From NCBI GenBank assembly GCA_965205365.1, contig CBDBGT010000011.1, positions 347,489 through 411,488 of the forward strand: a stretch of DNA of 64,000 bases, read 5' to 3'. How positions within the stretch are numbered: the stretch's first letter is position 1; every line of letters starts with the position of its first letter. The stretch is from Bdellovibrionales bacterium. GTDB lineage: Bacteria; Bdellovibrionota; Bdellovibrionia; Bdellovibrionales; UBA1609. A model generated the notes under the pieces. It was not told the origin of the DNA, ran no database searches, and saw nothing but the letters and a program-made list of their open reading frames with translations. The translations under genes were made by a program, and so were the position numbers. Of this stretch, positions 1 through 64,000 are shown one piece after another.

Positions 1-521
1 AAAAAAGGCACCGCTAAGGCCCGTGAAATTACTCGGGCTAGGGTTCTGCTCTTAAGTGATAGTGGAAAATCTCCTTGTCTTGTTTCTGATGCTCTTGGCC
101 CTACGAAAAAAACTATTCAAAATATTAAAGAGCGCTATCTTGAGAGTGGACTTGAGCGAGCCCTTTACGATGCCCCTAGGCCGGGACAACCCACTATATT
201 CAATGGTAAAGCAAGGGCTAAAATAACAGCATTGGCCTGTAGTGATGCCCCCAAAGGATATGCAAAATGGAACCTTCGTTTATTGGCTGATAAAGCCGTT
301 GAGCTTAATATTGTCAAAAGTATATCTCACAAACATATCAGTCGAATTTTAAAAAAAACGAAGTAAAACCTCACCTTAAAAGGCAATGGTGTTTGGGCAA
401 AATAGATGCTAAATTTATTGCTGATATGGAGAATGTACTTGATCATTACGAGAAAGAATATGATCTTAAAAATCCCTTAATATGCTTTGATGAGAGGCCC
501 TGTCAGCTTATTGAAAACATT
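1..521 (+). pseudogene. IS630-family transposase, N-terminal part (5' truncated by window edge, 3' cut by ISL3 insertion)
   Basis: Frame 1 is open over 1-366 and frame 3 over 357-521. The join at the A8 run gives the family-typical LKKNxxKPHLK(R)QWC motif. Confidence 0.65.
351..357 (+). promoter_or_regulatory. A_AAA_AAA slippery heptamer, candidate -1 frameshift site in the IS630 transposase
   Basis: Zero-frame codons are tta aaa aaa acg aag taa. A -1 slip gives ...KKNEVKPHL..., which continues the transposase. Confidence 0.4.
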
Positions 522-2003
522 GGTTCACCGTTATCTAGAAGGGTGTGATCCATGCCAACAAGCCTAAAGTCCTGAAAAAGATAAACAAGCTCCCTCCACA
601 CAATTAAAATTTGGTTACTAAATAAACTAAATTGTCGGAGGATTAAATGGAGCTATTTGAAAAGTTAATCGTAAAATCACTAGGTCTTCAAGGTGTAAAA
701 TTAGAAAACTGGGAGGCTTGTGATAAAGAGTTAAAACTAGTCCTTTACGCAAAACAAGATCGTGAAAATGTAGGCTGTAATCAATGTGGCTGCCAAATAT
801 CTCATGTCCATGAGTGGAAGCTTCGAAAAATTAAAGCTTCTCCAATAGGCTCATATGAAGAGGTGTGGATTTACTTAAAACAGCTTCGAGGGCACTGCTT
901 AATGTGTGATGATAAAGTCAGATCAGCTGGTGTTGATTTTACTCACCCTAATTTTGAAAACTTAACTTACTCACTTGTAGAAAAAGCAGGACGTCTTTGT
1001 GAAGAGATGACTTGTGAGTCAGTTGCTAGAATTTTAAGAATGAACCCCAAGACTGTGTGGAATTTGGATCAGTACCGGATGAAGCAAATAAAACCTCTTT
1101 TAAGCTATGCTGAAAGAAAGTTAGATTTAGAGCAGATGTCATCTGATGAGGTGCACTTTAGAACTATTTTTGGAAAGAAGTCTTGTGACAAGAATACGAT
1201 TAAGTTCATCACAAATTTAGTCTGTACGAAGATGAGAAAGGTGCTCTCAAATGCAATGGGCAGAAAGGGTTCAAGCTTACTTAATTGTTTAAAGGTATTA
1301 ACAAAAGAGCAGCTAGATAAGATCAAGTTTTTTGCAGTTGATATGCATGATGCTTTTATTGAGGCTGTGATAGGTAAATGTGAGAATGCTAAGGTCTGTG
1401 TTGATAGGTTCCATGTTGCAGAAGGGCTAAATAATTTTTTTGATGATGTGAGAAAATTTGAGTTTAAAAAAGCTAAAGAAAATGAAGATAAGTTTTTAAT
1501 GGATGTGCTAGCACCTCATAAAAGATATATTTTAGTGGAGCGTGAGAAGAATTTATCTAAAGGAGATTTTACTAAATTAGAGAGGCTTTTAGATGTGAAT
1601 AAGAACATTTTTAAAGCTTCAGTTTTAGTTGAGCACTTCCATAAAGTTTTAGATCAAAAGAATGTAAAAGACTTTAGAAAAGCTCTGGTTCTTTGGTACC
1701 GATATGCAAGAGAGTCAAAATTAAAGCCCTTTTTGAAATTTGCAAAAACCTTAAGAAAGTACAGAGGTTACATTGAAGGATATATTATGTCTGGGCTCAC
1801 AACAGCAGTAAGTGAAGGCTTAAACAACAAGATTAAAGTGCTTAGAAGGATGGGCTATGGTTACACAAACCCAGAGTCATTTATGCACAAAATACTGCAG
1901 CGATGTGGACTTTTAAACTCAAATTACATCAATACTTCAAGTTGGTACTGGCCACCTCAAATGAGATTGGCACAAACTACACCCTTCTAGATAACGGAGA
2001 GGC
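522..2003 (+). mobile_element. ISL3-family insertion sequence nested in the IS630 transposase gene
   Basis: Terminal IRs are ggttcaccgttatctagaagggtgt (522-546) and acacccttctagataacggagaggc (1979-2003), matching at 22/25. The flanking direct repeat is gaaaacatt (513-521 and 2004-2012). Removing the element restores ...IENI|LVPTP... in frame. Confidence 0.85.
647..1990 (+). CDS. ISL3-family transposase
   Basis: 447-aa ORF with N-terminal Cys pairs (CNQCGC, CLMCD). It has a DDE region and the ISL3-type C-terminal signature SEGLNNKIKVLRRMGYGY. The ORF ends inside the right IR. Confidence 0.85.
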   Translation: MELFEKLIVKSLGLQGVKLENWEACDKELKLVLYAKQDRENVGCNQCGCQISHVHEWKLRKIKASPIGSYEEVWIYLKQLRGHCLMCDDKVRSAGVDFTHPNFENLTYSLVEKAGRLCEEMTCESVARILRMNPKTVWNLDQYRMKQIKPLLSYAERKLDLEQMSSDEVHFRTIFGKKSCDKNTIKFITNLVCTKMRKVLSNAMGRKGSSLLNCLKVLTKEQLDKIKFFAVDMHDAFIEAVIGKCENAKVCVDRFHVAEGLNNFFDDVRKFEFKKAKENEDKFLMDVLAPHKRYILVEREKNLSKGDFTKLERLLDVNKNIFKASVLVEHFHKVLDQKNVKDFRKALVLWYRYARESKLKPFLKFAKTLRKYRGYIEGYIMSGLTTAVSEGLNNKIKVLRRMGYGYTNPESFMHKILQRCGLLNSNYINTSSWYWPPQMRLAQTTPF

Positions 2004-2540
2004 GAAAACATTTTAGTGCCTACTCCCACATCTGTAGGGAAAGAAAAAAGGGAAGACTACCACTATAAGCGTAATGGCACCTGTGTTGTTTTGTTAGCCA
2101 TGGAACCTAAAACGGGTAAAAGAATTGTTGAAGTGAGGGAGAGAAGAACAAAAAAAGATTATGCAAGATTCATTGAAAAAGTAATGAAAGAATACAAAGG
2201 TGGAGATAAGTTAACTTTGGTTCAAGATAACCTGAATACTCATAATGCCTCGTCTTTTTATGAAAATTTTTCTCCTAAAAAAGCTTTTAAAATTATGAAA
2301 AAGTTTAATATGGTTTACACTCCTAAAAAAGCGAGTTGGTTGAATATGGCGGAGATAGAATTTTCGGCGCTATCTAAACAATGTTTAGATAGGAGGATTA
2401 AAGATATGAAGACTATGACCAAAGAAGTTGAAGCATGGGGTAAGAAAAGAAATAAGGACAAAGTAAAAATTAATTGGCAATTTACCAAAGAAAAGGCTCG
2501 AAATAAATTTGAAAAGATATACAGAAATATTAAAAATTAG
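2004..2540 (+). pseudogene. IS630-family transposase, C-terminal DDE part
   Basis: YHYKRNGTC, LVQDNLNTHN and ASWLNMAEIEFS motifs; in frame with the upstream part once ISL3 is removed. Confidence 0.75.
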
Positions 2541-2567
2541 TGACACGGTGTACTAGGCTCTTAATAT

Positions 2568-3686
2568 ATGAATCACCGCTACCTTAATCATTACAATACA
2601 TTTTTAGATAATATCTATATCCACCCAGATTCCATAGACTCTAAACTTGCAAAAAAAATTCAAAGCTTTTTTCCTAATAAAATTAAACCTTATAATACTC
2701 TTAATCTAAGTAAAAATAATGGTCAAATGACTGCAGATGAGTTTAATAAGAGTAAGAAAACAGTGCTTATTAAAAAATATGAGGGCAAGTTTTTTAAACA
2801 ATGCCCTGGTAACAACCAAAGCTCTGCATGCTGCAATTATTTTGTTTTAAACCTAGGGTCTCAATGTCATTTTAATTGCTCCTATTGCTACCTTCAAAGT
2901 TTTTTAAACACTCCTTACATGGTGATTTATTCAAACATTAAAGACGCCCTTGATGAACTTTATGATATAGCTAAAAAAAACACCCACCATTCCCTTCGTG
3001 TTGGAACTGGCGAAATTATTGACAGTCTAGGCCTTGATCCTATTACAAATTATTCAGCCCAAATTATGGAATATATTAAAGACTTTCCAAACCTTTTATT
3101 AGAATTAAAAACTAAAAGTGATTTTGTTGAGCACTTACTAGACCTTCCTTACAAAAATAACACTGTAATTAGTTGGTCCATTAATCCTGAGCATATTGTA
3201 GAAACTGAAGAACACAACACTGCAAGTTTAAAAAAAAGGATTGAATCTGCAAAAAAATGCTCAAACGCAGGATATAAAATTGGCTTTCATATAGATCCTG
3301 TTATTTGGCATGAAGAATGGAAGAATAACTATGAAGAGCTAATCTATGAGATTACAGATACGTTTACACCCTTTGATGTACCATTTATTTCACTAGGAGC
3401 GTTGAGATTTCAACCTGAGCAACGACACATTATGAAAGAACGCTTTAACCGAAATTCTTATGTAAACTCAGCAGAACTCTTCCAATCAAAAGATGGAAAA
3501 CTTAGATATGATACTCAACTTAGATCTGAAATGTTTCAATACATTATTAAAACTTTTAAAAAAAATAATAAAGCGTGGAAAGTTTTTTTATGCATGGAAA
3601 GCCCTGAAACTTGGCTTTCTACTTACGGAAAGTATCCAATGAAAATAAAAGGTTTAAAAGATTTATTCTCACCCAGAGGGCATTAA
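2568..3686 (+). CDS. splB: Radical SAM enzyme, spore-photoproduct-lyase (SplB)-like DNA repair protein
   Basis: CHFNCSYCYLQ radical-SAM cluster motif; length and overall layout resemble the SP-lyase family. Confidence 0.55.
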   Translation: MNHRYLNHYNTFLDNIYIHPDSIDSKLAKKIQSFFPNKIKPYNTLNLSKNNGQMTADEFNKSKKTVLIKKYEGKFFKQCPGNNQSSACCNYFVLNLGSQCHFNCSYCYLQSFLNTPYMVIYSNIKDALDELYDIAKKNTHHSLRVGTGEIIDSLGLDPITNYSAQIMEYIKDFPNLLLELKTKSDFVEHLLDLPYKNNTVISWSINPEHIVETEEHNTASLKKRIESAKKCSNAGYKIGFHIDPVIWHEEWKNNYEELIYEITDTFTPFDVPFISLGALRFQPEQRHIMKERFNRNSYVNSAELFQSKDGKLRYDTQLRSEMFQYIIKTFKKNNKAWKVFLCMESPETWLSTYGKYPMKIKGLKDLFSPRGH

Positions 3687-3816
3687 ATTAAAAAAACTCA
3701 ACAATCACCCCTAAAGGCTGTCGTCAAAATCAGTGAAAAGTAAAACGACGTACAAAAATTTCATAATATTATGAGATGTTAAAAAAATGGCCAACAAAAG
3801 TTTTATGATGATTTTT

Positions 3817-3930
3817 TAAAGAGACTTGTTTCAAAGTCTCACGTATACCGTAAACTCTTAATTCTAATTGATTTTAATAAAGTATTGGAGCTATTTGAAA
3901 GTTTATATTCTCATACAGGTCTCATATCAA
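3817..3930 (+). pseudogene. Short remnant of an IS5/IS1182-type transposase N-terminal domain
   Basis: The translation LKRLVSKSHVYRKLLILIDFNKVLELFESLYSHTG resembles the LVPxDHxLRKIdxxIDFsFIxxLvxxxYS..GRP motif. No full ORF or ends are present. Confidence 0.3.
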
Positions 3931-4284
3931 GACTGCTCGGCTTTAAGTCTGCTCAGGCTCAACTGGGAAAATTTATATTCATTTTTATCACAGCCTCCTC
4001 TAACTTAATATTTTATAATTCTATTCTTTTTAAGTGCTTCTAAAGGTGAAAATAACTAAAGACTACGCTTTATAGATGGAACTTTAACTTCCTTCTTTTA
4101 ATTTATAAGATAATTTTGTCTCAAAAAAATACAACTAAGGGCCACGCTTTCATGAATAGAAGAAATTCCTTAATATAATTGATATAACTGTATTAATTTG
4201 AAACAATACACTAAAGTCCTAAAATTTTTATCTTTTGTATCCGAAACATATTTAATAACAGAATAAAACTTCCAGGAGAAGGTC

Positions 4285-5769
4285 ATGCTTATGTTAAGTA
4301 AGTTTTTAAACTATTATAAGAAACATTTTATTATCCTTTTATGCCTTGGCTTTTTAATTGTGCAAGTCTTAGATTCACACTGGCTACCCATAAAAGACCT
4401 AACAAAGAATAACCTTAGTCAAAAAGAAAGCCATGAACTTAACATCTTATCTTTAAGCTCCGTAGATCAAAATATTAAACGCTCTACTATTTTAAGCAAT
4501 GCTCAAACTGCAAAAAACAAAAAAAATGAAAGCGCAGTGATTATGAATGATCCTAATATGTCTGAAAAGTGGGGGTTAAAACTTACTAATTCAAAGGCAG
4601 CCTGGAATTTAACAAAAGGTAGTAAAAATACTGTTGTTGCAGTTATTGATACTGGAATTGATGTAAAACATGAAGATCTTCAAGAAAATCTCTGGGTAAA
4701 TAAAGGTGAAACTGGAAAAGACATTAACGGAAAAAATAAACAAACAAACGGTATTGATGATGATAAAAATGGATATATTGATGATACACATGGTTGGAAT
4801 TTTACTTTAAAAAACAATGATCTTACTGATAACCATGGACATGGAACACATATTTCAGGTATTTTAGGCGCTGTTGGTGGCAACGGAAAAGGTGTTAGCG
4901 GAGTATCTCCAAACGTAAGCATCATGACTCTAAAATACTATGACCCAAAATCTCCAAATCTAAACAACTTAGAAAATACTGTTAAATCTATTCACTATGC
5001 CATAGAAAACGGAGCACACATAATAAACTACTCTGGCGGCGGCCTTGACTTTAGTAAAGAAGAAAAACAAGCTATTTCAAAGGCAGAGAAAAAAGGAATT
5101 TTATTTGTTGCCGCTGCTGGTAATGAAAAATCCAATTCTGATAAAAAAAAATATTACCCTGCCGACTATGATCTAAACAATATCATTTCAGTTACAGCTT
5201 TAGACCCTAAGAAAAACATTTTACCTTCAAGTAACTATGGTGTTGTCACTGTTGATATCGGAGCCCCTGGAAAAAACATATACTCCACTCTACCACATAG
5301 TCGATATGGGTATATGACCGGTACATCTCAGGCCACAGCTTTTGTAAGTGGTGTTGCTGCATTGTTAAAAGCTCACAACCCTGATTTCAATGCTAATCAA
5401 ATAGCTAAGTACATAAAAAAAACAGGAGATGTTATTGAGTCATTAAAGGGAAAAACTCGATATCATAGAAAACTAAATTCATATAGAGCTTTAAGTATTT
5501 TAGATCAAAACGTAAGCGCCACTGGAGTTATAGCAGATAATGTCTCGAATCTACCTGACAAATCTTTTTCTGTGGATAAATTTACCTATGAAAATAACAA
5601 AAATAATAAAGTTGCCAATAAAGACTCTATAGTTGATTTTTCAACAAATCTTTTAAAAAAAATTAAAATAGCTAAACGCCAACTTAATTCTAAAAATGAA
5701 CCTCAGCCTCAAAAAAATACTAATTCCCCAATTGACGAGGTTGAAAAAACGCCTTGGCAGCAAAAGTAA
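4285..5769 (+). CDS. Secreted subtilisin-like serine protease (peptidase S8)
   Basis: Catalytic triad motifs VIDTGID, HGTHISG and GTSQATAFVSG; N-terminal hydrophobic signal/anchor; AGGAGA SD before the ATG. Confidence 0.85.
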   Translation: MLMLSKFLNYYKKHFIILLCLGFLIVQVLDSHWLPIKDLTKNNLSQKESHELNILSLSSVDQNIKRSTILSNAQTAKNKKNESAVIMNDPNMSEKWGLKLTNSKAAWNLTKGSKNTVVAVIDTGIDVKHEDLQENLWVNKGETGKDINGKNKQTNGIDDDKNGYIDDTHGWNFTLKNNDLTDNHGHGTHISGILGAVGGNGKGVSGVSPNVSIMTLKYYDPKSPNLNNLENTVKSIHYAIENGAHIINYSGGGLDFSKEEKQAISKAEKKGILFVAAAGNEKSNSDKKKYYPADYDLNNIISVTALDPKKNILPSSNYGVVTVDIGAPGKNIYSTLPHSRYGYMTGTSQATAFVSGVAALLKAHNPDFNANQIAKYIKKTGDVIESLKGKTRYHRKLNSYRALSILDQNVSATGVIADNVSNLPDKSFSVDKFTYENNKNNKVANKDSIVDFSTNLLKKIKIAKRQLNSKNEPQPQKNTNSPIDEVEKTPWQQK

Positions 5770-6478
5770 AAAATATAAGACCTAAACCTAAACCTGCTAT
5801 ATTTTTATTTTGAAACCATAAAGTTCCCATAAGAATCATTAAAATACCTACACACACTATACTTAAAATAATATAAAATGATCTTGTAAACATTTTAAAT
5901 GTTTTAACAGATTCAAAATTCATTCTAGACTCTATATTAAATTCAATTTTCTTTAAAAAACTTTGAGCTAATGCATCATTGGGATTTACGGCTATAAGTC
6001 TTCCATATTTTTCAATAGCAAACTCTAAATTCATTTTCTTTGTACAATACTCTATAAAGTTAAGGTGAACAGCTCTATTCTCATAATCTTTTAAAACCTT
6101 TGACCATTCAAATTCAAAATCTATTTTAAGATTCTTCTCTCCAAGCTCATCAAAACTAGCATTGCCATCTTTTAAAGTTTTAAAATCAAACTCTTGTTGA
6201 AGTTGATTCAATGTTGTTTTTGCATCTATAGCCTCTACTTTCACTGCTTTAGGTAGCTGAACTGTTTTTAACAAAGTTCCAATAATTTCAGACTGTTGCA
6301 AAGCTGCTGATAATGGAATTGAAAACTCTGTCTTACATTTTAAACAAGTATACTCAGGCTCTTCTACATATATTTTTGTAGGATCTGAAGAGTAAGGCTT
6401 TAAACAGTTTGGACATTTAAAATAAATACGACTTAAATCATGGTTTTCATTATTTACATAAAAATCTACATTATTCAA
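5720..6478 (-). CDS. Hypothetical membrane-anchored protein with N-terminal zinc-ribbon-like CxxC pairs
   Basis: CPNC...CLKC pairs near the N-terminus and two C-terminal hydrophobic helices; no family recognised. Confidence 0.4.
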   Translation of the reverse strand: MNNVDFYVNNENHDLSRIYFKCPNCLKPYSSDPTKIYVEEPEYTCLKCKTEFSIPLSAALQQSEIIGTLLKTVQLPKAVKVEAIDAKTTLNQLQQEFDFKTLKDGNASFDELGEKNLKIDFEFEWSKVLKDYENRAVHLNFIEYCTKKMNLEFAIEKYGRLIAVNPNDALAQSFLKKIEFNIESRMNFESVKTFKMFTRSFYIILSIVCVGILMILMGTLWFQNKNIAGLGLGLIFFTFAAKAFFQPRQLGN

Positions 6479-6515
6479 TTGGCCTCCTCTTATTTAGCTG
6501 TCAAACTATACCTAA

Positions 6516-8108
6516 ATGGTAAATACAATAAAAACACATATAAACTTTAACTCACCACTTACTCTTTCAATTTTAACAGGATTTTTTCTAGGCACAAGTA
6601 CAATTCCTTTTCCCCCATGGGCTTTGTTTTTTTGTTTAGCCCCTCTTTTTTATATTTGGATGACAGAAAGTCCTAAAAAAGTTTTTCTCTACACGACTTT
6701 AAGTTTTTTTATTGGCTCAATGATCGGCTTTTATTGGGTGGCTTATCTAATTCAAGAGTTTGCCCATCTTTCATGGCCTTTAAGCGTTTTAATATGTTTA
6801 CTTTTTGCAGTTTTTTGCCATATTCATATCTCTCTTATGGGGTTTATCTTTGCAAAATGGATTCGTCAGCTTGCAAGTCAAAAACTACTTTCAGCAGCAG
6901 CTCTTTTTGCTTTTTTATGGTCTGTATTCCCTCTCCTATTTCCCTGGAACTTTAGTCTAGGGTGGATTTATGGAGGCCTTCAAGGGTATCAGTTTGCAGA
7001 TATTATCGGTTCAGATGGAATAAGTGGCCTCACTATCTTTTTAAATGCTTTTTTTCTTTTTAGCTTTTTGAAACTTAAAACAACAAAACTTCCTATGATA
7101 GCAAACATTTCTTTCATTATTCTTTTTAATTTTGCAGGCAGCCTATATATTAAAAATCTTCCAAAACCTGACTCAATCTATAACGTAGTTATAGGTCAAG
7201 CTAATATTGGAAACCTTGAAAAACAAATCATGCTAAACCGATACAATTACAAATCAAAAATTATTGATAACTACTTTAAGGTTACACAACTGGGACTTAA
7301 TAAATCAAAAAAGAAAGCTAACTTAATTGTCTGGCCTGAAACTGCATTTCCAGAATATTATAATCACAGATTCTTTCAAACCCCTAATACTAAAAGACTT
7401 ATAAAGTTTATTAGAAAAAACAAGGTCAACCTTATTACAGGAATTTTTGCACGAACTCCTAATAACAAAACTGCCAATGCTGTCTTATTTTTAGACAAAA
7501 CAGGAGCTCCCTCCTCTACTCCCGTGTACAAAAAAATTCTTTTAGCCTTTGGCGAATATATGCCTTTTGAAAAAACATTTCCTTTTTTAAGAAAATGGTT
7601 TCCCATGGTTGGTGATTTTCAAAGAGGAAAATCACCTCAAGTTCGAAGCCTTAATGAGGTTAATATTGGTGTACAGATATGCTATGAAGGTTTGCACCCT
7701 TGGTTTAGTCGTGAACTTGTAGACAAAGGTTCTCAAATCATAATCAACCTCACAAATGATTCCTGGTACGGTCCTTATTCTGAACCCTGGCAACATATGT
7801 ACTCAAGTGCTTTTAGGGTTATTGAAAACCGTCAGCCACTTATAAGAGCTACAAACACAGGTATTTCCACTGTTATCCTCTCTGATGGAACATTTTTAGA
7901 AAAATCACCTCTTTATGCTCAATGGGGAGGCTTTTATGAAGTCCCCTATTCCTCTAAACCCAAAAAAACCATTTACCAAAAATGGGGCTATGCAATTTCT
8001 TTGCCCCTTATTATAATTCTGTTTATTATCTCACTAGCGTATAGAAAACAAGAGGGGAAAGATAAGCTTGAGACAGTCACCTCAGAAGACCCAAATAGAA
8101 ACCACTGA
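6516..8108 (+). CDS. lnt: Apolipoprotein N-acyltransferase
   Basis: Polytopic N-terminus plus a CN-hydrolase domain with the IVWPETAF and VQICYEG motifs. Confidence 0.85.
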   Translation: MVNTIKTHINFNSPLTLSILTGFFLGTSTIPFPPWALFFCLAPLFYIWMTESPKKVFLYTTLSFFIGSMIGFYWVAYLIQEFAHLSWPLSVLICLLFAVFCHIHISLMGFIFAKWIRQLASQKLLSAAALFAFLWSVFPLLFPWNFSLGWIYGGLQGYQFADIIGSDGISGLTIFLNAFFLFSFLKLKTTKLPMIANISFIILFNFAGSLYIKNLPKPDSIYNVVIGQANIGNLEKQIMLNRYNYKSKIIDNYFKVTQLGLNKSKKKANLIVWPETAFPEYYNHRFFQTPNTKRLIKFIRKNKVNLITGIFARTPNNKTANAVLFLDKTGAPSSTPVYKKILLAFGEYMPFEKTFPFLRKWFPMVGDFQRGKSPQVRSLNEVNIGVQICYEGLHPWFSRELVDKGSQIIINLTNDSWYGPYSEPWQHMYSSAFRVIENRQPLIRATNTGISTVILSDGTFLEKSPLYAQWGGFYEVPYSSKPKKTIYQKWGYAISLPLIIILFIISLAYRKQEGKDKLETVTSEDPNRNH

Positions 8109-10404
8109 TTTTGACTGGAAGATTGTTCTTAAAAAAATAGCAAGTTTCACAAGCTGCTCTCAAGCAAAAGATAAAATTCTCCAAATACAACCCTACCAAC
8201 ATATTTCCATAGCTCAAAAAAATATGGATATGATTGACTCTTTTAAACAAATCCTTTCAGGTGATGTTAACAAGATTCACCTTGATGGCATTGAAGGCCT
8301 TGAGTCCATTCTTTATTCTATTAAAAAAGGACAATCTTTAACTTCTCAAGATTTAAACTCTATAAGACTTTTTTTTGAAGATTTAAAAGCTTTAAATGAA
8401 ATCTACCCTTGGACAAAGTTTGAAAAAATTTCCTCGCTTATAAATAAAGTGATGAATTCTGATTTATTTTTAGATAAAATCTCTGCACTAATTACTGAAA
8501 ACGGAGCCTTTAGGTCTAACGCTAGCCATTTACTTTTTGAAAGTTTTAATAAGAAAAAATCTCTCTCTCAAAAAATTCATAAAACTCTAGATCAACTTGT
8601 AAAAGATTTTTCTTTAGAAAATATTTTACAGGATCGATATATTACAACTCGTGAGGGTCGATGGGTTTTACCTATAATAAGTGGAAAACAGCACGACTTT
8701 AAAGGAATCATTCATGACTCTAGTAACTCTAAACAAACTGTATATATGGAACCTGAAGCAGTTATTGGGTTAAATAACAGCATTCGTGAGCTTGAAAATA
8801 TTATAAAACAAGAGATTGATCGCCTTTTAAAAGAAATTTCTGATTTTTTGCATTTAAAATATTCTGGAATCTATAAATCTTATCTTGCTGCAATTGAAAT
8901 CGATGCATTATCTGCTTGTGCTCATTGGTCTATGCACTATTGTGCAAACCGTATAACTATTAGTAAAAATTATTTTATAAGCTTAAAGGAAGGCTTTCAT
9001 CCTCTTCTTATTGATGAGAAAATAAAGCTAACTAAAAATAATTTTGAACTTTCTGAAAAAGAAAATATTCTTCTCTTATCTGGACCCAATGCTGGAGGAA
9101 AAACAGTTTTTCTTAAATGTGTTGGCCTTGCTTGTCATATGGCAAGGTGTGGCCTTCCTGTCTGTGCCCGTGAGTCCAGTATAGTTCCTTTTTTCCAAAC
9201 TATTAAAGTTCTTATTGGAGACCATCAGTCTGTTGAAGAATCTCTTTCAACTTTTGCCGCTCATTTAAAAACCCTTGATACTTGTTCAAACCTTAAGGGC
9301 TCTAAAAACCTTGTTCTTATTGATGAAATCTGTGGCTCCACAGAAGCTGAAGAAGGCTCTGCTCTATCAAGAGCTTTTATTGAGAAAATATCAGAGAATA
9401 AAGTTAAGGGTTTTATCACATCACACTTAAGTCCCCTTAAATCTGGATGGTCTAAAAATTCTGGAGTTGTAAATGGATCTATGTACTTTGATCAAAAAAA
9501 AGGAGTTCCCACCTATGAATTTGTTAAGGGTGTTCCTGGGGATTCTTTAGCTTTAGAAACAGCAAAAAAAGCTGGAGTAAATCCTGATATTATTAATCGA
9601 GCACTTTTTTTTCTAAACCCTGATCAAAAGAAAAAATACTCAGGCCTTATGGAGATTGAATCTTTACAAGAGAGCTTAAAAGTTCAAAGAAAAGCTTATC
9701 AAGAAAAAGAAAAAGAACTTGATCAACTTAAATCTGAATACCAAGGAATGATACAAGAATTTAAACAAGAACAAGACAGCCTTCTTGAAATGACCATTAA
9801 GCGTGCTCAAGATAATCTAGATAAAAACTCAGCCTACGCAAATATACAAAGTTTTATTAAAAATAAAACCCACTTAGATAAGATGAAAAATAAGGCTCCA
9901 AAACTTATAAAAACTCTCTCTACTCTTCCTACTGTAAACATCACTGCAGAAAATTTTTCTTTAAAATTTCCACCCGGAACTCTTGTCTATATCCCTTCCT
10001 TAAAAAAGAAAGGCGTTATTCAAGGCACACCAAACTCTAAGGGCTTTGTCCCTATTATAAGTGATTCAATGAGACTTCTTATTAAATGGTCTGAAGCTAG
10101 ATCAGTAAGCTCATCTACAGAAAATACTGAGCTAGTAAAAAAAACCCCATCTATTAAAAATATACTTGAAGACAAAATTAAAAATCAAGTAGACCTAAGA
10201 GGCATGGATGTTCAAACAGCTCTTGAAGAGCTTGAAAACTCCATTGATAAGTCTCTTCGTTTAGAATCTGACGACTTAAAAGTAATTCACGGTCATGGTA
10301 CTGAAAAAATAAAAAAAAATATTCGAAGCTTTTTATCCCGCCACCCTCTTGTTAAAACCTGGAGAGCAGAGTTAAATGATGGAGCTACCTTAGCCATATT
10401 TTAA
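8068..10404 (+). CDS. mutS2: Endonuclease MutS2 (MutS family ATPase with C-terminal Smr domain)
   Basis: Walker A GPNAGGKT, LIDEICGSTE, and a C-terminal Smr domain (DLRGM...VIHGHGT). The TTG start overlaps the lnt 3' end, so the true start is uncertain. Confidence 0.85.
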   Translation: MRQSPQKTQIETTDFDWKIVLKKIASFTSCSQAKDKILQIQPYQHISIAQKNMDMIDSFKQILSGDVNKIHLDGIEGLESILYSIKKGQSLTSQDLNSIRLFFEDLKALNEIYPWTKFEKISSLINKVMNSDLFLDKISALITENGAFRSNASHLLFESFNKKKSLSQKIHKTLDQLVKDFSLENILQDRYITTREGRWVLPIISGKQHDFKGIIHDSSNSKQTVYMEPEAVIGLNNSIRELENIIKQEIDRLLKEISDFLHLKYSGIYKSYLAAIEIDALSACAHWSMHYCANRITISKNYFISLKEGFHPLLIDEKIKLTKNNFELSEKENILLLSGPNAGGKTVFLKCVGLACHMARCGLPVCARESSIVPFFQTIKVLIGDHQSVEESLSTFAAHLKTLDTCSNLKGSKNLVLIDEICGSTEAEEGSALSRAFIEKISENKVKGFITSHLSPLKSGWSKNSGVVNGSMYFDQKKGVPTYEFVKGVPGDSLALETAKKAGVNPDIINRALFFLNPDQKKKYSGLMEIESLQESLKVQRKAYQEKEKELDQLKSEYQGMIQEFKQEQDSLLEMTIKRAQDNLDKNSAYANIQSFIKNKTHLDKMKNKAPKLIKTLSTLPTVNITAENFSLKFPPGTLVYIPSLKKKGVIQGTPNSKGFVPIISDSMRLLIKWSEARSVSSSTENTELVKKTPSIKNILEDKIKNQVDLRGMDVQTALEELENSIDKSLRLESDDLKVIHGHGTEKIKKNIRSFLSRHPLVKTWRAELNDGATLAIF

Positions 10405-10539
10405 ATATTTTCATTTCTCTTAACATAAGATAAAAGTTATACTAATTAATTTTTAGAAAAACATTTTAATTTAAAAACTCTTTTATAAAATTAGCTTTAA
10501 ACTTTTTAAAGCTCTTACAATAACAAACTTAAAACTAGA

Positions 10540-11442
10540 TCATTTCATTTTAGGATCAAAGGCATCCCTTAAGCCGTCCCCAAAAAGATTAAACGCAAGC
10601 ATAGTAAGCCCTAGAGCAATTGAAGGGTAGAGTATTAAGTGTGGAAAGGACCTCATAGAGCGCCAGCCATCGGCTGCTAGCACCCCCCAACTACTATAAG
10701 GTGGTTGTAAGCCTAATCCAATAAAACTTAAAAAACTCTCAATAAGAATATTTGAAGGAATCTGAAAGGTTAAAAGTACAATAATTGGCCCTAAAATATT
10801 AGGAAAAATATGTTTTAGTAAAATCTTATACCCTGGAGACCCTAAAGCTTTTGCTGCCTCAACAAAGGCTAACTCTTTAACCTGTAAAACTTGCCCTCTA
10901 ACAACCCTTGCTAAAGTCACCCAACCCACCACACTCAAAGCCAAAAGCATTCCCATTAAGGCTCTTAACTCAGGATCTTGAAAAAAAATTACTGAATCAA
11001 AAATAACTTTCACTAAAATTAAAAGCACTATAGATGGTATTGAAATTAAAATATCTACAGTTCTCATCATAACAGCATCTATACGACCTCCAATCCAACC
11101 AGAAATACACCCATAAACAGTCCCTATAAGCATTGAAATTAAAGCTGTAAAGATTCCAACAGACATAGACATTCTAGCCCCATAAATAATTCGTGAAAGC
11201 ACATCTCTACCTAAGCTATCTGTGCCCAATAAAAATACTGAGCTTGGAGCCTCTAATAAATGATCAATATGTTGTGCTTCAAAGGAATACGGTGCTAAAT
11301 ATTTAGCAAACACGGCTATTAAACAAATTAAAGATACAAAACAAAATGAAACCATTGAAGCCTTATTTTTCTTCAATCTTAAAAAAGAGTCTTTCCACAG
11401 GCTTTTTGATTTTATACTTTCTAAAGACTTATACTTGTTCAT
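10540..11442 (-). CDS. Oligopeptide/dipeptide ABC transporter permease (OppC/DppC-like)
   Basis: Six hydrophobic segments and the EAA-type loop VEAAKALGSPGYKILLKHIFPN. Confidence 0.8.
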   Translation of the reverse strand: MNKYKSLESIKSKSLWKDSFLRLKKNKASMVSFCFVSLICLIAVFAKYLAPYSFEAQHIDHLLEAPSSVFLLGTDSLGRDVLSRIIYGARMSMSVGIFTALISMLIGTVYGCISGWIGGRIDAVMMRTVDILISIPSIVLLILVKVIFDSVIFFQDPELRALMGMLLALSVVGWVTLARVVRGQVLQVKELAFVEAAKALGSPGYKILLKHIFPNILGPIIVLLTFQIPSNILIESFLSFIGLGLQPPYSSWGVLAADGWRSMRSFPHLILYPSIALGLTMLAFNLFGDGLRDAFDPKMK

Positions 11443-11453
11443 ATTAAATTCCC

Positions 11454-12536
11454 TTAAGTTAGTCTAATTCTTGGATCAAAAAATGAATACAATAAATCAA
11501 CAATAAGATTACTCAAGACTAACAATACTGAATATAAAAGAGTTAAGCCTAATATTAATGGGTAGTCTCTATTCGTAACTGATTGAACCAAATGCTTACC
11601 AATTCCAGGAACAGCAAATAAAACTTCAATTACAAACGACCCTGAAAGAATACCAGCAAGTAAAGGCCCTGAGTATGTAAGGACGGGAATAAGAGAATTT
11701 TTAAGCACATGTTTATATAAAATCATAAATTCAGATAAACCTTTAGACCTAGCTGTTCTAATATAATCAGCTCTAATCACATCTAAAACCGTAGACCTTG
11801 TAAGCCTTGCTATAAAGGCAGCAGGCCTTATTCCTAAAGTCACAACAGGTAAAATATAATGAAGAGAACTGTCCCACATAGCTGGAGGTAAAATCTCTAA
11901 ATAATATGAAAATATCATAATCAAAACTGAGCCTACTAAAAAATTAGGAAGTGCAACACCACTTATGGCAACTCCCATGGTCACAGTGTCCTGCCATGTA
12001 TTGTGTCTTGATGCTGCAAATAGCCCAAATGGTATTCCTATAATAAATGACAGTGCAAAGGAATAAACACCTAAAATAAATGATGCAGGAAAACTTTCTG
12101 CTATTATATTTCCAACAGATCTACCTACGTATTTGTAGGATTCACCAAATTCTAAAGTGACAGCACTTTTTAAATAACTCATATATTGAACTATAGCAGG
12201 CTGGTCTAAACCATATTTTTTTTCAATATTTGCTTTAATCTCAGAAGGTAAAACCTTTTCAGTATCAAACGGCCCTCCAGGCATGAGTCTTAACAAAACA
12301 AACGTTAAGGTAGCTATGATAAAAAGAGTCACAAAAGCCTCTAAAACTCTTTTAAGACAATATACAATTGAATTACTCATATATGCAAAAAATACCAAAC
12401 CACTAAATATTTCTACAACAAATATTCCTATTAAAAAATATGGAACTTCATAATCTAATAGATTAAGCCCCACAATAAATAAGATGGTGCCTAGTATAAT
12501 CAATACAAATATTTTTGATAAATTTAAGCTTTTCAT
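11454..12536 (-). CDS. Oligopeptide/dipeptide ABC transporter permease (OppB/DppB-like)
   Basis: Permease topology and the RTARSKGLSEFMILYKHVLKNSLIPV loop. Confidence 0.8.
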   Translation of the reverse strand: MKSLNLSKIFVLIILGTILFIVGLNLLDYEVPYFLIGIFVVEIFSGLVFFAYMSNSIVYCLKRVLEAFVTLFIIATLTFVLLRLMPGGPFDTEKVLPSEIKANIEKKYGLDQPAIVQYMSYLKSAVTLEFGESYKYVGRSVGNIIAESFPASFILGVYSFALSFIIGIPFGLFAASRHNTWQDTVTMGVAISGVALPNFLVGSVLIMIFSYYLEILPPAMWDSSLHYILPVVTLGIRPAAFIARLTRSTVLDVIRADYIRTARSKGLSEFMILYKHVLKNSLIPVLTYSGPLLAGILSGSFVIEVLFAVPGIGKHLVQSVTNRDYPLILGLTLLYSVLLVLSNLIVDLLYSFFDPRIRLT

Positions 12537-12551
12537 CTTAAACTAATCACT

Positions 12552-14135
12552 TTATTGAACACTTGTCTTTTTTAACTTATACTCTTCCATAACATTAATT
12601 GGAAACGAGATAACTCTATTTGCTATAAGATGATGAGCAACCTTTGTATATACTGGAAAAACTGGAACGTCTTGATTTACTAAAATCTGATGTGCTCTTA
12701 AGTAAAGCTCCAATCTCTTCGGCTTGTTATCAACTAGCTCCACAGCATCTTCAATTATTTTATCAAATGTCTTATTTTTCCAACCCGTATGGTTTTGTTC
12801 AGAATATGATAACAACAATTCGAAAAAATTGTTGGGATCTGGATAATCTGCAACCCAACCCATTCTATACATGTGAGATGGATTAACTCTTACAGTTTGT
12901 AAGTAAACCTTCCACTCTTCATTTTTAATTTCAACTTTAATACCTAAATTTTCTTTTAATTGAGATTGAACATTTTCAGCAATTCTTTTATGATCTTCAA
13001 GGGTATTAAAGGAGAGTTGAATTTTAGGGAAAGGGTTTATTTCATCATATCCAGCATCTTTTAAATATTTCTTAGCCCTAACAGGATCAAAAGCCAAACC
13101 CACATCACCATTATGTCCAAACATCCCATGAGGAATCCAACCTGTTAAAGGCTTCCCCCCTCCTTGTAACATCTTTGTAATTTGACTCCTATCAATTGCA
13201 TGGGACAAAGCTTTCCTAACTAATACATTATCTGTAGGGACTTTTTGAGTGTTAAACCCATAATAATACGTAACTAATACAGGGTATTCTAAAAACTCTT
13301 TTCTTGCTCTTAAAATAGGAAGGTCTTTAGCTGGTAGCGTTCTTAATACATCTATTTTTCCTGCATCAAATAAATTTAAAGCCGTCTGTGTTTCTGAAAT
13401 CACATAAAAAATAATATTTTTAACTTTTGCAGGCTTATCAAAAAAAAGAGGATTTCTTTCTATGACTAAAGCCTTATCATGATCCCACTTAATAAGATTG
13501 TAAGGCCCTAAGGTTACAATATTTTGAGGTTCAGTCCATTTGTTACCAAATTTATTTACAATATCTTTTCTTATTGGAAAAGTTGAGGCATGGGTTAAAA
13601 GATATGGAAACTGCATTGCCTTTTCTAATTTAACATAGACAATATTTCCTTTAACCTTTACTCCAACCTGGTTAAAATCTTTTATTTTACCTTCATTATA
13701 CATTCTCGCATTTTTAATACCATACAAGAAATATGCATACTGAGACGCGGTTAAAGGATTCAACAGCCTTTCCCACCCATCAACAATATGTTGAGGCTCA
13801 AAAGGTTGACCATCACTCCATTTCATACCTTCTCTAATTTTAAATTCCCAGACCTTAGCACCCTTTAATGACTTCCATTCTGTTGCCAAAGATGGTGACA
13901 GCTTGACCTCACCGCCAGTATATTTAAACTGAACAAGCCCTTCCATAATATTTTGAGTTAAAAAGCTTGATGTTGAATCAGTTGATTTATGCCAATCCAA
14001 CGTTGGAGGCTCTCCAATAATCCTCATTCTCAATGTTTCAGATATTTTAAGTCCAAAATCACCTTTAGAGTTCTTTTTCTTACAAGACGTCGTCAATGCA
14101 ACCAACAAAATAAATAGTAATAAAGCCCTAAACAC
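12552..14135 (-). CDS. Peptide ABC transporter substrate-binding lipoprotein (SBP family 5)
   Basis: Lipobox LTTSC, family-5 SBP length and motifs, and location upstream of the two permeases. Confidence 0.8.
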   Translation of the reverse strand: MFRALLLFILLVALTTSCKKKNSKGDFGLKISETLRMRIIGEPPTLDWHKSTDSTSSFLTQNIMEGLVQFKYTGGEVKLSPSLATEWKSLKGAKVWEFKIREGMKWSDGQPFEPQHIVDGWERLLNPLTASQYAYFLYGIKNARMYNEGKIKDFNQVGVKVKGNIVYVKLEKAMQFPYLLTHASTFPIRKDIVNKFGNKWTEPQNIVTLGPYNLIKWDHDKALVIERNPLFFDKPAKVKNIIFYVISETQTALNLFDAGKIDVLRTLPAKDLPILRARKEFLEYPVLVTYYYGFNTQKVPTDNVLVRKALSHAIDRSQITKMLQGGGKPLTGWIPHGMFGHNGDVGLAFDPVRAKKYLKDAGYDEINPFPKIQLSFNTLEDHKRIAENVQSQLKENLGIKVEIKNEEWKVYLQTVRVNPSHMYRMGWVADYPDPNNFFELLLSYSEQNHTGWKNKTFDKIIEDAVELVDNKPKRLELYLRAHQILVNQDVPVFPVYTKVAHHLIANRVISFPINVMEEYKLKKTSVQ

Positions 14136-14226
14136 TTAATACCTCCTCTATAAAGAAGGGTTTAATCACATATTAAGACTTCTTGCAAAGAGAGGGTTCT
14201 TTGGATTTTAATAAATACTAAAAACC

Positions 14227-16662
14227 TTAAAATTTACCCCAATATTCTGCTGTAGGAGCCTCTTCTAGTTCTACATAAGCTGTAGGCTGAATTAAATAAT
14301 GCATACTTGCCCCTTTGCCATATAAAGAAGTGTATACAAATATATTACGCATTACTTTTTTCATATAAGATTTTGTCTCTTTAAACGGCACTCGTTCAAT
14401 AAACTCATCCTGATGGATTTGACCAACCATTTTACTCCACATTTTCACTCTATGCGGGCCTGCGTTATAAGATGCCACAACAAAGGGTAAATGACCATTA
14501 AACTGTTTATTTAACCTGCTTAAGTATTTTGCTCCATAACGAATATTTACCCTTGGCTTTAAGAGTGCTTTTGAAATATATGATTGTTCATCTCTAGTAA
14601 CTTTTTCTAACAAAGGATCTTTACCCGATAAAATACTTAGAATTTTAGCTCCCGTATAGGGCATGATTTGAAGAAGTCCTCTAGCTCCAACGGGAGAAAG
14701 TGCTTTTGTGTCAAAAAAACTTTCAGCTCTCATCACACTCCAAACTAAATTTTTAGAAATATCAAATAAACTAGACGCCTTTAAAACATATTCTTCATAA
14801 GCTTTAGGGTATGACTTAGACCAAAATTTATATGCTATTTCAGGCTTGGAAAAACTACGTTCTTTATAAAATGATGTAGAGGCTAGTCTTGAAAGATTGC
14901 TAAAATCCTTTGTGTTTTGAAAAAGCCCTAAAAGCTCTTCTTTTAAATTCTTAGTTTTTGACAGTTTTTTAATAACAACTAGTTCTTCATTTGCATCGTT
15001 AAAAAATCCTAATCTAGATAAATAAATATAGCGCTGCATATACAAAGAATAAGTTGACTCTTTTAGGGGTAGATCTTTAACCTTGTTTTTTGGCAAAGAT
15101 GATTCTAAACCCACTACTGGAAGATCTTCTAGCCCTGCTCCTACATAAAGTGTTGAGGGCATACGTATAGAGGGTTTAAAATCTGCTAAAAAAAGATCAC
15201 GCTTAATTAAAATACTTTTCTTTTTATCAATCCAAGGAAGTCTTAAAAAATTATTTGTAGTGAGTAGAGTTTGATTTTTTTTGGCAACATTCTCTAACCT
15301 TAAAGCTGAAAGAATAGCATAATATGAAACCAAAGGATCTGTAATAAGTTGTTTATATATTAAAACTGCATTGCTTTCTTGGCCTAATTTTTCTAAAGAT
15401 CTAGCTGCCCAATAGTAAACCTGTTTTTTATCAAAATACTTAGACCCTTTAGAATTATTTTTTATTTTTTCACCAAGAGCCACAAAACCAGAGTATGCTT
15501 CTTGATATTTTTTATCCAAATACATACTCCATGGTAATAACCATTGAGTTTTTTTAGCATAAATTGACCTTCTGTGATTCTTTAAGAGACTTTTAAAATA
15601 ACGTTGAGCAGCTTTAAAATTTGAAAGCTCTAAGTTTAAATTTGCAAGATTAAAAAGAAGATTTGCCTTTTTCCTAGATGTTTTTTCTTTCTTATACAAA
15701 TCTTTATAAACAAAAAGACTTTTTTCAGGTTGCCCAGCATAATACAACACTTTTGCTATTCTAATTTTTTCATCATAATTTTCTTCAATTTTTTTATCTT
15801 CAAATATCACCGTTAATGATCTATGGGGTTTACCAATATAGTAATAATAACTAGACAATAATCTTTCATATGTATATTTATTATTTTTAACCTCTTCTAA
15901 ATGTTTAAGTATCTCATTATTTAACCCTTCAAGATAATAACGTTTAAGTTTAGATCTTATATTTTTTAAGGTTAGACTGCACTCAACCTTTTTACCTTCA
16001 AACAATAAATTTTGGTCTTTAAACCCCCACTCATTAGAATACTTACTTAAGGGATGATTTTCATACAAATCTCTAAACCATTTACAATAACGTCTCTTAC
16101 CAAAGAGCTTTTTTTCAATGGATGCTGACAAAAGCTCCTCTAATAAATCCACTCTTTTTAAACTGCCCTTCCATGAATGTAATAGTGGATTTAGCTTTTT
16201 ATATGCAGATAGTCCCTTTTTATTCTTTAAATCTATTCGACCATATAAATAATTTATTTTCTCTAATAAAGATTTTTGAATTTTTTTTTCTTTTAAAGCT
16301 TTCTTAAGATGTGCCTCTGCTTTTAAAAAATTTTCTTGATTATAATCAATAACAGCTCTGTAATACTCTATATATATACCAAGCTCTTTGATTCCATAAG
16401 CTTGATCAAACTCTTTTTCCGCTTCCTCATACTTGCCAAACTCAACAGCTAAAACACCCTGTGCATACTTTAGTAAAAGCTTATCAGTACCGACCAATTC
16501 ACCTGAATACTTCCTTAAGTAATCTAAAGCCTTCTTGTTTTCATCATTTAAAATATGTTCCCGCAAATTCTTAAAGATACCTTTAGAAATAGAATGAGCA
16601 AATATACTACTAGGCACACAAAAAATAACAAAAAATAATAAACTAACCCTTATGAAAATCAT
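14227..16662 (-). CDS. slt: Soluble lytic murein transglycosylase (Slt70-like)
   Basis: Signal peptide, a long helical-repeat N-terminal region, and a C-terminal SLT domain (MRAESFFDTKALSPVGARGLLQIMPYTG, ASYNAGP). Confidence 0.8.
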   Translation of the reverse strand: MIFIRVSLLFFVIFCVPSSIFAHSISKGIFKNLREHILNDENKKALDYLRKYSGELVGTDKLLLKYAQGVLAVEFGKYEEAEKEFDQAYGIKELGIYIEYYRAVIDYNQENFLKAEAHLKKALKEKKIQKSLLEKINYLYGRIDLKNKKGLSAYKKLNPLLHSWKGSLKRVDLLEELLSASIEKKLFGKRRYCKWFRDLYENHPLSKYSNEWGFKDQNLLFEGKKVECSLTLKNIRSKLKRYYLEGLNNEILKHLEEVKNNKYTYERLLSSYYYYIGKPHRSLTVIFEDKKIEENYDEKIRIAKVLYYAGQPEKSLFVYKDLYKKEKTSRKKANLLFNLANLNLELSNFKAAQRYFKSLLKNHRRSIYAKKTQWLLPWSMYLDKKYQEAYSGFVALGEKIKNNSKGSKYFDKKQVYYWAARSLEKLGQESNAVLIYKQLITDPLVSYYAILSALRLENVAKKNQTLLTTNNFLRLPWIDKKKSILIKRDLFLADFKPSIRMPSTLYVGAGLEDLPVVGLESSLPKNKVKDLPLKESTYSLYMQRYIYLSRLGFFNDANEELVVIKKLSKTKNLKEELLGLFQNTKDFSNLSRLASTSFYKERSFSKPEIAYKFWSKSYPKAYEEYVLKASSLFDISKNLVWSVMRAESFFDTKALSPVGARGLLQIMPYTGAKILSILSGKDPLLEKVTRDEQSYISKALLKPRVNIRYGAKYLSRLNKQFNGHLPFVVASYNAGPHRVKMWSKMVGQIHQDEFIERVPFKETKSYMKKVMRNIFVYTSLYGKGASMHYLIQPTAYVELEEAPTAEYWGKF

Positions 16663-17178
16663 AACTCTCCTCTTTTAAAATACCCTTTCTCAAATATTTT
16701 TAAAAGATCTTTTAAAAATTTAATTCAAAAGTACTAAGCCTCTTAGATAAATTTTTAAAAATAAACTCTATTTTTAGTTAAGACGTTTGACTAGAAAATT
16801 AAAAAATATCCTTACTACCCTATATTAAAAATTTTTTCATAAAAAATAATTTTTTTTTAAAGATTTTTTAATGAAATCTATTTCATATCCAAATTTAAAA
16901 CCCTTAAGGCTTCTAGATTTAAAGCAAAAAATAGTGTTTTTAAAAACTCCCTAATAATAAACTCTTTATTTACATGATTTAAAAAGCCATTCTAAATAAA
17001 TATAGAACAGTAGATTAAATTAAATCTTTTAAGAGTAAGTTTTTAAATTCATTTTTTAAAAAAAAGCTTATATTTAAGAAATAGAATTAAACTAGTTACT
17101 CTTCCTTTCTATAAAGAATCATAAAATGTCTTTCTAAGCATATTTTTATTAATATTCTTTCATCTAAATACATATGCT

Positions 17179-18537
17179 TTAGTTTATAGAGTCACTGTCA
17201 CTTGATGAACACGAATCACCAGAGCAACTTGAATTTCTACATTCTGGTGGAAGATCATTTTCTGATATTCCTCTACCATTAGCACCAGGTGTTGGACACT
17301 GGCTTTCAACACTTGCAGAAGCCCAAGTTGGTATTGGTGCTACAGGTGGTCTGTTTCTTCTCTTCTTTTTTGTTCTGTTCTTCATAATTAAAAAAAGAAG
17401 CAAAACTACACTACCACCAATTAATAATTTAGGAATAAACCAAGATTTTTTCTTATCTTTAATACATTTATTCTTAACATTCTCAATGTAACCTTGAGGA
17501 CAACCACAAAAAATATTTCCAGGGCCTGAGTTCCGTATTTTTTTTCCAGGACAAACACATTGTTCAAATTTTATAGAAGAACTTGCTTTTCCCCCTATTG
17601 TATCCACCCTTATCATATCATTAATACAAACACACTTTTTTTCCTTAGCGTCCCACTCTAGATCATTGTGACCGCATCTGTTAATGGAAACACATTGTTT
17701 AGTTGATTTATCCCACTCCTCACCTTTTTTGCACGGTGACGGAGTAGTCACAATATTAGGAATACACTCTCTTGTTCTCTTACTAAAGAGTTGACCCTCA
17801 GGACAAGCACAGCTAATAGCTCCTTTTGTATCCTCTATTTGTTCCATACCCCGTTTAGAGCAAACACACTCTCCATTTACACCTCTAGACATATTTAAGC
17901 CGCATACTTCACAATTTATTTTTCTATCTGAGGGAGAAAAAATTCCATTTGGGCACTTACAGCCTATATACTTCCCCTTTTCTCTTATAGGCTCTCCCCC
18001 ATAATCTTTTTCACACTGCTCTGCATTTCCTGCATATGCTTTAGGAAACAAATCATTTAAAATAGATTCAATAAATGAAACTTTTTTAGCCCCCTTACCT
18101 ATAATAATATCAGTAAGTCTTGCCTTTGCTCTTTCATAAATTAAAAAATCTTTCCATAAAAACGACTGACCATTTACTAAAAAAGCAACAGGCCCCTTGT
18201 CTACATATTTTACAAAAAGAGACTGACCTTTAAACTTTATCTTAAAATAATCTTTCCCGACTTTAAACTGAGCAAATTTTTTATCCCAAAGAGGTAAGGT
18301 CATTTTTACAATGTCTCTGTATGCTCTTTTACTCATCATTGGTTCTGCTGATTCTACAAAATCTGAAACTTTTAAATTCCTTTTCTTATTTTGTATTGTC
18401 TTAAGCATATTTGCATAATGAGGAGTTTTTACTGTTTTCTTAATATTAATATTTTGAGGCTTTGCAAAGGCAGCTGGAGTAAAAATAAAGGAAGCTAAAA
18501 TCAAACCTATCACTATATCTTTATATATTTTCTTCAT
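17179..18537 (-). CDS. Hypothetical Cys-rich type-I membrane protein with repeated CxCPxG modules
   Basis: Signal peptide and about 30 Cys residues in repeated C-x-C-P-x-G/EGF-like spacing. A single TM (LLIGGSVVLLLFLIM) is followed by a basic stop-transfer KKKRRNR. The tail is Ser/Cys-rich and acidic. Confidence 0.4.
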   Translation of the reverse strand: MKKIYKDIVIGLILASFIFTPAAFAKPQNINIKKTVKTPHYANMLKTIQNKKRNLKVSDFVESAEPMMSKRAYRDIVKMTLPLWDKKFAQFKVGKDYFKIKFKGQSLFVKYVDKGPVAFLVNGQSFLWKDFLIYERAKARLTDIIIGKGAKKVSFIESILNDLFPKAYAGNAEQCEKDYGGEPIREKGKYIGCKCPNGIFSPSDRKINCEVCGLNMSRGVNGECVCSKRGMEQIEDTKGAISCACPEGQLFSKRTRECIPNIVTTPSPCKKGEEWDKSTKQCVSINRCGHNDLEWDAKEKKCVCINDMIRVDTIGGKASSSIKFEQCVCPGKKIRNSGPGNIFCGCPQGYIENVKNKCIKDKKKSWFIPKLLIGGSVVLLLFLIMKNRTKKKRRNRPPVAPIPTWASASVESQCPTPGANGRGISENDLPPECRNSSCSGDSCSSSDSDSIN

Positions 18538-18690
18538 ACTGATATTTTCTAAGAAAACTTTTAAGACTTAAAGAGCTTTATAAATTTTCTAGACCAAAAT
18601 CCCTTTAAAAACTAGACTGTAGATGTGTAACTAAAAAAGTAACGGCTATTTTAAACAGTTTAGTTTAAAGACCTTAATAATAAGAACCTC

Positions 18691-19725
18691 TTATTGAGCA
18701 GCCCTTACTTTGCGTAAAACTACCTCTAATGACTTTAAATCACTTAAAAAACTAGCTGTTACCACCTTATTAAAATCTTTATTTAAACAACGAGCTCTTA
18801 TAATATTTTCACCTCCAGCTTGAATAAAAACTTTTTGAATCCTAAAATCTATCTCTTCTTCCGTCTCTAAACAGTCCACTGTAAAAGCATAGGGAACCAC
18901 AACAAGCTTTTTAACACCCTTTCTAGCTAGCTCTTTCACCTTATCAACGGTATATGGAAGTATCCATTGATTTTTACCTAAACGACTTTGAAAAGACACC
19001 TCCCAATGATGAAGACCTAATCTATTTGAAATATCAGATGCTGTTTTAAAGCACTGAGATCTGTAGCAAAACTCATTAACCTCATGCCAGGTTAAACAAC
19101 ACTTACCACAGTTATTACACTGTCTATGAATTTTTTTAATCTGTTTTTCAGGAATTCCATGAAAGCTAAATAGTACTTTTGTCCCTTTATCTTTATAATT
19201 TTTTATTTTTTTTGCTGAAATATTTAAAAAATCAGGATGATTAAAGTAGTATGCTTTAGATTTAATTTGAATGTCTTTATTCTTTTTAACCCACTTTTCA
19301 GCTTCTTCTAAAGCGCTTAGCGAAGATGACTGAGCATACTGTGGATACATGGGAATATAATAAATTTCTTTTACGCCTTGTTCTTTTAATTCATCTAGAG
19401 TTTTATCAATATATGGAGCTGAATAACTCATGGCATATCGTACTAAATATTCACCCTGGTATTTTTTACTAAGCTCTTTAACTATTTCTTTAGTATAAAC
19501 ATTTAAAGGTGAGCCTTCTTTTTTCCAAACAACTTTATACGCCTTTAAAGACTTTAAAGCTCTAAAAGGAACTATAATTCCTTTAACTAAAAAAAATCTT
19601 AGTAAAAAAGGAATATCGATAACGTTTTTATCCATTAAAAAGTTTGTTAAATATTTTCTAACAGCCTTTATGTTTAGGCCTTCAGGCGTTCCAATATTCA
19701 CAAGTACAATTGCTTTTTTAGACAT
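18691..19725 (-). CDS. hemH: Ferrochelatase
   Basis: Ferrochelatase motifs (LFSFHGIPE, QSRLG..W.LPYT); last gene of the heme cluster. Confidence 0.85.
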   Translation of the reverse strand: MSKKAIVLVNIGTPEGLNIKAVRKYLTNFLMDKNVIDIPFLLRFFLVKGIIVPFRALKSLKAYKVVWKKEGSPLNVYTKEIVKELSKKYQGEYLVRYAMSYSAPYIDKTLDELKEQGVKEIYYIPMYPQYAQSSSLSALEEAEKWVKKNKDIQIKSKAYYFNHPDFLNISAKKIKNYKDKGTKVLFSFHGIPEKQIKKIHRQCNNCGKCCLTWHEVNEFCYRSQCFKTASDISNRLGLHHWEVSFQSRLGKNQWILPYTVDKVKELARKGVKKLVVVPYAFTVDCLETEEEIDFRIQKVFIQAGGENIIRARCLNKDFNKVVTASFLSDLKSLEVVLRKVRAAQ

Positions 19726-20908
19726 GTTGAATTTCTTTAGTTTTTTTCAAAATATTTTTTGCAAAAATCTGACCACTTTGAATCATTGAGCCTATGCCTA
19801 GGTTACCAGTCCAATTTGCAAAAAAATATATGTCATCTTTATGTTTTTCTAATTTTCTTAATACACCTTCTAAAGCAAGATCATATGCTGGGAATGCCTG
19901 TTCCCAGTGCTTAAAGTATGATTTAACAATTTTATTCTCTCTAAAAAACTTTTCTTTTCGAAAAGACTTTACTAAAGACAACGCAGTTTTTTTTTCCACT
20001 ATAAAATCACCATTAAAAATCCAAGTTTCAGAAACAAGATTTTTTTTTGCTCTATTCTCAAAAATATCTGAATTTAAAATTAAGCCTAACACTTTTTCTC
20101 CTTGCTTTTTAAATATACAGCCAAATCCTTTAAAAGGCATTCTATCTTTTTTATCAATGAAAACGGTCATAGTAGATATTTTTTTATAAGAAACTTTACT
20201 CAAAAGATTTTTAACATCTTTTGAAACACAATTAGGCAATGAATATGTTGGAGTTGAAATCACTCTAAAATTATAATTCTTTAAAGGCTCTTTCTCAAAT
20301 AAAACCCCTTTGTTTATTAAATAACTTTTTAAATAATCACAAAACTCCTGCATTCCGTTTTTAAAACTAATACTCCCTAAAGATTTTTCTCTGTTCAATT
20401 GAAAAAAACTCTTTAACAATAAACTTGCACTAAGCTCTTTAACATCTCCACCATATATTCCCTGAAGCCCTGGGGCTATTAAATTATCTAATACAGACTT
20501 TCCAACGGTTCTTAAACCCCACTCCTCTAAAGTTTCATTCTTAAAAGGTTTTATCTGAGATTTTTTTTTCACTAATGCAAAAAGAGGTTTTAAATTTCTT
20601 AATGTTTGAATAAAACTCAACGGCCACCTTCTAGGCCTTTCGTTTATAAAAACATATTTTTTTTTCCCAATATCTAAATAAAACTCATACTCTAAACCTA
20701 TTTCATTTAATAAATCCTTTGTTGCCTCATTATACAATATTGAATTTGCCGCTGCCTCCACCAAACCCTCAGGAGTTATTAATGTTGAAATTTTATGTTC
20801 ATTATAGGGATCAATAACAGTAACTTTAAATCCTTCCTTATAAAGAAAATATGTAGCAATTAAACCACTTATTCCTGAACCATAAACTGCAAGACTTGGT
20901 TTAATCAT
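19718..20908 (-). CDS. hemY: FAD-dependent protoporphyrinogen oxidase-like protein (HemY/PgoX type)
   Basis: N-terminal dinucleotide fold VYGSGISGL and an amine-oxidase-like layout; translationally coupled between hemN and hemH. It is shorter than a typical HemY. Confidence 0.55.
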   Translation of the reverse strand: MIKPSLAVYGSGISGLIATYFLYKEGFKVTVIDPYNEHKISTLITPEGLVEAAANSILYNEATKDLLNEIGLEYEFYLDIGKKKYVFINERPRRWPLSFIQTLRNLKPLFALVKKKSQIKPFKNETLEEWGLRTVGKSVLDNLIAPGLQGIYGGDVKELSASLLLKSFFQLNREKSLGSISFKNGMQEFCDYLKSYLINKGVLFEKEPLKNYNFRVISTPTYSLPNCVSKDVKNLLSKVSYKKISTMTVFIDKKDRMPFKGFGCIFKKQGEKVLGLILNSDIFENRAKKNLVSETWIFNGDFIVEKKTALSLVKSFRKEKFFRENKIVKSYFKHWEQAFPAYDLALEGVLRKLEKHKDDIYFFANWTGNLGIGSMIQSGQIFAKNILKKTKEIQHV

Positions 20909-22266
20909 ATGGACTGAGAAAAAACCTTTCTTGTGGGATTTTTTAACCGAAGCCGTTTATCAAGTCCCATACAAATATTTCTTAAAAATGGGCGACCTTT
21001 TTCACTAACCTCTAAACTTAACCCATTAAAATGTATGAACTCATCCTTAATTACTGAGCTTAAATAAATTTCAAGATCAGTCTTATCCGCTTGAGTAAGC
21101 TTTACTCTCCATTTTGTCATAAGATTTAAAATAAGTTCACGATAAACCTTGTCTTCACTGGTTAACTTATGACCTCTAAATGTAGGAATTTTCCCTTTAA
21201 AAACCTCTCTTTCATAAATAATAAGTTTTTTCTCATTTTGATGAAATATATCTGGTGTTTCAGAAATTGAACTCACACCAATACCTAAAAGTAAGTCAGT
21301 CCTAGTAGCAGTGTACCCCATAAAATTTCTATGGAGCCTTCCTTCCTCTAAGGCTTTATAAAGAGAATCCGATTTTAAAGCAAAATGATCCATACCAATT
21401 TCTACATAGCCTGCATCAATGAGTTTTTTTCTAGCCACTTCATAAAGCTCCCTTTTTTCAGCTCCTGTGGGAAGATCCTCATCTTTAAAAATTCTATGTG
21501 TTGGCTTAATCCATGGGACTAGAGCAAAACTATATAAGGCTATGCGATCAGGTCTGTGTTCAATAGTTTTTTCAATAAGGTGTTTTATTTTAAAAACATT
21601 TTGTTTTGGTAAACCATAAATTAAATCATAGTTTACTGACGTATAGCCTATCTCTCTTGCAGCACTTGTTAAATCCTTAGTTATTTTCTCTGGTTGAATT
21701 CTATTTACAAGCTTTTGAACTTCTAAATCAAAATCTTGAACACCCATGGACACTCTATGAAAACCTAACGGTTTAAGGGCTTTTAAATGTTTTCTTGTTG
21801 TTTTCCTTGGGTCTACTTCAATAGATCCTTCAAAATTACTAGAAAGTGTGCAATCTTTAAAGATTGCTTGAATAAGTTTTTTTAAATTTTCTGGTGAAAA
21901 AAAAGTTGGAGTCCCTCCACCAAAGTGCAATTCTTTAAGTGGCCTTGATTTTAAATCTGGGCAACTCCTAATATATATACTCCACTCATTTAACAATTGA
22001 GTTAAATAAATATCTTCTCTTTTGTGATCTTTTGTAATTGCCGTATTGCATCCACAAAATGTGCATAAACTCTCACAAAAAGGTATGTGAACATACATAG
22101 ACCAACTAGTGTGCTCATCACTCAGACAGTGGTTAATAGAAGCTGTCCATTCTTTTGTAGTTGGGCTGTTGTCCCAATAAGGAACCGTTGGATAGCTGGT
22201 GTACCTTGGGGCAGGAATATCATATTTAGCTAATAGCTCTTTCATTTTAATCTCTTTCTTGTTCAT
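20905..22266 (-). CDS. hemN: Oxygen-independent coproporphyrinogen III oxidase
   Basis: Radical SAM motif CESLCTFCGC and the HemN N-terminal YPTVPYW motif; 453 aa. Confidence 0.85.
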   Translation of the reverse strand: MNKKEIKMKELLAKYDIPAPRYTSYPTVPYWDNSPTTKEWTASINHCLSDEHTSWSMYVHIPFCESLCTFCGCNTAITKDHKREDIYLTQLLNEWSIYIRSCPDLKSRPLKELHFGGGTPTFFSPENLKKLIQAIFKDCTLSSNFEGSIEVDPRKTTRKHLKALKPLGFHRVSMGVQDFDLEVQKLVNRIQPEKITKDLTSAAREIGYTSVNYDLIYGLPKQNVFKIKHLIEKTIEHRPDRIALYSFALVPWIKPTHRIFKDEDLPTGAEKRELYEVARKKLIDAGYVEIGMDHFALKSDSLYKALEEGRLHRNFMGYTATRTDLLLGIGVSSISETPDIFHQNEKKLIIYEREVFKGKIPTFRGHKLTSEDKVYRELILNLMTKWRVKLTQADKTDLEIYLSSVIKDEFIHFNGLSLEVSEKGRPFLRNICMGLDKRLRLKNPTRKVFSQSI

Positions 22267-23291
22267 TTACTAAAATAACTACGTACAGTGTCTATATAAT
22301 ATTTAACATTACGCTCAGGAGTCCGTGGTAAAACACCATGCCCAAGCCCTGGAATCCAGCCTTTTCTTTCTTCAAGAGAAAGGCCTTTAAACTGATCTAA
22401 ATATTGGGCTAAGGAAACTCTAAGCTGAGAAAGCGGTTGGTGTAACAACGCTTGGTCAAAATTTCCCTGAACAAAGCCTGAATGTTTTCTATTTTTTAAG
22501 ATATTTACAAGATCCCATCTATGATCCCAACCCATTCCAGCCCAAGGCTGATCTAAAAAATCTAAAGAGTAGTGATTTAAATTGCCACCTTTAGCATAAT
22601 AACCAAGTTTACCTGGAAACTTTTTAACTAAAGTAAGTAAATAGGGTGCAATTCTAGTTTTAAACAGCTGTGCACTCACTTCACCCACAGCTGTATCAAA
22701 GACCATAACCACCTCAGCACCATTGTCTAACTGAAGTTGAATATTTCTCTCTAAAAATGGAAGCATATGAATTTGAGCAAACTCATCAAACAAGTGTAAG
22801 TTCTTTTTAGTTTCCACCATACTGCCTTTATAGCTACCCTCTACAGCATATCCAAAAAGAGTCCAAAGCCCACCAACAAAACCAATTAAACTTTTATTAT
22901 TAGGTAAGACCGCTCTAGTTGCTCTTAAACAATCTCCTTGAAATTTTATTCCTTCAAAGGCTTCTTCTTGAGATTTAAATTTTTTAAAATCACTTTTGTC
23001 CCTTAAATTCCAAGCTAAAATCGGCCCTGGAGAATACTCCAGACCCATACCAAACGCCTCTAATGGAAACAACAAGTCTGAAAACAAAATACAAAGATCA
23101 TAATCAAACTCATGAACAGCATTAAAACCAACTTTAGCTGCCAATTCAGGAGTTTTACATAAGTCCATAAATGAATACTCTTCTCTTAAGGCTCTATATG
23201 ATTTTTGATATCTTCCCGCCTGCCTCATAAGCCAAATAGGAGGAACACTTTCAACCTCACCATTTAAAACGTTTTGAAATTTTTTATTCAT
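22263..23291 (-). CDS. hemE: Uroporphyrinogen decarboxylase
   Basis: URO-D signature PIWLMRQAGRY; family length. Confidence 0.85.
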   Translation of the reverse strand: MNKKFQNVLNGEVESVPPIWLMRQAGRYQKSYRALREEYSFMDLCKTPELAAKVGFNAVHEFDYDLCILFSDLLFPLEAFGMGLEYSPGPILAWNLRDKSDFKKFKSQEEAFEGIKFQGDCLRATRAVLPNNKSLIGFVGGLWTLFGYAVEGSYKGSMVETKKNLHLFDEFAQIHMLPFLERNIQLQLDNGAEVVMVFDTAVGEVSAQLFKTRIAPYLLTLVKKFPGKLGYYAKGGNLNHYSLDFLDQPWAGMGWDHRWDLVNILKNRKHSGFVQGNFDQALLHQPLSQLRVSLAQYLDQFKGLSLEERKGWIPGLGHGVLPRTPERNVKYYIDTVRSYFSK

Positions 23292-23306
23292 TTTCCTCCA
23301 CCTTTA

Positions 23307-23969
23307 CTATTCTATAACCCATGAATAACCAACTCCTCTTATGCTTTTCACATAAGAACCATATTGTTTAAGATTGTTTCTTAATTTTAAAATAACATTG
23401 TCAATTGTTCTCTCTGTTGGAAATTGATTTTTTCCCCATATTTCATCTAAAATATCCGAACGCCTTACAACAGCTGGAGAGTTTTTATATAAACATAAAA
23501 AAACTCCAAATTCCTTTTCTGAAAGAAATAAAGTTTCTGAATTCTTCCAGTTAAATGAGTAAGATTTAAAGTTAATAGTTAGATCCCCTAATTTTAAAGC
23601 TTCTTCTTCAACATGATCTTCTAAGACATGACTTAATCTTATCCAAAGCTCTGCAAATAAGAATGGTTTTGGAATGTACTCAACTGCTCCAAGCTCATAT
23701 CCTTTTAGCCTATCTTCAGCTGTATTTCTAGCAGTTAAAAACAATATTGGATCTGATTTTTTAGCCCCATTAAGGTATTTAGCTACTTCATAGCCCTCAC
23801 CGTCTAAAAGACCCACATCTAGTATATAAAATTTAAAATCTTCCTTATTAATAGCCTCTATGGATTCAGCAACACTTCTTGCCCATAAAACTTCAACATT
23901 TTTTTCCTTAAGACTTTGAATAACTGATGTTGCAAGATTTAAATCATCTTCTACATATAAACCCCTCAT
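23307..23969 (-). CDS. OmpR/PhoB-family response regulator
   Basis: Receiver domain (YILDVGLLDGEG, ...K) plus a winged-helix C-terminus (RGVGY). Confidence 0.8.
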   Translation of the reverse strand: MRGLYVEDDLNLATSVIQSLKEKNVEVLWARSVAESIEAINKEDFKFYILDVGLLDGEGYEVAKYLNGAKKSDPILFLTARNTAEDRLKGYELGAVEYIPKPFLFAELWIRLSHVLEDHVEEEALKLGDLTINFKSYSFNWKNSETLFLSEKEFGVFLCLYKNSPAVVRRSDILDEIWGKNQFPTERTIDNVILKLRNNLKQYGSYVKSIRGVGYSWVIE

Positions 23970-23971
23970 GA

Positions 23972-24850
23972 CTAAGTCCCCTGTTCTTTAAAAAACAAGG
24001 TCACTTCTAACACACCTTCATGAGATAGATCAAAGCTTATGTCCCCACCCATTTTCTCCATAATCTCTTTAGTAAGCTTTAAACCTACTCCACTACCATC
24101 TATGGATTGAAATGCTCTCAAATTTTTTTCAAATTCTTTAATGGAAACAGGAAATTTACGCCCTCCTGGCGTAGAACAACAGATTCCAATATAGCCTTTC
24201 TGACTCTTTTTTTTTGCAAAAACCACCTCTAAGGCCCCTGCGTGAGTTAATGCGTTTTGAATTAAATTAATTAAAATACTCCTTACTGCTGCTGTATCTG
24301 CTATAATATTTAATCCATCCTCTATCTTAAAGGAAAGATCAGGCCACAAAGGCCTTATATAATTAATCTGTTTACAAAAATCTAAATTTTCAAATATAAA
24401 CTTTCTATTATTCTCATATGTAGCTTGTAATGCATTTTGTAACTGTTGATTAAGCCTTATTCCAATTTGTTGAATTTCTTTTACCTCACTTCTTAATGTG
24501 GGCTCTAAAACCTTTAAGGATAAACGCTCAAGCATCAATCTTAATGCTGATATGGTAGCTTTTAAATCATGAGTAAATAAAGACAAAAAGTTTTTACGCT
24601 CTCTTAGAATTTTATTTTCTTTAACAATAAAATAAATTAACGCCAAGGCTCCTATAATAAGGCAAGCATAAAGTGTCAGTCCTTCATACATAAGCATTTT
24701 CTGATGACTCAATATTACAGATTCAGACTTAAGATTTAAATTTTTCAAAGATTCTAATTGCCTAAAGCTAAAAATCACCCACCATGTAAGAAGCGCCAAT
24801 GTAAACACTACCCAAAAAATAAAAGCTATAAACAACCAAACTCTTTTCAT
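23972..24850 (-). CDS. Sensor histidine kinase (two TM segments, minimal sensor loop)
   Basis: H-box LFTHDLKATIS, N-box LINLIQNALTH and G-box IDGSGVGL. Confidence 0.8.
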   Translation of the reverse strand: MKRVWLFIAFIFWVVFTLALLTWWVIFSFRQLESLKNLNLKSESVILSHQKMLMYEGLTLYACLIIGALALIYFIVKENKILRERKNFLSLFTHDLKATISALRLMLERLSLKVLEPTLRSEVKEIQQIGIRLNQQLQNALQATYENNRKFIFENLDFCKQINYIRPLWPDLSFKIEDGLNIIADTAAVRSILINLIQNALTHAGALEVVFAKKKSQKGYIGICCSTPGGRKFPVSIKEFEKNLRAFQSIDGSGVGLKLTKEIMEKMGGDISFDLSHEGVLEVTLFFKEQGT

Positions 24851-24872
24851 ATTTTACCTTTATAATTTTAAC

Positions 24873-26165
24873 TTAGCATTTAAAGTTTTCATGAGTAAAA
24901 AGAGCTGCTTTCTTAAACTTCTCTAAAGACTCTTCCATAATTTCTATTGTATGAGTGCTTCCTAAAAACCCTACTTCATAACCACTAGGAGCAAGATAAA
25001 TTTTTTGTTCTAATAATGAATTAAAAAAATATTTAAATTTATCCTCATGATCCTTAGGTATTTGTGAAATAGCTCTTATAGGCTCCACTAGATCAACAAA
25101 CCAAAAAAGTGACCCATAAACATGAAGCCTTTTTTCAACACCTTTATCTTTTGCCCAAGAGTTAAAATCTCTTCTAAAAACATGTGTTAGTCTTAAAAAT
25201 TTATCCCAGACTCCATGCCTTTTTGCTTTTTTTAAAGTTGCTAATCCTGCAACCATCCCAACAGGATTAGCACTTAATGTTCCTGCTTGATAAACAGGCC
25301 CAAGAGGGGCGACTAAGTCCATAAGTTCTTTCTTCCCACCATAACAACCTACTGGAAAACCACCACCAATAATTTTACCATAAGTAATTAAGTCCGGGCT
25401 GATATTTAATTTCTCTGCCATTCCACCTAAACCAACTCTAAAACCAGAAATAACTTCATCAAAAATAATAAGAACTCCATTCTTACGAGCTATCCCAACC
25501 ACATCTTTTATAAAGTCCTCCCTTTGCTCTAATAAACCAAAGTTTGCAGGCAGAGGCTCTAAAATCACAGCAGCTAAATTATTTTTATTTATCTGAACAA
25601 CTTCTTCAAAAGTCTTTATATCATTTAAAGGACAAACCAGTGTTTGCGCTGCTGTAGATTTTGCAATCCCTACAGAGCTTGCCGCACTCTTACCAGCTAG
25701 GCCACTACCTGATTGAACTAAAAGAGAATCCACATGACCGTGATAACAACCTTCAAACTTTAATATCTTATCTTTTCCTGTAGCACCTCTGGCCACACGA
25801 AGAGCTGACATAACAGCCTCTGTTCCTGAACTTACAAACCTGAGCTTTTGCATTGCAGGAATATGCTCACATATCCATTCAGCAAGCTCTAAAGAGTACT
25901 GCTCACATGTCCCACTCGTCCAAAGAGTATTGATCATACGCTCAACTTCTTCTTGAACCTCTGAGTCTCTATGTCCGAGAATTAAAGGGCCAAAACTTTG
26001 ACAAAAATCTATATACTTATCTCCTTTAACTGAAGTTAAATAAGCCCCTTTTCCCTCTTTAAAGAAAACAGGACTTCCACCAACTGATTTATAAGCCCTT
26101 ACTGGAGAATGTACTCCTCCAGGAGAGACTTTTAAACAACGCTCATTTAATTTAAGTGACTCCAT
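24873..26165 (-). CDS. hemL: Glutamate-1-semialdehyde 2,1-aminomutase
   Basis: Class-III aminotransferase with the GSA-AM motif TYGKIIGGGFPVG. Confidence 0.9.
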   Translation of the reverse strand: MESLKLNERCLKVSPGGVHSPVRAYKSVGGSPVFFKEGKGAYLTSVKGDKYIDFCQSFGPLILGHRDSEVQEEVERMINTLWTSGTCEQYSLELAEWICEHIPAMQKLRFVSSGTEAVMSALRVARGATGKDKILKFEGCYHGHVDSLLVQSGSGLAGKSAASSVGIAKSTAAQTLVCPLNDIKTFEEVVQINKNNLAAVILEPLPANFGLLEQREDFIKDVVGIARKNGVLIIFDEVISGFRVGLGGMAEKLNISPDLITYGKIIGGGFPVGCYGGKKELMDLVAPLGPVYQAGTLSANPVGMVAGLATLKKAKRHGVWDKFLRLTHVFRRDFNSWAKDKGVEKRLHVYGSLFWFVDLVEPIRAISQIPKDHEDKFKYFFNSLLEQKIYLAPSGYEVGFLGSTHTIEIMEESLEKFKKAALFTHENFKC

Positions 26166-26168
26166 ACT

Positions 26169-27665
26169 CTAACCTTTAATGATATCTTTTTTAAACTGCT
26201 CTAACGAATATATTGGAAAAACTTTAAACTCCTCACTTAAACAATCTTGGTTATCTCTAATAAATGCCTCAACAACATCATATGACCTTCCCATACCTAT
26301 GAAATGTTTTTTTAAGCAAAGGCTTTTATTGTATTTAAGAGCCTTAACCATCAACTCTCCACTCATCCATACAAAATAATCTTTACCTAAAAAAGAAGTT
26401 TCATTTAATTCAACTTCTAAAGCATACGCCTTAACTGTTTGAAAGCCCTTTGGAGCAATCACATCATCATGTGTAAGCCAGTAATGTTGAACTCCTTGAG
26501 ACAAAAGGTCTCCAACATATAAGTCAGAGCCTAAACTATCAAGACATGAGTTCACCCACTGTCCAGATTCATAAAGTTTTTTCCACGTTCTAAGGCCCGC
26601 TGAATGAACTAAATCTTTATCTGAAACCACATTCCTTTTATAGGATTCAAATCTTGTAACCATAAAACTCTTAAGCCCCAAACTTTTAATTTTATAATCT
26701 ATCTTAACACGCTTGGCTAAAACTTCTTGTGTAGATATCCAAACTTTATTTTTATCAATTTTATTAGGATATTTTCTAAGTGGCTTAAAAATTAAGTCCC
26801 TAAATTTCTTACCATTTATACAACCTGCCTTTAATATAAGCTCACCATGTTTATTCTTAATAACATTAGCTCCTAACGGTAAATGACAACCTCCACCATA
26901 ATCTTTAAGTATAGCTCTCTCTTTAAGAACAGAGTCCATAATAGTTTTATTATTAAGTTTTGCTAATTTTTTATTTAATTCTATGTTTGAAATCTTAGTT
27001 TCAACTGCTAACGCTCCCTGGGCTGCTGCTGAAGGACAATAACTTGCAGGAAGCACTGACCAGTAACATTCATTAGAAATCTTATCCCAAATACCTGGAT
27101 TGTCTTTATTAAAAGACTCATCATTAATAAGTCTTTTTACTGCAGCTACAGCTACACAAAAACCATCTGATGATTGATTTTCTAAGAACTTTAAAAACCT
27201 TGTAGGGATATTACCTCTAATGGGAATGTAGTTTAACTTTTGTTTACCTTCAGACAAGTAAGAGAAAAATTCTGATAAATTAAACTCTCTTCTTGGGCTA
27301 GAAGTAAGTACACGCCAATTAACCTTAGGCCTTGATTTTCTTTTTAAAAAGAACAAGTCTCTTGTATCTTCTCTACCTAAAGTTGCTGTTATTTGTGTCA
27401 CACCATTTTCATCAATGGGAATATCTTTCCAGGAGTGAATAATAAGATCACATTCATTATTGTCTAAAAGCTTAAAAAAATCATTTGTAAAAACACCCTT
27501 ATTATCTGTTTTAGACAAATCCATATCTAAATTTAAATCCCCAAAAGAAGCCTTAAAAAATAACTCTGTACTATCTTCTGGAAAGTGGTTCTTATAGACT
27601 TTATTAAATATTCTTGCTTGAACTTGAGCTAAGTGACTTTTTCTAGATCCAATTTTTATAAACAT
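26169..27665 (-). CDS. hemC: Porphobilinogen deaminase with C-terminal extension (probable HemC-HemD fusion)
   Basis: The N-terminus has IKIGSRKSHLAQVQA and a cofactor-Cys region (GGGCHLPLG). An extra ~190 aa at the C-terminus sit where a separate hemD is otherwise missing from the cluster. Confidence 0.7.
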   Translation of the reverse strand: MFIKIGSRKSHLAQVQARIFNKVYKNHFPEDSTELFFKASFGDLNLDMDLSKTDNKGVFTNDFFKLLDNNECDLIIHSWKDIPIDENGVTQITATLGREDTRDLFFLKRKSRPKVNWRVLTSSPRREFNLSEFFSYLSEGKQKLNYIPIRGNIPTRFLKFLENQSSDGFCVAVAAVKRLINDESFNKDNPGIWDKISNECYWSVLPASYCPSAAAQGALAVETKISNIELNKKLAKLNNKTIMDSVLKERAILKDYGGGCHLPLGANVIKNKHGELILKAGCINGKKFRDLIFKPLRKYPNKIDKNKVWISTQEVLAKRVKIDYKIKSLGLKSFMVTRFESYKRNVVSDKDLVHSAGLRTWKKLYESGQWVNSCLDSLGSDLYVGDLLSQGVQHYWLTHDDVIAPKGFQTVKAYALEVELNETSFLGKDYFVWMSGELMVKALKYNKSLCLKKHFIGMGRSYDVVEAFIRDNQDCLSEEFKVFPIYSLEQFKKDIIKG

Positions 27666-28555
27666 AAATCATCCCAACCAAATGGTCGGTATTTTACAAA
27701 TCGTTCCTCGATTTTAGTGCAAATATCTTTCTCAATACTCTTAATAAGTTTCTTTTTTTTATCTATTTCAGCATAAACACCTTTAAAAACACTTTCTAAA
27801 TCAAAAAGTTTACAGGATAAGTTTAAAATAGGATCAATCTTTGATTCCTCTCTCAAATCCACTACAGTCTCCACGTTAGCATTAGTTAAATAACTTTCTA
27901 AAAGTTTAGCTTTTATTGGAGCACAAACTATAACATGTAATGGAAAATCAAATATAAAATCTTCATTGAAAGAAAAAACCTTTAAATCTCCATTCTCTTT
28001 ATATACATCTGTTTTCTCATAACGATCTAAAGACCTGACAAGGATCATAACATTTTTAGACCCCTTAACCCAGGGTAAAATAGACTCTGTTAAAGCCCCT
28101 GCACCAATAAATAAAATATGCTGATGATATTTTAAAATCCTACGAACCATACTTCCATAGCTTTGAGAACCTAAGCCTATAAGGTGCTTTGTCCTTATAG
28201 TTTTAACTAAATTTAAAATAAATTGAATAACTTCCTTTAAATCAGATTTTTTTTCTAACTGAGGGATAATTTGTTTTTTAAATTGCCCAAGAACTTCAGT
28301 CTCACCAACAACAGGAGACTCTAAGCCTGATAAAACTTTAACCATGTATTCAACAGCAGCAAAACCTGTGTAAAGATCAAACCCACTAGCTAACTTAGCA
28401 TCTTCTACTTTAAAAAATTCAAATTGAGCCTCACTAAAAAAAATGGTTTTACGCAAGCACGTCTGAAGAGATAAACCCTTACTTAAAAAAACACTTTCCT
28501 CTTTAAGTCTTTCATTACTTTTATGCCTGTTTAATACAACCAACATATTAAACAC
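27656..28555 (-). CDS. hemA: Glutamyl-tRNA reductase (short form, 299 aa)
   Basis: ESPVVGETEVLGQFK catalytic-domain motif and the NADPH fold FIGAGALTE. It lacks the usual long C-terminal dimerisation helix region. Confidence 0.7.
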   Translation of the reverse strand: MFNMLVVLNRHKSNERLKEESVFLSKGLSLQTCLRKTIFFSEAQFEFFKVEDAKLASGFDLYTGFAAVEYMVKVLSGLESPVVGETEVLGQFKKQIIPQLEKKSDLKEVIQFILNLVKTIRTKHLIGLGSQSYGSMVRRILKYHQHILFIGAGALTESILPWVKGSKNVMILVRSLDRYEKTDVYKENGDLKVFSFNEDFIFDFPLHVIVCAPIKAKLLESYLTNANVETVVDLREESKIDPILNLSCKLFDLESVFKGVYAEIDKKKKLIKSIEKDICTKIEERFVKYRPFGWDDLCL

Positions 28556-28782
28556 CCTATATTAACTAGCTTGTATTGTGTCACAGAAGTGTCAGTGAGA
28601 ACTCTCTTTTCTGCACTATTAGTAAACACTTTAAAAAAATAGTGCTCAAACCTTTATTGCAATATATTTTTGCAAAATTACATTATTAAACCTTAAAATA
28701 CCCTATTACCATTAATAAATAAGGCTAACTTAAAAAAAACCATAGACCATGCACAAATATAAAGCATTTAATAGAGAAAAAA

Positions 28783-29778
28783 CTATTTATGCGTATCTTC
28801 TAGGCTTAAAGCTCCATAGGTTATCACTACATCAGCACCTGCTCTAAAAATTGATGTTATGATTTCATTTTCAACAGCGTCTCCATCAATTAACCCTGCT
28901 GCAGCTGCAGCTTTAACCATAGCGTACTCACCACTTACACTATAGGCTGCCACGGGAAGTGTTGTGTGATTTTTAAATTTTAAAATAATATCAAGGTATG
29001 AAAGGGCTGGCTTAACCATAACCATATCAGCACCCTCTATTTCATCAGCTTCAAGCTCCCTTAAAGCTTCCTTTTTGTTTCTATGGTCCATTTGATAAGT
29101 TTTTTTATCACCAAATTTTAGTCTTGAACCTAAAGCATCCCTAAAAGGTCCATAAAAGCTTGAAGCATACTTTGCCGTATATGAAAGAATATTTACATGG
29201 TCAAAACCATTTTCGTCTAAATACTCTCTAATAACACCAACTCGCCCATCCATCATATCAGAAGGTGCAACCCAATCAGCACCTGCCTTAGCATGCATTA
29301 AAGACATTTTCTTTAAGACTTCAACTGTTTGAGCATTTAAAATTTTACCACCTTTAACAATACCATCATGGCCGTGTAAAGAAAATGGGTCTAATGCCAC
29401 ATCAGTCATCACTTCTAAATGAGGACACTCTTCCTTAACAATCTGAACAGCTTGTGGGAGTAAGCCTTTTGGATTTAGAGATTCTGTTGCGTTTAAGTCC
29501 TTTAAAGAGTCTTTAATAGAAGCAAATAATAAAACACCCATAATTTTTGATTTACTTAAACGCTCCTTACAAAAAACTCTTAAATCTTTTAGAGAGTATT
29601 TTTTTTGATCAAATAAAGCTTTAATACTTGAGGTCTCATTTGAAATAAATAAAGGCTGTATAAGGCTTTTTGTGCATAATTTTATTTCAGCTACAGCATC
29701 TCGTAAAGCACTGGATTTACGATTTCTTCGGGGCCTACTAGCTAAATTCACATCACACCTCTCATAAAACAATCTCAA
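28783..29778 (-). CDS. hemB: Porphobilinogen synthase (delta-aminolevulinate dehydratase)
   Basis: ALAD motifs DMVMVKPALSYLDI and AYSVSGEYAMVKAAA. Confidence 0.9.
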   Translation of the reverse strand: MRLFYERCDVNLASRPRRNRKSSALRDAVAEIKLCTKSLIQPLFISNETSSIKALFDQKKYSLKDLRVFCKERLSKSKIMGVLLFASIKDSLKDLNATESLNPKGLLPQAVQIVKEECPHLEVMTDVALDPFSLHGHDGIVKGGKILNAQTVEVLKKMSLMHAKAGADWVAPSDMMDGRVGVIREYLDENGFDHVNILSYTAKYASSFYGPFRDALGSRLKFGDKKTYQMDHRNKKEALRELEADEIEGADMVMVKPALSYLDIILKFKNHTTLPVAAYSVSGEYAMVKAAAAAGLIDGDAVENEIITSIFRAGADVVITYGALSLEDTHK

Positions 29779-30053
29779 TCAGTTTAAAAACTCAGGATTT
29801 AATTGTTAATTCAATAGGTTAAATCATTTTTATTACTTCAAAAACTTAAAAAAATCATGCCTTAATCTTTAAAAAACATTTCTAACCCTCTGTTTATTAT
29901 TTTAACAACCAAAATTTAAGAATTTAAGTCTCCTAACTCATATAACCTCAAGACTTTCTCCTTAAATCCCCCATTAAAATTTGACAAATATTTAACAACA
30001 CAAATAATCTATTACAATAACAATTTAAAGAATATTCCTAAAAAGGAGAAAAA

Positions 30054-30812
30054 ATGAAATTTTTAATTATAGCCACTCTAATATTTATACCTTTCACTGT
30101 GACTCATGCTCACTGGAAAACAGAGACTGACCTTGGCTTAGTTTCACAAAGTGGAAATACAAAGCAAGACAATACTCTTTTGCAAACTAAATGGACTAAG
30201 GAATCAACTAACAACATCTACACAGTTCATGGTCAATACATTAATTCTGTGGGCACAACTAATAATGGTGTTAATGTGAGATTAGCAGAATCTGCTCAAG
30301 CAGGGCTAAAATTCACAAAAACTATACCTAAAAAAGTTGGTATTTTCATTGGTTCTCTTTGGGAAAAAAACCACTTTGCAGGTTTTGAGAATAGATATTC
30401 TGCAGATATAGGTTTAAAATACAATATTAAAAAAACTAAAAATTTTTACTTCTTTAATGAAACTGGTTACAGGTACAGAGCTGAGTACCCTTCAGTTATT
30501 GGGCCTGGTCAGGGTGATAAATTTGAAGCTCATTTTGGAAGAGTTTATTTTGAACTTGGAGGAAAACTAAATTCCACTTCAAACTTTAAATTCTTAGTTG
30601 AAACTTTAATTGACTCTCAAGACTTAGAAAACATTGAACTTAACTTTGAACCATCAATTGATATAGCTTTAGGTGAGTTTCTCTCAAACACAAACCCAGC
30701 TCGTATAAGCTTAAAAATTTCCTATAAAGGCATGTATGATAACCTCCCTGCCATTGCAGGATTAAAACGATTTGATTCAATTTTATCCACTGGCATCCAA
30801 GTTTTATACTGA
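30054..30812 (+). CDS. DUF481 (YdiY-like) outer-membrane beta-barrel protein
   Basis: Signal peptide, an N-terminal W.TE.DLG...SGNT motif, alternating beta-strand pattern and an aromatic C-terminus. Confidence 0.55.
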   Translation: MKFLIIATLIFIPFTVTHAHWKTETDLGLVSQSGNTKQDNTLLQTKWTKESTNNIYTVHGQYINSVGTTNNGVNVRLAESAQAGLKFTKTIPKKVGIFIGSLWEKNHFAGFENRYSADIGLKYNIKKTKNFYFFNETGYRYRAEYPSVIGPGQGDKFEAHFGRVYFELGGKLNSTSNFKFLVETLIDSQDLENIELNFEPSIDIALGEFLSNTNPARISLKISYKGMYDNLPAIAGLKRFDSILSTGIQVLY

Positions 30813-31302
30813 AAGCACACACTTTAATTTAATTTGACAAAGAGTCTACCTTATTTAGGGTAACCAATCCCAAACTTGAAATAGACGGTCATCCATTTCT
30901 TCTTTTTGCATATCAACTAAAAAAAACTAAATCTTACAAAAGACTTGAGTGATCTTTTCTTTATAAAAAAACCTTAGGCCTTAAAAAAAATTCAAACTTG
31001 AATTAAAATTAAAGACTCAACTTGTACGGGTAATTTATTTACATATCCATGAGGTGTTCTTTTGTGCTCAACCAAGACTTTAGAACTCATTTCTTTGCAG
31101 TATTTAATTACCTAAATTGTTGGATCCACTTAGTTAAACTGGTCCAAAATTTCAAAATACCTATAAAAAGTGTTTCTTTTTTAGAAACTCATGTTTTATT
31201 TAATAGAGTAGTAAAAAAATTTTATTAAGGTTAGAAAGAGATATCCTTATGGATAGAAAAATTTTTTTTAAACATATAAAATATAAAAAGGAGAATAGAA
31301 AG

Positions 31303-31896
31303 ATGAAAACTTTAATAATAACGGTCATTACTTTAATGTCAATTGGATCATTTGCTGGAGGATCTCATAGGAGTCCTAATCAGCCCTGCAGGATGACACA
31401 TGCTACTCACTATACCGTAGAAGAGCATTTAAATAAAACTGGAGAAGGCCTGAATACTATTTTTAAACAAGATGCAATAGACAAATATACAAAAGGTTTT
31501 AAAAAATGGGAAGGAACCCAATGGGAGAGAACCTACGGTCTCAAAGACCTCTACAGGAAAGTTTTAGTACAAGTTCAGCTTGGTTTACGACAGTGTAATC
31601 TCTTTCCTCCTAGCTTTTCTATTATTGTATGGGGATCTCAAAATGAGACAAATATGAAAGATTCTGCAAAACTAAAATTTCCTAGCTCTAGATATGATGA
31701 CATTGGTTTCACTGAGTCTACTAATCCTAACTCAGTAGTATTTGCTTCAAAATCTAAAAACGTATCTATCACTGTAGAAGATAGAGGAGATCAGATGCAT
31801 ATATCAGCTGTTGTAGGTGAGGATATTATAACTACTAACATGTTTCCTATAAAAAGTCGTCTAAGCTGGTTCCTGACCCCTAAATCAACACTTTAG
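31303..31896 (+). CDS. Hypothetical secreted protein
   Basis: AAGGAG SD before the ATG at 31303 and a signal peptide MKTLIITVITLMSIGSFA. The longer ORF from 31249 is less likely. Confidence 0.45.
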   Translation: MKTLIITVITLMSIGSFAGGSHRSPNQPCRMTHATHYTVEEHLNKTGEGLNTIFKQDAIDKYTKGFKKWEGTQWERTYGLKDLYRKVLVQVQLGLRQCNLFPPSFSIIVWGSQNETNMKDSAKLKFPSSRYDDIGFTESTNPNSVVFASKSKNVSITVEDRGDQMHISAVVGEDIITTNMFPIKSRLSWFLTPKSTL

Positions 31897-32053
31897 ATAA
31901 GGCATGCTAGATTAATATAAAAAGTTTTCAAAATTAGAATTGAATGCAAAAATTCTAGCATGTCATTTGTTGACAAAAAATCTTTGTGCGAAGAGTTGAG
32001 TCTTCTAAAAAAAATGTGAAGACTTAAATTCTCATGAAAAGATTTTTTTAAGC

Positions 32054-32368
32054 GTGAAAGTTCTTTTCAAATCAATAATCGTTTTGTTTGAAATTCTAAT
32101 GAGTATTTTCTTAGAAAGGAAAACTACAAAGACTTCAAAAAATAGTTCTATTCCACCATCACAAACAAGAAAAGATAAGACATCTAAAAAGCAAGAAAGC
32201 TCTCAAAGTAAGGGGCCAAAATCTAATGACGACATGTTCTCTGAAGTCAAAACAACTGAAGAGATTAAAACTGCTGAAGTAAATTTTTGCACACACTGCG
32301 GGCAATTTTTCCAGGACTTAAGTTTTGGAGTAAGTCTAAACTCGGGTTATTTATTCTTTTTAATATAA
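32054..32368 (+). pseudogene. IS66-family transposase N-terminal remnant
   Basis: KNSSIPPSQT (compare KNSSNSSKPPSSD), followed by a basic stretch and a C.HCG zinc motif. It breaks off about 50 nt before queG. Confidence 0.45.
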
Positions 32369-32391
32369 TATATTAAAAAGATGGAGTTCAT

Positions 32392-33393
32392 TTGAATTTA
32401 ACAAAAATAACTACACTTTTTACTCAACAAGGGTTTTTAAATGTAAATCATGTTTCCTTAAGAAAAAGTATTTCTTTTAACAACTACAAAGCTCAAATAT
32501 GGAATGAAAACTTTGGAGGAATGAACTTCTTAAAAGATCATCTTTCTAAAAAAAACCCATCTCAACAAGAATTTGATTCAGCTTTCATGGCTCTTTACCC
32601 TTACTACCCAGCCAATAACAAACTTAAAAGCTCTCTTAAGGTTGCTTTATATGCACAAGAAACAGACTATCATCATCAAATCAATCTCAAACTCAGTATA
32701 ATAAGCAATGAACTTCATAAGCTTTACCCTAACAATAGGTTCTCCCACTCTGTTGATTCTGCTCCTGTTCTTGAAAGAGATCTTGCCTATAGAGCAGGGC
32801 TTGGTTGGATTGGAAAAAACACCTGTATTCTAAATAAAAAACATGGAAGTCTTTTTTATATATCAGAAATTCTAACTGATATTAAAGTACTAAATAAAAA
32901 TACACTCCAAACTGATCACTGTGGCACCTGCACTAGATGTATTGACGCCTGCCCTACTAAAGCCTTAAGCCCTAGAAAACTTGAAGTTACAAAATGTATT
33001 TCCTATCGAAACATTGAGGATAAGAGCACGTCTGTGGACTCACTAAATAAAAAAACAGATTCCTGGTTTTTTGGTTGCGATATTTGCCAAACTGTTTGCC
33101 CATGGAATGAAAAAGCTCATGGTAAAGAAAATATGCAGAATCTAAACACACCATTTAAGGTTACCTCTAAGGTTCTTAATGAATTAAAAAGTATTCTATC
33201 TAAATCCAATAAACAACTTGAAAAGGATTATAAGAAATTTCCTTTAAATAGAGCTCGAGGAGTAGGTTTAAAAAAAAATGCTTTAAAAATTATAAACGAA
33301 AATAAAATTTCTGAATTAAAAGACTTTTTAATAAAAGTTAAAGTATCAGATCAATTAAAAAAAATTAAAGACCAAGTTGTGCTTAATCTTTGA
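32392..33393 (+). CDS. queG: Epoxyqueuosine reductase
   Basis: Two ferredoxin-type clusters, CGTCTRCIDACP and CDICQTVCPWN, with a QueG-like N-terminal region. TTG start. Confidence 0.75.
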   Translation: MNLTKITTLFTQQGFLNVNHVSLRKSISFNNYKAQIWNENFGGMNFLKDHLSKKNPSQQEFDSAFMALYPYYPANNKLKSSLKVALYAQETDYHHQINLKLSIISNELHKLYPNNRFSHSVDSAPVLERDLAYRAGLGWIGKNTCILNKKHGSLFYISEILTDIKVLNKNTLQTDHCGTCTRCIDACPTKALSPRKLEVTKCISYRNIEDKSTSVDSLNKKTDSWFFGCDICQTVCPWNEKAHGKENMQNLNTPFKVTSKVLNELKSILSKSNKQLEKDYKKFPLNRARGVGLKKNALKIINENKISELKDFLIKVKVSDQLKKIKDQVVLNL

Positions 33394-33459
33394 TCTTTTT
33401 ATTACAATAAAAATTTATACTGTGTTTAGAATTAATAAAAAAATTCTCATAAAAAAAAA

Positions 33460-35466
33460 TTAGTGTTTAATAAAACCAGAAACTTCACCCTCTTTATTGT
33501 TGGATAAAATTTGACTTAAAAAATTTAAGCCAGGAGATTTTTTAAATTTATTGTTCTTATCATTGATCTTAGAATTTACACGATCTGTGAACAATTTATT
33601 AATCTCAGGGTTAGATTCACAATTTTTTAAAATACCAAGGCCAGTACTTATTCTAATATCCATATTACTAATACGTGCTTTTTCAAGATCTACATCTAAA
33701 GAGAAAATATCCATGAAAACATTGATTAAACTAAACTGTGCGGCATCGCCTTTTATTTTTGGAGTAGAACCTCGTCTTGTAGCACACTCATATTTATTGT
33801 TATGAATACGCAGCTGCCCAAACTTAGTTGAACTCTCATCTTCATTGAGTTTACCAAGATTTCCAAAAGAGATATTTAAGCTTGGAACTGGATCAATCAT
33901 ATTTTGAGAAAGAGTCAAAAGACCAACAGGTTGTGACCATGAAACAAGACCTTCAGGAATTATAAATTTTTTAATATTAACCTGCTCATGCTTAATGATA
34001 AGGTCTTTTTCGAAAGAACCTAATCGGCCAAGAGCTTGAAGACTAATAATTGATTTATTTTTAACTAAATGAAGCTGAACAGAGAGGCCTATAAGGCCAA
34101 AACTTTTTTTGTTTTGAGCATGCAGATTAGCAGCATCATTTAAACCAGTGTGAATTTCATTCATGGACATGACATCAAAATGTGTTTCAAAAATTTCAAA
34201 TGGCAACCTTGCTTGAACACCAAGGTCTTTTAAAGCATCAATATTTTTTCCAAGCTTGTTATCCCATGGGGTCAGATAAAGAGCTAGAGTAAGGGGTTCA
34301 TCAGTTAGCTGAGTGTTGATTTTTTTAAGTTGTTCTTTTAATACAGGGCCTAAACTCTTTAAGGATCCTAGTAGAAAACTCAAACTATCAGCTTCTGACA
34401 ACATAAGATTTGAAGCAAGCCTTTGTACCAACTGAGGAGCCATACTGTAAGCAAGTTTTTTAGCTTTTCTTAAAACTGGTGAGTCAGTTTCTTCAGATAC
34501 TGCAAGAACAAGAGCATAAGGATATCCTGGAACATCTACAAATAGACCAAGTTTACTTTCAGGTGTGTCTTCTTTCAAAGGAGGTTTTGTTATTCCATTT
34601 TTTTCATCTCTAAGATCTGCAAAACGTTTTTCTAGAATCCCACGTTCAGATAAAGCTTGAATAGTTGGACCTGCAACCGGATCGTTTGAAATCATTGTTA
34701 AAAACGGTACAGTACCTTTAAGTTTTTGAGAAGGTAGTTGATCAATGAGATCAAAAATTTCAGTGGTGCAGTTTGGCTTAAGTGTATTGTAGAATTTTTT
34801 AAATTTATTATTATGACTGGACTCTAAAGCACTCAAAAGAAGTTTTAAGCTTTCCTCCTGAGATAAATTTAATTTGTATTGCTCAGTCTTATTTTCTTTT
34901 GAATATTCTAAAAGACGCTGGTCTCCTGAGGCTACGCGACCAACTAAAAGATAATTGTCCACAACCCCTAAGGCAAAGTTATAATCGATACCTTTAGGTC
35001 GCGCCGCTTCATATGAAACAATAATATCATCAACCTTTATACTTTTGCTCTCAGAGGTAAGTTCAATTTCACTATGAGAAGCAAATTTTACTCTTAACTG
35101 AACATGGCCTGCTGTTATTCCAGAAACAATATTAAAACGAATCACCTGGACATAAATAGCTTCAACCACAGCTTTTTTAGAGAGCCTAGCTTTCCAATAT
35201 TTATTCTTGTGCAAATAGTTTTCAAAAACTAAATATTCAGATTTTTTTAAACTGGTAATTATAGCAGGTCTGAATCGTTTAGAGTCGATACATTGACCAG
35301 AGAATTTTTTAGCTCCACTGGTAATTCTTGTTGGCACTTCAAAAGCACTTTTAGTTATAGCACACTTAAGATCATCTACCCCAGCTGTTTTAGCAAGCAC
35401 ATGAGAACTTAGAGTTAAAAAAAATGAAAACAAAATTAAGACACGGTTTTGGTTTTTTAAGTTCAT
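33460..35466 (-). CDS. Large secreted hypothetical protein, possibly with a DUF4105-like N-terminal domain
   Basis: Signal peptide. GHVQLRV and YNTLKPNCTTEIFDLID resemble DUF4105 motifs; recalled from memory only. Confidence 0.3.
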   Translation of the reverse strand: MNLKNQNRVLILFSFFLTLSSHVLAKTAGVDDLKCAITKSAFEVPTRITSGAKKFSGQCIDSKRFRPAIITSLKKSEYLVFENYLHKNKYWKARLSKKAVVEAIYVQVIRFNIVSGITAGHVQLRVKFASHSEIELTSESKSIKVDDIIVSYEAARPKGIDYNFALGVVDNYLLVGRVASGDQRLLEYSKENKTEQYKLNLSQEESLKLLLSALESSHNNKFKKFYNTLKPNCTTEIFDLIDQLPSQKLKGTVPFLTMISNDPVAGPTIQALSERGILEKRFADLRDEKNGITKPPLKEDTPESKLGLFVDVPGYPYALVLAVSEETDSPVLRKAKKLAYSMAPQLVQRLASNLMLSEADSLSFLLGSLKSLGPVLKEQLKKINTQLTDEPLTLALYLTPWDNKLGKNIDALKDLGVQARLPFEIFETHFDVMSMNEIHTGLNDAANLHAQNKKSFGLIGLSVQLHLVKNKSIISLQALGRLGSFEKDLIIKHEQVNIKKFIIPEGLVSWSQPVGLLTLSQNMIDPVPSLNISFGNLGKLNEDESSTKFGQLRIHNNKYECATRRGSTPKIKGDAAQFSLINVFMDIFSLDVDLEKARISNMDIRISTGLGILKNCESNPEINKLFTDRVNSKINDKNNKFKKSPGLNFLSQILSNNKEGEVSGFIKH

Positions 35467-35673
35467 TTAAAATCCTTTCATCATATAAAATTCAAAAAGA
35501 ACTTAGCAATATATTATATAGAAAAAATTAGATAAACAAAAATCCTGATTGTGAAAAATTTACCTAGTTTAGCGTATATTTTACTACTATTAGACAAGTA
35601 ATTTGTGGAATAAAATGATTATTAAGGCCTTTTAAATAATATCCTTTAGTCTAAAGCATGAATATTTTCTACT

Positions 35674-36606
35674 TTACAAATTTTTACTAAAAAGCTCACC
35701 TACTTTAGACAATGCTTTTTTAGATTTTTCAAAATTAATAAGACTTTGTCTAAGTTGCTTTTCTACTAAATCTAAAGCCTCAACAGCCTTATTCACCTCC
35801 ATTAAACCCATATTCATTGATTTAAGTATGGCTGAAGAATTTTGAGCAGTATTGGCCTGCCCCTCCATCCATTTAAAGTAAAAAAGCTGCCAATAAAAAT
35901 TTGAAGGTGAAACAGCCCATACTCTTTTATCAATCATAAGCTGCCTAAGTTCATCCGATCTATAAACCTCAAATAAAGCCTCATCAGAAGGAAAAAACAC
36001 CAATCCAAAACTTGCTGATTCAATATTAGACTCTTCAATGGCAGAAGGATTATCCTTAACCCCTAAAACTCTTTTTCCCAAATACTTTGAAGAAACATCA
36101 TCAACTGCTTTTTTAAAATAAATTTTTGGATTTTTAGAAAATTTAGAATCTACAGGAACCCATTCTCCACCCACTTGAATTAAAAACTCAAGTCTTGATT
36201 GATTATCAAAAGTTATATTTTTTAAAAGTTTTCCTGGAGGAAGCTGTTCCACTAAAAGATCAAAAGTCAACTCTCCAACTTTTCCAGCATTTTTCTTTAA
36301 TGTTCCAAAGTAATCAAGAAGATGAGTCATTCCCTCATCAATGGGTTTTAAACGCATGTCCTGCTCTTTAAAAGATTTAAAGATATTTTCTTTTAAAATC
36401 TCAACATTTCTTGTGGCTTCTTTTATCTCTCCAAGCTCTTTGGAAAAAAGCATTAAAGAAGCGTTTATAGGCTGAGCATCATCAAAAAATTTAATGAATT
36501 TTTGATTCTGAATATTAAATTTTTTAAAGAGCAATATAATAAATAAAAAAACCGCACTGAAACAAAAAAGCCCTGCGCTAATAATTATAATTTCAAATGT
36601 AACCAC
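35674..36606 (-). CDS. rmuC: RmuC-like DNA recombination protein (short)
   Basis: N-terminal TM, a coiled-coil region, and a nuclease-like core (LEFLIQVGGEWVPVDSKF). Confidence 0.4.
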   Translation of the reverse strand: MVTFEIIIISAGLFCFSAVFLFIILLFKKFNIQNQKFIKFFDDAQPINASLMLFSKELGEIKEATRNVEILKENIFKSFKEQDMRLKPIDEGMTHLLDYFGTLKKNAGKVGELTFDLLVEQLPPGKLLKNITFDNQSRLEFLIQVGGEWVPVDSKFSKNPKIYFKKAVDDVSSKYLGKRVLGVKDNPSAIEESNIESASFGLVFFPSDEALFEVYRSDELRQLMIDKRVWAVSPSNFYWQLFYFKWMEGQANTAQNSSAILKSMNMGLMEVNKAVEALDLVEKQLRQSLINFEKSKKALSKVGELFSKNL

Positions 36607-36614
36607 TAAGGCCC

Positions 36615-37196
36615 TTATTTTTTAAGATTAGCTTCAACAAACTCCCAATTTACTAAATTCCAAAAACTTTCAATATACTTTGGGCGGGCATTTCTATAGT
36701 CAATATAATAAGCATGCTCCCATACATCACAAGTAAGAAGGGGAATGACATTCTTTGTTAATGGGGTTTGAGCATTTTCTGAAGTCATAATTTCAAATTT
36801 TTCATCCTCAGTTTTAACAAACCAAGCCCAACCTGAACCAAATTGACCTGCAGCGGCAGCAGAAAACTTCTCCTTAAACTGATTAAAACTCCCAAAAGCG
36901 TCAGTAATAGTTTGAGCAAGCTCACCTGTGGGCTCACCGCCACCATCTGGAGAAAGGGAATTCCAATAAAAAGTATGATTCCAAACCTGAGCTGCATTGT
37001 TAAAAAGCCCTCCTGAAGACTTTTTAATCACTTCTTCTAAAGTCATTTCAGCATAATGAGTTCCCTCAATAGCAGCATTAAGCTTACCGACATAACCGGC
37101 ATGGTGTTTGCCATAATGATATTCTAAAGTTTCTGCTGAAATATGGGGCGCTAAAGCGTCTTTTGAATATGGTAGTTCTGGTAGTTGAAAAGCCAT
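36615..37196 (-). CDS. sodB: Fe/Mn-type superoxide dismutase
   Basis: 193 aa with LEYHYGKHH, NNAAQVWNHTFYW and DVWEHAYYIDYRN motifs. Confidence 0.9.
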   Translation of the reverse strand: MAFQLPELPYSKDALAPHISAETLEYHYGKHHAGYVGKLNAAIEGTHYAEMTLEEVIKKSSGGLFNNAAQVWNHTFYWNSLSPDGGGEPTGELAQTITDAFGSFNQFKEKFSAAAAGQFGSGWAWFVKTEDEKFEIMTSENAQTPLTKNVIPLLTCDVWEHAYYIDYRNARPKYIESFWNLVNWEFVEANLKK

Positions 37197-37500
37197 TGAA
37201 ACCTCCTGATAATAAATTTATATACTTATAAAGAAAGAAACTAACAGATGAAACCCAATTAAGAAAGGCTATAATGTATGAAGTTAGTAAAAACCATTTG
37301 GATTAAAGTTAAAAAGTATTTAAAAATTAAGCAAAACCTTATGATTCCCACAGGCTCTACTAAGCAACAGGACCCTCAAACACTAATGAGTACAGATTTT
37401 ATAGCCATTTTTAATATTGCTAGAAAAGCAGGAAAAGGAACAAGTACTCTAATCACTCCCTTACTAGATTATACAATAGTAAACTACTTAACTAAAATTA

Positions 37501-38448
37501 ATGGAAAAAAAGTTAATGAGCTTGATTATGTCTAGTGGCTCATTCACTCCTTACTCCTTTAATGAAAACGCAAAAGATGATCTTACTTTAAAATCTCTTC
37601 TTAGAAAGAACCAGAATCATAGCTTTTCTATTTTTGGCTACCCTGATGATGAAGGAATTTTAAATAATGGAGGAAAAATTGGAGCAGCTCTTGGGCCCGA
37701 CGCCATTAGAACTTGTTTATATAAAATGACTCCGTCAAAAAAAATAAACACAATATCACTTAAGGACTTTGGAAACCTTTCTTTTAAAAACTTAAACCTT
37801 AAAGAGCGGCACGCTTATGCTTCAAAAAAGGTTAAAAACGAGCTCTCAAACAACAAAACCTGTATTTCTTTTGGCGGAGGTCATGACTATAGCTATGCTG
37901 ATGGTTCAGCTTTTTTAAAAAACTCAAACTCTTCTAAACCCTGTATTGTTAACTTTGATGCACATTTTGATTTAAGAAATTTAGACAAAGGCATTTCAAG
38001 TGGAACACCTTTTTTTAGACTTCTTAAGGAATTTGAAAATTCATTTAATCTTTATGAAGTTGGTATTCAAAAACAGTGTAACTCTCAAAATCTATTTGAT
38101 TTCGCTGACTCTAAAGAAAATATAAAAACTCTACACTATGACAATCTATACCCTAATCACTCTTTTAATTTTTCATACTTTAAAAACATTTTCCCAAAAA
38201 AAACAAAAGACTGCTATATTTCTGTGGATATAGATGGTTTTTCATCAGCCTTTGCACCTGGTTGCAGTCAATCCTGGCCTACGGGTTTTGATATAAATAG
38301 TTTTTTTAAAATGTTTGATTACCTAGTTCTTAACTTCAATGTTCAACTCCTTGGAATTTATGAAGTCTCCCCACCTCTTGACCACACCGAGCTCACCTCT
38401 CGCCTAGCTGCGCTCATCACCTATAGGTTTTTAGAACTAAAAGCATGA
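37501..38448 (+). CDS. hutG: Arginase-family hydrolase, probably formimidoylglutamase
   Basis: GGGHDYSYA, NFDAHFDLR and SVDIDGF metal-binding motifs. Confidence 0.5.
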   Translation: MEKKLMSLIMSSGSFTPYSFNENAKDDLTLKSLLRKNQNHSFSIFGYPDDEGILNNGGKIGAALGPDAIRTCLYKMTPSKKINTISLKDFGNLSFKNLNLKERHAYASKKVKNELSNNKTCISFGGGHDYSYADGSAFLKNSNSSKPCIVNFDAHFDLRNLDKGISSGTPFFRLLKEFENSFNLYEVGIQKQCNSQNLFDFADSKENIKTLHYDNLYPNHSFNFSYFKNIFPKKTKDCYISVDIDGFSSAFAPGCSQSWPTGFDINSFFKMFDYLVLNFNVQLLGIYEVSPPLDHTELTSRLAALITYRFLELKA

Positions 38449-39470
38449 GAAGTTTAGGTAGTGATAACCATTCAGGAGTTCATCCACAAATCATGAATGC
38501 TATTTTTCGTGTAAATAAAAATCATGAAGCAGCTTATGGCACAGACTCTTTAAGTAAAGAACTTAGCTCTACCATTAAAGAAATTTTTGGTAATGATTGG
38601 AGCTGGTTTCATTGTTTTAATGGAACAGCAGCTAATGTTATGTGTTTAAAAAGTTTAGTCCAAAGTCACAATTCAATCTTATGCTCTAGAATTTCCCACT
38701 TAAATCTTGACGAATGTGGCTCTCCGGAATTTCAAATTGGCGCAAAGTTAATTCCCATAAAGCACAATAATGGAAAGATCTGTCTTCTAAGCGCGGCTAA
38801 AAAAATAGTTCGTTTAGGAGATCAACACTATAGCCAAGCAAAAGCTCTTTCTATTAGCCAACCTACAGAGCTTGGCACTTGCTACTCAAAAAAAGAATTA
38901 GAAAATATTAAATTATTTTGCAAAAAAAATAACTTATTCCTTCATATTGATGGAGCAAGGTTTGCAAACGCATCTTTTTCACTAAACATGTCTTTTAAAG
39001 AAATTATAAAAAATGTTGATGCTATTAGTTTTGGAGGAACAAAAAACGGACTTTTAGGTTCAGAGCTTGTTTTAATTAAAAAAAATTTTGCTCAAAATTT
39101 TAAATTCATTAGAAAACAATCCATGCAGCTTCCTTCTAAAACCAGATTTCTAGCAGCTCAATTTATTGAATTTTTTAAAGATGACCTATATTTAAAAATC
39201 GCAGAGAGATCTTGCCTTATGGCAAAATACCTTAAAGAACAAATTCAACTTAAAACAAACCTAAAAATCAACTACCCTGTTGAATCCAACTCTGTTTTTA
39301 TAAACTTAAAAAAAAATTATATAAAAGAACTTAAAAAAATCATGTTTTTTTATATATGGGATGAGCACACATTTGAAGTTCGTCTTATGACCAGTTTTGA
39401 CACTACAAAAAAAGAAATTAATACTTTTGTAGAAAAACTAATATGTCTAACTAATGAGGACTCTTTATGA
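38445..39470 (+). CDS. ltaE: Low-specificity L-threonine aldolase family (PLP-dependent)
   Basis: N-terminal SDNHSGVHPQIM, HIDGARFANA and GGTKNG (PLP Lys). The ATGA overlap joins it to both neighbouring genes. Confidence 0.7.
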   Translation: MRSLGSDNHSGVHPQIMNAIFRVNKNHEAAYGTDSLSKELSSTIKEIFGNDWSWFHCFNGTAANVMCLKSLVQSHNSILCSRISHLNLDECGSPEFQIGAKLIPIKHNNGKICLLSAAKKIVRLGDQHYSQAKALSISQPTELGTCYSKKELENIKLFCKKNNLFLHIDGARFANASFSLNMSFKEIIKNVDAISFGGTKNGLLGSELVLIKKNFAQNFKFIRKQSMQLPSKTRFLAAQFIEFFKDDLYLKIAERSCLMAKYLKEQIQLKTNLKINYPVESNSVFINLKKNYIKELKKIMFFYIWDEHTFEVRLMTSFDTTKKEINTFVEKLICLTNEDSL

Positions 39471-40519
39471 CAAAAAATACACCTATAGAATACAGCAACT
39501 ACTTAGAACTAAAAACACTTCTAAACTCTCAACACCTTGAAAGTGCAAAGTTTCAAGATAAACCTGCCCATGAAGAAATGCTTTTTATAATTACCCATCA
39601 AACCTATGAACTTTGGTTTAAACAAATCCTCTGGGAAATTGATTCTTTTTTAACAATCTTTAAAGAAAACTCTATTAGCAATGAAAACCTTTCTAAGGCC
39701 GTGCATAGGATAAAAAGGGTAAATGAAATTTTTAAAGTTCTTATTTCTCAAATAACTGTTCTTGAAACTATGACCGCAATGGAATTTTTAGAATTTAGAA
39801 ACTACCTCTACCCTGCCTCAGGATTTCAATCTGCTCAATTTAGACTTTTAGAAAACAAACTTGGACTTAATAAATCTCAAAGAAAAATTCATGGAGGTTG
39901 CCCTTACCATGCGTTTTTAAAAGAAGAGGAAAAATCTGTTGTTATAGCCTCTGAAACAGAGCCTTGCGTTTTAAAAAGCGTTGGTGCATGGCTTGAAAGA
40001 ACACCTTATTTAAAAACTGAGGGGTATAACTTTTGGTCTGAATACAAATCTTGTGTAGAAAAAATGTTTTTTCAAGAAGATGAGTTAATTAAAAACAATT
40101 CTAAACTCTCAAAAAACGAAAAACAAAAGAGTTTTAAAAATATTGAGGAAACAAGAAAATCCTTTAGACAATTTATGGATAAAAATGAGTTTTTAAAAAG
40201 TACTGATTGGTCTTTATCTTTTAAGGCCCTTCAAGCTGCTTTATTTATTCAGCTTTATAGACATGAACTAAAACTTCAATCTGCTAATAGGCTTATTGAG
40301 CAGCTCATAGACTTAGATGAAAATATGACTCAATGGCGAAACCGTCACGCACAAATGGCACTTCGAATGCTTGGCCATAAAGTTGGTACAGGTGGCTCTT
40401 CAGGAGAAAAATATTTAAAATCAGCCGCGCAAGATCATAAGATTTTTGATGATTTCTTTAGACTCACTACGTTTTTCATTGATGGAAAAAAACTTTCAAA
40501 GCTCCCTGAATTAAAATAA
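39467..40519 (+). CDS. kynA: Tryptophan 2,3-dioxygenase
   Basis: TDO motifs YELWFKQIL, FRNYL.PASGFQS and VGTGGSSGEKYL. Confidence 0.8.
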   Translation: MTKNTPIEYSNYLELKTLLNSQHLESAKFQDKPAHEEMLFIITHQTYELWFKQILWEIDSFLTIFKENSISNENLSKAVHRIKRVNEIFKVLISQITVLETMTAMEFLEFRNYLYPASGFQSAQFRLLENKLGLNKSQRKIHGGCPYHAFLKEEEKSVVIASETEPCVLKSVGAWLERTPYLKTEGYNFWSEYKSCVEKMFFQEDELIKNNSKLSKNEKQKSFKNIEETRKSFRQFMDKNEFLKSTDWSLSFKALQAALFIQLYRHELKLQSANRLIEQLIDLDENMTQWRNRHAQMALRMLGHKVGTGGSSGEKYLKSAAQDHKIFDDFFRLTTFFIDGKKLSKLPELK

Positions 40520-40601
40520 TTTTTTTATACTCTTTTTCCTTTAAAACTAAAAATAAAAAGAACTTCTCGTTTTAGTTTTAAACCTCATGAGCTAAACTTC
40601 A

Positions 40602-41240
40602 TTAACTAAGGTTATTTTTTTTAAGTAAAACTAAATGATTATATGGATAGAATAAAAAAAAGCTTGCTGGAGAAATTTCAATGATCTCAAGTCCGTCTAA
40701 ATTATAATCAGAAATATGCCTTAACAAAGTAAACCCAAATAGTAGTTTCATTGGCAAATCCAGTAATTTATCAAACAACCTACTTAAGCCTTTTCCTCTA
40801 CAATGCATAATTATCATAATATGTCCTCCTGACTTACAACACGACTTAAGATCATTAATAAGCTTTTGAGGATTTGAAACAACTGTCATTACAGAAAATG
40901 AAACCACCATAGATGCATAATTTTGTATATTATCTTTTGGACAGTCTACAATATTATAAATATTAATATTCTTATTCTCTATTTTCATGGCACGTTGCCT
41001 AGATCTATGCACCATTTTATCTGAAATATCCAATCCTATAATATTCGTGTCACTAGGATAATGCTCTAAAGAATACCCTGTGCCCACACCGATTTCCACA
41101 ATATTTTCAGGAGAAAATTTTTCAATTGTTTTCATAGCTTTTTTAATTGCACCAATAAAAAAAGGTTTAAACATTAATTCATACAGCCATATAAAGCTCT
41201 CATAAAGTTTATGATTAGATTCTAAATTTATTCTTTTCAT
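40602..41240 (-). CDS. Class I SAM-dependent methyltransferase
   Basis: Motif I, EIGVGTGYSL; 212 aa. Confidence 0.65.
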   Translation of the reverse strand: MKRINLESNHKLYESFIWLYELMFKPFFIGAIKKAMKTIEKFSPENIVEIGVGTGYSLEHYPSDTNIIGLDISDKMVHRSRQRAMKIENKNINIYNIVDCPKDNIQNYASMVVSFSVMTVVSNPQKLINDLKSCCKSGGHIMIIMHCRGKGLSRLFDKLLDLPMKLLFGFTLLRHISDYNLDGLEIIEISPASFFLFYPYNHLVLLKKNNLS

Positions 41241-41241
41241 C

Positions 41242-41886
41242 TTAATTATATGGTAGCAACACAGCTCTTACAGGTGAAGCATCTCCGTTCTTAATTTTTA
41301 AAGGAAGAGCTATAAGTTGATATTTTCCTTGATTCACATAAACTAAATCAAGACCCTCTAAAATAGCCATATTCTTATCAGCTATAACTTGATGACAGTC
41401 TAAACCTTTAGAGTCAGCAGGATCAATTGAGGGAGTATCTATCCCAATAAGTTTAACCCCATTCTTAGCTAAAAACTTTAAAAGTATTTTAGATAAGGTC
41501 ACAAAGTCAGAGCTCCAAACATTATGATTATATGTGTTCGTTTTAATTAAAATTCTTGTAGTTTCTATAGAAAAATTATTAAAATCCTCGACTATAACTG
41601 TCCCTCCACGCCTTACAGTCCGACTTAAATCTATTACCTGACAAGATCCCATATAATAATCTAAAGACCTCTCCCCTATTCCCTCTCCATCTTTTTGATA
41701 ATGACACGGACCATCTGCATGAGCCCCAATATGAAGAGTCGTTTCCATTGATGACAAAGTCATATGATCACCCTTTTGTATATCATAAGCCATATTTCTT
41801 CTAAATTTTTTATCCCCTGGAAAAACGCTCAATTCACTACTAATTTCAGGAGAAATATCTATATACTCAACACTTTCTAAATCCAT
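41242..41886 (-). CDS. kynB: Kynurenine formamidase / cyclase-family protein
   Basis: Cyclase-family HxGxHxDxxxH motif (HIGAHADGPCH); 214 aa. Confidence 0.65.
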   Translation of the reverse strand: MDLESVEYIDISPEISSELSVFPGDKKFRRNMAYDIQKGDHMTLSSMETTLHIGAHADGPCHYQKDGEGIGERSLDYYMGSCQVIDLSRTVRRGGTVIVEDFNNFSIETTRILIKTNTYNHNVWSSDFVTLSKILLKFLAKNGVKLIGIDTPSIDPADSKGLDCHQVIADKNMAILEGLDLVYVNQGKYQLIALPLKIKNGDASPVRAVLLPYN

Positions 41887-42856
41887 AAACCCTCTTTATA
41901 TGTTATAACTTGTTACAAATTTATACATTTCATCAACATACCCTACAACTTTAACCTTCCTAAATGTTTTAATAAGCTTATCACCTTTTCTAATAAAAAA
42001 TGTATCTCTCCCAATTCCAAGGTACTGTTTTCTATAAAATATCTTTCTCCTCTAATTTTAAACAATCACAGATAACTCTCCTCATGTATTAAAAGTTTAA
42101 AGCTAAGGCGATATTTCTTCCCACTATCACATAAATAGACCTTTCTGTCCTCTACTTATAAAAGCTTCATCATTCTCTATAAGAATATTTCATAACAAAT
42201 ATCAGACAAATGTCTAAACTAAACATTGTTCAAATTCTTTAACTTCTTGCATTTTAGTCTTATATTAGCTTCATAACCAACTACACAATTAAAGCTTTTA
42301 AACTATGTATGAAAGCTATTTCACATTAAAACTAAAGTATGTAAAAGAAGTTTTATCACTGATCACAGTAACTAAACTTATAAATAACTCTAAAAAAAGC
42401 AGGGTTTATGCTCCTATATGCTGACTATTTCCCTAATCTTCTTAGATTATTATAGAGAGGTTAGATTTTTTTATATAACTCATAAAAAAGCCTTCTAAAA
42501 AAGTAAACTTAAAAACAAATCTCATAAAAAATTAAGCAATCTTTAAATTACAACCCTGACTTACTCAGAAAAAAAATAAGGAGCCTTACTAAATTTTTTT
42601 AATACGATGAGCTCTTCTTTTTGTAAAAGCACCTAAATCAATAATCTTAACGACTTTTCTCTTAAAGTTTTTTAACCATAAAAACTAGCTTATTCCCCTC
42701 TGTACTAAGATGTTAATTTCAAATATTCTAAATCTATAAAAAACATTATACGCAATCTAGATACTAAGAAAAGAACTGACTTAAGAATACAGCTTATCCA
42801 TGGACATTCCTAATTTTTCAATTATACTAGAAAAATTACTAAAAAAGGTGTTTAAA

Positions 42857-44095
42857 ATGTCTAAATTACAAGCTCCTCGAGGCTGCCACGACTTACTACC
42901 TGAGGATTGTGCTCTTTCAGAAGCTATTTTGATAAAAGCTCAAAAGTGGGCCCATATTTATGGCTTTAAAACCTATAAAACACCAATTTTTGAAAATAGT
43001 GAAGTTTTCACTAAAACTCTAGGCGACACCTCAGACATCATCACCAAAGAAATGTATTCTTTTAATGATCAAAACGATAATCTATTCATATTGCGCCCTG
43101 AAGCCACAGCTCCCCTTGTAAGGCTTTTTATTTCAAAAAAGCTACAAAGATCAGCTCCTTTAAAAATGTTCACCTATGGCCCTATGTTTAGGTATGAGCG
43201 CCCTCAGAAAGGAAGACATCGACAGTTTCATCAAATTGGTATTGAGTATATTGGGGCTCCTAAAGATCTTTTTACTCATTTTGAAGTGATCAGCATGGGT
43301 TGGAATTTTGTAAACTCTCTTAACATTCAACCTCCTTTAAAAATTAAGGTAAATAGCATTGGTTCACATGAAGAGCGAAAAATTTTCAAAGAAAAGCTTG
43401 TTAAATACCTAACACCTTTAAAAAACAAACTCTCTAAAGACTCTCAAAAAAGAATTCTTAATAATCCTTTAAGGATTCTAGACGATAAATCAGAACAGGA
43501 TAGAAGTCTTTTAGCTGATGCTCCAAAAATTATAGATTACATTAGTGAAAAAGCTAGAAAAGAGCTTTTTCACTTAATCAACCTCTGTAAACTAGAAAAT
43601 ATTACAATTGAACATGACCCTTTTTTAGTTCGTGGCCTTGATTACTACAATGATCTTGTTTTTGAAATCATTTGTGAAGGTGAGCTTGGAGCACAAAACA
43701 CTATTCTTGCTGGAGGTAGGTACGACAACCTTGTAGCCTCTATGGGTGGAGGCCATCACCCTGCTATGGGATGGGGAGCTGGCCTTGAAAGACTTATGCT
43801 TTTGTCAAAGATAAGACCTAAAATAATTTCACCCATAGGTTTAGTTCTTCAAAACTCTAATGAAATACTTTTAAGCCAGGTATCAAATGAGCTTCGCTTA
43901 AAAAACATTCCAACTTTTATCCCTACAACAGGTAACTTTTCTAAAAAACTCTTAAAATGCCAAAAAGCAGGGTGTGAAAAAGTTATTATTATTGGAACTA
44001 ATGAAATAAATTCAGGAAATTGGACTATTAAAAATTTTAAAACTGGTTCTCAACAAACCTTCCCTAAAGCAAATTTTTTTAAACTTTTTAATTAA
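42857..44095 (+). CDS. hisS: Histidine--tRNA ligase
   Basis: Class II motifs LRPEATAP, GPMFRYERPQKGRHRQFHQ, GGRYDNL and GWGAGLERL. The ATG at 42857 has an AAAGGTG SD. The track ORF starts earlier, at 42800. Confidence 0.9.
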   Translation: MSKLQAPRGCHDLLPEDCALSEAILIKAQKWAHIYGFKTYKTPIFENSEVFTKTLGDTSDIITKEMYSFNDQNDNLFILRPEATAPLVRLFISKKLQRSAPLKMFTYGPMFRYERPQKGRHRQFHQIGIEYIGAPKDLFTHFEVISMGWNFVNSLNIQPPLKIKVNSIGSHEERKIFKEKLVKYLTPLKNKLSKDSQKRILNNPLRILDDKSEQDRSLLADAPKIIDYISEKARKELFHLINLCKLENITIEHDPFLVRGLDYYNDLVFEIICEGELGAQNTILAGGRYDNLVASMGGGHHPAMGWGAGLERLMLLSKIRPKIISPIGLVLQNSNEILLSQVSNELRLKNIPTFIPTTGNFSKKLLKCQKAGCEKVIIIGTNEINSGNWTIKNFKTGSQQTFPKANFFKLFN

Positions 44096-44126
44096 CAGTG
44101 AATTAAATCATAAAAGTTTTATAAAT

Positions 44127-45542
44127 TTATGAAACCCTAAATAATTTTTTAAGCTTTCTCTCCACCACAACCTTAGAGCAAATATTATGATAAGAGTGAT
44201 TTGCTACAAAATTTTTAGCCCTTTCCATTTTTTCAATATGATTCCCTTGGCTTAAGTCACAAATAAAATCTTGATCTATGCCCTTAAGACTATCTAACAT
44301 ACTAACCATTTTAAAACCCAAAGGATACACAAAGTTTTTATCATGGGAAACCCCGTCTTGAACATCTGCATATACTAAAAACAAAGCTTGCTTAGAAATG
44401 ACCCTCATCTCAACTTGAGTTAAAAAAAGATCTAAGTTATTTCTTCTAAAATTTCTAAGAATAAGCCCCTTATCTCCTGAAAGCCTATCAAAATTTTTAC
44501 TAAAATGTATTTTTTTAACCTCTTGATTTTGATCAAGATAAAAGATTTCACTATCAGAAATAGCATAAGAAGGTGCTGAATCTATAACAATAACCTTATC
44601 AAAAGCTGAAATGAACTCTTGCATTTCAACAAAAGGAAATAACATTTCGCTTGGAAAAAGAATACATGCTTTGTTTAATTTAGTATTGTTTTTATAATTA
44701 AAATTTTCTTCAGAAATAATTGACCATTCTGTAAACTTTCCCCATCCTGATGCCTCTGACTTTATTAAATCTTCAACCTCACCCCTTCTAGGAGAATCAA
44801 TTAAGAAAAATACACTTTTACTATCTACCGTATTCAAAACATCTAACTCAATCATTGAAGCTCTCCTCGATTCATCTTCAAAACCACTAAAAAGCAAATT
44901 CTCAATTTTTTCAAAATTGAATCTTTTATTTTTAACCTCACTAAAAATCTTAAAATAAAACCCAAACGTAAGCACTCTCATTACACAAAGTACTAGTATC
45001 AAAACTTCTTTATTTTGAAAAACTGAAAACTGTACCATAAACATTGGAATTAAAAAAAGTGCTATATCTACCCATAATTCTTTTAATAAAACTCTAAACT
45101 CTTTATTTTTAGTCAAAGTGTCTTCTAACAATTCTTTAAGTACAGTTGAATCTGTATAATCCCTATACTCACCTGTACGGCTAAAAAACCTCTCTACTCT
45201 TAAAAGCTCACTCTTATTTTTAAAATCTCTAGGGAGAAATACGTATGACTTTCTTAGATACCCTAAAAAATCGTTTAAAATCAAACCCTCAGTATTTTGT
45301 AGTTTACCCTCAACTATATTCTTAATTGTTTCTTTTATTAGATATTTGTAATCTTTAAGATACAACCATTTAAGACTTAGAATTCCAAACAACCCTAAAG
45401 CTCCAATAAACAAAGAGATATTTGAATTTGGTAATCTCTTAAAAAGCAAGACCATTTCTATTACAAAAAATAATGATATAACCGCTGATGAAATCAATAC
45501 TATATTTTTTTTATTTCTAGCCTGTTTTTCCAAATTTACCAC
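44127..45542 (-). CDS. Hypothetical polytopic membrane protein
   Basis: Several N-terminal and central hydrophobic helices; no family recognised. Confidence 0.4.
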   Translation of the reverse strand: MVNLEKQARNKKNIVLISSAVISLFFVIEMVLLFKRLPNSNISLFIGALGLFGILSLKWLYLKDYKYLIKETIKNIVEGKLQNTEGLILNDFLGYLRKSYVFLPRDFKNKSELLRVERFFSRTGEYRDYTDSTVLKELLEDTLTKNKEFRVLLKELWVDIALFLIPMFMVQFSVFQNKEVLILVLCVMRVLTFGFYFKIFSEVKNKRFNFEKIENLLFSGFEDESRRASMIELDVLNTVDSKSVFFLIDSPRRGEVEDLIKSEASGWGKFTEWSIISEENFNYKNNTKLNKACILFPSEMLFPFVEMQEFISAFDKVIVIDSAPSYAISDSEIFYLDQNQEVKKIHFSKNFDRLSGDKGLILRNFRRNNLDLFLTQVEMRVISKQALFLVYADVQDGVSHDKNFVYPLGFKMVSMLDSLKGIDQDFICDLSQGNHIEKMERAKNFVANHSYHNICSKVVVERKLKKLFRVS

Positions 45543-45642
45543 TTACAACTTACTCCAACCCAATACCTTTTTTAAAATATTACCTTTGGTAACTTTTATC
45601 GGAGTCCTTTAGTAAGGTCTTTAACTAGACCTTTAAACCTTT

Positions 45643-46620
45643 TTATGCACCGTAAAGAAGCTTGAGTCTTTCTTTATCAATATCTGATAAGCCATTGTTA
45701 ATAGGAGATATTTTATCTTTTATAAGTGATTCTAATGATTTTAAGCCTGGCTTTGCAAAAGCTTTATCATCATACATCATTATTGAGTTAAAACTGATAT
45801 TAAACACAGACCCTTCGTATTGATGAACCAACGTATCTGGTAAAATTGCAAAATTATGCTGAAAATTTTTATCAATATTCTCCCATAAAACTTTAAGATA
45901 CCTATTTCTATCTTCTCTTTGCTGCTCGTGGACAAAACCTAAAGCATGCATCAATTCATGTATAACATCTTGAGTGCTACATGAAGACCTTAAATACACC
46001 GGTTGAAATCCACCTACACGGCCTAAATAAGATGAGCACGGAACATCTTCTCTAAACTTAAAAACAATAGCATCCTTATCAAGTTCAATATTAATAGGAA
46101 CGAATTCCATAATTGTCTCTTGATTAAAATATTTTATTGCTTCTAAGGCTTTAATTTTTAAATCTTGTGGAAAATTCTCACTAAACCCAAAAGGAATTTC
46201 AAAACTCTTCCATAATTTAGACTCTAAGGGTTTATCTTTTAACAAACGGTTTTTTAACCCCAGCTCTCCTTTAAATTCCCCTAATACTATATCCCCTCCA
46301 ACTAAGGCTATACCATCTTGAACCTTAAAGTATACATAGTCAGATTTTTTAGAAAAAAATAAACTCCCATTAATATCTTCATTAGCTTCTTTTAAAGCAG
46401 CACTTTTTTTACGATATTCTTTATCAATGAGTTTCACATTTTTAATTTTTGAGTTTTCTAAAAACACAGCACCGTTCTTTTTTAAGGTAGCACCCCTAAT
46501 TTCTCCGGCCTCTTTCTCTATCTTAATTGACGATTTAGTAGGACTCGAGTTAAAAACTCTAACCATAGCAAACAAAACCAGTGTGGTGATTGTCGCAGCA
46601 ATAAACTTAGATTTATTCAT
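45643..46620 (-). CDS. Astacin-like zinc metalloprotease (M12A)
   Basis: HELMHALGFVHEQQREDR (HExxHxxGxxHE), a downstream SIMMY Met-turn, and an N-terminal signal/anchor. Confidence 0.8.
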   Translation of the reverse strand: MNKSKFIAATITTLVLFAMVRVFNSSPTKSSIKIEKEAGEIRGATLKKNGAVFLENSKIKNVKLIDKEYRKKSAALKEANEDINGSLFFSKKSDYVYFKVQDGIALVGGDIVLGEFKGELGLKNRLLKDKPLESKLWKSFEIPFGFSENFPQDLKIKALEAIKYFNQETIMEFVPINIELDKDAIVFKFREDVPCSSYLGRVGGFQPVYLRSSCSTQDVIHELMHALGFVHEQQREDRNRYLKVLWENIDKNFQHNFAILPDTLVHQYEGSVFNISFNSIMMYDDKAFAKPGLKSLESLIKDKISPINNGLSDIDKERLKLLYGA

Positions 46621-46723
46621 TTATTAGACTTTCCTTTAATTTTCTTTTTTTTAGAATAATGCGTTATATACATTTTATGGTTTCATATCCACTGTTTAAT
46701 GAGAATATGACTAAAATTTATGT

Positions 46724-46810
46724 GCCTTGGTGGCGAAATTGGTAGACGCACAGGACTTAAAATCCTGCGGTAGCAATACCATGCCGGTTCAAGTCCGGCC
46801 CGAGGCACCA
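46724..46810 (+). tRNA. tRNA-Leu (anticodon UAA), encoded CCA
   Basis: Acceptor stem gccttgg/ccgaggc, anticodon arm cagga-CUUAAAA-tcctg, long variable arm, T-arm ccgg-ttcaagt-ccgg, and a 3' acca. Confidence 0.9.
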
Positions 46811-47056
46811 TTTAAACCAGTCCACGGACCGTTAAAATTTGTGGCATAAAAATGTCAATATTCAAATTTTTATCTCCTCATATATAGTGAGAACGTCCAT
46901 ATCGTCCACAGCCTTAAAACACCAGAATCTCAAGATTTTAAACTCAAATACAATATATCCACTTTAAAGGTTTAATTTTCATCTAATTGGCCCCGCAATA
47001 TTAACGTCAACCCCAATCAAACCTATTGGCTCATAAATTGCTTAACATTTTACAAT

Positions 47057-48895
47057 ATGCAAGGCCTTGATAAAAAAAAATTATACCTTAAGGTTTTCTT
47101 TGCTTTTTTTTTAGGGCAAACGGCTTTATGCCAATGGGATAAGGTTGATGGTACTGATTTTCTCCCTATCCAGGCCGCTGAACAAATTCACAATCAGTAC
47201 AATGAATCACATCATGAGCTCTCAAAAGATGAACTCAGCAAAGTTATTCATTTTTTAAAAAATGCCCTATTAAAACATGGTATTCACCAATTTTATCTTA
47301 TTGGTGGTTTTTCACTCAAAATCCTAAAAAGCCTTAGTAACAATACTAACAAAATATCTTTTCGTGATATGGACATAGCCATTGTCCTTAATAAAAAAAT
47401 TATAGAATCCGATGTGGCCAAAATATCTCAAACAATTTCAAAAGCTTTTTCTGTACCTTTTGACCCAACCCTTATAGGTGATCGACAGCGAGAGCGGCTC
47501 AACAAAAATAGCAAACCTGAAAACTACAATGCCGGTTATGGAAGTTTTATTAAAACTAAAAAAGGAATACTAGATCTTTCTTTTTTTCATACACAAACAG
47601 ACCTAACTAATAACGGCTTAGCTGCTTGGGACAGAATTTTAATCCCTGTTAATCCAGATTTTTCCATTGAAGATCTTAGCAAAGCTTTTAAGAGAAATGA
47701 GTATAGTTATCTCCTGAAACAAGAGCTTATAATAGATCCTTATAACGGATGGAAGCATTTAATGAATAAAGAAATAAAAAATCTAAACTGGGTAGCTTTA
47801 AAAGCTAAACCACACTTAATGACTTTAAGGCTTTTAAGAGGACTTAACAACAACGATATTCCCCTTGATGAATTTACAGAAGCCAAACTAAAAAAATTAT
47901 TCAGTAAACACACCACTCCTTTATTTATTGATTGGACTGTTCACAATCTTGATAAAGTAACCACTGATAAAAAAGGAGCAAATATTTTAGTACAATTAGC
48001 AAAAATTAGATTTTTTAAAGGATGGGCTGATGACTTATCTAAATTCTTATTAAAGAACTCCATTAAAGAGATAAGAACAACATTAGAATCTCCTAATTAT
48101 AATTTTGAAAAATACTCCCCTCTCTGGAACCTACTTAAAACCTCGACACCACTTAAAAAAAGAGTTTGGTTTATTAAAGGCATTGCGACCTTTTCACCGA
48201 AATTATTTTTAAAAAATGCCAATGAATTCTTATCAGACGGCAGCAAAGTTCTAAGAGCAGCTTATTTTACAGGTGATTTTAGTCCATTCCATAATGGTCA
48301 TAAAAGTGTCATTAAAACTGTACTAGCAAAAACCTCTGTAGACCTTGTCTTTCCTCTTGTAATTCCCCACCCTCGTCAAGGCTCATTAACAGATGAGTTT
48401 GATAATAAAGAATGGACTGAACGATTTACATTTACCAAACTAGGTCTTCAACCTATTCTAGAAGCAATCACTATTCCATTTCATAAGTTTGACTGGAAAA
48501 CAAATCCTAACACTCAAAAACTTATTGATACAATTGATCGCTATATTGACCCAAATAAACCCCTCACTCAAATTGCTGGAGGTGACAGTATTTTGAGAAT
48601 GGCGGCGTTTGGTTTTCTTGATAAAGACACACGACCACGTATTATCGTTTCACGGAAAGGAGTAAATATACCTACACACCTTACTCATCGCCCTTATGTG
48701 CAGCTTATTAGCAATATTATTTCCCGACCTATTTCATCCACATTTTTATTCCATACTATAGCGACTAAGGGCAATGCTCCAGAAATGAACCCCAATGTAC
48801 TTAAATATATGATGAGTTTAAAAAGATATAATGCTGCTCTAAGGACAATACGCAAGTCCAACGGAATATGGTGCACAAAAATACTTTCACAATAA
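47057..48895 (+). CDS. Two-domain protein: Pol-beta-type nucleotidyltransferase-like N-terminal region plus NadD/NMNAT-like adenylyltransferase C-terminal domain
   Basis: The N-terminus has LIGGFS...(x)...RDMDIAIV (a GG/S...DxD NTase pattern). The C-terminus has GDFSPFHNGH (GxFxPxHxGH) and ISSTF (the ISST motif). The N-terminus is hydrophobic and signal-like. Confidence 0.5.
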   Translation: MQGLDKKKLYLKVFFAFFLGQTALCQWDKVDGTDFLPIQAAEQIHNQYNESHHELSKDELSKVIHFLKNALLKHGIHQFYLIGGFSLKILKSLSNNTNKISFRDMDIAIVLNKKIIESDVAKISQTISKAFSVPFDPTLIGDRQRERLNKNSKPENYNAGYGSFIKTKKGILDLSFFHTQTDLTNNGLAAWDRILIPVNPDFSIEDLSKAFKRNEYSYLLKQELIIDPYNGWKHLMNKEIKNLNWVALKAKPHLMTLRLLRGLNNNDIPLDEFTEAKLKKLFSKHTTPLFIDWTVHNLDKVTTDKKGANILVQLAKIRFFKGWADDLSKFLLKNSIKEIRTTLESPNYNFEKYSPLWNLLKTSTPLKKRVWFIKGIATFSPKLFLKNANEFLSDGSKVLRAAYFTGDFSPFHNGHKSVIKTVLAKTSVDLVFPLVIPHPRQGSLTDEFDNKEWTERFTFTKLGLQPILEAITIPFHKFDWKTNPNTQKLIDTIDRYIDPNKPLTQIAGGDSILRMAAFGFLDKDTRPRIIVSRKGVNIPTHLTHRPYVQLISNIISRPISSTFLFHTIATKGNAPEMNPNVLKYMMSLKRYNAALRTIRKSNGIWCTKILSQ

Positions 48896-49175
48896 CTCAA
48901 AAAGTATACGACAATGGAAAATAAAAAACCTCAGTTATATGGCCTAAGCCATTATAAGGAGTTAAAGATTCATTTTTTAGAAAAGAAAAGAGTTTTTAAA
49001 GCTTGTTTCGTATCTTTTAGAAAAATGGAAGCTTAAATAAATGTTTAGTATTGAAAGCTGTTCTCAACTAACTTTTGTCTACGGGTCATGTGTCTAAATC
49101 AATAAAAGATATTCAAGTCTATAAGAAGCCTTCCGCGACTTACTCTTTATGCAACGAACAAAGCTAATAAAAACC

Positions 49176-50024
49176 TTACATTGAACATTCCATAGATATA
49201 CTTGGAAAATTAGACCCTCCTGACACATTATTATAAATTTTCATTCGGCCTAACACGCCGCTACGGTGGTATATATAGCCCCCTATATAACATTTTTCTA
49301 AACTCTTAATACTAAGTAAATCTCCTAAATTAAATGCAATACCAACCCCTAGATAATTTAAAAGCTTTGAATCTCGCCCATCATTCTCTCTTCTAGTCTC
49401 AAGACCTTCAAAATAAGGCACTTTTTCAGCATAATTAATACCTTCTCCAAGCTCAAACTTAGTTCTAATTTTATTACTCCAGGGAAATTTTTTCCATTCG
49501 AGTTTAACCATAGCAGTGTAGGACGAATACCTTCCTTGATAACTTTTATCATTATGAGTTGCAAGACCAATTACAGCTACAATATCAATAGGCCAATCAT
49601 TAAAGTTTGTATAAATAACTCTACCAACTTCAAGACCTACCACACCTGTATCTTCTCCAAATTCGGAAGATTGTGATAACTGAGAGCCAGCTATAATCTT
49701 ACCAAGATTATCTTCTACGTAACTACCCTTAAAAACTTTAATTCTCCACTTGTCATTATCATCTTTTTCTATTTTAGCTTTACGAATAACAGATATTTGT
49801 CCCGGAATTACATGTTCAACACTAAATTCACCAGTATCCTTATTACCACCCCTGACTATCGTAAGTGAAGCATCCCCTATTACCTCCGGTTCATTGTTAT
49901 CTAAGCATATGCTGTCACCATTAATATTTTTCATCATAATGACACATTTTGTTGAATCCGTGGCCTCAATTGAAAAAGAGGACTCCACAAATAGGAAGAG
50001 TAACCCAAATAGAACTTTTTTCAT
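49176..50024 (-). CDS. Hypothetical secreted/outer-membrane protein (weak PagL/acyloxyacyl-hydrolase-like C-terminus)
   Basis: AAGGAG SD and signal peptide MKKVLFGLLFLFVESSFS; C-terminal beta-rich region ending ...YHRSG...N.SGGSNF. Confidence 0.3.
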   Translation of the reverse strand: MKKVLFGLLFLFVESSFSIEATDSTKCVIMMKNINGDSICLDNNEPEVIGDASLTIVRGGNKDTGEFSVEHVIPGQISVIRKAKIEKDDNDKWRIKVFKGSYVEDNLGKIIAGSQLSQSSEFGEDTGVVGLEVGRVIYTNFNDWPIDIVAVIGLATHNDKSYQGRYSSYTAMVKLEWKKFPWSNKIRTKFELGEGINYAEKVPYFEGLETRRENDGRDSKLLNYLGVGIAFNLGDLLSIKSLEKCYIGGYIYHRSGVLGRMKIYNNVSGGSNFPSISMECSM

Positions 50025-50388
50025 CTTTTTATCTCCTTTGCTCATTAAAATTAGTTTTTTTATAACCATTGTTTGTTATTTCTCTACATTTAAAAATTTA
50101 GTTTATACTAAAAAAAGCTCTTCTTAAGAAATTTTAGATGAATTTTGAAAATTCAGGTATTTTTTACAAATTTGTAAAAAATAAAATCATTTAAGTTAGG
50201 ATTCTAGTGCTTGAGAATTGTAATGCTAATCTAAGGGGGTGCTGATTAGATTATGACTTAGGATATTTTGATGATAAAAGTAAGCGAGGCCAATAGCCGA
50301 TCCTTTTGGTTTAGAAAAAGTGTAAACTATGTCTCCGGTATGGACCCTTGTTAATGTTTTTTATTTTTACTAAATTTATACTTGAAAA

Positions 50389-50465
50389 TGGCGGGGTGGA
50401 CGGGACTCGAACCCGCGGCCTCCGCCGTGACAGGGCGGCGTTATAACCAACTTAACTACCACCCC
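50389..50465 (-). tRNA. tRNA-Asp (anticodon GUC), encoded CCA
   Basis: The reverse complement is ggggtggtagttaagttggttataacgccgccCTGTCACggcggaggccgcgggttcgagtcccgtccaccccgcca. It has a canonical cloverleaf. Confidence 0.9.
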
Positions 50466-50656
50466 TAGTAGTAGATATAAAAAATAAATTTATCTAACAT
50501 TCTCTTAAAGTACAAGAAAAAATTATCTTTTAATCTTATTTCTCTATACTAATTTTAAAAAATAATTGCTGAAATTTAAACTTAATATTTTATGCGTATA
50601 AGCTTCTAATTCTATGGATAACATACCTTTATCTAAACTATTTAAATACTTTTTCT

Positions 50657-52129
50657 CTATAAAAATGGCTCCTTTATCAAAGCCTTAAATAAGTATCTAT
50701 AAGACTTAAGTAGATTATAATCTGATTTTTTAAGAGCTTTTTTAAAGGATTTTTCCACAGGATTTCGCCTCTTTCCATTGACCTTAAATACTCCCACACC
50801 TCCTCCAGCTATTAAGCCAGCGCCTACAGCTGTAGTTTCAATATTTTTAGAGCGCATAAGCTTTAACGATGAAAGCTTAGCCTGAACCTCCATAAAAATA
50901 TCCGACATAGAAGCTCCTCCATCAATATAAACTCTTTTTAGTTTTTTTGAAACATCCTGCTCCATAGCTTCAAAAATCAATGTATTTTGAAAAGACAAAC
51001 CTTCTAATAAAGCCCTTGCCATATGAGATGCTTTTGTACCCCTTGTAAGCCCTAAAAAAGCACCCTTAGACTCTGGTGACCAGTAAGGCGCTCCTACTCC
51101 AGAAAAAGTAGGCGCAAACTTAACTCCTTGTGAAGTCTGAGCACTTAAAGCTAATTTTCCAATATCAGCAGCTTTCTTTAAAACACCCAATTCATCTACA
51201 AACCAATTGATACAAGAACCACAATTAAAGGCCCCACCCTCTAAAGCATAAACAGGTTTTTGACCTTTAAGCCTCCAGGCTACAGTAGTCAACAAACCTG
51301 ACTTTGAATAAACCAATTTATTTCCTGTGTTTAAAAGAATAAAGCTACCCGTTCCAAAGGTACACTTCACATCCCCCTCTTTAACCCCGTACTGCCCAAA
51401 AAGAGCAGCCTGCTGATCACCTAAAATACCTGTTATAGGGGTTCCATCTACCAAAGGTGCAAAGTTTTTAATGGAACCAAAATTAGAATCTGAATTGACC
51501 ACCTTTGCAAGAATATTTTCTGAAATATTAAAGTATTTTAAAAGATCTTTATCCCATTTTTGAGTTTTAATATTAAATAACTGAGTACGTGATGCATTAC
51601 TAGGTTCTGTATAAAAACTTTTTCCTCCAGTAAGATTCCAGAGTAAAAAAGTATCTATAGTTCCAACCATTAAATTTTTAGCTTTTGATTTATTATTTTT
51701 TAAAAACCATTCTATTTTCGTAGATGAAAAATACGGATCAACACTCAATCCTGTTTTTTTCTTAATCCAATTTCCATCACTTTTTTTAATCTCTTCAGTT
51801 CTTAAACTTGTTCTCCTACACTGCCAAACAATGGCGTTTCCAAAAGCTTTCCCTGTCTTAGAGTTCCAAAAAACAACAGTTTCTCTCTGATTTGTAATTC
51901 CTATTGTAAGAACATCTTTAGGATTCTTATTTGTTTTCTTAAACACCTTTTGAATAGCTTTTTTAACACTGTTTAAAATGTCTTCAGGGTTGTGTTCAAC
52001 CCATCCAATTTTTGGAAAAATTTGCTTAAAAGCAACATTGCTTAAACCAAGCACTTCCCCCTTTGTGTTCATAATCAAAGCCGTAGAGCCCGTAGTCCCC
52101 TGGTCTAAAGAAAGTATTAGGTTTTTCAT
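50657..52129 (-). CDS. glpK: Glycerol kinase
   Basis: FGGY-family motifs LDQGTTGST, GITNQRET and GDQQAALFGQ; 490 aa. Confidence 0.9.
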   Translation of the reverse strand: MKNLILSLDQGTTGSTALIMNTKGEVLGLSNVAFKQIFPKIGWVEHNPEDILNSVKKAIQKVFKKTNKNPKDVLTIGITNQRETVVFWNSKTGKAFGNAIVWQCRRTSLRTEEIKKSDGNWIKKKTGLSVDPYFSSTKIEWFLKNNKSKAKNLMVGTIDTFLLWNLTGGKSFYTEPSNASRTQLFNIKTQKWDKDLLKYFNISENILAKVVNSDSNFGSIKNFAPLVDGTPITGILGDQQAALFGQYGVKEGDVKCTFGTGSFILLNTGNKLVYSKSGLLTTVAWRLKGQKPVYALEGGAFNCGSCINWFVDELGVLKKAADIGKLALSAQTSQGVKFAPTFSGVGAPYWSPESKGAFLGLTRGTKASHMARALLEGLSFQNTLIFEAMEQDVSKKLKRVYIDGGASMSDIFMEVQAKLSSLKLMRSKNIETTAVGAGLIAGGGVGVFKVNGKRRNPVEKSFKKALKKSDYNLLKSYRYLFKALIKEPFL

Positions 52130-52330
52130 ATGTTTTTTAAGTCTACTCGCCTGGAGTGTCTAAGGCAATAGGGCCTGTTAATCCATGGATTAACTTTGTC
52201 AAAACACCTGCATTCTCTAAATCATCAATGCTTCCCCCTATAAGCTCTGATTTCATAATACTTGCCATAAAAACAGCCAAAATCATCAACAAAATATACT
52301 CTAAAACCAACTGACCACTCTGCTTTCCTC
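52028..52330. repeat. Left copy of a perfect 303-bp direct duplication flanking the DGR-bearing element
   Basis: Identical by eye to 61994-62296. It covers glpK codons 1-34, the glpK/flp spacer and 188 nt of the flp-like gene, and ends exactly at the IS terminus. Confidence 0.9.
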
Positions 52331-52355
52331 CTGACTTCGACACAACACGGCGCAT
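52143..52355 (-). CDS. Flp-type pilin-like gene, chimeric copy (5' end supplied by the IS-derived element)
   Basis: The C-terminal 62 codons are identical to the copy at 62109-62333. The first 8 codons (MRRVVSKS) read out of the 153-bp mini-IS. The G/QLVLEY (G/XXXXEY) motif is retained. Confidence 0.4.
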   Translation of the reverse strand: MRRVVSKSGGKQSGQLVLEYILLMILAVFMASIMKSELIGGSIDDLENAGVLTKLIHGLTGPIALDTPGE

Positions 52356-52483
52356 AAAGCTAATAAAATCAAGTGCTTAGATTTTGCTGGGGTCACTACA
52401 TTTCGAGTTTTAGACTTTTTAACCTTCTCTGGTGCGTATATTTGAACTCAAGAGGGGCTTTTTAACAGGAGTGTCGAAGTCAG
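52331..52483 (-). mobile_element. 153-bp transposase-less derivative (MITE-like) of the IS1634-family element, inverted relative to the full copy
   Basis: 52331-52393 is the reverse complement of 61920-61992. 52379-52483 is the reverse complement of 60129-60223. The two parts join at a single copy of the 15-nt aaatgtagtgacccc. Termini are ctgacttcgacac / gtgtcgaagtcag. Confidence 0.85.
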
Positions 52484-54465
52484 GAGCTTAGAAAATATTT
52501 TATCATTTTTTTAAATAATTAAAGAGTTTAGACCTTAATTTTCCTACTGTTTTTGTATCAAAATAAGAAAAAAACATTTCTTTAAAAACACTAAGTTAAA
52601 AATAAAGCTAAAAACCCACACTTATTACGCCTTAATATTAAATTAAGAAAAACACTTAATTTCCTTTAGTTTTTAAGCCCTTTATCCGATACATAGAGTA
52701 TAAAATATAAGAATTTATATAGGATATAACATGAAAGCTTTAACTTTATTTACAGTTTTATTATGGACGTTTTCTTCCTTGGCTGTGCCAAGTTCTTTTG
52801 TCTTTCAAGGTCAAATTATAAAGCCCAATGGAGAAGCCCTAGAAGACAATAATGTTAACTTTATTCTTAAAATCCTATCTCCCCTAAACCACTGCCTCCT
52901 CTATGAAGAAACCTTCACCCTTAATATGACAGACTCAAAGGGAGTGTTTAACCTAAGTGTAGGGTCTGGCACAACCACAGGAAATGGTGGCTTAACAAGT
53001 TTATCTAAAGCCCTAGACAATTCCTTAAACAACATCACAGGGCTTAACTGTGACTCTGGTTCCTCATACAGTCCAAGCCTCACTGACACAAGAAAACTTA
53101 GAATGACTTTTGATGACGGCAGTGGCCCCCTTACTCTAACAAATGACCACACAATTGAAAGTGTGCCCTATGCTCAGTACGCTCATAAACTTGGCGGAAA
53201 AACACTTCATGACTTTATTCAAGTCAACAGTGGTGTGACACAAAGTAATTTAGAAACTGTGTTTGATAACGGTGTAAACCAAAGAGAGCTTATGGCTTTA
53301 ATTGAGGGCCGTTCTAACCAATACTCTCCATTAAGCACTAGTGGAGCTAGTTCTTTACCGAGCTTTTCAAATCCTCCCCTTAACTCTAAGGCAGGAGATG
53401 TTTGGTACAACTCTACAACCAATGAAATCATGTACCACAATGGATCAGTAAACACCGTTGTTGGCCAAGGGAGTGGAACTGTGACCAGTATCACCACAGG
53501 AAGTGGTCTAAGTGGTGGAATCATTACAAATAGCGGTACAATTTCAATTGCCACAGGGGGTGTATTAAACAGTCACCTTCAAGGTGGTATCCATGGAAGT
53601 AAAATCACAGGAGGAGTTTTACCAGCCTCAGTGGTTCCAACAGGAACTGATGATACAAAGCTTTCTCTTCAAGGGGGAAGTTTATTAGGTGATCTTAACC
53701 TTAATGGAAATGAGGTTTTAAACACAGGTCATATTATGCAAAACCCGAGGAGTACAATGACCCTAGGTTCTTATGGGAATTTAGAAGAGGCTAGTCTTTT
53801 AGGTTCTTTGAGTGCGGGGAATGCTGGAGCCACTTGGTACAATAGTGATTCTAGGGTGCTTAAGTACTGGGACGGTAGTGGTGTAGAAGTGTTAACCACA
53901 GTGAGTGTAGGTGTATCAAGTGTTTTAGTGAGTCCCCCGTTAACTTCTTCAGGTGGTAATGATCCAAGAATAGGCATAAGCCTTGGTAGGGGTTTATACA
54001 ACAAGAGTGGAAGTGTGGAGATAGATTTAGACTCTCTTAGTGGTTTAGACTTTAATGGAAATAGGTTAAGAGTAAAAGCAGGAAGTGGTATAAGACTAAC
54101 AGGAAGTGGTATAGAGGCAGATACGGGAACGAGTTTAGGTCAGTTAATGAGAGTAGACAGTCTTCCTGTGTGCACAAGTGGGGAAAAGATTCAAAGAAAC
54201 TCTGGAGCCACAGTGACTTATTCTTGTGTGGCTGATGTAGATGAAGACACAAGTCTTTTAGGAAAATCAGCAGGAGGAGACCTTAGTGGAACTTATCCAA
54301 ACCCCATTTTAACATCAACAGGGGTGAGTGAGGGAATTTATTCAAAAGTTAGAGTGGACACTAAGGGAAGGGTAAGAGAGGGTTTAAGTTTGGACTTCCC
54401 CAAATATAGTAGACAGATTAGGAAGTTCCTATGTAGCCCTAAAAGAGGCTGAAAGGGATGAGAAA

Positions 54466-54762
54466 ATGTCAGAGAAAAGAAAACATAAACACTATAACAA
54501 AGAATTCAAAATAGAAGCTGTAAAATTAGCTGAGACAGTTGGAGTAATGAAGGCTGCTGCTGAACTAGGTGTAGCAAAAAAATCTATTCAAAACTGGATA
54601 AATGGGATCTATATGGGTGGAGCTCAATGTAAAAAGTCAAAAATGGCCGAAATGGAAGCTGAGCTTAGAAGGATTAAAAAAGAAAACAAAAACCTAAAGT
54701 TAATCAATGATGTTCTAAAAAAAAGCACTGCGATATTCTCCAAAGACCAAATTGGAGATTAG
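54466..54762 (+). CDS. IS3-family transposase OrfA (HTH)
   Basis: HYNKEFKIEAVKLA...; helix-turn-helix plus leucine-zipper-like C-terminus. Confidence 0.85.
   Translation: MSEKRKHKHYNKEFKIEAVKLAETVGVMKAAAELGVAKKSIQNWINGIYMGGAQCKKSKMAEMEAELRRIKKENKNLKLINDVLKKSTAIFSKDQIGD
54717..54723 (+). promoter_or_regulatory. A_AAA_AAA -1 programmed frameshift site for the OrfAB fusion
   Basis: Zero-frame codons are cta aaa aaa agc. The -1 frame is open from here into orfB (...KKKHCDILQRPNWRLEMILK...). Confidence 0.6.
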
Positions 54763-54764
54763 AG

Positions 54765-55634
54765 ATGATTTTAAAGTTAAAAAATCAAATGAGTGTGAAG
54801 TTTTTAGCAGAGCACTTTGGGTTGTCTAGACCTTCTTTTTATAAATGGTTGAAGCTTAGGAGTAAGTCCACATCTGGTTTGAACTCTAAAACTGAAATCT
54901 GTAAAGAGATCAGATCTATTTTTAGATCTTCAAAGCAAACTTATGGATCCCCTAGAATTTACGCTGAACTCAAAACTAAAGAGGTTTTCATCAGTGAAAA
55001 CACTGTGGCTAAATACATGGGTGAGATGGGCTTAAATGCAAGATTGAAGAAAAAATATAGAGTGATGACTACAGATTCAAACCACGCCCATGCCATAGCC
55101 CCCAGACTTTTTAAAACTGAAGATGAGCACTGTCTTCCAACAAAGCCAGGGACTGTTTTAGCTGGTGACATCACTTATTTGAAGCTCTCAAAGCACAACC
55201 ATGTCTACCTTGCTGTGGTTTTAGACCTGTACAACAGAGAAGTTGTGGGTTGGTCTATGAGCCTCTCGCTGGACACTAGAGTTGTTATGGATGCCCTCCA
55301 CGGAGCCATTAAAAAGACGAATCCAGATGCAGAGGTGATCTTCCACTCTGACCGTGGTGTGCAGTACGCGTCTGACGCGTATAGAAAGTTTTTGAGAAAC
55401 CAGAAGATCAAGCCATCAATGAGCAGAAAAGGAAATTGTTATGACAATGCTTATGTGGAGAGTTTTTTTAGTTCACTTAAGAAAGAATGGGTGTACAGAC
55501 AAAATCCTGAAACTGAAGATGCTATGAAGGCCTGTGTCTTCAATTATATTGAAGCTTGGTACAATGCAAAAAGACGACACTCATCACTTGATTATATGAG
55601 TCCATTAGATTACAGAATTAAACAACAAAAATGA
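54765..55634 (+). CDS. IS3-family transposase OrfB (DDE integrase core)
   Basis: GDITYL, HSDRGVQYAS and YDNAYVESFF (the D, D, E motifs); the stop lies in the right IR. Confidence 0.9.
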   Translation: MILKLKNQMSVKFLAEHFGLSRPSFYKWLKLRSKSTSGLNSKTEICKEIRSIFRSSKQTYGSPRIYAELKTKEVFISENTVAKYMGEMGLNARLKKKYRVMTTDSNHAHAIAPRLFKTEDEHCLPTKPGTVLAGDITYLKLSKHNHVYLAVVLDLYNREVVGWSMSLSLDTRVVMDALHGAIKKTNPDAEVIFHSDRGVQYASDAYRKFLRNQKIKPSMSRKGNCYDNAYVESFFSSLKKEWVYRQNPETEDAMKACVFNYIEAWYNAKRRHSSLDYMSPLDYRIKQQK

Positions 55635-55656
55635 ACTTCCTAATCTGTCTACTTTT

Positions 55657-57759
55657 TTGGGGAAGTCCAGTTTAGTAGAAAGTGATATACCAAATTTAAG
55701 TGGAAGTAAAATCACTTCAGGAACCATTGATACAAATAGATTAAACACAGGAACAGGGAGCAATGACCTTGTTAAGCTTGATGGTTTATCAAGGTTACCT
55801 AGTGTAGATGGGAGTCAGCTTATAAACTTACCAAGTAGTGCTGACAATATGGGAAATGGTGAGGCTCAAGAGAATATACATCTTAATGGAAATTATTTAA
55901 GTGGAGACGGTGATAATGAGGGAATTAGTGTAGATGCATTAGGAAGGGTTGGAGTGGGTAAAAGGAATCCTCAAGCATTATTAGATGTTTCTGGAAAAGT
56001 AAGGGTAGAAGAGATTTGTGATGAAAGAGGTGGAAACTGTAAGGATGTGTCAACAGGTTGGGATAGAGGGAGTGTAGGAGCAAACCAAGTGACCAACGTT
56101 CCTTTTGGAAATGTTTTAGGCACAGATGTTCAGACTGCTATTAATGAGCTTGATTCTAAAAAAGTTCCAATAACTAGAGAAATTGCAACAGTTTTAAATA
56201 GTGGATTAAGTGGAGGAGGGGATTTATCCACCAACAAGAATTTAAGTGTGGATATTCATGGAACTGTAGAAGAGAGTACAGTGAGTGATTTAGACAGTGT
56301 TTTAATCCACGATGTATCCCAAAATAGTTTAAAAAAAATAACACAGTCAAATTTTTTAAATGATTATTTTAAAGGATCTTTAGGAACCAGTTTAGGTGAT
56401 GCAATGGATGCTGGAGGTGTGCCTAGTTGTGGAGTGGATGAGAAGCTTAGAATGAGTCAAGGCCCTGTTTATTTATGGTCATGTGTGGTGGATGAGGACA
56501 CAAGTCTTTTAGGAAAATCAGCAGGAGGAGACCTTAGGGGAACTTATCCAAACCCGACTTTAGCATCAACAGGGGTGAGTGAGGGAATCTACTTAAAAGT
56601 TAGAGTGGACACTAAGGGAAGAGTAACAGAGGGTTTAAGTTTATCAGAAAGTGATATACCAAATTTAAGTGGAAGTAAAATCACTTCAGGAACCATTGAT
56701 ACAAATAGATTAAACACAGGAACAGGGAGTAATGACCTTGTTAAGCTTGATGGTTTATCAAGGTTACCAAGGGTAGATGGGAGTCAGCTTACAAACTTAC
56801 CAAGTAGTGCTGACAATATGGGAAATGGTGAGGCTCAAGAGAATATACATCTTAATGGAAATTATTTAAGTGGAGATGGTGATAATGAGGGAATTAGTGT
56901 AAACAGTGATGGTGATGTTTTTGCTTCTAGAAATATTGCTGCTGTGGGGTCTATTAGTGGATCTAGTGTTGTACTTTCAAATGGAATAAAAATAGGAACA
57001 GAGGAAACAACTTGCAATACTTTAAACGAGGGGACTTTAAGGTATAGTGAAAAGAAAATGGAATTTTGTAATGGAAACGTGTGGAGTGTTTTAGGTGTTG
57101 ATGATCCATGTCTTGATTCTTCCCCCTTGCCAGGTGCTGTGTGTAAAGGTGGAGCAATTTATCTTGGAAGCCTTAGCCCAGGTGCTACCAGTGGTAGTGG
57201 AACAGATCACTACATGACCACCCCTGGGGGTTGTGGGGACATTCCATCAGGAAGTGTTTCAGGGGGCTCGGGGTCAAATTCTTATGCATTAAATGATTTT
57301 ACAGTGACTTGTTCTGGTACTGATAGTTTATTTAAAGATTGGAATAATAATACAAGTAATTGGTATAATATTCCAGGGCTAGCAAATTACACATCAACTT
57401 GGGGAATTGGTCATGGTGAAAGTAACATAGATTTAAATTACGGTTCAGCGAATACAGATGTAATTGTTGCCATTACTTTAGAGTCTCAAGGGGGCTATCA
57501 TGCCGCAGCAAGGTATTGTCATAAGCTTGTTTATGGTGGTTATGATGATTGGCATTTACCTAACCGCTATGAGCTTAATTTAATGTACACAAATCGTTCT
57601 GCTCTTCCAGGTTTAAATCAGAGTAGTGTTAGTGGTTATTATTGGTCGTCTACGGAGAGCAGTATTCACAGTGCGTGGATCCAGCGGTTTTCTGATGGCT
57701 ATCAGTATTACGGCAATAAGCTCCATTCTCGACTTGTTCGTTGTGTACGGAGGTTTTGA
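55657..57759 (+). CDS. VR-bearing C-terminal fragment of the DGR target (DUF1566/CLec-type C-terminal domain)
   Basis: The open frame starts at a TTG inside the IS3 right IR. The C-terminus reads ...YHAAARYCHKLVYGGYDDWHLPNRYELNLMY...YWSSTESSIHSAWIQRFSDGYQYYGNKLHSRLVRCVRRF. Confidence 0.7.
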   Translation: MGKSSLVESDIPNLSGSKITSGTIDTNRLNTGTGSNDLVKLDGLSRLPSVDGSQLINLPSSADNMGNGEAQENIHLNGNYLSGDGDNEGISVDALGRVGVGKRNPQALLDVSGKVRVEEICDERGGNCKDVSTGWDRGSVGANQVTNVPFGNVLGTDVQTAINELDSKKVPITREIATVLNSGLSGGGDLSTNKNLSVDIHGTVEESTVSDLDSVLIHDVSQNSLKKITQSNFLNDYFKGSLGTSLGDAMDAGGVPSCGVDEKLRMSQGPVYLWSCVVDEDTSLLGKSAGGDLRGTYPNPTLASTGVSEGIYLKVRVDTKGRVTEGLSLSESDIPNLSGSKITSGTIDTNRLNTGTGSNDLVKLDGLSRLPRVDGSQLTNLPSSADNMGNGEAQENIHLNGNYLSGDGDNEGISVNSDGDVFASRNIAAVGSISGSSVVLSNGIKIGTEETTCNTLNEGTLRYSEKKMEFCNGNVWSVLGVDDPCLDSSPLPGAVCKGGAIYLGSLSPGATSGSGTDHYMTTPGGCGDIPSGSVSGGSGSNSYALNDFTVTCSGTDSLFKDWNNNTSNWYNIPGLANYTSTWGIGHGESNIDLNYGSANTDVIVAITLESQGGYHAAARYCHKLVYGGYDDWHLPNRYELNLMYTNRSALPGLNQSSVSGYYWSSTESSIHSAWIQRFSDGYQYYGNKLHSRLVRCVRRF
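56489..56901 (+). repeat. Copy B of the ~414-bp intragenic direct repeat
   Basis: See copy A; I counted about 18 mismatches over ~414 nt. Confidence 0.8.
57642..57751 (+). repeat. DGR variable region (VR)
   Basis: Gap-free 110-nt alignment with TR. There are 13 mismatches, all at TR adenines. The VR lies in the last 39 codons of the target ORF. Confidence 0.9.
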
Positions 57760-57800
57760 GGCCTGAAAGGGCTCATTAGCTCTTTAGCCCTTTAGTTCTT

Positions 57801-57835
57801 TTATCTTAAGGAGGCTTTAAGCCTCCTTAAGATAA
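57801..57835 (+). terminator. Perfect 16-bp-stem hairpin 42 nt downstream of the target stop codon
   Basis: ttatcttaaggaggct-tta-agcctccttaagataa. There is no clear T-tract, so it could be a terminator or the DGR target-site hairpin/cruciform. Confidence 0.45.
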
Positions 57836-57895
57836 AATTATTTAATTTTAGAGACGCGTTGAGTAAATTAAAAATTATTTACATAGCGATACTTT

Positions 57896-58303
57896 ATGAT
57901 AAAGAAAGCTGTGGCAAAATATAAACATTTACCAATTTATAAATTAACTTATGAGCTTTTAGGCAGAGTGATAAGGGTAGTGAAAAAATTCCCCAGAGAT
58001 CATAAACATACTTTAGGTGAAAAAATTAAAGTCGAAATTATAGAAATTGTAGTTTTAGTTTATAGAGCAAATGCTTCACACAGTCGAGTATTAATTATTG
58101 AAAAATTAATTGAAAGTTTAGAAGTTGTGGGTTTATTAATGCGTGCTAGTTATGACCTTAGAATCATTTCACAAAAAGATTATGCTAGTCTTATAGAAAT
58201 GACGGAGTCTATAGGTCGCCAAGCAATGGGCTGGAAAAAATCTGAATTTAAAAAAGAAGGAAAAAACTTAACTGGGGGAGGTAGCCAGAGTTATTTATCT
58301 TAA
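57896..58303 (+). CDS. avd: DGR accessory variability determinant (Avd), four-helix-bundle family
   Basis: 135 aa and helical, with a basic C-terminus. HLPIYKLTYELLGRVIRVVKKFPRDHKHTLGEKI resembles the Avd / 23S-rRNA-IVS protein family. It lies between VR and TR. Confidence 0.8.
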   Translation: MIKKAVAKYKHLPIYKLTYELLGRVIRVVKKFPRDHKHTLGEKIKVEIIEIVVLVYRANASHSRVLIIEKLIESLEVVGLLMRASYDLRIISQKDYASLIEMTESIGRQAMGWKKSEFKKEGKNLTGGGSQSYLS

Positions 58304-58483
58304 GGGATAAGTAAGTGAGTGACTTTCATCTCGGGATAGACACGGTTGGAATTTATTTTCACCCTATATCTTTGATCAATTGTTAAAATTATTCATTGAC
58401 CCCATTAGTGTGTCTTTTATAAGGGGTATTTTTGGGATAAGCAGTTGTCTATCGCAAACTCGATGTTTGCCATGAGTCCTTGC

Positions 58484-58593
58484 TTGGTCGTCTACGGAGA
58501 ACAATAATAACAATGCGTGGATCCAGCGGTTTTCTGATGGCAATCAGAATAACAACAATAAGAACAATTCTCGACTTGTTCGTTGTGTACGGA
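58484..58593 (+). repeat. DGR template repeat (TR)
   Basis: Non-coding copy of VR with 35 adenines. In the VR frame it reads WSSTENNNNNAWIQRFSDGNQNNNNKNNSRLVRCVR (12 AAY codons). Confidence 0.9.
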
Positions 58594-58647
58594 AGTGAAG
58601 CCTCCTCCAGTTTTTTTTATGAATTTTAATATAAAGGTGAAAACTTT

Positions 58648-59781
58648 GTGTCAAATATGGAATTAAGTTTTGAAGAAGTAGTTAAGGCTTACTTTAATTG
58701 TCGAAAAAACAAAAGAAATACAGTTCATCAGCTAACGTATGAATTTTGTTTAGAACAAGAATTATTTGATCTTTATCAAGATCTTAAAAAAGGCACCTAT
58801 AAAATTGGACCAAGTGTAGCTTTTGTTGTGGATCAACCAAAGGTTCGAGAGATTTGGGCTGCAACTTTTAGAGACAGAGTTGTTCATCACATTATTTATA
58901 ATCGTTTGTCATCGAGTTATTATAAGAGGTTTATTAGAAACTCTTTTGCATGTATTCCAGGAAGAGGAACTCTTGATGGATCAAACCGGTTGATGAAGGG
59001 TATGCAGTCAATTACTAAGAATTGGCAGAAGCCCGCTTACTTTTTGTCAGCAGACATTAGAAATTTTTTTGTATCAATTAATAAAAATATTTTATGGAAC
59101 ATTCTAAGTCCAAATATTCAAGAAGAATGGTTAAGAGATTTAACTCATCAGGTTTTATTTCATGATCCAAGACTAGGTTGTATTAAGAAATCTAATGATT
59201 TTGCTTTTGCAAGAGTTCCTAAATATAAAAGCCTTTGGAACTGTTGTAAGAATAAAGGCTTGCCCATAGGTAATCTAACGAGCCAGTTTTTTGCAAATGT
59301 TTATCTTAATGAACTTGATCAATTTTTTGTTCATCACAAAGGTTTTGGAAAATATTATTTTCGTTATGTAGATGATTTTATTATTTTAAATGAATCTGTG
59401 AACCAGCTAAATGAAATGCATAAAGAAGCTGGATTTTTTCTTAAAGAAAAATTAGATTTGGATTTACATCCTTATAAAAAACAAATTGGGCTAGTTGCTC
59501 AAGGTGTTTATTTTGTTGGTTATGTTAACAAACCTTATAGAAGATATGTTAGAAAAAGAACAATAAATAAGGCAATGAGTGTTACTCGTCAGTGGAAAAA
59601 ATCGCTACACCCGTATTCAGAAGAATCTTTAAAAAAGCTACGAGGATCAATAAATGCATATATGGGAATTATGAAATGGGCACATAGCTACAAGGAACGT
59701 AAAAAACTTGTTCAAAAAACTACGAATCTTTATGTAAGACCTGAAAATGAAAATTATTTAAAGATTAAGATTTTTTGCTGA
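58648..59781 (+). CDS. DGR reverse transcriptase
   Basis: RT motifs LSADIRNFF, LPIGNLTSQFFANVYL (the DGR-type [IL]GxxxSQ motif), YFRYVDDFIIL and GVYFVGY. It starts 55 nt after TR. GTG start with an AAAGGTGA SD; an alternative ATG lies at 58657. Confidence 0.9.
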   Translation: MSNMELSFEEVVKAYFNCRKNKRNTVHQLTYEFCLEQELFDLYQDLKKGTYKIGPSVAFVVDQPKVREIWAATFRDRVVHHIIYNRLSSSYYKRFIRNSFACIPGRGTLDGSNRLMKGMQSITKNWQKPAYFLSADIRNFFVSINKNILWNILSPNIQEEWLRDLTHQVLFHDPRLGCIKKSNDFAFARVPKYKSLWNCCKNKGLPIGNLTSQFFANVYLNELDQFFVHHKGFGKYYFRYVDDFIILNESVNQLNEMHKEAGFFLKEKLDLDLHPYKKQIGLVAQGVYFVGYVNKPYRRYVRKRTINKAMSVTRQWKKSLHPYSEESLKKLRGSINAYMGIMKWAHSYKERKKLVQKTTNLYVRPENENYLKIKIFC

Positions 59782-59789
59782 TGTTACGC

Positions 59790-60128
59790 ACCTAGGCTTA
59801 AATAAAGGAGAGTTCCTAAGCTTCACTATGACCCCAGGAAACGTTCATGATACAAAGCCTTTAGAGAATCTTGCAGATGGTTTGTTTGGAAAGCGGAGAT
59901 AAGGGATATATCTTAAAAGAACCTCTTTAAAAAACTTATGGGCAAAGGTGTTTAAGTTGATTACTCATTTAAAATCAAATATGAAAAATAAGTTTGTACC
60001 ACTTTTTCATAAACTTTTACTGAGAAAAAGATATATTGTTGAGACTGTTTTTAGAATTTTAAAGGAAGAGTTTCATATTGAACACTCAAGACACCAAAGT
60101 CTTAAAAAACTTTATAGTGAATCTTTTC
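59790..60128 (+). pseudogene. IS982-family transposase C-terminal remnant (frameshifted, truncated by the IS1634-family element)
   Basis: FTMTPGNVHD..., GDKGYI (in another frame), LITHLKSNMKNK and LLLRKRYIVETVFRILKEEFHIEHSRH. It needs at least two frame changes and has no ends. Confidence 0.5.
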
Positions 60129-61992
60129 CTGACTTCGACACTCCTGTTAAAAAGCCCCTCTTGAGTTCAAATATACGCACCAGAGAAGGTTAAAAAGTCT
60201 AAAACTCGAAATGTAGTGACCCCTTTTTTTTCTTTACAAGTATTTTTAGGCTAGTAATTTTAATAGCCATGTTTATTCGAGAAGTAAAAAAACCAAACGG
60301 AAGTGTTTCAATTAGAATAGTTGAATCTACTCGAGTAAAAAATAAAGTTATTCAAAAAGTCATTAGAACTCTGGGACAACACAAGGATGCAAGAGAAATA
60401 GCCATTATTAAGAAAGCAGCACAGGACTTAATAATAGAGCTAAAAAACACAAGAAACCCAGCCCTTCCTGGAATGGAAGAAACTGTGCACTCCACGACTT
60501 GCACAAAAAAAGCCAGCACAAGAAACCCAGAGCTAGTGGATATAAAGAATCTATCTGAGCAAGGTCGTGTTAACCAAGGCATTCACACAGTTTTAGGCAA
60601 AGTTTATAATCAAATGAACTTTAACGATATCATAAAAAACACAAAAAAAGATGATGAGTGGAACTCTATTCTTCAAGATTGTGTTTTAGCAAGAATCTCT
60701 AGGCCGCAGAGTAAAAGAAAAACAGCAGATAGCTTAAAAAAAGTTTTCTCAAAACCCCTTCCTCTTCATAAGATATACCGTATGATGGACAGAGTTTTTC
60801 TAAACGAAGAAAGACTAAAATCAAAAGTCTTAAATTCCACTCTAAACCTTTTTAATGACCAGGTTGACGTTATGTTCTTTGATGTCACAACGCTATATTT
60901 TGAAAGCTTTACTTCAGATGAACTTAGAGCCAATGGTTTTAGTAAGGATGCTAAGTTTAAAGAAACTCAAGTTGTTCTCGCCTTGGTTACAAACTCACAG
61001 GGACACCCAGTAACTTATGAGCTTTTTCCTGGCAACACTTATGAGGGCAACACATTAATAGAGATAGTTAAAAACTTAAAAACCCGTTTTAATGTAAATC
61101 AAGTTACCCTTGTGGCTGATAGAGGTATGTTTAATGAGGCAAACTTAGTTTTACTAGAAGCTGAAAACATTCATTATATTGTGGGGGCTAAGTTAAAATC
61201 TTTACCAAAGAATTTAAAAGAAGAAATCTGTCATAAAAACTTTAAACCCCATGTGGTGAGCAATGAACTGCAGTGGGTTAGAGAGTTTGAGCACAAGAAA
61301 AGAAGGCTTGTTGTTGGGTATTCTAATAAAAGAGCTTATAAAGATGCATTTGACCGGGAAAAGATAATTGTTCGTCTTTTAAAGAAAGCCAAAGATGGAA
61401 AACTTAAAGCAAGTGACCTTATAACTAATTATGGAACGAAAAAGTACCTTAAGTCTTTTAAGGGGGATGTAGAGGTTGATAAGTGTAAGATTAGTAGAGA
61501 CGCTCAGTGGGATGGTTTTCATGGTGTCATTACAAATCTTGAAGACAAGTCTGCAGCTGAAGTTTTAGAGCGTTATAGAGGGCTGTGGAAAATAGAACAA
61601 GCGTTTAGAATAAGTAAGACAGATTTAAAGATGCGACCTATTTTTCATTGGAAGTCTGAGAGGATTAAGGCTCATATTGGAATTTGTTTTCTAGCATATG
61701 CAATTGTTTGTAGAGTAAATAAGCTTATTAAGGAAAACCAATTAGAGTTTAGTTTTTTAGATCTTAAAGAGGAGTTAAATAGAGATGAGTACAGTGTTTT
61801 AAAAGACTCTAGTACGGGGCGATTTTATGAGCTTGTATCTAAGACTACTCCTGTTTTAAAGAAAATTTACCAAGTTTTAAACCTTAAGAGAAAGGACTGT
61901 ATTCGCCTAGTTAAAGAGCAAATGTAGTGACCCCAGCAAAATCTAAGCACTTGATTTTATTAGCTTTATGCGCCGTGTTGTGTCGAAGTCAG
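60129..61992 (+). mobile_element. IS1634-family insertion sequence (1864 bp)
   Basis: Terminal IRs are ctgacttcgacac (60129-) and gtgtcgaagtcag (-61992). A single 552-aa transposase gene is present. An internal 15-nt direct repeat aaatgtagtgacccc lies at 60209-60223 and 61920-61934. Confidence 0.8.
60269..61927 (+). CDS. IS1634-family (IS4-related) DDE transposase
   Basis: N-terminus MFIREVKKPNGSVSIRIVESTRVKNKVIQKVIRTLG; DDE motifs FFDVTTLYFES, LVADRGMF and YRGLWKIEQAFRISK. Confidence 0.75.
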   Translation: MFIREVKKPNGSVSIRIVESTRVKNKVIQKVIRTLGQHKDAREIAIIKKAAQDLIIELKNTRNPALPGMEETVHSTTCTKKASTRNPELVDIKNLSEQGRVNQGIHTVLGKVYNQMNFNDIIKNTKKDDEWNSILQDCVLARISRPQSKRKTADSLKKVFSKPLPLHKIYRMMDRVFLNEERLKSKVLNSTLNLFNDQVDVMFFDVTTLYFESFTSDELRANGFSKDAKFKETQVVLALVTNSQGHPVTYELFPGNTYEGNTLIEIVKNLKTRFNVNQVTLVADRGMFNEANLVLLEAENIHYIVGAKLKSLPKNLKEEICHKNFKPHVVSNELQWVREFEHKKRRLVVGYSNKRAYKDAFDREKIIVRLLKKAKDGKLKASDLITNYGTKKYLKSFKGDVEVDKCKISRDAQWDGFHGVITNLEDKSAAEVLERYRGLWKIEQAFRISKTDLKMRPIFHWKSERIKAHIGICFLAYAIVCRVNKLIKENQLEFSFLDLKEELNRDEYSVLKDSSTGRFYELVSKTTPVLKKIYQVLNLKRKDCIRLVKEQM

Positions 61993-61993
61993 G

Positions 61994-62095
61994 AAAAGCA
62001 ACATTGCTTAAACCAAGCACTTCCCCCTTTGTGTTCATAATCAAAGCCGTAGAGCCCGTAGTCCCCTGGTCTAAAGAAAGTATTAGGTTTTTCAT
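61994..62095 (-). pseudogene. Duplicated 5' fragment of glpK (codons 1-34)
   Basis: Part of the 303-bp duplication. It reads MKNLILSLDQGTTGSTALIMNTKGEVLGLSNVAF, then runs into the IS end. Confidence 0.85.
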
Positions 62096-62296
62096 ATGTT
62101 TTTTAAGTCTACTCGCCTGGAGTGTCTAAGGCAATAGGGCCTGTTAATCCATGGATTAACTTTGTCAAAACACCTGCATTCTCTAAATCATCAATGCTTC
62201 CCCCTATAAGCTCTGATTTCATAATACTTGCCATAAAAACAGCCAAAATCATCAACAAAATATACTCTAAAACCAACTGACCACTCTGCTTTCCTC
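61994..62296. repeat. Right copy of the perfect 303-bp direct duplication
   Basis: Identical by eye to 52028-52330 and begins exactly at the IS terminus. Confidence 0.9.
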
Positions 62297-62333
62297 TACC
62301 CTTATTCTTTTTGCTTTGACCCCTTAAAAACAT
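62109..62333 (-). CDS. Flp-family (type IVb/Tad) pilin-like small protein, intact copy
   Basis: MFLRGQSKKNKGRGKQSG|QLVLEYILLMILAVF: a basic leader, the G/XXXXEY processing motif and a hydrophobic helix. The track ORF extends to 62396, but the Met at 62333 is more plausible. Confidence 0.45.
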   Translation of the reverse strand: MFLRGQSKKNKGRGKQSGQLVLEYILLMILAVFMASIMKSELIGGSIDDLENAGVLTKLIHGLTGPIALDTPGE

Positions 62334-62350
62334 AAGAATAGTCTTACCCT

Positions 62351-62857
62351 GTGAAAATATACGACTGGAAGTACCTTGGTAAAATTGTTGCATCAATTGC
62401 CCTATCGGTCATTATTGGTCTTTTCTGGATATTAACTACTCAAAAAAACCCTGAAATCACAAAAAACCCTCATAAATTCAACTTAGGTAGTGTTTTTGCT
62501 AAACACCTTACAAATAGAACTCTAGTAATTTTTTGGGCTAGCTGGTGTGCCTCTTGTCAAGAGGACCTTAAAAAACTTAAAAAATTTCAAGCTTCTAATT
62601 TACCAAAAGATTTTAGTATTCTAGCTATTAACATTGATACCATGGAAAAATTACCTGAAGCAAAATTTCTATGGAATAAGCTAGAAATTAAAGACATTAA
62701 ACTTTTATTTGATAAAAACGGAGACTATCAAAATCTCTTATCTATTAACGTTCTACCCTCTTACTTCTTATTTGAAAAAAATGGAAAAATCCTTTTAAGG
62801 CTAGATGGAAAAGTAGACTTTTCAGATAAAAAAATACTCTCTCTCCTATTTAGTTAA
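62351..62857 (+). CDS. TlpA/redoxin-like membrane-anchored thiol:disulfide oxidoreductase
   Basis: N-terminal TM and a thioredoxin fold with FWASWCASCQ (CxxC). GTG start. Confidence 0.7.
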   Translation: MKIYDWKYLGKIVASIALSVIIGLFWILTTQKNPEITKNPHKFNLGSVFAKHLTNRTLVIFWASWCASCQEDLKKLKKFQASNLPKDFSILAINIDTMEKLPEAKFLWNKLEIKDIKLLFDKNGDYQNLLSINVLPSYFLFEKNGKILLRLDGKVDFSDKKILSLLFS

Positions 62858-63245
62858 AAATACTTTAAAAAAAGATTTTATGAAAAATCAATGAAACATT
62901 AAAACTTTATACCAAATCTATATGTTTCACTGATGAAATCAGTAAAATGGCCTAGCAATAATATACACAACAAAACCCCCATGACATTTGCCTTTTCTTC
63001 TAAAAAAATAGATTCATAGTAAAAACCACAGAATGATAATTAGGATTCATAAAAAGCAGTTTTTCTCTTTAAAAACATATCCTTTAACTCATGTTTTTAC
63101 TAAATATTTAAAATCATTTTTATAACCCAGGGCTTTAAAATTTATCAAGTTATTCACTTAAATAGCTAATTATTTTAAACTAAACGACTTTTAAAAATAT
63201 ATTTTTTCTTGGTTTTTATAAACCTTACTATAATTTTTGCTACAA

Positions 63246-64000
63246 TTAATTATAAACTTTTATAACAGGCTGAAACCCTATTTCATAAAAAAAATCTTCA
63301 GGTCCTCCATCACTTGTAAAAAAATCTGCATTAAGCCCTTTAATTAAAGCACCCTTATTAAAAACTCCAAGTGCTCTTGAAGCGTTCACTGTATAAGCAC
63401 ACCAAACTTCAGCTAAACTCATCTTCATCTGACGCCTTGCAAGTACACCAACAAAACTTAAGTCCTGTGTTGGAGAACTCCCTGGATTATAGTCTGTTGC
63501 TAAAGAAACCCTGACCCCTTCATCAATAATTTTTCTAGCTTTTGGGTATTTTGTATTTAAATAAAAATCAGCTGTTGGTAAAAGGTTGACCACTGTTTTA
63601 TATTTTGACATCTCTTTGATTTCACTATCTTTTACATAAACTGAATGCTCTACAGACAAAGCTCCAAGCTTTGCACTCTCTAAAGAACCTTTAGAAAAAC
63701 TTAATTGATCAGCATGAACACAAAAATTCAACTTATTATTTAAAGCAGTTGTTAAAAATAATTTTAAATCATTTAAATCAAAAAAATTATTTTCAATAAA
63801 TAAATCCACTCTATCAAGTTTTGGAAATTTTTTTAGTATTTTAGGTAAGTCTTTGTTCACCACCTTATGCACATACTCTAACTTATCACCTTTAAAAGAA
63901 TGTAGAGCTAAATATGTAGGTTTAATTTTAATACCCTTTAATAAGAAAGCGACTTCTAGTTGCTTAGATTCTATTTTAAAATTTTGTCCATATCCAGATT
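63246..64000 (-). CDS. hutI: Imidazolonepropionase (N-terminus beyond window edge)
   Basis: HADQLS, SVEH and LATDYNPGSSP motifs. The reading frame stays open upstream of the annotated Met to nt 64000 (...SGYGQNFKIESKQLEVAFLLKG...). Confidence 0.8.
   Translation of the reverse strand, partial: SGYGQNFKIESKQLEVAFLLKGIKIKPTYLALHSFKGDKLEYVHKVVNKDLPKILKKFPKLDRVDLFIENNFFDLNDLKLFLTTALNNKLNFCVHADQLSFSKGSLESAKLGALSVEHSVYVKDSEIKEMSKYKTVVNLLPTADFYLNTKYPKARKIIDEGVRVSLATDYNPGSSPTQDLSFVGVLARRQMKMSLAEVWCAYTVNASRALGVFNKGALIKGLNADFFTSDGGPEDFFYEIGFQPVIKVYN

Follow-up and report, generated by a model that had tools for sequence, protein, structure and literature searches.

The window (the whole 64-kb stretch of DNA that was analysed) contains a DGR cassette enclosed in a block of 9664 bp (52330-61993). 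The block carries an intact IS at its right end and an inverted 155-bp derivative of this IS at its left end (Table 1). The sequence-only reading had described a 9662-bp segment (52331-61992) bounded by inverted copies of one IS end, and this arrangement was confirmed. The block has a GC content of 0.37-0.42, compared with about 0.31 in its surroundings, and the GC skew of the two is opposite in sign.

Table 1. Features of the composite block and its insertion site (window coordinates)
Feature	Position	Strand	Evidence
glpK (FGGY kinase), intact	50657..52129	-	Pfam FGGY_N and FGGY_C; homologues named glycerol kinase
Target duplication, left copy	52028..52330		100% match to 61994-62296; single-copy segment in relative L031
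Transposase-less, MITE-like IS derivative, 155 bp, inverted	52330..52484	-	TIR tips at 52330 and 52484
Target gene, 5' part, MAT-fibre-type N-terminus	52731..54391	+	NCBIfam NF053851 Bdello_MAT_N, 163 bits (cutoff 60)
IS3-family IS splitting the target gene	54392..55669	+	Inverted repeat I3; Pfam HTH_Tnp_1 and rve; NCBIfam IS3, 303 bits
Target gene, 3' part, C-terminal Lcl_C (C-type-lectin-like) domain	55674..57759	+	Pfam PF07603
VR, 113 nt, last ~38 codons of the target gene	57642..57754	+	Repeat with TR
avd, accessory variability determinant	57896..58303	+	Pfam PF22296 bAvd, 60.9 bits (cutoff 40)
TR	58484..58596	+	113-nt repeat with VR
DGR reverse transcriptase (RT), 374 aa from ATG	58657..59781	+	Pfam RVT_1
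Intact IS1634-family IS, 1866 bp, perfect 14-bp TIR CCTGACTTCGACAC	60128..61993	+	NF033559, DDE_Tnp_1; TIR tips
Target duplication, right copy	61994..62296		Identity to left copy
Small hydrophobic gene, 74 aa, intact copy	62109..62333	-	Translation; 74-aa form on record; G-xxxx-EY motif

The passenger DNA of the block is a bona fide DGR with an adenine-specific TR/VR pair, an avd gene and an RT gene adjacent to the TR. The TR and VR differ at 14 positions over 113 nt, all of which fall on TR adenines. This restriction of VR divergence to adenine positions indicates past activity of the DGR. The VR sits inside the Lcl_C domain of the target, which is matched by PF07603 with an E value of 3.5e-15 at residues 614-698 of a 700-aa ORF. 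The RT ORF opens at a GTG codon (58648), and the 374-aa form on record starts 61 nt past the TR. The closest relatives of the RT share at most 65% identity with it and include proteins that NCBI names as coming from Bdellovibrionales MAGs. At the one RT-relative locus examined (L032), the relative adjoins an Avd gene and a gene of more than 1500 aa.

The target gene of this formerly active DGR is now split by an IS3-family element, an interruption absent from the sequence-only reading. The IS3 element has TG...CA ends, contains orfA (54466-54762) and orfB (54765-55634), and is flanked by a GTTT target duplication (54388-54391 and 55670-55673). Removal of the element and one GTTT copy brings the two parts of the target gene into frame and yields a protein of 1248 aa. 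The junctions were checked against the uninterrupted internal paralogous repeat. The IS3 insertion in the target gene is probably a later event.

The transposase gene of the right-hand IS (60269-61927) is the sole ORF of the element and encodes an intact protein of 552 aa. The protein scores 357.2 bits (cutoff 100) with the NCBIfam model NF033559 (transpos_IS1634), aligning to positions 2-482 of its 483, and also matches Pfam DDE_Tnp_1. The element had previously been read as a full IS1634-family member of 1864 bp; the match well above the cutoff upholds the family and the element is full, but its length is 1866 bp, a difference of one ambiguous terminal base per end. The 64-kb window contains precisely four occurrences of the 14-nt tip CCTGACTTCGACAC (52330 and 60128 on the plus strand, 52484 and 61993 on the minus strand). 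The chance expectation from shuffled sequences is 0.08 per window, and none of 100 shuffles reached four occurrences. With a C at position 1 and TT at positions 7-8, the tip fits the end consensus of the family, C-----YT (PMC2266710), and CC[CT]GACTT tips are common to related elements. Length, single ORF, TIRs and end consensus all lie within the IS1634-family criteria (1500-2000 bp). In the source assembly, the transposase belongs to a cluster with seven sequence variants spread over several contigs. One variant is found on five contigs, and the IS is therefore multi-copy and recently active.

The left-hand element keeps both ends of the IS, with the IRR-type end pointing outward. Its 75 outer nucleotides are 100% identical to the right end of the IS (I2; 52329-52403 versus 61920-61994), and its other 97 nucleotides are 100% identical to the left end (I1; 52389-52485 versus 60127-60223). 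They share a 15-nt overlap, and this 15-mer, AAATGTAGTGACCCC, is present as a direct repeat within the full IS (60209-60223 and 61920-61934). The 155-bp element is therefore the product of a 1711-bp internal deletion between short repeats. We infer the timing of this deletion, as we do that of the IS3 insertion. The earlier description of a transposase-less derivative in opposite orientation stands, except that the length is 155 bp rather than 153 bp.

A direct repeat of host DNA abuts the outer ends of the block. Self-comparison of the window aligned 52028-52327 with 61994-62293 at 100% identity, and extension by eye reached 52330 and 62296. The repeat is 302 or 303 bp long, and the ambiguity arises because the IS tip starts with CC and a C also follows the repeat. 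The perfect 303-bp repeat (52028-52330 and 61994-62296) previously noted just outside both ends was thus recovered at 302-303 bp, with both copies touching the block. The repeat takes in codons 1-34 of glpK (52028-52129), a spacer of 13 nt and most of the 225-nt small gene (188 nt); the portion of the small gene in the left copy is its 3' 188 nt. The insertion point (62296/62297) lies in the leader-coding part of the small gene. As a consequence of the insertion, the small gene is intact on the right, and glpK is intact on the left but severed from its former upstream region, from which the insert now parts it. A search for a separate direct repeat around either the IS or the 155-bp element found none, and the inner and outer flanks are not related to each other.

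The repeat content had been read correctly as 34 glpK codons, the spacer and most of the small gene, but the label 'flp-like' for the small gene was not sustained. The small gene has no match in Pfam or NCBIfam even at E = 10, and only a G-QLVL-EY motif was seen. A Flp/Fap pilin identity was not supported: there is no Flp_Fap match, and the gene lies beside glpK and a redoxin gene, not in a tad locus.

The unoccupied form of the site is found in a related species whose glpK product is 86% identical (L031). In L031, the redoxin gene, the small gene and glpK adjoin one another and the 303-bp segment is present once; a search for the insert found no part of it. When the insert and one repeat copy were removed from the window, the remaining sequence aligned with L031 in a single 2274-nt HSP at 84.7% identity, colinear through the junction. 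This check, proposed in the sequence-only reading, compares different species (about 85% nucleotide identity) and not sister strains. The 303-bp host duplication around the block and the single uninterrupted copy in the relative therefore give the locus the look of a hypermutation system moved by a transposon.

The block is probably a composite (compound) transposon in which the DGR was transposed as a unit. In composite transposons, such as Tn10 and Tn5, and in IS-plus-MITE units, inverted copies of the same IS with intact outer ends surround passenger genes. One of the flanking IS copies may be defective, and the target duplication flanks the whole unit. All of these features are observed here. 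Derivatives of the same IS bracket the passenger DNA, the outer ends are intact (I1 and I2 are 100% identical), the target duplication surrounds the whole unit instead of each IS, and L031 provides an unoccupied target site. The movement of the whole DGR as one unit, proposed previously, is supported by the abutting repeat, the empty site in L031, the long duplications at related IS and the family assignment. The composite is known from one insertion site, and one insertion of this exact IS was examined.

One composite transposition accounts for all junctions. In such an event, the IS transposase, from this copy or another genomic copy, would act on the two outermost ends, both of which are of the IRR type with identical 75-nt termini. 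The ends would be joined to the two host strands in the glpK/small-gene region with a spacing of about 303 bp. Filling of the two single-stranded stretches by repair synthesis would then generate the 303-bp duplication abutting both outer ends. The block probably moved in one step, and widely staggered joining is the presumed origin of the duplication.

The length of the duplication was compared with those of related insertions. The IS1634-family norm is a duplication of 5-6 bp, and long repeats are reported only for IS1634 and IS1549 (PMC2266710). Their direct repeats are variable, ranging from 8 to 514 bp, and no mechanism had been proposed as of 2008 (PMC2266710). The previous statement that IS1634 makes long, variable repeats is borne out by these data. 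The claim that a 303-bp duplication is typical of the family was overstated, although it fits the long-repeat subgroup: the duplication of 302-303 bp matches IS1634 and IS1549 and not the family norm. In one Bdellovibrionales chromosome, locus-specific repeats of 84 (L009), 1160 (L002), 1369 (L005) and 3350 bp (L003) abut four copies of an IS with 42% aa identity to this one. In another genome (L035), a locus-specific repeat of 551 bp likewise abuts one copy of an IS with 51% aa identity. All five insertions are free of passenger DNA. With repeats of 84-3350 bp at related IS, long duplications of variable length therefore characterise this IS clade. Two 51%-identical relatives (L001 and L006) yielded no flanking repeat, whatever its length, and a distant relative with 21% identity has TTAA flanks only. 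The related copies stretch the long-duplication range to 3.35 kb, beyond the published range and in a new phylum. At L035, the IS adjoins a 21-nt solo end, and at L004, a 284-bp inverted end fragment adjoins a full copy.

Such adjoining ends bear on a two-step origin, in which the IS or the 155-bp element alone made the 303-bp duplication and the DGR arrived later with the second element, exactly where the first element meets one repeat copy. The later arrival could have used end-targeted insertion or recombination with another IS-linked DGR locus. Related IS do adjoin pre-existing solo ends (21 nt at L035 and 284 bp at L004), and recombination partners exist since the IS is multi-copy. However, the second event must land exactly at the element tip and leave no duplication of its own, and the recombination route requires homology on the non-IS side, where the inner flanks contain no repeat. 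We regard a two-step origin as unlikely.

A single homologous crossover likewise generates a perfect direct repeat around inserted DNA. A Campbell-type integration of a circle that bore the DGR and the IS copies together with a copy of the 303 bp of host DNA would duplicate the homology, and the 100% identity of the repeat agrees with this prediction. The repeat, however, stops at the TIR tips with single-base precision on each side, a fit that homologous integration does not predict, and the same geometry is observed at the five independent insertions of related IS without passenger DNA; this origin is highly improbable. An assembly artefact is also very improbable. Several copies of the IS, of the IS3 element, of the RT and of the target gene exist in this assembly, and assemblers of metagenomes err at such repeats and could misplace the duplication or the DGR. 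A repeat mis-join, however, would not leave exact copies of unique host sequence at the two sides of the block. The contigs span hundreds of kb, which is consistent with long-read assembly but does not prove it, and the same architecture appears in two independent assemblies of other organisms.

The composite transposon resembles Tn10, Tn5 and IS-plus-MITE units in layout, with an inverted pair of the same IS, intact outer ends and a duplication around the whole unit. It differs from Tn10 and Tn5 in carrying a DGR in place of a gene for resistance or catabolism, in having one arm cut to 155 bp, and in a duplication of about 303 bp compared with 9 bp. The IS shares its family, a size of 1.5-2 kb, a single ORF and long repeats with IS1634 of Mycoplasma mycoides and IS1549 of Mycobacterium smegmatis. 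In contrast to these, the host is low-GC and Bdellovibrionota-like, the long duplication surrounds a 9.7-kb composite and not a lone IS, and relatives of the IS reach repeats of 1.2-3.4 kb. The case adds data on the long variable duplications of IS1634/IS1549-type elements, an unexplained phenomenon.

Known vehicles of DGRs include phage BPP-1, prophages, plasmids and Bacteroides ICEs (10.1101/2024.11.15.621889). The DGR described here has the same canonical anatomy (CLec-type VR target, avd, TR and RT) and also rides on mobile DNA. Its vehicle differs in being an IS-bounded transposon without phage, conjugation or site-specific integrase genes. No report of an IS-bounded transposon as a DGR vehicle was found in the searched literature. 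The sole earlier hints there are transposase genes near cyanobacterial DGRs, with undefined ends and footprints (PMC7517822). The mobility of DGRs with bacterial proteins as targets is relatively unexplored (10.1101/2024.11.15.621889). The clean footprint and the empty site suggest that an entire hypermutation system can be relocated by a simple pair of IS, to new sites in the same genome and potentially to other replicons.

The target protein resembles the MAT (mosaic adhesive trimer) fibres of Bdellovibrio bacteriovorus (PMC10769870). Its N-terminus matches the MAT N-terminal model, and it is likewise long and fibre-like and has both internal repeats and a tip of lectin type. One fibre tip is compared to Mtd in the MAT paper, which does not report DGR diversification (PMC10769870), whereas the tip of the target here is the DGR variable region. 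The cargo of the transposon diversifies a MAT-type fibre, a class proposed for prey recognition in Bdellovibrio, a hint that DGRs may drive the evolution of prey range in predatory bacteria.

More speculatively, the block might be a still-mobile, portable module of evolvability, although we consider this doubtful. An IS1634-clade transposase would have copied whole DGRs to several loci of a predatory-type genome, each copy diversifying the lectin tip of its own MAT-type fibre, in a clade whose duplications range from tens of bp to 3.35 kb. If so, duplications of up to 3.35 kb would be large enough to copy whole genes, and their size range could reflect insertion into single-stranded or replicating DNA and not a fixed staggered cut.

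Further DGR components are found elsewhere in the source genome. A second contig of the assembly encodes an identical RT and Avd and a further RT variant. Two other contigs carry target genes that differ from the one described here by 4 aa outside the VR and by 10-11 aa within it. These RT, Avd and target copies fit a cassette that has been copied to other sites, and an IS-borne DGR helps to account for several near-identical DGRs in one genome. Copy number by itself is no proof of whole-unit transposition; the genome contains at least 10 target paralogues and about three RT genes. The gene family of the target is hypervariable at the VR codons.

The diversity-generating retroelement (DGR) lies in a 9664-bp block (52330–61993) that begins and ends with IS-derived elements. 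Exactly four copies of the 14-nt tip CCTGACTTCGACAC are present in the 64 kb, at 52330(+), 52484(-), 60128(+) and 61993(-), compared with 0.08 expected from shuffled sequences. These tips delimit an intact IS on the right and a short element on the left. The transposase of the right-hand IS scores 357 bits against NCBIfam NF033559 (cutoff 100) and matches Pfam DDE_Tnp_1, which confirms the IS1634-family assignment of the sequence-only reading. The left-hand element is composed of 75 nt identical to the right end of the IS and 97 nt identical to its left end, with a 15-nt overlap. The 15-mer AAATGTAGTGACCCC is a subterminal direct repeat near both ends of the full IS (60209–60223 and 61920–61934). 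The left-hand element is therefore a derivative of the IS that arose through a 1711-bp internal deletion and retained both ends, and the AAATGTAGTGACCCC copies mark the endpoints of this deletion. Scanning the derivative for consensus promoters revealed none that faces outward.

The block is enclosed by a perfect direct repeat (52028–52327 and 61994–62293), which extends to 52330 and 62296 when read by eye. The IS tip begins with CC and the base following the repeat is also C, which leaves the repeat length ambiguous between 302 and 303 bp. The boundaries reported earlier for the repeat and the IS ends are thus accurate within a one-base ambiguity at each tip. Neither IS-derived element has a flanking repeat of its own; the 302–303-bp repeat abuts only the two outermost tips.

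Coordinates of the features in and around the block
Feature	Coordinates	Length	Description
Left-hand element	52330–52484	155 bp	orientation opposite to the right-hand IS
IS3-family element	54392–55669		orfA and orfB, TG...CA ends, GTTT duplication
Variable region (VR)	57642–57754		last ~38 codons of the target gene
avd	57896–58303		bAvd, 60.9 bits (cutoff 40)
Template region (TR)	58484–58596		
Reverse transcriptase (RT)	58657–59781		
Right-hand IS	60128–61993	1866 bp	one 552-aa ORF
Small gene, intact copy	62109–62333	225 nt	

An uninterrupted, single-copy insertion site, which the sequence-only reading had proposed to look for, is present in another species. The nearest non-self homologue of glpK (P0002, 86% amino acid identity) is located on an 838-kb ENA contig at locus L031, which belongs to a different species and not to a sister strain of the source. 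L031 contains a redoxin gene, a 253-nt gap and glpK, and their relative order and orientation match the window minus the insert. The pre-insertion sequence was rebuilt by fusing the part of the window that ends at 52330 to the part that starts at 62297. The rebuilt sequence aligns to L031 in one 2274-nt HSP with 84.7% identity and is colinear across both former junctions. The 303-bp segment is single-copy in L031, and none of the 9.7-kb insert is found in the 21.5-kb locus. A duplication without the insert, which had been named as the contrary outcome, was not seen at L031. At a distance of 3–5 kb from the empty site, L031 carries an IS3-like element and a gene for a phage integrase (4615–6926); mobile DNA is thus attracted to this neighbourhood in the other species too. 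Among JGI proteins, no relative exceeded 67% for glpK, 63% for the RT or 52% for the transposase.

Target duplications of the IS1634 family are typically 5–6 bp, and IS1634 and IS1549 generate long variable repeats of 8–514 bp, for which no mechanism was proposed (PMC2266710). The family member ISGka5 makes a 6-bp duplication (PMC8024623). No database relative of the window's IS falls in the range from 57% to 100% identity, and a genome-contig scan for a close copy found none, the best match being 51% identical. Duplication lengths were measured on relatives that are 42%, 51% and 21% identical to the window's IS. The complete Bdellovibrionales MAG chromosome OZ241877.1 contains four copies of the 42%-identical IS (tips CCCGACTTCCGCA), with flanking repeats of 84 bp (L009), 1160 bp (L002), 1369 bp (L005) and 3350 bp (L003) at 99.7–100% identity. 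Each repeat is locus-specific and lies at zero distance from the IS on both sides, and the flanks of the four copies are mutually unrelated. In another genome (L035, ERZ25070167), a 51%-identical IS is flanked by the two copies of a perfect 551-bp repeat that abuts the IS and is locus-specific. A Saprospiraceae MAG (L016–L030) harbours eight copies of a 21%-identical IS1634-family element (tips CCCGACTTGGC, sharing CC[CT]GACTT with the window's IS), which are flanked only by TTAA or one-base variants of it.

The TTAA-only copies indicate that the long-repeat habit is not family-wide and, together with the repeats of the closer relatives, that long variable duplications are a trait of this sub-clade. 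The earlier description of a long duplication as typical of the IS1634 family therefore holds for the sub-clade, at 84–3350 bp, but not for the family norm. The sub-clade also differs from the published IS1634 and IS1549 in that the kilobase-scale repeats at L002, L003 and L005 exceed the range known for those elements and could span a typical gene. Neither long nor short flanking repeats were detected at two loci with IS of 51% amino acid identity (L001, Syntrophaceae; L006, Smithella), and two Parachlamydiaceae loci (L004 and L007) contain nested or partial IS copies. P0206 was left out of the flank analysis because of its position at a contig end. Solo or partial IS ends adjoin related IS copies at L035 (5868–5888 and 8376–8395) and L004 (5593–5876). 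This proximity suggests that the IS either inserted beside ends that were already there or often decay until end fragments are left.

The IS ends and their footprint, the empty site in a relative and the long-duplication habit of the clade are directly observed, and a single composite transposition is the simplest account of the block. The whole block would have moved in one step with widely staggered joining. In such an event, the transposase would pair the two outer IRR-type ends, the paired ends would be joined to two target strands ~303 bp apart, and repair synthesis would duplicate the ~303-bp interval. A two-step origin, with a simple insertion first and the DGR arriving later at the tip of the element, is conceivable, given that related IS occur against solo ends, but it requires an additional event that left no footprint. 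Campbell-type integration is very improbable, as it predicts neither the exact end of the repeat at the TIR tips nor the identical geometry at five passenger-less insertions. Mis-assembly can be given equally little credence, since a precise duplication of unique host DNA is not expected from it.

All parts of the proposed composite unit are of known kinds (a DGR, an IS1634-family IS, a composite transposon and long IS1634-type repeats), and their combination is new. The DGR vehicles described in the searched literature are phages, plasmids and ICEs (10.1101/2024.11.15.621889). For cyanobacterial DGRs, nearby transposase genes have been noted solely as a potential dispersal route (PMC7517822), and the searched literature contained no defined case of a DGR in a composite transposon or with an insertion sequence.

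The DGR between the two IS-derived elements is canonical and consists of a target gene with a VR, avd, a TR and an RT gene. In the TR/VR alignment, all 14 mismatches are located at TR adenines. The target gene is split by the IS3-family element, and excision of this element with one GTTT restores a single 1248-aa ORF (52731–54391 plus 55674–57759). Three contigs of the source assembly encode the exact IS3 orfB protein; the IS3-family element is therefore also multi-copy. Against NF053851 (Bdello_MAT_N), the model for the N-terminal region of Bdellovibrio MAT fibres, the target N-terminus scores 163 bits, and the C-terminus is an Lcl_C lectin-type domain. Based on these domain matches, the repaired target is a predicted MAT-type fibre with a lectin-type tip that contains the VR. 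DGR diversification of MAT fibres was not reported in the searched literature; such putative diversification in a predator-like lineage is a side observation beside the kilobase-scale target duplications. The insert (window 52000–62000) has a GC content of 0.37–0.42, compared with ~0.31 in the flanking chromosome. The GC skew is negative in the flanking chromosome and flips sign over the insert. An Rfam search identified two tRNAs in the window and nothing within the block. A prophage or prophage-remnant origin was rejected because the block is devoid of genes of phage type and a search of a viral contig collection gave no relative of the RT. RT relatives include Bdellovibrionales MAG proteins, and at the one relative locus examined (L032) the RT gene has an Avd gene and housekeeping genes as neighbours, and an IS is absent.

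According to cluster records, the transposase occurs in seven variants (five full-length, with few-residue differences) on several contigs of one NCBI/ENA assembly, and one variant is present on five contigs. Contigs of 560,244, 799,960, 526,027, 404,524 and 21,735 nt are indicated by these records. The window's RT is recorded with identical sequence on two contigs, as is its Avd, and the second copies of both are on the 799,960-nt contig. A source-genome RT variant on this 799,960-nt contig (P0248) is identical to the window RT except for its first 16 residues. These residues match nothing in the window, including either IS end; the 5' region of that DGR copy has therefore probably been rearranged. 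Among truncated target paralogues, the tails likewise showed no match to the IS ends of the window. The source genome encodes at least 10 target paralogues at ≥90% identity, which differ mainly at VR codons, some being frameshifted or truncated. Compared with the repaired window target, two paralogues on other contigs (P0268 on the 799,960-nt contig and P0269 on the 526,027-nt contig) show 4 residue differences outside the VR and 10–11 inside. Together with the identical RT and Avd, they therefore indicate near-identical cassettes elsewhere in the genome whose VRs diversified independently. This arrangement fits copying of the DGR unit but is not specific evidence for it, because targets outnumber RTs.

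The host sequence within the repeat comprises codons 1–34 of glpK (a minus-strand gene at 50657–52129), a 13-nt spacer and 188 nt of a small gene that is 225 nt long. The small gene contains a G-QLVL-EY motif reminiscent of Flp prepilins but matches no family in Pfam or NCBIfam; the "flp-like" label of the sequence-only reading is therefore still a guess. The insertion gave rise to fusion ORFs at 52143–52355(-) and 61943–62095(-) of the window. The duplicated first 34 glpK codons run into the IS. In the left repeat copy, the right end of the IS provides an ATG and 10 codons (MRRVVSKSGG) in frame with the 3' part of the small gene, and this fusion ORF is annotated as a gene (P0272) in the public record.

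Follow-up and report, generated by a model that had tools for sequence, protein, structure and literature searches.

Insertion sequences of the IS1634 family, which was split from the IS4 family, are tabulated by length and by the terminal pattern C-----YT (PMC2266710, Table 1), and two of them, IS1634 and IS1549, generate long and variable target duplications of 8–514 bp, for which the literature up to the 2008 family review offered no mechanistic model (PMC2266710). Short relatives of the family have been described in Methanosarcina, where MITEs of 247–249 bp occur in 15–23 copies and are listed with 0–6-bp repeats (PMC3852290, Table 4). Type I MITEs are internal-deletion derivatives, and composites bounded by MITEs are documented (PMC6382973). 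The formation of MITEs through deletion between microhomologies is likewise documented, in the eukaryotic Tc1/mariner system of Ozma, with microhomologies of 6–8 bp (PMC3814204), and MITE-armed composite structures have been described more than once (PMC6382973, PMC13367494). IS1634-family MITEs, deletion at short repeats, MITE-armed composites and long duplications are all already known, and the pair of elements reported here is an unusually clean instance of this ordinary process, set apart by its new lineage and its unusual cargo.

Here, we analyzed a 64,000-nt stretch of DNA (hereafter, the window; G+C 32.7%) from an uncultured Bdellovibrionales-like bacterium, in which a mini element and a full-length insertion sequence (IS) bracket a cargo next to the glycerol kinase gene. 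The features that bear on this arrangement are as follows:

50657–52129, reverse strand: glycerol kinase gene (glpK), intact
52028–52329: left copy of the 302-bp target-site duplication, comprising the start of glpK and the sequence upstream of it, with the 3′ part of the 95-aa ORF
52330–61993: unit read as a composite transposon (9664 bp; mini element, cargo and full IS), with a target duplication and an empty site in relatives
52330–52484, reverse strand (inverted relative to the full IS): mini element (155 bp), 100% identity in both arms, terminal 14-mer at each end
52330–52388: within the mini element, the IS right arm (61935–61993)
52389–52403: sole 15-mer copy of the mini element
52404–52484: within the mini element, the IS left arm (60128–60208)
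60128–61993, forward strand: full-length IS1634-family IS (1866 bp), 14-bp perfect terminal inverted repeats CCTGACTTCGACAC
60209–60223, forward strand: 15-mer AAATGTAGTGACCCC, left copy, 81 nt in from the left terminus; the ATG (60269) follows 46 nt downstream
60269–61927, forward strand: transposase ORF, 552 aa, DDE type, IS1634 family (NF033559; PF01609)
61920–61934, forward strand: right copy of the 15-mer, containing the TAG stop (61925–61927), 59 nt inside the right terminus
61994–62295: right copy of the 302-bp target-site duplication, with a truncated glpK start (first 34 codons, 61994–62095)
62109–62396: 95-aa ORF, intact

The family assignment of the full-length IS follows from its transposase, which scored 357 bits against the NCBIfam model of the IS1634 family (NF033559; cut-off of 100, residues 28–540) and carries the Pfam domain DDE_Tnp_1 (PF01609). 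Its length of 1866 bp and its termini (CCTGACTT..., perfect over 14 bp) fit the 1500–2000 bp and the C-----YT pattern of the family. Compared by published features, it resembles IS1634 and IS1549 in its transposase, its size in the 1.5–2-kb range and its termini, and long, perfect duplications like those of IS1634 and IS1549 (8–514 bp) flank its relatives (18–743 bp, variable in length) and the composite (302 bp). Unlike these elements, its host is an uncultured Bdellovibrionales-like bacterium, its long duplication surrounds a 9.66-kb composite rather than a single IS, and its transposase is at most 57% identical to anything that a protein search retrieved outside its own 90%-identity cluster. 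The named relatives come from Bacteriovoracaceae and Oligoflexia MAGs, and the nearest genome loci from Bdellovibrionales MAGs. The cluster itself comprises seven variants (six besides the one in the window) that are 99–100% identical where aligned, two of them truncated to 484 and 393 aa. Since the search records place cluster variants on several large contigs, the IS is present in multiple copies in the source assembly; the protein records for the transposase and GlpK list contigs of about 560, 526, 800, 404 and 22 kb. Target duplications in the family are either of 5–6 bp or long and variable; the full-length IS taken singly lacks one, the 302-bp duplication belonging to the composite.

Exact comparison within the window revealed how the mini element relates to this IS. 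Positions 52389–52485 are 100% complementary to 60127–60223 over 97 nt, and positions 52329–52403 are 100% complementary to 61920–61994 over 75 nt; what the two matches have in common is precisely the 15-mer, present in reverse complement at 52389–52403. The mini element is thus composed, in reverse complement, of the left 81 nt of the IS, one copy of AAATGTAGTGACCCC and the right 59 nt of the IS, at 100% identity throughout, and the 35-nt sequence across its junction reads CTAAAACTCGAAATGTAGTGACCCCAGCAAAATCT. The 15-mer occurs only three times in the 64-kb window (60209 and 61920 on the forward strand, 52389 on the reverse strand), and the terminal 14-mer CCTGACTTCGACAC occurs four times, at both ends of the mini element and of the IS, against 0.08 expected by chance. 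A repeat search of the IS identified the 15-mer as its longest direct repeat, and when the IS was simulated 2000 times under a first-order Markov model, about 1% of the simulations contained a repeat of at least 15 nt.

These comparisons uphold the initial annotation where it described the mini element as the two IS ends joined at a single 15-mer, with both arms identical to those of the adjacent full-length IS and with the 15-mer present twice in the IS, at the edges of the ORF, the second copy spanning the stop codon. The alignment, which by the terms set out beforehand could have refuted this reading, placed the junction inside the 15-mer and derived both ends from the same IS. The boundaries had to be amended: when the termini of the IS and the mini element are set by the family-typical pattern CC[CT]GA...TC[AG]GG, the earlier limits (52331–52483 and 153 bp for the mini element; 1864 bp for the IS) prove one base short at each end, giving the corrected lengths of 155 bp and 1866 bp.

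The resulting element has the structural features of a type I MITE, being 155 bp long, within the range of about 50–600 bp for such elements, containing no ORF within it, sharing its ends with a co-resident IS, and having an interior that can be derived from that parent by a deletion, here of 1711 bp. A folding prediction revealed pairing of its terminal inverted repeats and nothing more. Like the Methanosarcina MITEs derived from the IS1634-family elements ISMba11 and ISMac10, it is short, lacks a transposase and bears IS1634-family ends; unlike them, it is found as a single 155-bp copy without a duplication of its own, while its exact parent and its junction are both visible. It also resembles the mosquito (Aedes) elements Gnome, Elf and Goblin, which derive from Ozma, in that parent and derivative share one genome and the junction falls in a short direct repeat, although here the element is a bacterial IS1634-family IS, the repeat is 15 bp, and the repeat corresponds to a conserved motif (see below). 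Parent and derivative lie 7.6 kb apart and are 100% identical, and the position of the deletion junction can therefore be resolved to a single base, as is seldom possible for bacterial MITEs. The observations on the mini element rest on one copy in the 64-kb window. Further copies were sought by exact matching, in GTDB species genomes with the 28 nt of the left end and in JGI metagenomes and IMG/VR with a 29-nt pattern of motif plus right arm; all of these scans returned zero matches, and a repeat search of the window found no target duplication flanking the mini element itself.

We consider it very probable, given these sequence relationships, that the mini element is a non-autonomous deletion derivative of an IS1634-family IS of the adjacent type and that the composite moved via its outer ends into its position beside glpK. 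One IS copy would have lost 1711 bp between its direct copies of AAATGTAGTGACCCC, most likely because replication slipped, independently of RecA, or a repair event switched templates at the longest direct repeat available. The product would retain both termini, both subterminal arms and one motif copy, and would lack the transposase gene. This derivative, or its full-length precursor, is inverted relative to the intact IS and together with it brackets the diversity-generating retroelement (DGR). The transposase would have used the two outer right-end sequences and inserted the unit of 9.66 kb in the region that directly precedes glpK, giving the 302-bp target duplication, long as is typical of the family. 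Three parts of this account are inferred, namely slippage as the mechanism, whether deletion preceded transposition, and whatever role the motif may play; the deletion could also have occurred in place, after insertion of a composite with two full-length arms, and gap repair initiated by the transposase could substitute for slippage, with the same pattern expected. Mobilization of the mini element in trans by the transposase is an unproven candidate reading for this single copy without its own duplication.

The polarity of the change was considered as well. Direct repeats around the ORF segment are formally the pattern left by an insertion with target duplication, so that the mini element might be ancestral and the ORF segment a later arrival that duplicated the 15-mer as its target site. 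We regard this as extremely improbable, since the second repeat includes the stop codon of the ORF, the inner segment lacks termini that would mark it as a separate element, and the mini element is 100% identical to a present-day IS copy. In addition, the arrangement of left arm, motif, ORF, motif and right arm recurs across many phyla, in relatives with as little as 33% protein identity, and is therefore ancestral. The polarity thus favored is loss of the ORF from a full-length IS.

At the level of the whole unit, the perfect direct repeat 52028–52330 = 61994–62296 abuts the outer termini of the mini element and of the full IS. Under the terminus rule the target duplication is 302 bp (52028–52329 = 61994–62295) and runs A...T. 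The two outer ends form a perfect inverted repeat, with the right arm and the motif on each side (75 nt as extended, 74 nt within the corrected termini), and both are thus right-end sequences. As in composite transposons, two IS-derived arms surround a cargo and the duplication surrounds the whole unit, not the single arms. Here, the duplication contains the start of glpK and the 3′ part of the small ORF. Owing to this length, both disrupted neighbors were left with a complete copy: glpK is intact on one side of the unit and the 95-aa ORF on the other, and each adjoins a truncated copy of the other gene. An Rfam scan identified only a tRNA, just downstream of glpK (50392–50465, reverse strand, 71.5 bits).

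The window GlpK is 74–86% identical to GlpK of Bdellovibrionales MAGs, and these genomes provide the empty site. In two loci from other species (L088 and L089; GlpK 86% and 74% identical, respectively), a redoxin gene, the small ORF and glpK are contiguous. With 52330–62295 (the unit and one repeat copy) removed, the window and L088 could be aligned colinearly over 1038 nt (82% identity), and neither junction showed a gap. The alignment indicates that the 302-bp segment was ancestrally single-copy and that the 9.66-kb unit is an insertion.

Long duplications of this kind recurred among the relatives. In a comparison set of 80 related loci from species-representative genomes, 21 related elements had perfect target duplications that abut the termini to the base (18–743 bp, median 144), found at loci L002, L004, L005, L011, L013, L017, L018, L034, L035 and L037, and further at L040, L044, L045, L056, L058, L059, L064, L065, L069 and L082. 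The first base of the duplication was A in 19 of the 21 and the last base was T in 20, a pattern suggesting that both ends attach to the target beside an A, irrespective of how far apart the two joining sites lie.

Some of these loci showed additional rearrangements. In L002, a Bdellovibrionales MAG, a related IS has entered an older, truncated copy 22 bp from the end of that copy (remnant 5374–5507), and its terminal 20-mer occurs three times because the 551-bp duplication (2338–2888 = 4846–5396) includes the terminus of the older copy. The same locus holds a perfect 8-bp microsatellite, ATCGTTTT, in about 25 copies upstream of a gene (497–696). In L045, the Limibacterium fermenti chromosome, the IS lies within a 2.8-kb direct repeat (2143–4966 = 4569–7392). 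Over-long units between flanking repeats, or an IS-containing direct repeat, were seen in L045, L010, L019, L036, L009 and L029, and may be tandem or composite.

The 302-bp direct repeat, the 21 related elements with perfect A...T duplications and the uninterrupted site in related Bdellovibrionales together establish, at the level of sequence, that the unit of mini element, cargo and IS is a real composite transposon. The duplication and the uninterrupted site also bear out the earlier proposal that the mini element serves as one arm of a composite. An assembly artefact, in which a full IS had been collapsed at the 15-mer or the 302-bp segment spuriously doubled, would be compatible with the 100% identity of all repeats in the assembled sequence. 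Such an error is nevertheless very unlikely, given that a 15-nt repeat is below any usual assembly word size, that the duplication meets the element termini with single-base precision and follows the A...T rule of the family, that the combination of an element and a long perfect duplication recurs in 21 independent assemblies, and that glpK lies on a 560-kb contig, which suggests a long-read assembly. A genuine composite is not without parallel: the Acinetobacter MITE-flanked integrons, MITE-297 and the TIME-COMPs likewise use a miniature IS derivative as an arm of a cargo-carrying composite. Unlike those MITE-bounded composites, this one has the mini element as one arm and the autonomous parent as the other, the duplication is 302 bp, and the cargo is a DGR rather than a resistance gene. 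The example illustrates that a unit of about 10 kb can apparently be moved by an IS1634-family transposase with a 302-bp duplication.

We further examined whether the 15-mer has counterparts elsewhere in the family, by searching relatives with defined ends for the longest word common to the 5′ untranslated arm and the 3′ end. Most related elements (L002–L082) contain two directly oriented copies of a conserved motif, the first preceding the ORF and the second at the stop codon or shortly behind it, with the consensus (A)TGT(A/G)GTG(A/C)CC and, in Bacteroidota-type relatives, the near-palindrome GGGTGACNCA. The shared words and their distances from the left and right termini were as follows:

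Bdellovibrionales: TGTGTGGCAC, 110 and 60 nt
Gammaproteobacterium MAG (L017/L018): TGTAGTGCCTA, 98 and 68 nt
Aminiphilus: TGTAGTGCCT, 119 and 59 nt
Betaproteobacterium: GTAGTGCC, 69 and 69 nt
Bacteroidota and Campylobacterota: GGGTGAC(G/C)CA, with lineage-specific extensions up to 18 nt, about 77 and about 14 nt

Shuffle tests of the shared word gave p ≤ 0.05 in 11 of 18 elements, and the motif block could be aligned in all nine right arms examined. Several relatives have the stop codon inside the right motif copy, as does the window IS, and the left site of Bacteroidota-type elements consists of two inverted copies. By eye, TTGACA-like hexamers follow the motif in L017 and L037. A promoter scan of the left arm of the window IS returned no consensus promoter, and a placement of its left motif just upstream of a −35 box was accordingly dropped.

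The two motif copies of one element co-vary, agreeing with each other beyond the common core, as would be expected of a site that co-evolves with a binding protein, the binding being something that we infer. The 15-mer is evidently the local form of a conserved motif, not a chance microhomology. We propose, tentatively, that it is one of two co-evolving subterminal sites and that, together with the symmetric ends and the A...T rule, it offers a handle on the long duplications of the family; the sequence patterns hint at this reading, to which we give distinctly less than even credence. If it is true, the combination of right-end/right-end termini, a 302-bp duplication and ends that join the target independently would be a clue to how long and variable duplications arise. 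If the transposase binds the motif, the mini element would be a natural minimal substrate, with two termini and one site. The motif pair goes without mention in the IS1634 and MITE literature cited here, and both it and the A...T rule are more novel leads than the mini element itself, as well as cheap and testable ones.

A conserved motif at the deletion junction raises the question of whether the deletion was promoted by a protein, either the transposase or a host factor, that recognizes the motif; in that case the two copies would serve as favored places for recombination or template switching, and the family would shed its ORF there repeatedly. In line with such a role, the motif is kept at both positions in distant relatives, its copies co-vary in each element, and the mini element retains exactly one motif at the normal distance from both termini. 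Other IS1634-type mini elements speak against it, since their junctions lie elsewhere. A gapped scan from terminal inverted repeat to terminal inverted repeat retrieved five loci (L083–L087), of which L084 and L085 were rejected as unrelated long hairpins. L083 (24–188) and L087 (19–183), on two JGI metagenome contigs, share a 165-bp mini element (Bacteroidota-type, IS1634 family) in which both motif copies remain and GGGTGTCCCAG occurs several times, and L086 (2–154; a JGI metagenome contig) contains a 153-bp mini element with two right-type ends. The junction is not in the motif in any of these elements, and no mini element deleted at the motif was found among the 80 related loci. Moreover, 15 identical bases suffice for spontaneous deletion in bacteria. 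We therefore judge protein-promoted deletion to be unlikely, and favor slippage or template switching between the two motif copies as the origin of the mini element.

The cargo between the two arms comprises the following features:

54399–55662, forward strand: IS3-family element (rve domain; NF033516, 303 bits), 30-nt inverted ends
55657–59781, forward strand: diversity-generating retroelement
55657–57759: DGR target gene, Lcl_C domain, with the variable region (VR) at 57642–57754
57896–58303: DGR Avd (bAvd/DivGenRetAVD)
58484–58596: DGR template repeat (TR)
58648–59781: DGR reverse transcriptase (RVT_1)
59948–60127, forward strand: IS982-family transposase gene fragment (C-terminal), cut by the left end of the IS1634-family IS and also truncated upstream

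The DGR assignment rests on the presence of a reverse transcriptase, an Avd and a TR/VR pair that differs only at template adenines (14 of 14 differences). A literature search found no description of a DGR as the cargo of an IS-bounded composite transposon, and the locus provides an example, from a lineage of predatory bacteria, of a DGR that can be carried along by a transposon. The IS3-family element, for which a target duplication was not obvious, splits a large repeat-containing surface-protein gene into two parts (52731–54452 and 55657–57759), the downstream of which retains the DGR variable region. The surface-protein gene also has an internal tandem duplication, with repeats at 54237–54391 and 56488–56642 and at 55669–55932 and 56638–56901. 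The IS982 fragment beside the DGR reflects a layered insertion history.

Follow-up and report, generated by a model that had tools for sequence, protein, structure and literature searches.

A recent IS3-family insertion splits a DGR target gene encoding a predicted MAT-type fibre in a Bdellovibrionales bacterium

Introduction

The mosaic adhesive trimer (MAT) fibres of Bdellovibrio bacteriovorus, for example Bd2740, display a signal peptide, an N-domain, a repetitive shaft and a lectin-like tip, and the MAT N-domains, which come after the signal peptide, have been proposed to lie at the surface of the predator (PMC10769870). The same work likens Bd2740, whose tip is of the C-type lectin kind, to the phage DGR protein Mtd as a fold only (PMC10769870). 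The literature searched yielded no account of a MAT diversified by a DGR. DGR targets with a DUF1566/Lcl_C (CLec2) domain have been described as 'category d' (PMC5758913). Such Legionella-type DGRs are arranged in the order target with VR, avd, TR and RT, their mutagenesis is adenine-specific, the RT carries IGNLTSQ and YVDD motifs, and the VR lies at the extreme C terminus of the Lcl_C/DUF1566 domain of a lipoprotein (PMC5758913).

IS3-family elements such as IS911, IS3 and IS150 are about 1.3 kb long and have TG...CA inverted repeats (IRs), a 3-bp target duplication (TSD), an orfA with a helix-turn-helix (HTH) and an orfB with an rve domain, placed in the 0 and -1 frames and connected by an A-rich slippery heptamer followed by a stem-loop. 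They transpose by way of a circular intermediate that carries a junction promoter. Their precise excision across the 3-bp duplication is rare. An IS can inactivate genes for surface structures or make them phase-variable, as is known for IS492 in Pseudoalteromonas eps and IS256 in staphylococcal ica.

Here we describe a locus on a low-GC, Bdellovibrionota-like chromosome, within a window of 64,000 nt (the whole stretch of DNA that was analysed). It shares the arrangement, the adenine specificity, the RT motifs and the VR position of the Legionella-type DGRs; however, its target is a long MAT-type fibre gene rather than a lipoprotein gene, this gene is split by an IS, and it has several near-identical paralogues.

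Results

A complete IS3-family element interrupts the target gene (Table 1). An initial, sequence-only reading of this DNA had described a 1279-bp IS with TG...CA ends, a GTT target duplication, orfA/orfB and a slip site, all of which we recover at the same positions. It had also put the IRs at about 37 bp; these are present, with lengths of 38 and 37 nt rather than exactly 37. IRL and IRR match at 36 of 38 positions, one indel and one mismatch separating them, and the chance expectation for the flanking GTT duplication is 1/64. The limits of the element are independently supported, since the homology of two relatives located on unrelated contigs (79% and 76% identical) breaks off precisely at 54391 and 55669. 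The terminal architecture TG...TTCCCCAAA..AGTAGACA..GAAGTTC is common to the IS and these relatives.

The orfB frame is open across the A8 slip site, and the slip cassette TGTTCTAAAAAAAAGCACTGCGAT is shared without change by three elements whose overall identity is 76-79%. The candidate stimulatory stem-loop, nearly invariant in sequence among relatives, also bears the orfB Shine-Dalgarno GGAG; orfB has its own ATG with this GGAG at -11, a feature absent from the sequence-only reading. The predicted OrfAB fusion (54466-54723 joined to 54723-55634, 389 aa) matches the NCBIfam IS3 model NF033516 over its whole length (positions 1-369 of 369) with 357.8 bits (cut-off 160). Its catalytic triad, D235/D296/E332, is intact, with a spacer of 35 residues separating D296 from E332. 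The TG...CA inverted repeats, the 3-bp TSD, the 0/-1 ORFs with their slip site and a DDE transposase scoring above the model cut-off thus assign the element to the IS3 family. Among full-length OrfB sequences in the protein database the best match shows 85% identity, and for plasmid-borne IS3 transposases the best matches show about 41%, so that it would be a new, unnamed element. Identical OrfA and OrfB proteins are encoded on three contigs, and a 99% variant as well as fragments are present on further contigs; the IS is thus multi-copy in this lineage and, judged from its sequence, apparently active and transposition-competent.

Table 1. Features of the interrupted target gene, the IS and the DGR module (positions in the window)
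Feature	Position	Strand	Remarks
N-terminal fragment of target gene	52731..54452	+	P0298; signal peptide, Bdello_MAT_N, part of shaft
Internal repeat copy 1, left arm	54245..54390	+	93% identical to 56496-56641
Left TSD copy GTT, 3 bp	54388..54390		
IS3-family insertion sequence, complete, 1279 bp	54391..55669	+	IRs, TSD, relatives' homology limits
IRL, 38 nt, begins TG	54391..54428	+	left inverted repeat of IS
orfA, 98 aa, HTH_Tnp_1	54466..54762	+	0 frame; identical protein P0173 on 3 contigs
A_AAA_AAA, predicted programmed -1 frameshift heptamer	54717..54723	+	within A8 run 54717-54724
Stem-loop UCUCCAA(8 nt)UUGGAGA, candidate frameshift stimulator	54737..54758	+	13 nt 3' of heptamer; z = -2.7
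orfB, 289 aa, rve / DD(35)E	54765..55634	+	-1 frame
IRR, 37 nt, ends CA	55633..55669	+	right inverted repeat of IS; holds TTG 55657
C-terminal fragment, 700-codon ORF from TTG in IRR	55657..57759	+	P0042; second shaft repeat, Lcl_C tip, VR
Right TSD copy GTT, 3 bp	55670..55672		
Internal repeat copy 1, right arm	55673..55932	+	97% identical to 56642-56901
Internal repeat copy 2	56496..56901	+	uninterrupted in-gene paralogue of insertion site (GGTTTAAGTTTATCAGAAAGTG)
VR, 3' end of target	57642..57754	+	
Small imperfect hairpin from stop codon, candidate DGR target hairpin	57757..57775	+	z = -1.85, modest
Terminator-like hairpin, perfect 18-bp stem	57799..57837	+	between target and avd; z = -8.4
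probable avd accessory gene, 135 aa	57896..58303	+	bAvd; identical protein on 2 contigs
TR	58484..58596	+	
DGR reverse transcriptase, 374 aa from ATG	58657..59781	+	motifs IGNLTSQ, YVDD; upstream GTG 58648

The insertion point is codon 554 of the target gene. It had been proposed that precise removal of the IS would restore the frame near this codon and, in agreement with this, in silico removal of the IS together with one GTT yields a 3747-nt ORF of 1248 codons, with no internal stop, in which EGLSL is followed by VESDIPN across the junction. The N fragment consists of 553 native codons, a split 554th codon that still encodes Leu and 19 further codons supplied by IRL; because it ends 20 codons into the IS, it is tipless. 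Neither fragment holds a stop or a frameshift. The Bdello_MAT_N domain (NF053851; 162.9 bits, cut-off 60; residues 9-166) is confined to the N fragment, and a hydrophobic leader, MKALTLFTVLLWTFSSLA, was picked out by inspection at the N terminus of the target as a candidate signal peptide. The Lcl_C domain (PF07603; residues 614-698 in the 700-aa ORF, E = 3.5e-15) and the VR are found only on the C fragment, which also matches the Lcl-type domain of PDB entry 8q4e at 7e-7; a target of this kind falls under category d of PMC5758913. Domain searches found neither a signal peptide nor a MAT N-domain or anchor on the C fragment, which is thus decoupled from the signal peptide, as the initial reading had anticipated. 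By its predicted domains, the split gene encodes a Bdellovibrio-type MAT fibre whose lectin-like tip is an Lcl_C domain. It resembles the MAT fibres (PMC10769870) in domain order, trimer formation and surface display being predicted. Unlike that of Bd2740, the tip of this fibre is linked to a DGR.

The DGR module (VR, a probable Avd, TR and RT) is intact and appears canonical, and the view that the IS leaves the VR and the avd-TR-RT module in place downstream holds. All mismatches between TR and the VR core fall at TR adenines (TR A to VR N), and every VR codon is reachable by adenine-only change. Three orthologous VRs differ almost only at AAY codons, the exception being F1226I in P0045, a change beyond the reach of A-only mutagenesis; this pattern points to a DGR that has been active in the lineage. 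The avd product matches Pfam bAvd with 60.9 bits (cut-off 40) and NCBIfam DivGenRetAVD with 58.9 bits (equivalog cut-off 80). The RT matches RVT_1 and is 100% identical to the RT on a relative's contig, the next-closest sequences being RTs of Bdellovibrionales MAGs (60-65% identical); one relative has at least two RT copies. A conserved block and the small hairpin lie 3' of the VR, this hairpin being unlike that of phage DGRs, where a GC stem of 7-10 bp with a GRNA loop is found 3' of the VR.

Other contigs, from two related assemblies, encode uninterrupted 1248-aa proteins, P0044 and P0045. The uninterrupted allele is thus seen at the protein level, and the orthology of P0044/P0045 to the RT-adjacent locus is assigned by identity, not synteny. 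The reconstructed protein differs from them at 4 of 1248 residues when the VR is left aside and at 10-11 residues inside the VR. Outside the VR, the C fragment aligns to either protein over 653 residues without a mismatch, versus 20-43 mismatches to the in-genome paralogues. Of the four differences that fall outside the VR, three are found no more than 20 codons from the point of insertion, a pattern that a pure single-step insertion does not explain. The products of the split allele, P0298 and P0042, each occur on one contig only. Since the restored gene is near-identical to P0044/P0045, these comparisons with the empty allele at the protein level indicate that the insertion is genuine, took place recently and is confined to this assembly. 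A recent event was also what the sequence-only reading had argued for, and the uninterrupted relatives and the stop-free fragments bear it out; the opposite picture, a split allele fixed and degraded among relatives, is contradicted by the two contigs that encode the uninterrupted 1248-aa protein.

The 560,244-bp contig that carries the split copy holds at least four further target paralogues (P0001, P0046, P0043 and P0300), so that loss of the split copy is expected to be buffered. The paralogues are mosaic among each other, thus recombination occurs in the target family. Lesions are also present in other paralogues, namely a frameshift in the VR, a frameshift after a poly-Pro tract and N-terminal splits.

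Discussion

We favour, with a probability of roughly 80%, the explanation that a recent IS3 insertion has created a null allele of the RT-adjacent, DGR-diversified MAT fibre gene, which is tolerated through redundancy. The element would have transposed into codon 554 of the RT-adjacent fibre copy and generated the 3-bp duplication. The N fragment would keep the signal peptide and the anchor domain and lose the tip, while the C fragment would keep the tip and the VR and be left with no export signal, anchor or recognisable start signals. This loss is probably tolerated, at least four more paralogues having VRs of their own. Because a BPP-1-like DGR needs only sequences at and downstream of the VR, the untouched module could still rewrite the VR of the split gene, and by this analogy continued homing into a silent VR is plausible. 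Loss of function, tolerance via redundancy and continued homing are the steps that we infer.

Alternatively, the IS could represent the 'off' state of a phase-variable fibre, which would be turned 'on' by precise excision or by recombination between internal repeats. The element indeed sits in copy 1 of a 969-nt internal repeat. The 146-nt arm on its upstream side shares 93% identity with copy 2, including uninterrupted matches of 41, 27 and 25 nt. A modelled crossover in this arm deletes 2251 nt in frame and leaves a 925-aa ORF, so that internal-repeat recombination could delete the IS and produce a gene resembling the natural one-repeat paralogues P0300 (926 aa, on the same contig as the split gene) and P0002 (929 aa); the mosaic structure of the paralogues also speaks for recombination in the family. 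As in the IS492 and IS256 cases, an intact IS with its TSD lies in a surface or adhesion gene whose frame is restorable. In contrast to those systems, the only concrete rescue route found here is the repeat-mediated deletion, which also costs one shaft repeat and is one-way. Besides, the rarity of precise IS3-family excision counts against a switch, and the varied lesions of the paralogues resemble sporadic damage more than one dedicated switch. We consider this explanation unlikely.

The split copy might also serve as a silent, still DGR-diversified archive of VRs that is re-expressed through recombination. Being untranslated, it would be free of selection while its tip region keeps being rewritten, and new tips could return to expression either by the in-frame deletion between internal repeats, as a 925-aa fibre, or by gene conversion into expressed paralogues that are roughly 95% identical. 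We give little credence to this possibility; if true, the predator would combine two tiers of variation, retroelement mutagenesis and cassette recombination, in its prey-recognition fibres.

It is highly improbable that transcription out of or through the IS drives a separate, functional 700-aa VR-bearing protein. The downstream frame is open over 700 codons from the TTG (55657) inside the right IR to 57759, as had been seen from the sequence, and public gene calling lists P0042 as a protein. The orfB stop lies only 22 nt upstream of this TTG, so reinitiation is conceivable, and no strong terminator was found inside the IS. However, no Shine-Dalgarno precedes the TTG (the native target start has AGGA at -10), a search of the + strand around the right end of the IS gave no sigma70-like outward promoter, and the open stretch 5' of the TTG, 16 codons from a stop at 55606, is as chance predicts. 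With neither a signal peptide nor a MAT N-domain, display of such a protein would be impossible. As a point against the null allele, some expression of the C fragment may still occur, given that an obvious Shine-Dalgarno is likewise missing from about half of all genes in the window, in addition to the conceivable reinitiation and the lack of a strong terminator in the IS. Finally, misplacement of a multi-copy IS inside the gene by the assembler is the least credible explanation: such elements and near-identical target paralogues are both known to confuse assemblers, but a misjoin would yield neither a 3-bp direct duplication nor an exactly restorable frame, both flanks fit one orthologue (P0044/P0045) and no other paralogue, and the boundaries are precisely those deduced for the IS from unrelated contigs.

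Most likely, then, the insertion is an ordinary knockout by a previously unnamed IS3-family element. As a null allele it offers a natural experiment, in which the adjacent DGR target appears crippled in both transcription and translation although nothing has been lost from the VR, the 3' recognition region, Avd, TR or RT, and for which intact orthologues and paralogues are at hand for comparison. The question that it poses is that of mutagenic homing in a target no longer under selection. The wider context outweighs the IS itself: a family of Bdellovibrio-type, prey-binding MAT fibres appears to carry DGR-diversified tips.

Structure of the inserted element

The insertion sequence (IS) that splits the DGR target gene has inverted repeats of 38 (left, IRL) and 37 nt (right, IRR) matching at 36 of 38 positions, and a -1 slip at the A_AAA_AAA heptamer is predicted to give a 389-aa OrfAB fusion. 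This fusion matched all 369 positions of the NCBIfam IS3 model with 357.8 bits (cut-off 160 bits) and displays the catalytic residues D235, D296 and E332 with DD(35)E spacing. Alignments to diverged relatives from unrelated metagenome contigs (L001-L003, 79% identical; L004-L007, 76% identical) end exactly at the IS termini, and the inverted-repeat architecture is common to all. The slip cassette TGTTCTAAAAAAAAGCACTGCGAT is invariant in the IS and these relatives; after it comes a stem-loop (UCUCCAA/UUGGAGA) that is likewise conserved. Together, the anatomy, the model match and the shared termini and cassette confirm the borders, family assignment and frameshift site of the element, in agreement with the sequence-only reading, which had recognised an IS3-family element by its TG...CA ends, inverted repeats, GTT duplication, orfA/orfB and slip site. 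Judged on sequence, the IS has every attribute of the IS3 family and would be a new member distant from the characterised ones: the nearest database OrfB is 85% identical, and the nearest annotated plasmid-borne elements, labelled only "IS3 family transposase", are about 41% identical. The window holds no second copy, and the scan of the genome contigs collection gave no match to the inverted-repeat pattern.

Besides, the 7-mer TAGTAGA directly to the right of the insertion (55673-55679) recurs within the inverted repeats (54407-54413, ..ATAGTAGACAG..), which may be due to chance or to a preference for IR-like targets. The frame entering through IRL differs from that of orfA in the window copy; in a 99%-identical copy on a 404,524-bp contig (P0174) it is continuous with orfA (MDLPKYSRQIRSSYVALKEAERDEKMSEK...), and that variant could allow OrfA to be fused to the product of an upstream gene.

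Features of the split DGR locus and its surroundings (window coordinates)
Feature	Position	Details
tRNA genes, two	46724-46807 (+), 50392-50465 (-)	Sole Rfam matches in the window; far from the DGR locus
N fragment of target	52731-54452	573 codons
GTT target duplication	54388-54390 and 55670-55672	Both sides of the IS
Complete insertion sequence	54391-55669	Ends TGGACTTCCCCAAA... and ...TTTGGGGAAGTCCA
orfA	54466-54762	HTH_Tnp_1
Slip heptamer A_AAA_AAA	54717-54723	Within an A8 run; orfA/orfB overlap; orfB frame open across the heptamer
orfB	54765-55634	rve; -1 frame relative to orfA
C fragment of target	55657-57759	700 codons from TTG 55657 in IRR; Lcl_C/DUF1566 at its end
Internal repeat, copy 2	56496-56901	Within the C fragment
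VR (variable region)	57642-57754	
Perfect hairpin	57799-57837	18-bp stem, 3-nt loop (TTTTATCTTAAGGAGGCT/AGCCTCCTTAAGATAAAA); between target stop and avd; z = -8.4
avd (accessory gene)	57896-58303	Pfam bAvd 60.9 bits (cut-off 40); NCBIfam Avd model 58.9 bits (equivalog cut-off 80)
TR (template region)	58484-58596	
RT (reverse transcriptase)	58657-59781	IGNLTSQ and YVDD motifs; downstream of avd
DDE transposase fragment	59948-60193	81 aa; directly downstream of RT
IS1634-family transposase	60269-61927	Full, 552 aa; NCBIfam 357 bits

The interrupted gene and its reconstruction

When the IS and one GTT are removed, 52731-54390 and 55673-57759 join into an ORF of 1248 codons with zero internal stops; the reconstructed junction at codon 554 links ...REGLSL to VESDIPN..., and the earlier claim that precise removal restores the frame is thereby upheld. 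The insertion site lies within copy 1 of an internal repeat of the target. Copy 2, which is 93% identical to the left flank of the IS and 97% to the right flank, runs without a break through the corresponding point, so that the gene itself supplies a control for the empty site. The target gene is present only once in the window.

The last 20 codons of the N fragment come from the split 554th codon and IRL. Besides a hydrophobic leader, the fragment has a match to NCBIfam Bdello_MAT_N (162.9 bits, cut-off 60 bits), a domain that marks Bdellovibrio mosaic adhesive trimer (MAT) fibres and follows their signal peptide (PMC10769870). The N-domain of these fibres is believed to lie at the surface of the predator, with the variable tip directed outward (PMC10769870). 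A PDB sequence search with the N fragment gave no match; the C fragment matches the solved Lcl-type domain 8q4e (PMC11162425). The target appears to be a Bdellovibrio-type MAT fibre with an Lcl_C tip.

Intact orthologues and a recent insertion

In the protein collection, the four window products P0298 (N fragment), P0173 (OrfA), P0167 and P0042 (C fragment) are assigned to a contig of 560,244 bp, and uninterrupted 1248-aa proteins, P0044 and P0045, are encoded on two further contigs of 799,960 and 526,027 bp. The reconstruction differs from these two at four residues outside VR (R375G, S538L, V555L and S557G) and at 10-11 within it, and the non-VR part of the C fragment shows 0/653 mismatches to either, as against 20-43 to paralogues of its own genome. 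Since P0044 and P0045 are near-identical to the target outside VR, unlike the own-genome paralogues, we take them as orthologues in which the gene is intact. No match to P0044 was obtained in the scans of genome contigs and of metagenome contigs, nor any to the TR/VR core pattern in the metagenome contigs; the empty site is documented at the protein level only.

Only one contig has the split products, three have identical OrfA and OrfB, and others have a 99% variant and fragments; the RT is 100% identical to that of the 799,960-bp contig. Intact orthologues, split products confined to one contig and identical OrfA/OrfB on three show an insertion that, on these comparisons, is recent and assembly-specific, the element being multi-copy in the lineage and the locus undecayed since. 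The proposal of a recent insertion therefore stands, and the interrupted allele is not one fixed and degraded in all relatives. That an assembly artefact explains the placement of the IS is very unlikely, because the target duplication is present, frame restoration is exact and both flanks match the same orthologue. An IS-mediated chimera of two different paralogues was rejected, the same orthologue being best for each flank and the duplication intact.

Three of the four non-VR differences (residues 538, 555 and 557) cluster at most 20 codons from the IS site (54342-54390, 55673-55683) and match the in-genome paralogues P0043 and P0046; they may stem from a short tract of gene conversion within the repeat, with no established link to the insertion.

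The paralogues encoded on the 560,244-bp contig, with a separate VR in each, are P0001 and P0046 (1249 aa), P0043 (1249 aa, with a frameshift in its VR) and P0300 (926 aa). The corresponding sets are P0002, P0038, P0039 and P0044 on the 799,960-bp contig and P0040, P0041 and P0045 on the 526,027-bp contig; related assemblies carry 3-5 target paralogues apiece, about 95% identical, with VRs all different. P0038 and P0041 are frameshifted just past a TPPPPPP tract, possibly owing to a slippery C-run, P0299 and P0040 look like N-terminal split products, and P0301, a stub of 215 aa, has a foreign tail. Two RT copies, P0176 and P0296, are encoded on the 799,960-bp contig and differ only in about the first 17 residues. 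Adenine changes alone do not lead from the window TR to the VR peptides of P0002, P0039 and P0300, and a second TR/RT cassette is probably present in the lineage.

Probable loss of function of the split copy

The signal for export and the anchor domain lie on one side of the insertion, the tip and VR on the other. As had been proposed, the 700-codon downstream frame is open from a TTG in the right inverted repeat, keeps VR and is decoupled from the signal peptide, the leader being on the N fragment only. No Shine-Dalgarno precedes TTG 55657, upstream of which only 16 codons are open; the native start has AGGA at -10, and about half of the window genes also lack such a motif. A scan for sigma70-like consensus sites found fewer than in shuffled sequence and none directed outward at the right end of the IS, and the idea of an outward promoter in the IS was dropped. 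It is conceivable that the C fragment is made if transcription reads through and translation reinitiates past the orfB stop, which lies 22 nt upstream of the TTG; its product, leaderless and anchorless, could not be displayed as a fibre. Because export and anchor are split from the tip, and the C fragment has neither recognisable start signals nor a displayable product, we consider the split target a null allele with a probability of about 0.8. Loss of this copy is probably tolerated, since the same contig encodes further paralogues, each with its own VR.

A repeat-mediated rescue can be proposed. Over the 146 nt of the repeat arm that precedes the IS, identity to the copy 2 arm is 93%, with perfect runs of 41, 27 and 25 nt. 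A crossover between the two arms would delete 2251 nt in frame (the IS together with one GTT and a repeat unit of 969 nt), leaving a 925-aa gene with the architecture of the natural short paralogues P0300 and P0002. Such an event would be a one-way repair, not a switch.

The DGR module and its possible continued action

VR and TR are 88% identical. Their core differences all fall at TR adenines, each VR codon is reachable from TR by adenine changes alone, and 11 of 12 AAY codons are altered in VR; no second TR/VR copy was found in the window. The DGR is canonical, with VR, TR, RT and a probable avd present as the sequence-only reading had stated, and is of the class with DUF1566/CLec2 targets, for which Legionella provides the example (PMC5758913). 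A small imperfect hairpin begins at the target stop codon. The perfect hairpin beyond it looks like a terminator; alternatively, it could form a cruciform relevant to DGR targeting. Lying between the target and avd, it suggests that avd-TR-RT may have transcription of its own, separate from that of the target. Apart from an AAG at the very 3′ edge of the repeat, TR contains one AAG (Lys) codon (58559-58561). Despite its two adenines, this codon is unchanged in every VR compared (the window VR and eight database paralogues with intact VR); leaving the edge AAG aside, no other diversifiable TR codon could become a stop (TAG) through adenine mutagenesis.

The IMH together with the hairpin region suffices for DGR targeting (PMC3240598). 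With the IS 2 kb upstream of VR and every DGR part intact, continued homing into the VR of the split copy is, by analogy, plausible. Nearly all differences among the VRs of the three orthologues fall at adenine-templated codons, and the proteins are otherwise nearly identical; the exception is F1226I in P0045, which A-only mutagenesis cannot produce. The DGR has thus been active on the timescale of orthologue divergence, be it before or after the insertion.

The transposase genes downstream of RT place the DGR locus within an IS-rich patch; the IS1634-family protein is found identical on five contigs. The neighbours are chromosomal housekeeping genes (HisRS, FGGY kinase and astacin-type peptidase), and the DGR is therefore cellular, not prophage-borne.

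Relation to known systems

No report of an IS-split DGR target was found in the literature searched; a cyanobacterial survey mentions transposases in the neighbourhood of DGR loci as well as cassettes that have degraded (PMC7517822). IS knockout of a surface-protein gene is an ordinary event, and the DGR context makes the split locus a useful natural test case, with no new mechanism shown. Full-text literature searches turned up no work that connects DGRs with MAT fibres or with Bdellovibrio, apart from a comparison of Bd2740 with phage Mtd as a fold (PMC10769870). DGR-driven variation of a predator's prey-recognition fibres may thus be unreported, and DGR-diversified tips on a multi-copy MAT fibre family are more notable than the IS insertion itself.

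Follow-up and report, generated by a model that had tools for sequence, protein, structure and literature searches.

The window, a 64,000-nt stretch of a Bdellovibrionales genome (GCA_965205365.1, CBDBGT010000011.1:347489-411488), very probably carries a canonical diversity-generating retroelement (DGR) of the order target-avd-TR-RT acting on the tip of a mosaic adhesive trimer (MAT)-type fibre; the fibre gene is split by an IS3-family element, and the unit lies in a transposon-like cassette (Table 1). The DGR itself is canonical and therefore of a kind already known; its target and context are what is unusual here. The host appears from its genes to be an uncultured low-GC lineage of the Bdellovibrionota; named relatives of its MutS2, about 41% identical to it, all belong to Bdellovibrio, Pseudobdellovibrionaceae or Bdellovibrionales.

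Table 1. Features of the DGR cassette and its flanks, in window coordinates
Feature	Position	Strand	Description
Direct repeat, left copy	52028-52327	.	Perfect 300 bp; glpK 5' end, intergenic spacer, 3' part of a small gene
IS1634-family miniature, MITE-like	52329-52485	-	157 bp, inverted orientation; left cassette end
Target gene, 5' part	52731-54390	+	Sec-type signal peptide, MAT-family N-terminal domain, fibre shaft
IS3-family insertion sequence	54391-55669	+	orfA 54466-54762, orfB 54765-55634; HTH_Tnp_1 and rve domains
Target gene, 3' part	55673-57759	+	Shaft with extra 323-aa mosaic module; C-terminal Lcl_C (DUF1566) C-type-lectin-like tip
VR	57642-57754	+	Ungapped 113-nt match to TR; 14 mismatches, each at a TR adenine
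Hairpins 3' of VR	57757-57837	+	Candidates for homing hairpin and/or terminator
avd (accessory variability determinant)	57896-58303	+	135 aa, pI 9.85; bAvd family
Structured non-coding RNA element	58328-58476	+	Between avd and TR; covariation across seven loci
TR	58484-58596	+	12 AAY codons in VR frame; RT-proximal, adenine-bearing copy
DGR RT	58648-59781	+	RVT_1; IGNLTSQ and YVDDF; 8ub7 E 3e-29; PHROG 1423 E 1e-95
Transposase fragment, IS4/IS5-type	59783-60126	+	Degenerate 3' part; DDE_Tnp_1_3, profile positions 106-154 of 155
IS1634-family insertion sequence	60127-61994	+	Transposase 60269-61927; NF033559 transpos_IS1634, E 1.6e-106; right cassette end
Direct repeat, right copy	61994-62293	.	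100% identity to 52028-52327; truncated second glpK start (ORF 61943-62095)

Repeat pair, accessory gene and structured RNA

An earlier note made from the sequence had aligned VR (57642-57751) with TR (58484-58593) without gaps over 110 nt, and its 13 mismatches recur at the same positions, with A as the TR base in 13/13; its composition of 35 A and 75 non-A for this TR segment is likewise correct, and the random chance of all 13 mismatches falling at A is 5.6e-8 (hypergeometric). The repeat is longer by 3 nt, to 57754 and 58596, which adds one A-to-G mismatch; over the 113 nt the changes from TR to VR comprise six A>G, five A>T and three A>C. Translated in the VR frame (codons from 57643), TR reads WSSTE-NNNNN-AWIQRFSDG-N-Q-NNNN-K-NN-SRLVRCVR, as had been noted, with 12 AAY codons, 11 of them recoded in VR. 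The 13 mismatches of the 110-nt alignment occupy 13 of the 24 adenines at AAY positions 1 and 2, while 0/10 remaining adenines are altered. These adenine-site differences, 14 in the full repeat, are the record of past mutagenic homing. VR spans the last 37 sense codons but one of the target gene; an imperfect hairpin with a TGAAA loop crosses the target stop codon at 57757-57775, and the terminator scan places a perfect 18-bp stem, then a T-rich tail, at 57799-57837. The hairpin region has a DNA fold z of -8.7, and a hairpin occurs shortly 3' of VR in 5/5 relatives checked.

The Avd-like gene placed between the repeats by the earlier note is confirmed as an ORF with matches to Pfam bAvd (E 2e-16, over cut-off) and PHROG 3206, 'Avd protein of DGR' (E 8.6e-28); against the NCBIfam equivalog DivGenRetAVD it scores 58.9 bits, under the cut-off of 80. 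The RNA element that follows has a long-range helix (58333-58342 with 58446-58455), two internal hairpins and an additional hairpin at 58454-58470. Across seven loci and 26 pairs, 91% of cells are paired vs 31-50% in slid controls, with compensatory changes in 15 pairs; 0/500 shuffles are equally good. No Rfam family matched the element, and matches to its covariance model are confined to this RT clade, with none in 80 more distant DGR loci. The RT, predicted in the earlier note and supported by inspection of its ORF and motifs, is a 377-aa frame from a GTG start 55 nt 3' of TR, with AAGGTG 8 nt upstream of the start; the public gene call begins at ATG 58657 and gives 374 aa.

The arrangement is conserved among relatives. 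A-biased TR/VR pairs stand beside the RT at 57/82 fetched loci of RT relatives, and the six nearest loci (L001, L002, L083, L084, L086 and L094; RT 59-63% identical) all have an Lcl_C protein, bAvd, TR and RT, their TRs encoding the common scaffold WSSTE-N5-AW.QRFSDG-NQ-N4-K-N2..RCVR. By analogy with BPP-1, an RNA that runs from the avd-TR spacer through TR and the short spacer before the RT would be bound by an RT-Avd complex. Reverse transcription, with misincorporation at random opposite adenines of the template, would give a cDNA that then takes the place of VR. Up to 12 AAY-templated codons within the last 38 residues of the target could be rewritten in this manner, and a stop codon would never be created. 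The repertoire of 15^12 variants proposed earlier stands as a theoretical ceiling, not as more than that.

Target fibre gene and its cassette

Joined across the IS3 element, 52731-54390 and 55673-57759 form a single open frame of 1248 aa. The signal peptide was recognized by inspection, and the N-terminal domain matches NF053851 Bdello_MAT_N (E 5e-48, 162.9 bits vs a cut-off of 60). The VR-bearing 'target ORF' described previously (55657-57759, 700 aa, TTG start) is not the full gene: it starts within the IS3 right end and is a 3' fragment, because the IS3 element splits the 1248-aa gene; the description of the DGR as complete therefore holds for the retroelement and fails for the split target. 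The C-terminus matches Pfam Lcl_C (E 3.5e-15). A model of the last 120 aa (pLDDT 76, built on a 6-sequence alignment) has its best fold match in 8q4e, the C-terminal domain of Legionella Lcl (E 4e-6); it also matches C-type lectins of snakes and 8oks, the MAT tip of Bd2740 (E about 0.04, 11-15% identity). TM-scores are modest, at 0.46-0.59. The model places the variable residues in the loops and strands of a beta-hairpin region that is itself predicted with confidence.

Its sequence identifies the target as a chromosomally encoded MAT-family fibre rather than a phage protein; the function of the DGR is most likely hypervariation of the ligand-binding tip of what would be a surface adhesion fibre, plausibly one for prey recognition. 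No paper linking DGRs with MAT fibres was found in the literature searched. The proteins P0134 and P0125, two intact paralogous fibres of the same genome, share 96-98% identity with the N-terminal 646-661 residues of the window protein (paralog residues 646-666) and are missing the 323-aa extra shaft module; tips differ mainly at AAY-templated positions. VR matches P0134 at 2/12 AAY-templated positions and at 22/25 other VR positions; P0134 also departs from this TR at two non-adenine-templated positions, which points to a different TR of its own or to a lack of recent homing. One nearest locus from another lineage, L083, has MAT_N, Lcl_C and a DGR together as well.

The cassette measures 9.7 kb (fibre gene, avd, TR and RT) and lies between the IS1634-family element and its miniature, with the 300-bp repeats outside. 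The miniature corresponds exactly to 60127-60223 fused to 61935-61994, read as the reverse complement, and displays the 15-bp terminal inverted repeats TCCTGACTTCGACAC at both ends; the full element also has 15-bp terminal inverted repeats. The 300-bp direct repeat may be read as a target-site duplication, since the duplications produced by IS1634 and IS1549 measure 8-514 bp (PMC2266710); in principle a perfect repeat could be an assembly artefact. Within the cassette, the IS3 element has TG...CA ends with inverted repeats of roughly 30 bp, and it is flanked by a 3-bp duplication, GTT, at 54388-54390 and 55670-55672. The IS4/IS5-type fragment adjoins the RT stop codon and is cut off on its other side by the IS1634-family element. 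IS elements are abundant in this genome. Two contigs encode the identical RT (P0001), and two the identical Avd (P0122). The IS-bracketed unit, at least one further cassette with identical Avd and RT, and the two paralogous fibres suggest that the cassette has spread within the genome as a composite-transposon-like unit.

State of this copy and class of its reverse transcriptase

The IS3 element splits the fibre gene, and this allele therefore probably makes no anchored fibre; as its target is interrupted, this copy of the DGR may also be decaying. A DGR that is no longer active, with its target knocked out, its 3' flank eroded by IS fragments and VR left as a frozen record, is a possible reading, yet an unlikely one. 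It would agree with the split gene, with the IS fragment lying against the RT stop codon, and with the truncated paralogous fibres (P0124 and P0126) and the RT variant with an altered N-terminus (P0121) in the same genome; L084 and L085, the sole sample pair with a shared RT, are identical, and no population variation was found. Against decay, both RT and Avd have unbroken frames in which every catalytic and signature residue is kept, the RT has the full length of its homologues, 12/12 AAY codons of TR are intact, and the upstream RNA element retains every helix despite a shift to 36% GC. The IS3 insertion looks recent, with its 3-bp duplication perfect and the gene otherwise open, and precise excision would restore the frame; by analogy with BPP-1, homing would require cis elements at VR and not expression of the target. 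The DGR may still be active, and any present activity would proceed by the cDNA route proposed above.

The RT is assigned to the DGR class because its IGNLTSQ motif fits the signature [I/V/L]GxxxSQ of DGR RTs, as opposed to QGxxxSP of group II and retroviral RTs (PMC7826257). Its best PDB match is 8ub7 at 105.6 bits, 70 bits above any group II intron RT (all <=36 bits). The 8ub7 chain is taken here to be the BPP-1 bRT, as its numbering places Ile181 first in IGSLTSQ, the position published for bRT; R67 and I207 of the window RT fall opposite R74 and I181 of bRT, and the catalytic YVDD is kept. PHROG 1423 is a phage RT family, and the nearest annotated relatives are phage RTs (43-46% identity) and a Legionella pneumophila plasmid RT (37.7%). 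That the enzyme is instead a group II intron maturase, retron, Abi or DRT defence RT, with the Avd-like gene and repeats there by coincidence, is highly improbable: the top NCBIfam match is indeed a group II intron RT/maturase model (98.8 bits), with no DGR RT model among the matches of that scan, PADLOC gives moderate matches to generic RT, UG4 and UG17 models, and some homologues are named 'retron-type' or 'group II intron RT' in databases, but these scores fall far under the family cut-offs (98.8 vs 300, 44 vs 200 and 43.6 vs 235). DRT, retron and Abi models match the RT only weakly, an Rfam search gave no intron RNA and no retron ncRNA, and RT relatives have TR/VR pairs of their own. The placement with group II, retron or Abi RTs that the earlier note named as evidence against a DGR is thus disfavoured by motif, bRT score and relatives alike.

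An ordinary duplication of the gene's 3' end, diverged by chance or gene conversion and unrelated to the neighbouring RT, might be expected in a repetitive, mosaic fibre gene family in a region with more long direct repeats (D2 and D3), but is effectively refuted by 14/14 differences at adenines of the RT-proximal copy, each of them within an AAY codon (P about 6e-8), by a non-coding TR that ends 55 nt before the RT and would translate as poly-Asn, and by the equivalent arrangement at the RT relatives' loci counted above.

Comparison with known systems

The gene order of the BPP-1 DGR (mtd-avd-TR-brt) is shared, as the earlier note had proposed, with all four components present in that order. 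Further likenesses are the adenine-specific TR-to-VR differences restricted to AAY codons, the VR at the very 3' end of the gene that encodes a C-type-lectin-like fibre tip, the basic Avd, an RT in which IGxxxSQ and counterparts of R74 and I181 are present, and an invariant 3' repeat block followed by hairpins. The BPP-1 fibre is trimeric, as the window fibre may be. The systems differ in that this DGR resides on a bacterial chromosome and that of BPP-1 in a phage; the window tip is Lcl_C/DUF1566 by sequence, not Mtd-type; and the RT is 377 aa vs 328 aa, matching bRT at E 3e-29. The window also has a 180-nt avd-TR spacer with a covarying RNA element and only about 55 nt from TR to the RT start, while BPP-1 has its key non-coding segment (Sp) 3' of TR (PMC6182149).

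The DUF1566/CLec2 category 'd' of Wu et al. 2018 holds 14% of catalogued DGRs, with Legionella as an example (PMC5758913). As in L. pneumophila LdtA and this category, VR overlaps the DUF1566 (Lcl_C) domain; the Legionella plasmid RT is 37.7% identical, and the Lcl C-terminal domain is the best solved relative of the window tip. LdtA, however, is a short lipoprotein, whereas the DUF1566 tip here caps a ~1250-aa fibre with a MAT N-terminal domain; MAT_N with a DUF1566 tip is absent among the architectures quoted for category 'd' (PMC5758913).

The cassette resembles IS1634 and IS1549 in its family transposase, its 15-bp terminal inverted repeats and a 300-bp duplication within the 8-514 bp range. 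It differs from these and from composite transposons in having a miniature of 157 bp, formed by internal deletion, at one end and in carrying a DGR together with its target as cargo; the whole would have transposed as a unit.

The MAT family was defined in Bdellovibrio bacteriovorus, and Bdellovibrio predators grip their prey with fibres of this kind. The B. bacteriovorus fibres share with the window fibre the conserved MAT N-terminal domain, the about 1000-aa mosaic length and the non-S74 C-type-lectin-like tip; Bd2740 resembles the window tip at fold level only, and its tip has a trimerisation mode shared by Mtd alone, per Caulton et al. 2024 (PMC10769870). In that study a DGR appears in one reference title only, with no DGR or DUF1566 in the text or text-form supplements. 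Diversity in strain HD100 is attributed to a 21-gene repertoire and 'tip swapping' (PMC10769870); in the window, in contrast, a retroelement would hypervariate one tip.

The target fibre and its predicted adhesive tip

The element is a canonical diversity-generating retroelement (DGR); the earlier note was right in identifying it as such, as a TR/VR repeat pair, a reverse transcriptase (RT), an Avd protein and a target with a predicted lectin fold are all present. DGRs have been catalogued in their thousands and the retroelement itself is textbook; alone it adds little, and its worth lies in its target, a fibre gene of the mosaic adhesive trimer (MAT) type.

Features of the fibre-DGR cassette and its surroundings (window positions)
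Feature	Position	Orientation	Description
Direct repeat, left copy	52028-52327		perfect, 300 bp, directly outside cassette end
Miniature	52329-52485	inverted	157-bp internally deleted copy of the IS1634-family element
IS3-family element	54391-55669		orfA/orfB, HTH_Tnp_1 and rve, TG...CA ends
VR	57642-57751		3' end of target gene
Hairpin, imperfect	57757-57775		over target stop codon
Hairpin, perfect 18-bp stem and T-rich tail	57799-57837		downstream of VR
avd ORF	57896-58303		Pfam bAvd, PHROG 3206
Conserved structured RNA element	58328-58476		in 180-nt avd-TR spacer; covariation
TR	58484-58593		35 A, 75 non-A
RT ORF	58648-59781		RVT_1, IGNLTSQ, YVDDF
Degenerate transposase 3' fragment	59783-60126		IS4/IS5-type, DDE_Tnp_1_3
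IS1634-family element	60127-61994		transposase NF033559, 357 bits; 15-bp terminal inverted repeats TCCTGACTTCGACAC
Direct repeat, right copy	61994-62293		perfect, 300 bp, directly outside cassette end

VR does lie at the 3' end of its target ORF, as first described; the ORF itself, 700 aa long from a TTG that falls within the right end of an IS3-family element, proves to be the 3' fragment of a 1248-aa gene split by that element. The IS3-family element has inverted repeats of ~30 bp and a 3-bp duplication, GTT, and its removal together with one GTT joins 52731-54390 to 55673-57759 in one open frame of 1248 aa. The N-terminus of the restored protein has a Sec-type signal sequence, predicted by inspection, and residues 9-166 match Bdello_MAT_N (NF053851; E 5e-48, 162.9 bits against a cut-off of 60), a model titled 'mosaic adhesive trimer family chimeric fiber protein'; the C-terminus is an Lcl_C (DUF1566) domain (E 3.5e-15). 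The MAT N-terminal domain is also found in the paralogous fibres P0125 and P0134 and in the target of L083, a locus from another Bdellovibrionales lineage in which MAT_N (E 3e-30), Lcl_C and a DGR occur together; the arrangement of a DGR on a MAT fibre occurs several times in this genome and is shared by at least one more lineage of Bdellovibrionales.

The fibre shaft is repetitive and mosaic, and includes an extra module of 323 aa bracketed by two pairs of direct repeats (55669-55932 with 56638-56901, and 54237-54391 with 56488-56642), 93-97% identical and 969 nt apart. The module is not present in P0125 or P0134, an absence that fits the mosaic build of the MAT family.

The last 120 residues were modeled with AlphaFold from a shallow alignment of six sequences, giving a pLDDT of 76 overall and of 82-93 across the VR part, with a pTM of 0.74; a longer model of 207 aa, also from a 6-sequence alignment, has a pLDDT of 46. 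The best fold match of the tip is the C-terminal domain of Legionella Lcl (8q4e; E 4e-6, TM 0.54-0.59), followed by snake C-type lectins and then by the tip of Bd2740, a MAT fibre of B. bacteriovorus (8oks; E ~0.04, TM 0.46-0.54); the top fold matches span TM values of 0.46-0.59, and the sequence profile of the tip matches 8q4e with an E of 6e-12. The variable residues are placed by the model in loops and strands of C-terminal beta-hairpins. VR is thus predicted to form the C-terminus of a ligand-binding domain with a C-type-lectin fold, and the tip is of the non-S74, Lcl_C/C-type-lectin type, a MAT-like variable adhesive tip.

A 2024 study (PMC10769870) described MAT fibres on the surface of B. 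bacteriovorus: their N-terminal domain is invariant, their shaft trimeric, and their adhesive tips can be swapped. It proposed them as the means by which Bdellovibrio recognizes prey of many kinds, and attributed their diversity to tip swapping and to a large repertoire of genes. In that paper DGRs appear only in the title of a reference on Mtd, the DGR target of Bordetella phage BPP-1, and the supplements make no mention of them; full-text literature searches in one library turned up no publication that connects DGRs with Bdellovibrio, Bdellovibrionota, predatory bacteria or MAT fibres. What the analysis adds is the context, first of all a MAT-type fibre as the target of a DGR in a Bdellovibrio-related bacterium, disrupted by IS3 in this copy; a DGR at a MAT tip would give a cellular predator a programmed means of hypervarying its recognition of prey or surfaces.

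A bracketed cassette, its copies and its host

The fibre gene, avd, TR and RT form a cassette situated between an IS1634-family element and its miniature, and the 15-bp inverted repeats of this family occur only at 52329, 52485, 60127 and 61994. The 300-bp direct repeat duplicates the 5' end of glpK and part of a neighbouring small gene, and one intact copy of each gene remains. Target duplications made by IS1634 and IS1549 range from 8 to 514 bp (PMC2266710), a span that includes the 300 bp seen here. A degenerate transposase fragment lies between the RT stop codon, which it abuts, and the IS1634-family element, which truncates it. The 300-bp duplication, or the bracket as a whole, could in principle be an artefact of assembly; read most simply, the 9,666 bp of the fibre-DGR cassette would have been inserted as a composite-transposon-like unit. 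Such an insertion would explain why the genome holds multiple copies of the cassette: identical RT (P0001) and identical Avd (P0122) proteins are each encoded on two contigs, and the RT copies outside the window number at least two, the identical one and one with an altered N-terminus (the RT variant P0121). Two paralogous MAT/Lcl_C fibres that differ in their VRs are intact, P0125 (926 aa) and P0134 (929 aa), and two are truncated, P0124 and P0126; the intact pair shares 96-98% identity with the window protein over its N-terminal 646-661 residues (646-666 of the paralogs). A multi-copy cassette bracketed in the manner of a composite transposon is likewise part of what the analysis adds, and a DGR carried with its target as cargo of this kind suggests a route for intragenomic amplification. 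At least seven near-identical variants of the IS1634 transposase are present in the genome, distributed over several contigs.

The nearest annotated relatives of the RT are RTs of Pseudomonas, Burkholderia and Shewanella phages (43-46% identity), with Bordetella phages also among the matches and an E of 1e-95 to PHROG 1423 (phage RT). A location in a phage or prophage is rejected because the window encodes MutS2, Lnt, HemC, OppA and GlpK, and no phage structural genes were seen near the cassette. No close relative of the RT was found in IMG/VR viral contigs, and the RT on Legionella pneumophila plasmids is 37.7% identical to it. The window is chromosomal, with a GC content of 32.7%. Relatives of MutS2 are found at 86-56% identity, after which there is a gap down to ~41%, where all named matches are from Bdellovibrio, Pseudobdellovibrionaceae or Bdellovibrionales; the host is accordingly placed in the Bdellovibrionota, as a divergent lineage that has not been cultured.

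The reverse transcriptase, Avd and the repeat pair

The motifs IGNLTSQ (residues 207-213) and YVDDF reported from the first reading are both present in the RT, which matches RVT_1, and the catalytic YVDD is kept. The signature of DGR RTs is [I/V/L]GxxxSQ, as against QGxxxSP in group II and retroviral RTs, and Arg74 and Ile181 of bRT, the RT of BPP-1, promote adenine mutagenesis (PMC7826257). The best PDB match is 8ub7_A, a reverse transcriptase of 328 aa (E 3e-29, 105.6 bits), which is taken to be bRT because in its numbering IGSLTSQ opens with Ile181, the position published for bRT; in the alignment to this match, R67 and I207 of the window RT correspond to R74 and I181. The alternative that the RT belongs to a group II intron, a retron, an Abi or a DRT system is rejected: group II intron RTs in the PDB score at most 36 bits against the 105.6 of bRT, NCBIfam matches to group II, Drt, retron and AbiA models are far under their cut-offs, and PADLOC returns only generic or partial RT matches. 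The window RT thus appears to be nearer to DGR RTs than to any of these classes. The earlier note had held that a grouping with group II, retron or Abi RTs would count against a DGR; the bit scores, the signature motif and the A-biased repeats beside the relatives of the RT all point away from such a grouping.

The Avd-like gene proposed between the repeats is an avd gene by both Pfam bAvd (E 2e-16, 60.9 bits, cut-off 40) and PHROG 3206, 'Avd protein of DGR' (E 8.6e-28), with 58.9 bits to the NCBIfam equivalog, under its cut-off of 80; the protein has a pI of 9.85 and finds no sequence match in the PDB.

Loci encoding relatives of the RT at 37-63% identity were fetched, 82 in total, and screened by a self-BLAST detector for a repeat pair beside the RT with at least 80% of its mismatches at adenines of one copy; such an A-biased pair adjoins the RT in 57. 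A profile search of genome contigs with the RT alignment gave relatives at up to 48% identity among the matches listed, which did not include the source genome or the clade at 60% identity, and this wider family is a family of DGR RTs. The closest loci (L001, L002, L083, L084, L086 and L094), several of them named Bdellovibrionales, encode RTs 59-63% identical to that of the window, and all six share the order of a large Lcl_C protein, bAvd, TR and RT, with TRs encoding the same scaffold as the window TR; differences between TR and VR in the closest loci fall at adenines in 16/17, 12/12, 16/19 and 12/15 cases, the last with a 3-nt indel. L084 and L085 contain the same RT from two samples in identical loci, and are therefore uninformative on variation within a population. 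Metagenomic tips 59-67% identical to the window tip have avd downstream of them, and in one case TR and RT as well.

Several of these contigs show further features of arrangement. In L086-L088 (JGI 3300028842 and related samples) avd and RT are ~4.4 kb apart, and the insert holds an AbiEi/AbiEii toxin-antitoxin pair, an HTH gene, a DUF4143 gene and partial duplicates of the 3' end of avd. Of two metagenomic contigs, L090 carries two related Lcl_C tips in tandem (4751-6292) and in L091 a tip is directly followed by a new gene opening with a MAT_N domain (1510-2454), which suggests arrays of such fibre genes.

VR and TR align over 110 nt with no gaps, and each of the 13 mismatches originally claimed lies where it was placed, with A as the TR base every time. 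The probability that 13 random mismatches would all strike TR adenines is 5.6e-8. The repeat extends by a further 3 nt, to 57754 and 58596, with one more A-to-G difference, so that over 113 nt 14 of 14 mismatches fall at TR adenines (six A>G, five A>T, three A>C); a chance repeat is rejected on these counts. In the frame of the target TR reads WSSTE-NNNNN-AWIQRFSDG-N-Q-NNNN-K-NN-SRLVRCVR, and re-reading returns the same 12 AAY codons, 11 of them recoded in VR, that were claimed before; within the 110-nt span the changes affect 13 of the 24 adenines at AAY positions 1 and 2 and spare all 10 other adenines. At its 3' end the repeat has a 27-nt block in which the adenines are unmutated and directly after which VR and TR part, a candidate IMH-like element. 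The 64-kb window holds no second VR or further copy of the TR pattern, and JGI metagenomes contain no exact match to a 27-mer taken from the unvarying middle of TR/VR.

The VR of P0134 agrees with that of the window protein at only 2 of the 12 AAY-templated positions but at 22 of the 25 others, which at the protein level is the pattern expected from DGR diversification; two of its differences (A/V and S/F) are not adenine-templated. Length also differs within the AAY run: VR and TR of L002 (8902-9017/9838-9950) and of L086 (3052-3179/7845-7970) show a 3-nt indel there, and P0125 likewise has one additional codon.

A structured RNA and comparison with known systems

The element upstream of TR was assessed on a seven-locus alignment with GC contents of 31-54%. 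Its 26 predicted pairs form three helices and are 91% paired, compared with 31-50% when the partners are slid; compensatory changes occur at 15 of the 26 pairs, 0 of 500 shuffles reach the observed values, and pairing in the long-range helix reaches 100%, with covariation at four of its pairs. The covariance model matches only this RT clade and one truncated independent sequence, with none in 80 more distant DGR loci; Rfam has no family for the element and nothing relevant in 52000-62500. A previously uncatalogued structured RNA upstream of TR in this RT clade is the third addition, and this covarying domain could inform how RT and Avd are recruited by DGR RNAs outside the BPP-1 model. A conserved pyrimidine-rich GAAGCCTCYCC follows TR at 58597-58610. 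On the VR side, the DNA fold of the hairpin region downstream of VR has a z of -8.7, and a hairpin lies within a few tens of nt past VR in all five relatives examined.

Taken jointly, these features could be read as DGRs that hypervariate the lectin-like tips of MAT prey-recognition fibres in Bdellovibrio-like bacteria, with the cassette on a multiplied IS1634 composite transposon and with the clade's own structured RNA upstream of TR; this combined reading is advanced tentatively, as a possibility that falls short of probable. If it is true, the system would do for a cellular predator what tropism switching does for a phage, and multiplication of the cassette would yield several independently diversified fibres.

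DUF1566-type DGR targets constitute category 'd'/CLec2, 14% of catalogued DGRs, of which the Legionella DGR is an example (PMC5758913); its target is DUF1566-type like the window tip. The C-type-lectin tip of the MAT fibre Bd2740 is also among the fold matches of the window tip, weakly (E 0.04). The key non-coding segment of BPP-1 is found on the downstream side of TR, where it is bound by Avd and serves to prime cDNA synthesis (PMC6182149); in the window DGR, however, the structured element is 5' of TR and the RT starts only ~55 nt after TR, and the RNA architecture therefore differs from that of BPP-1 in layout. The RNA domain upstream of TR in this clade may replace or complement the BPP-1-type downstream spacer RNA that controls reverse transcription.
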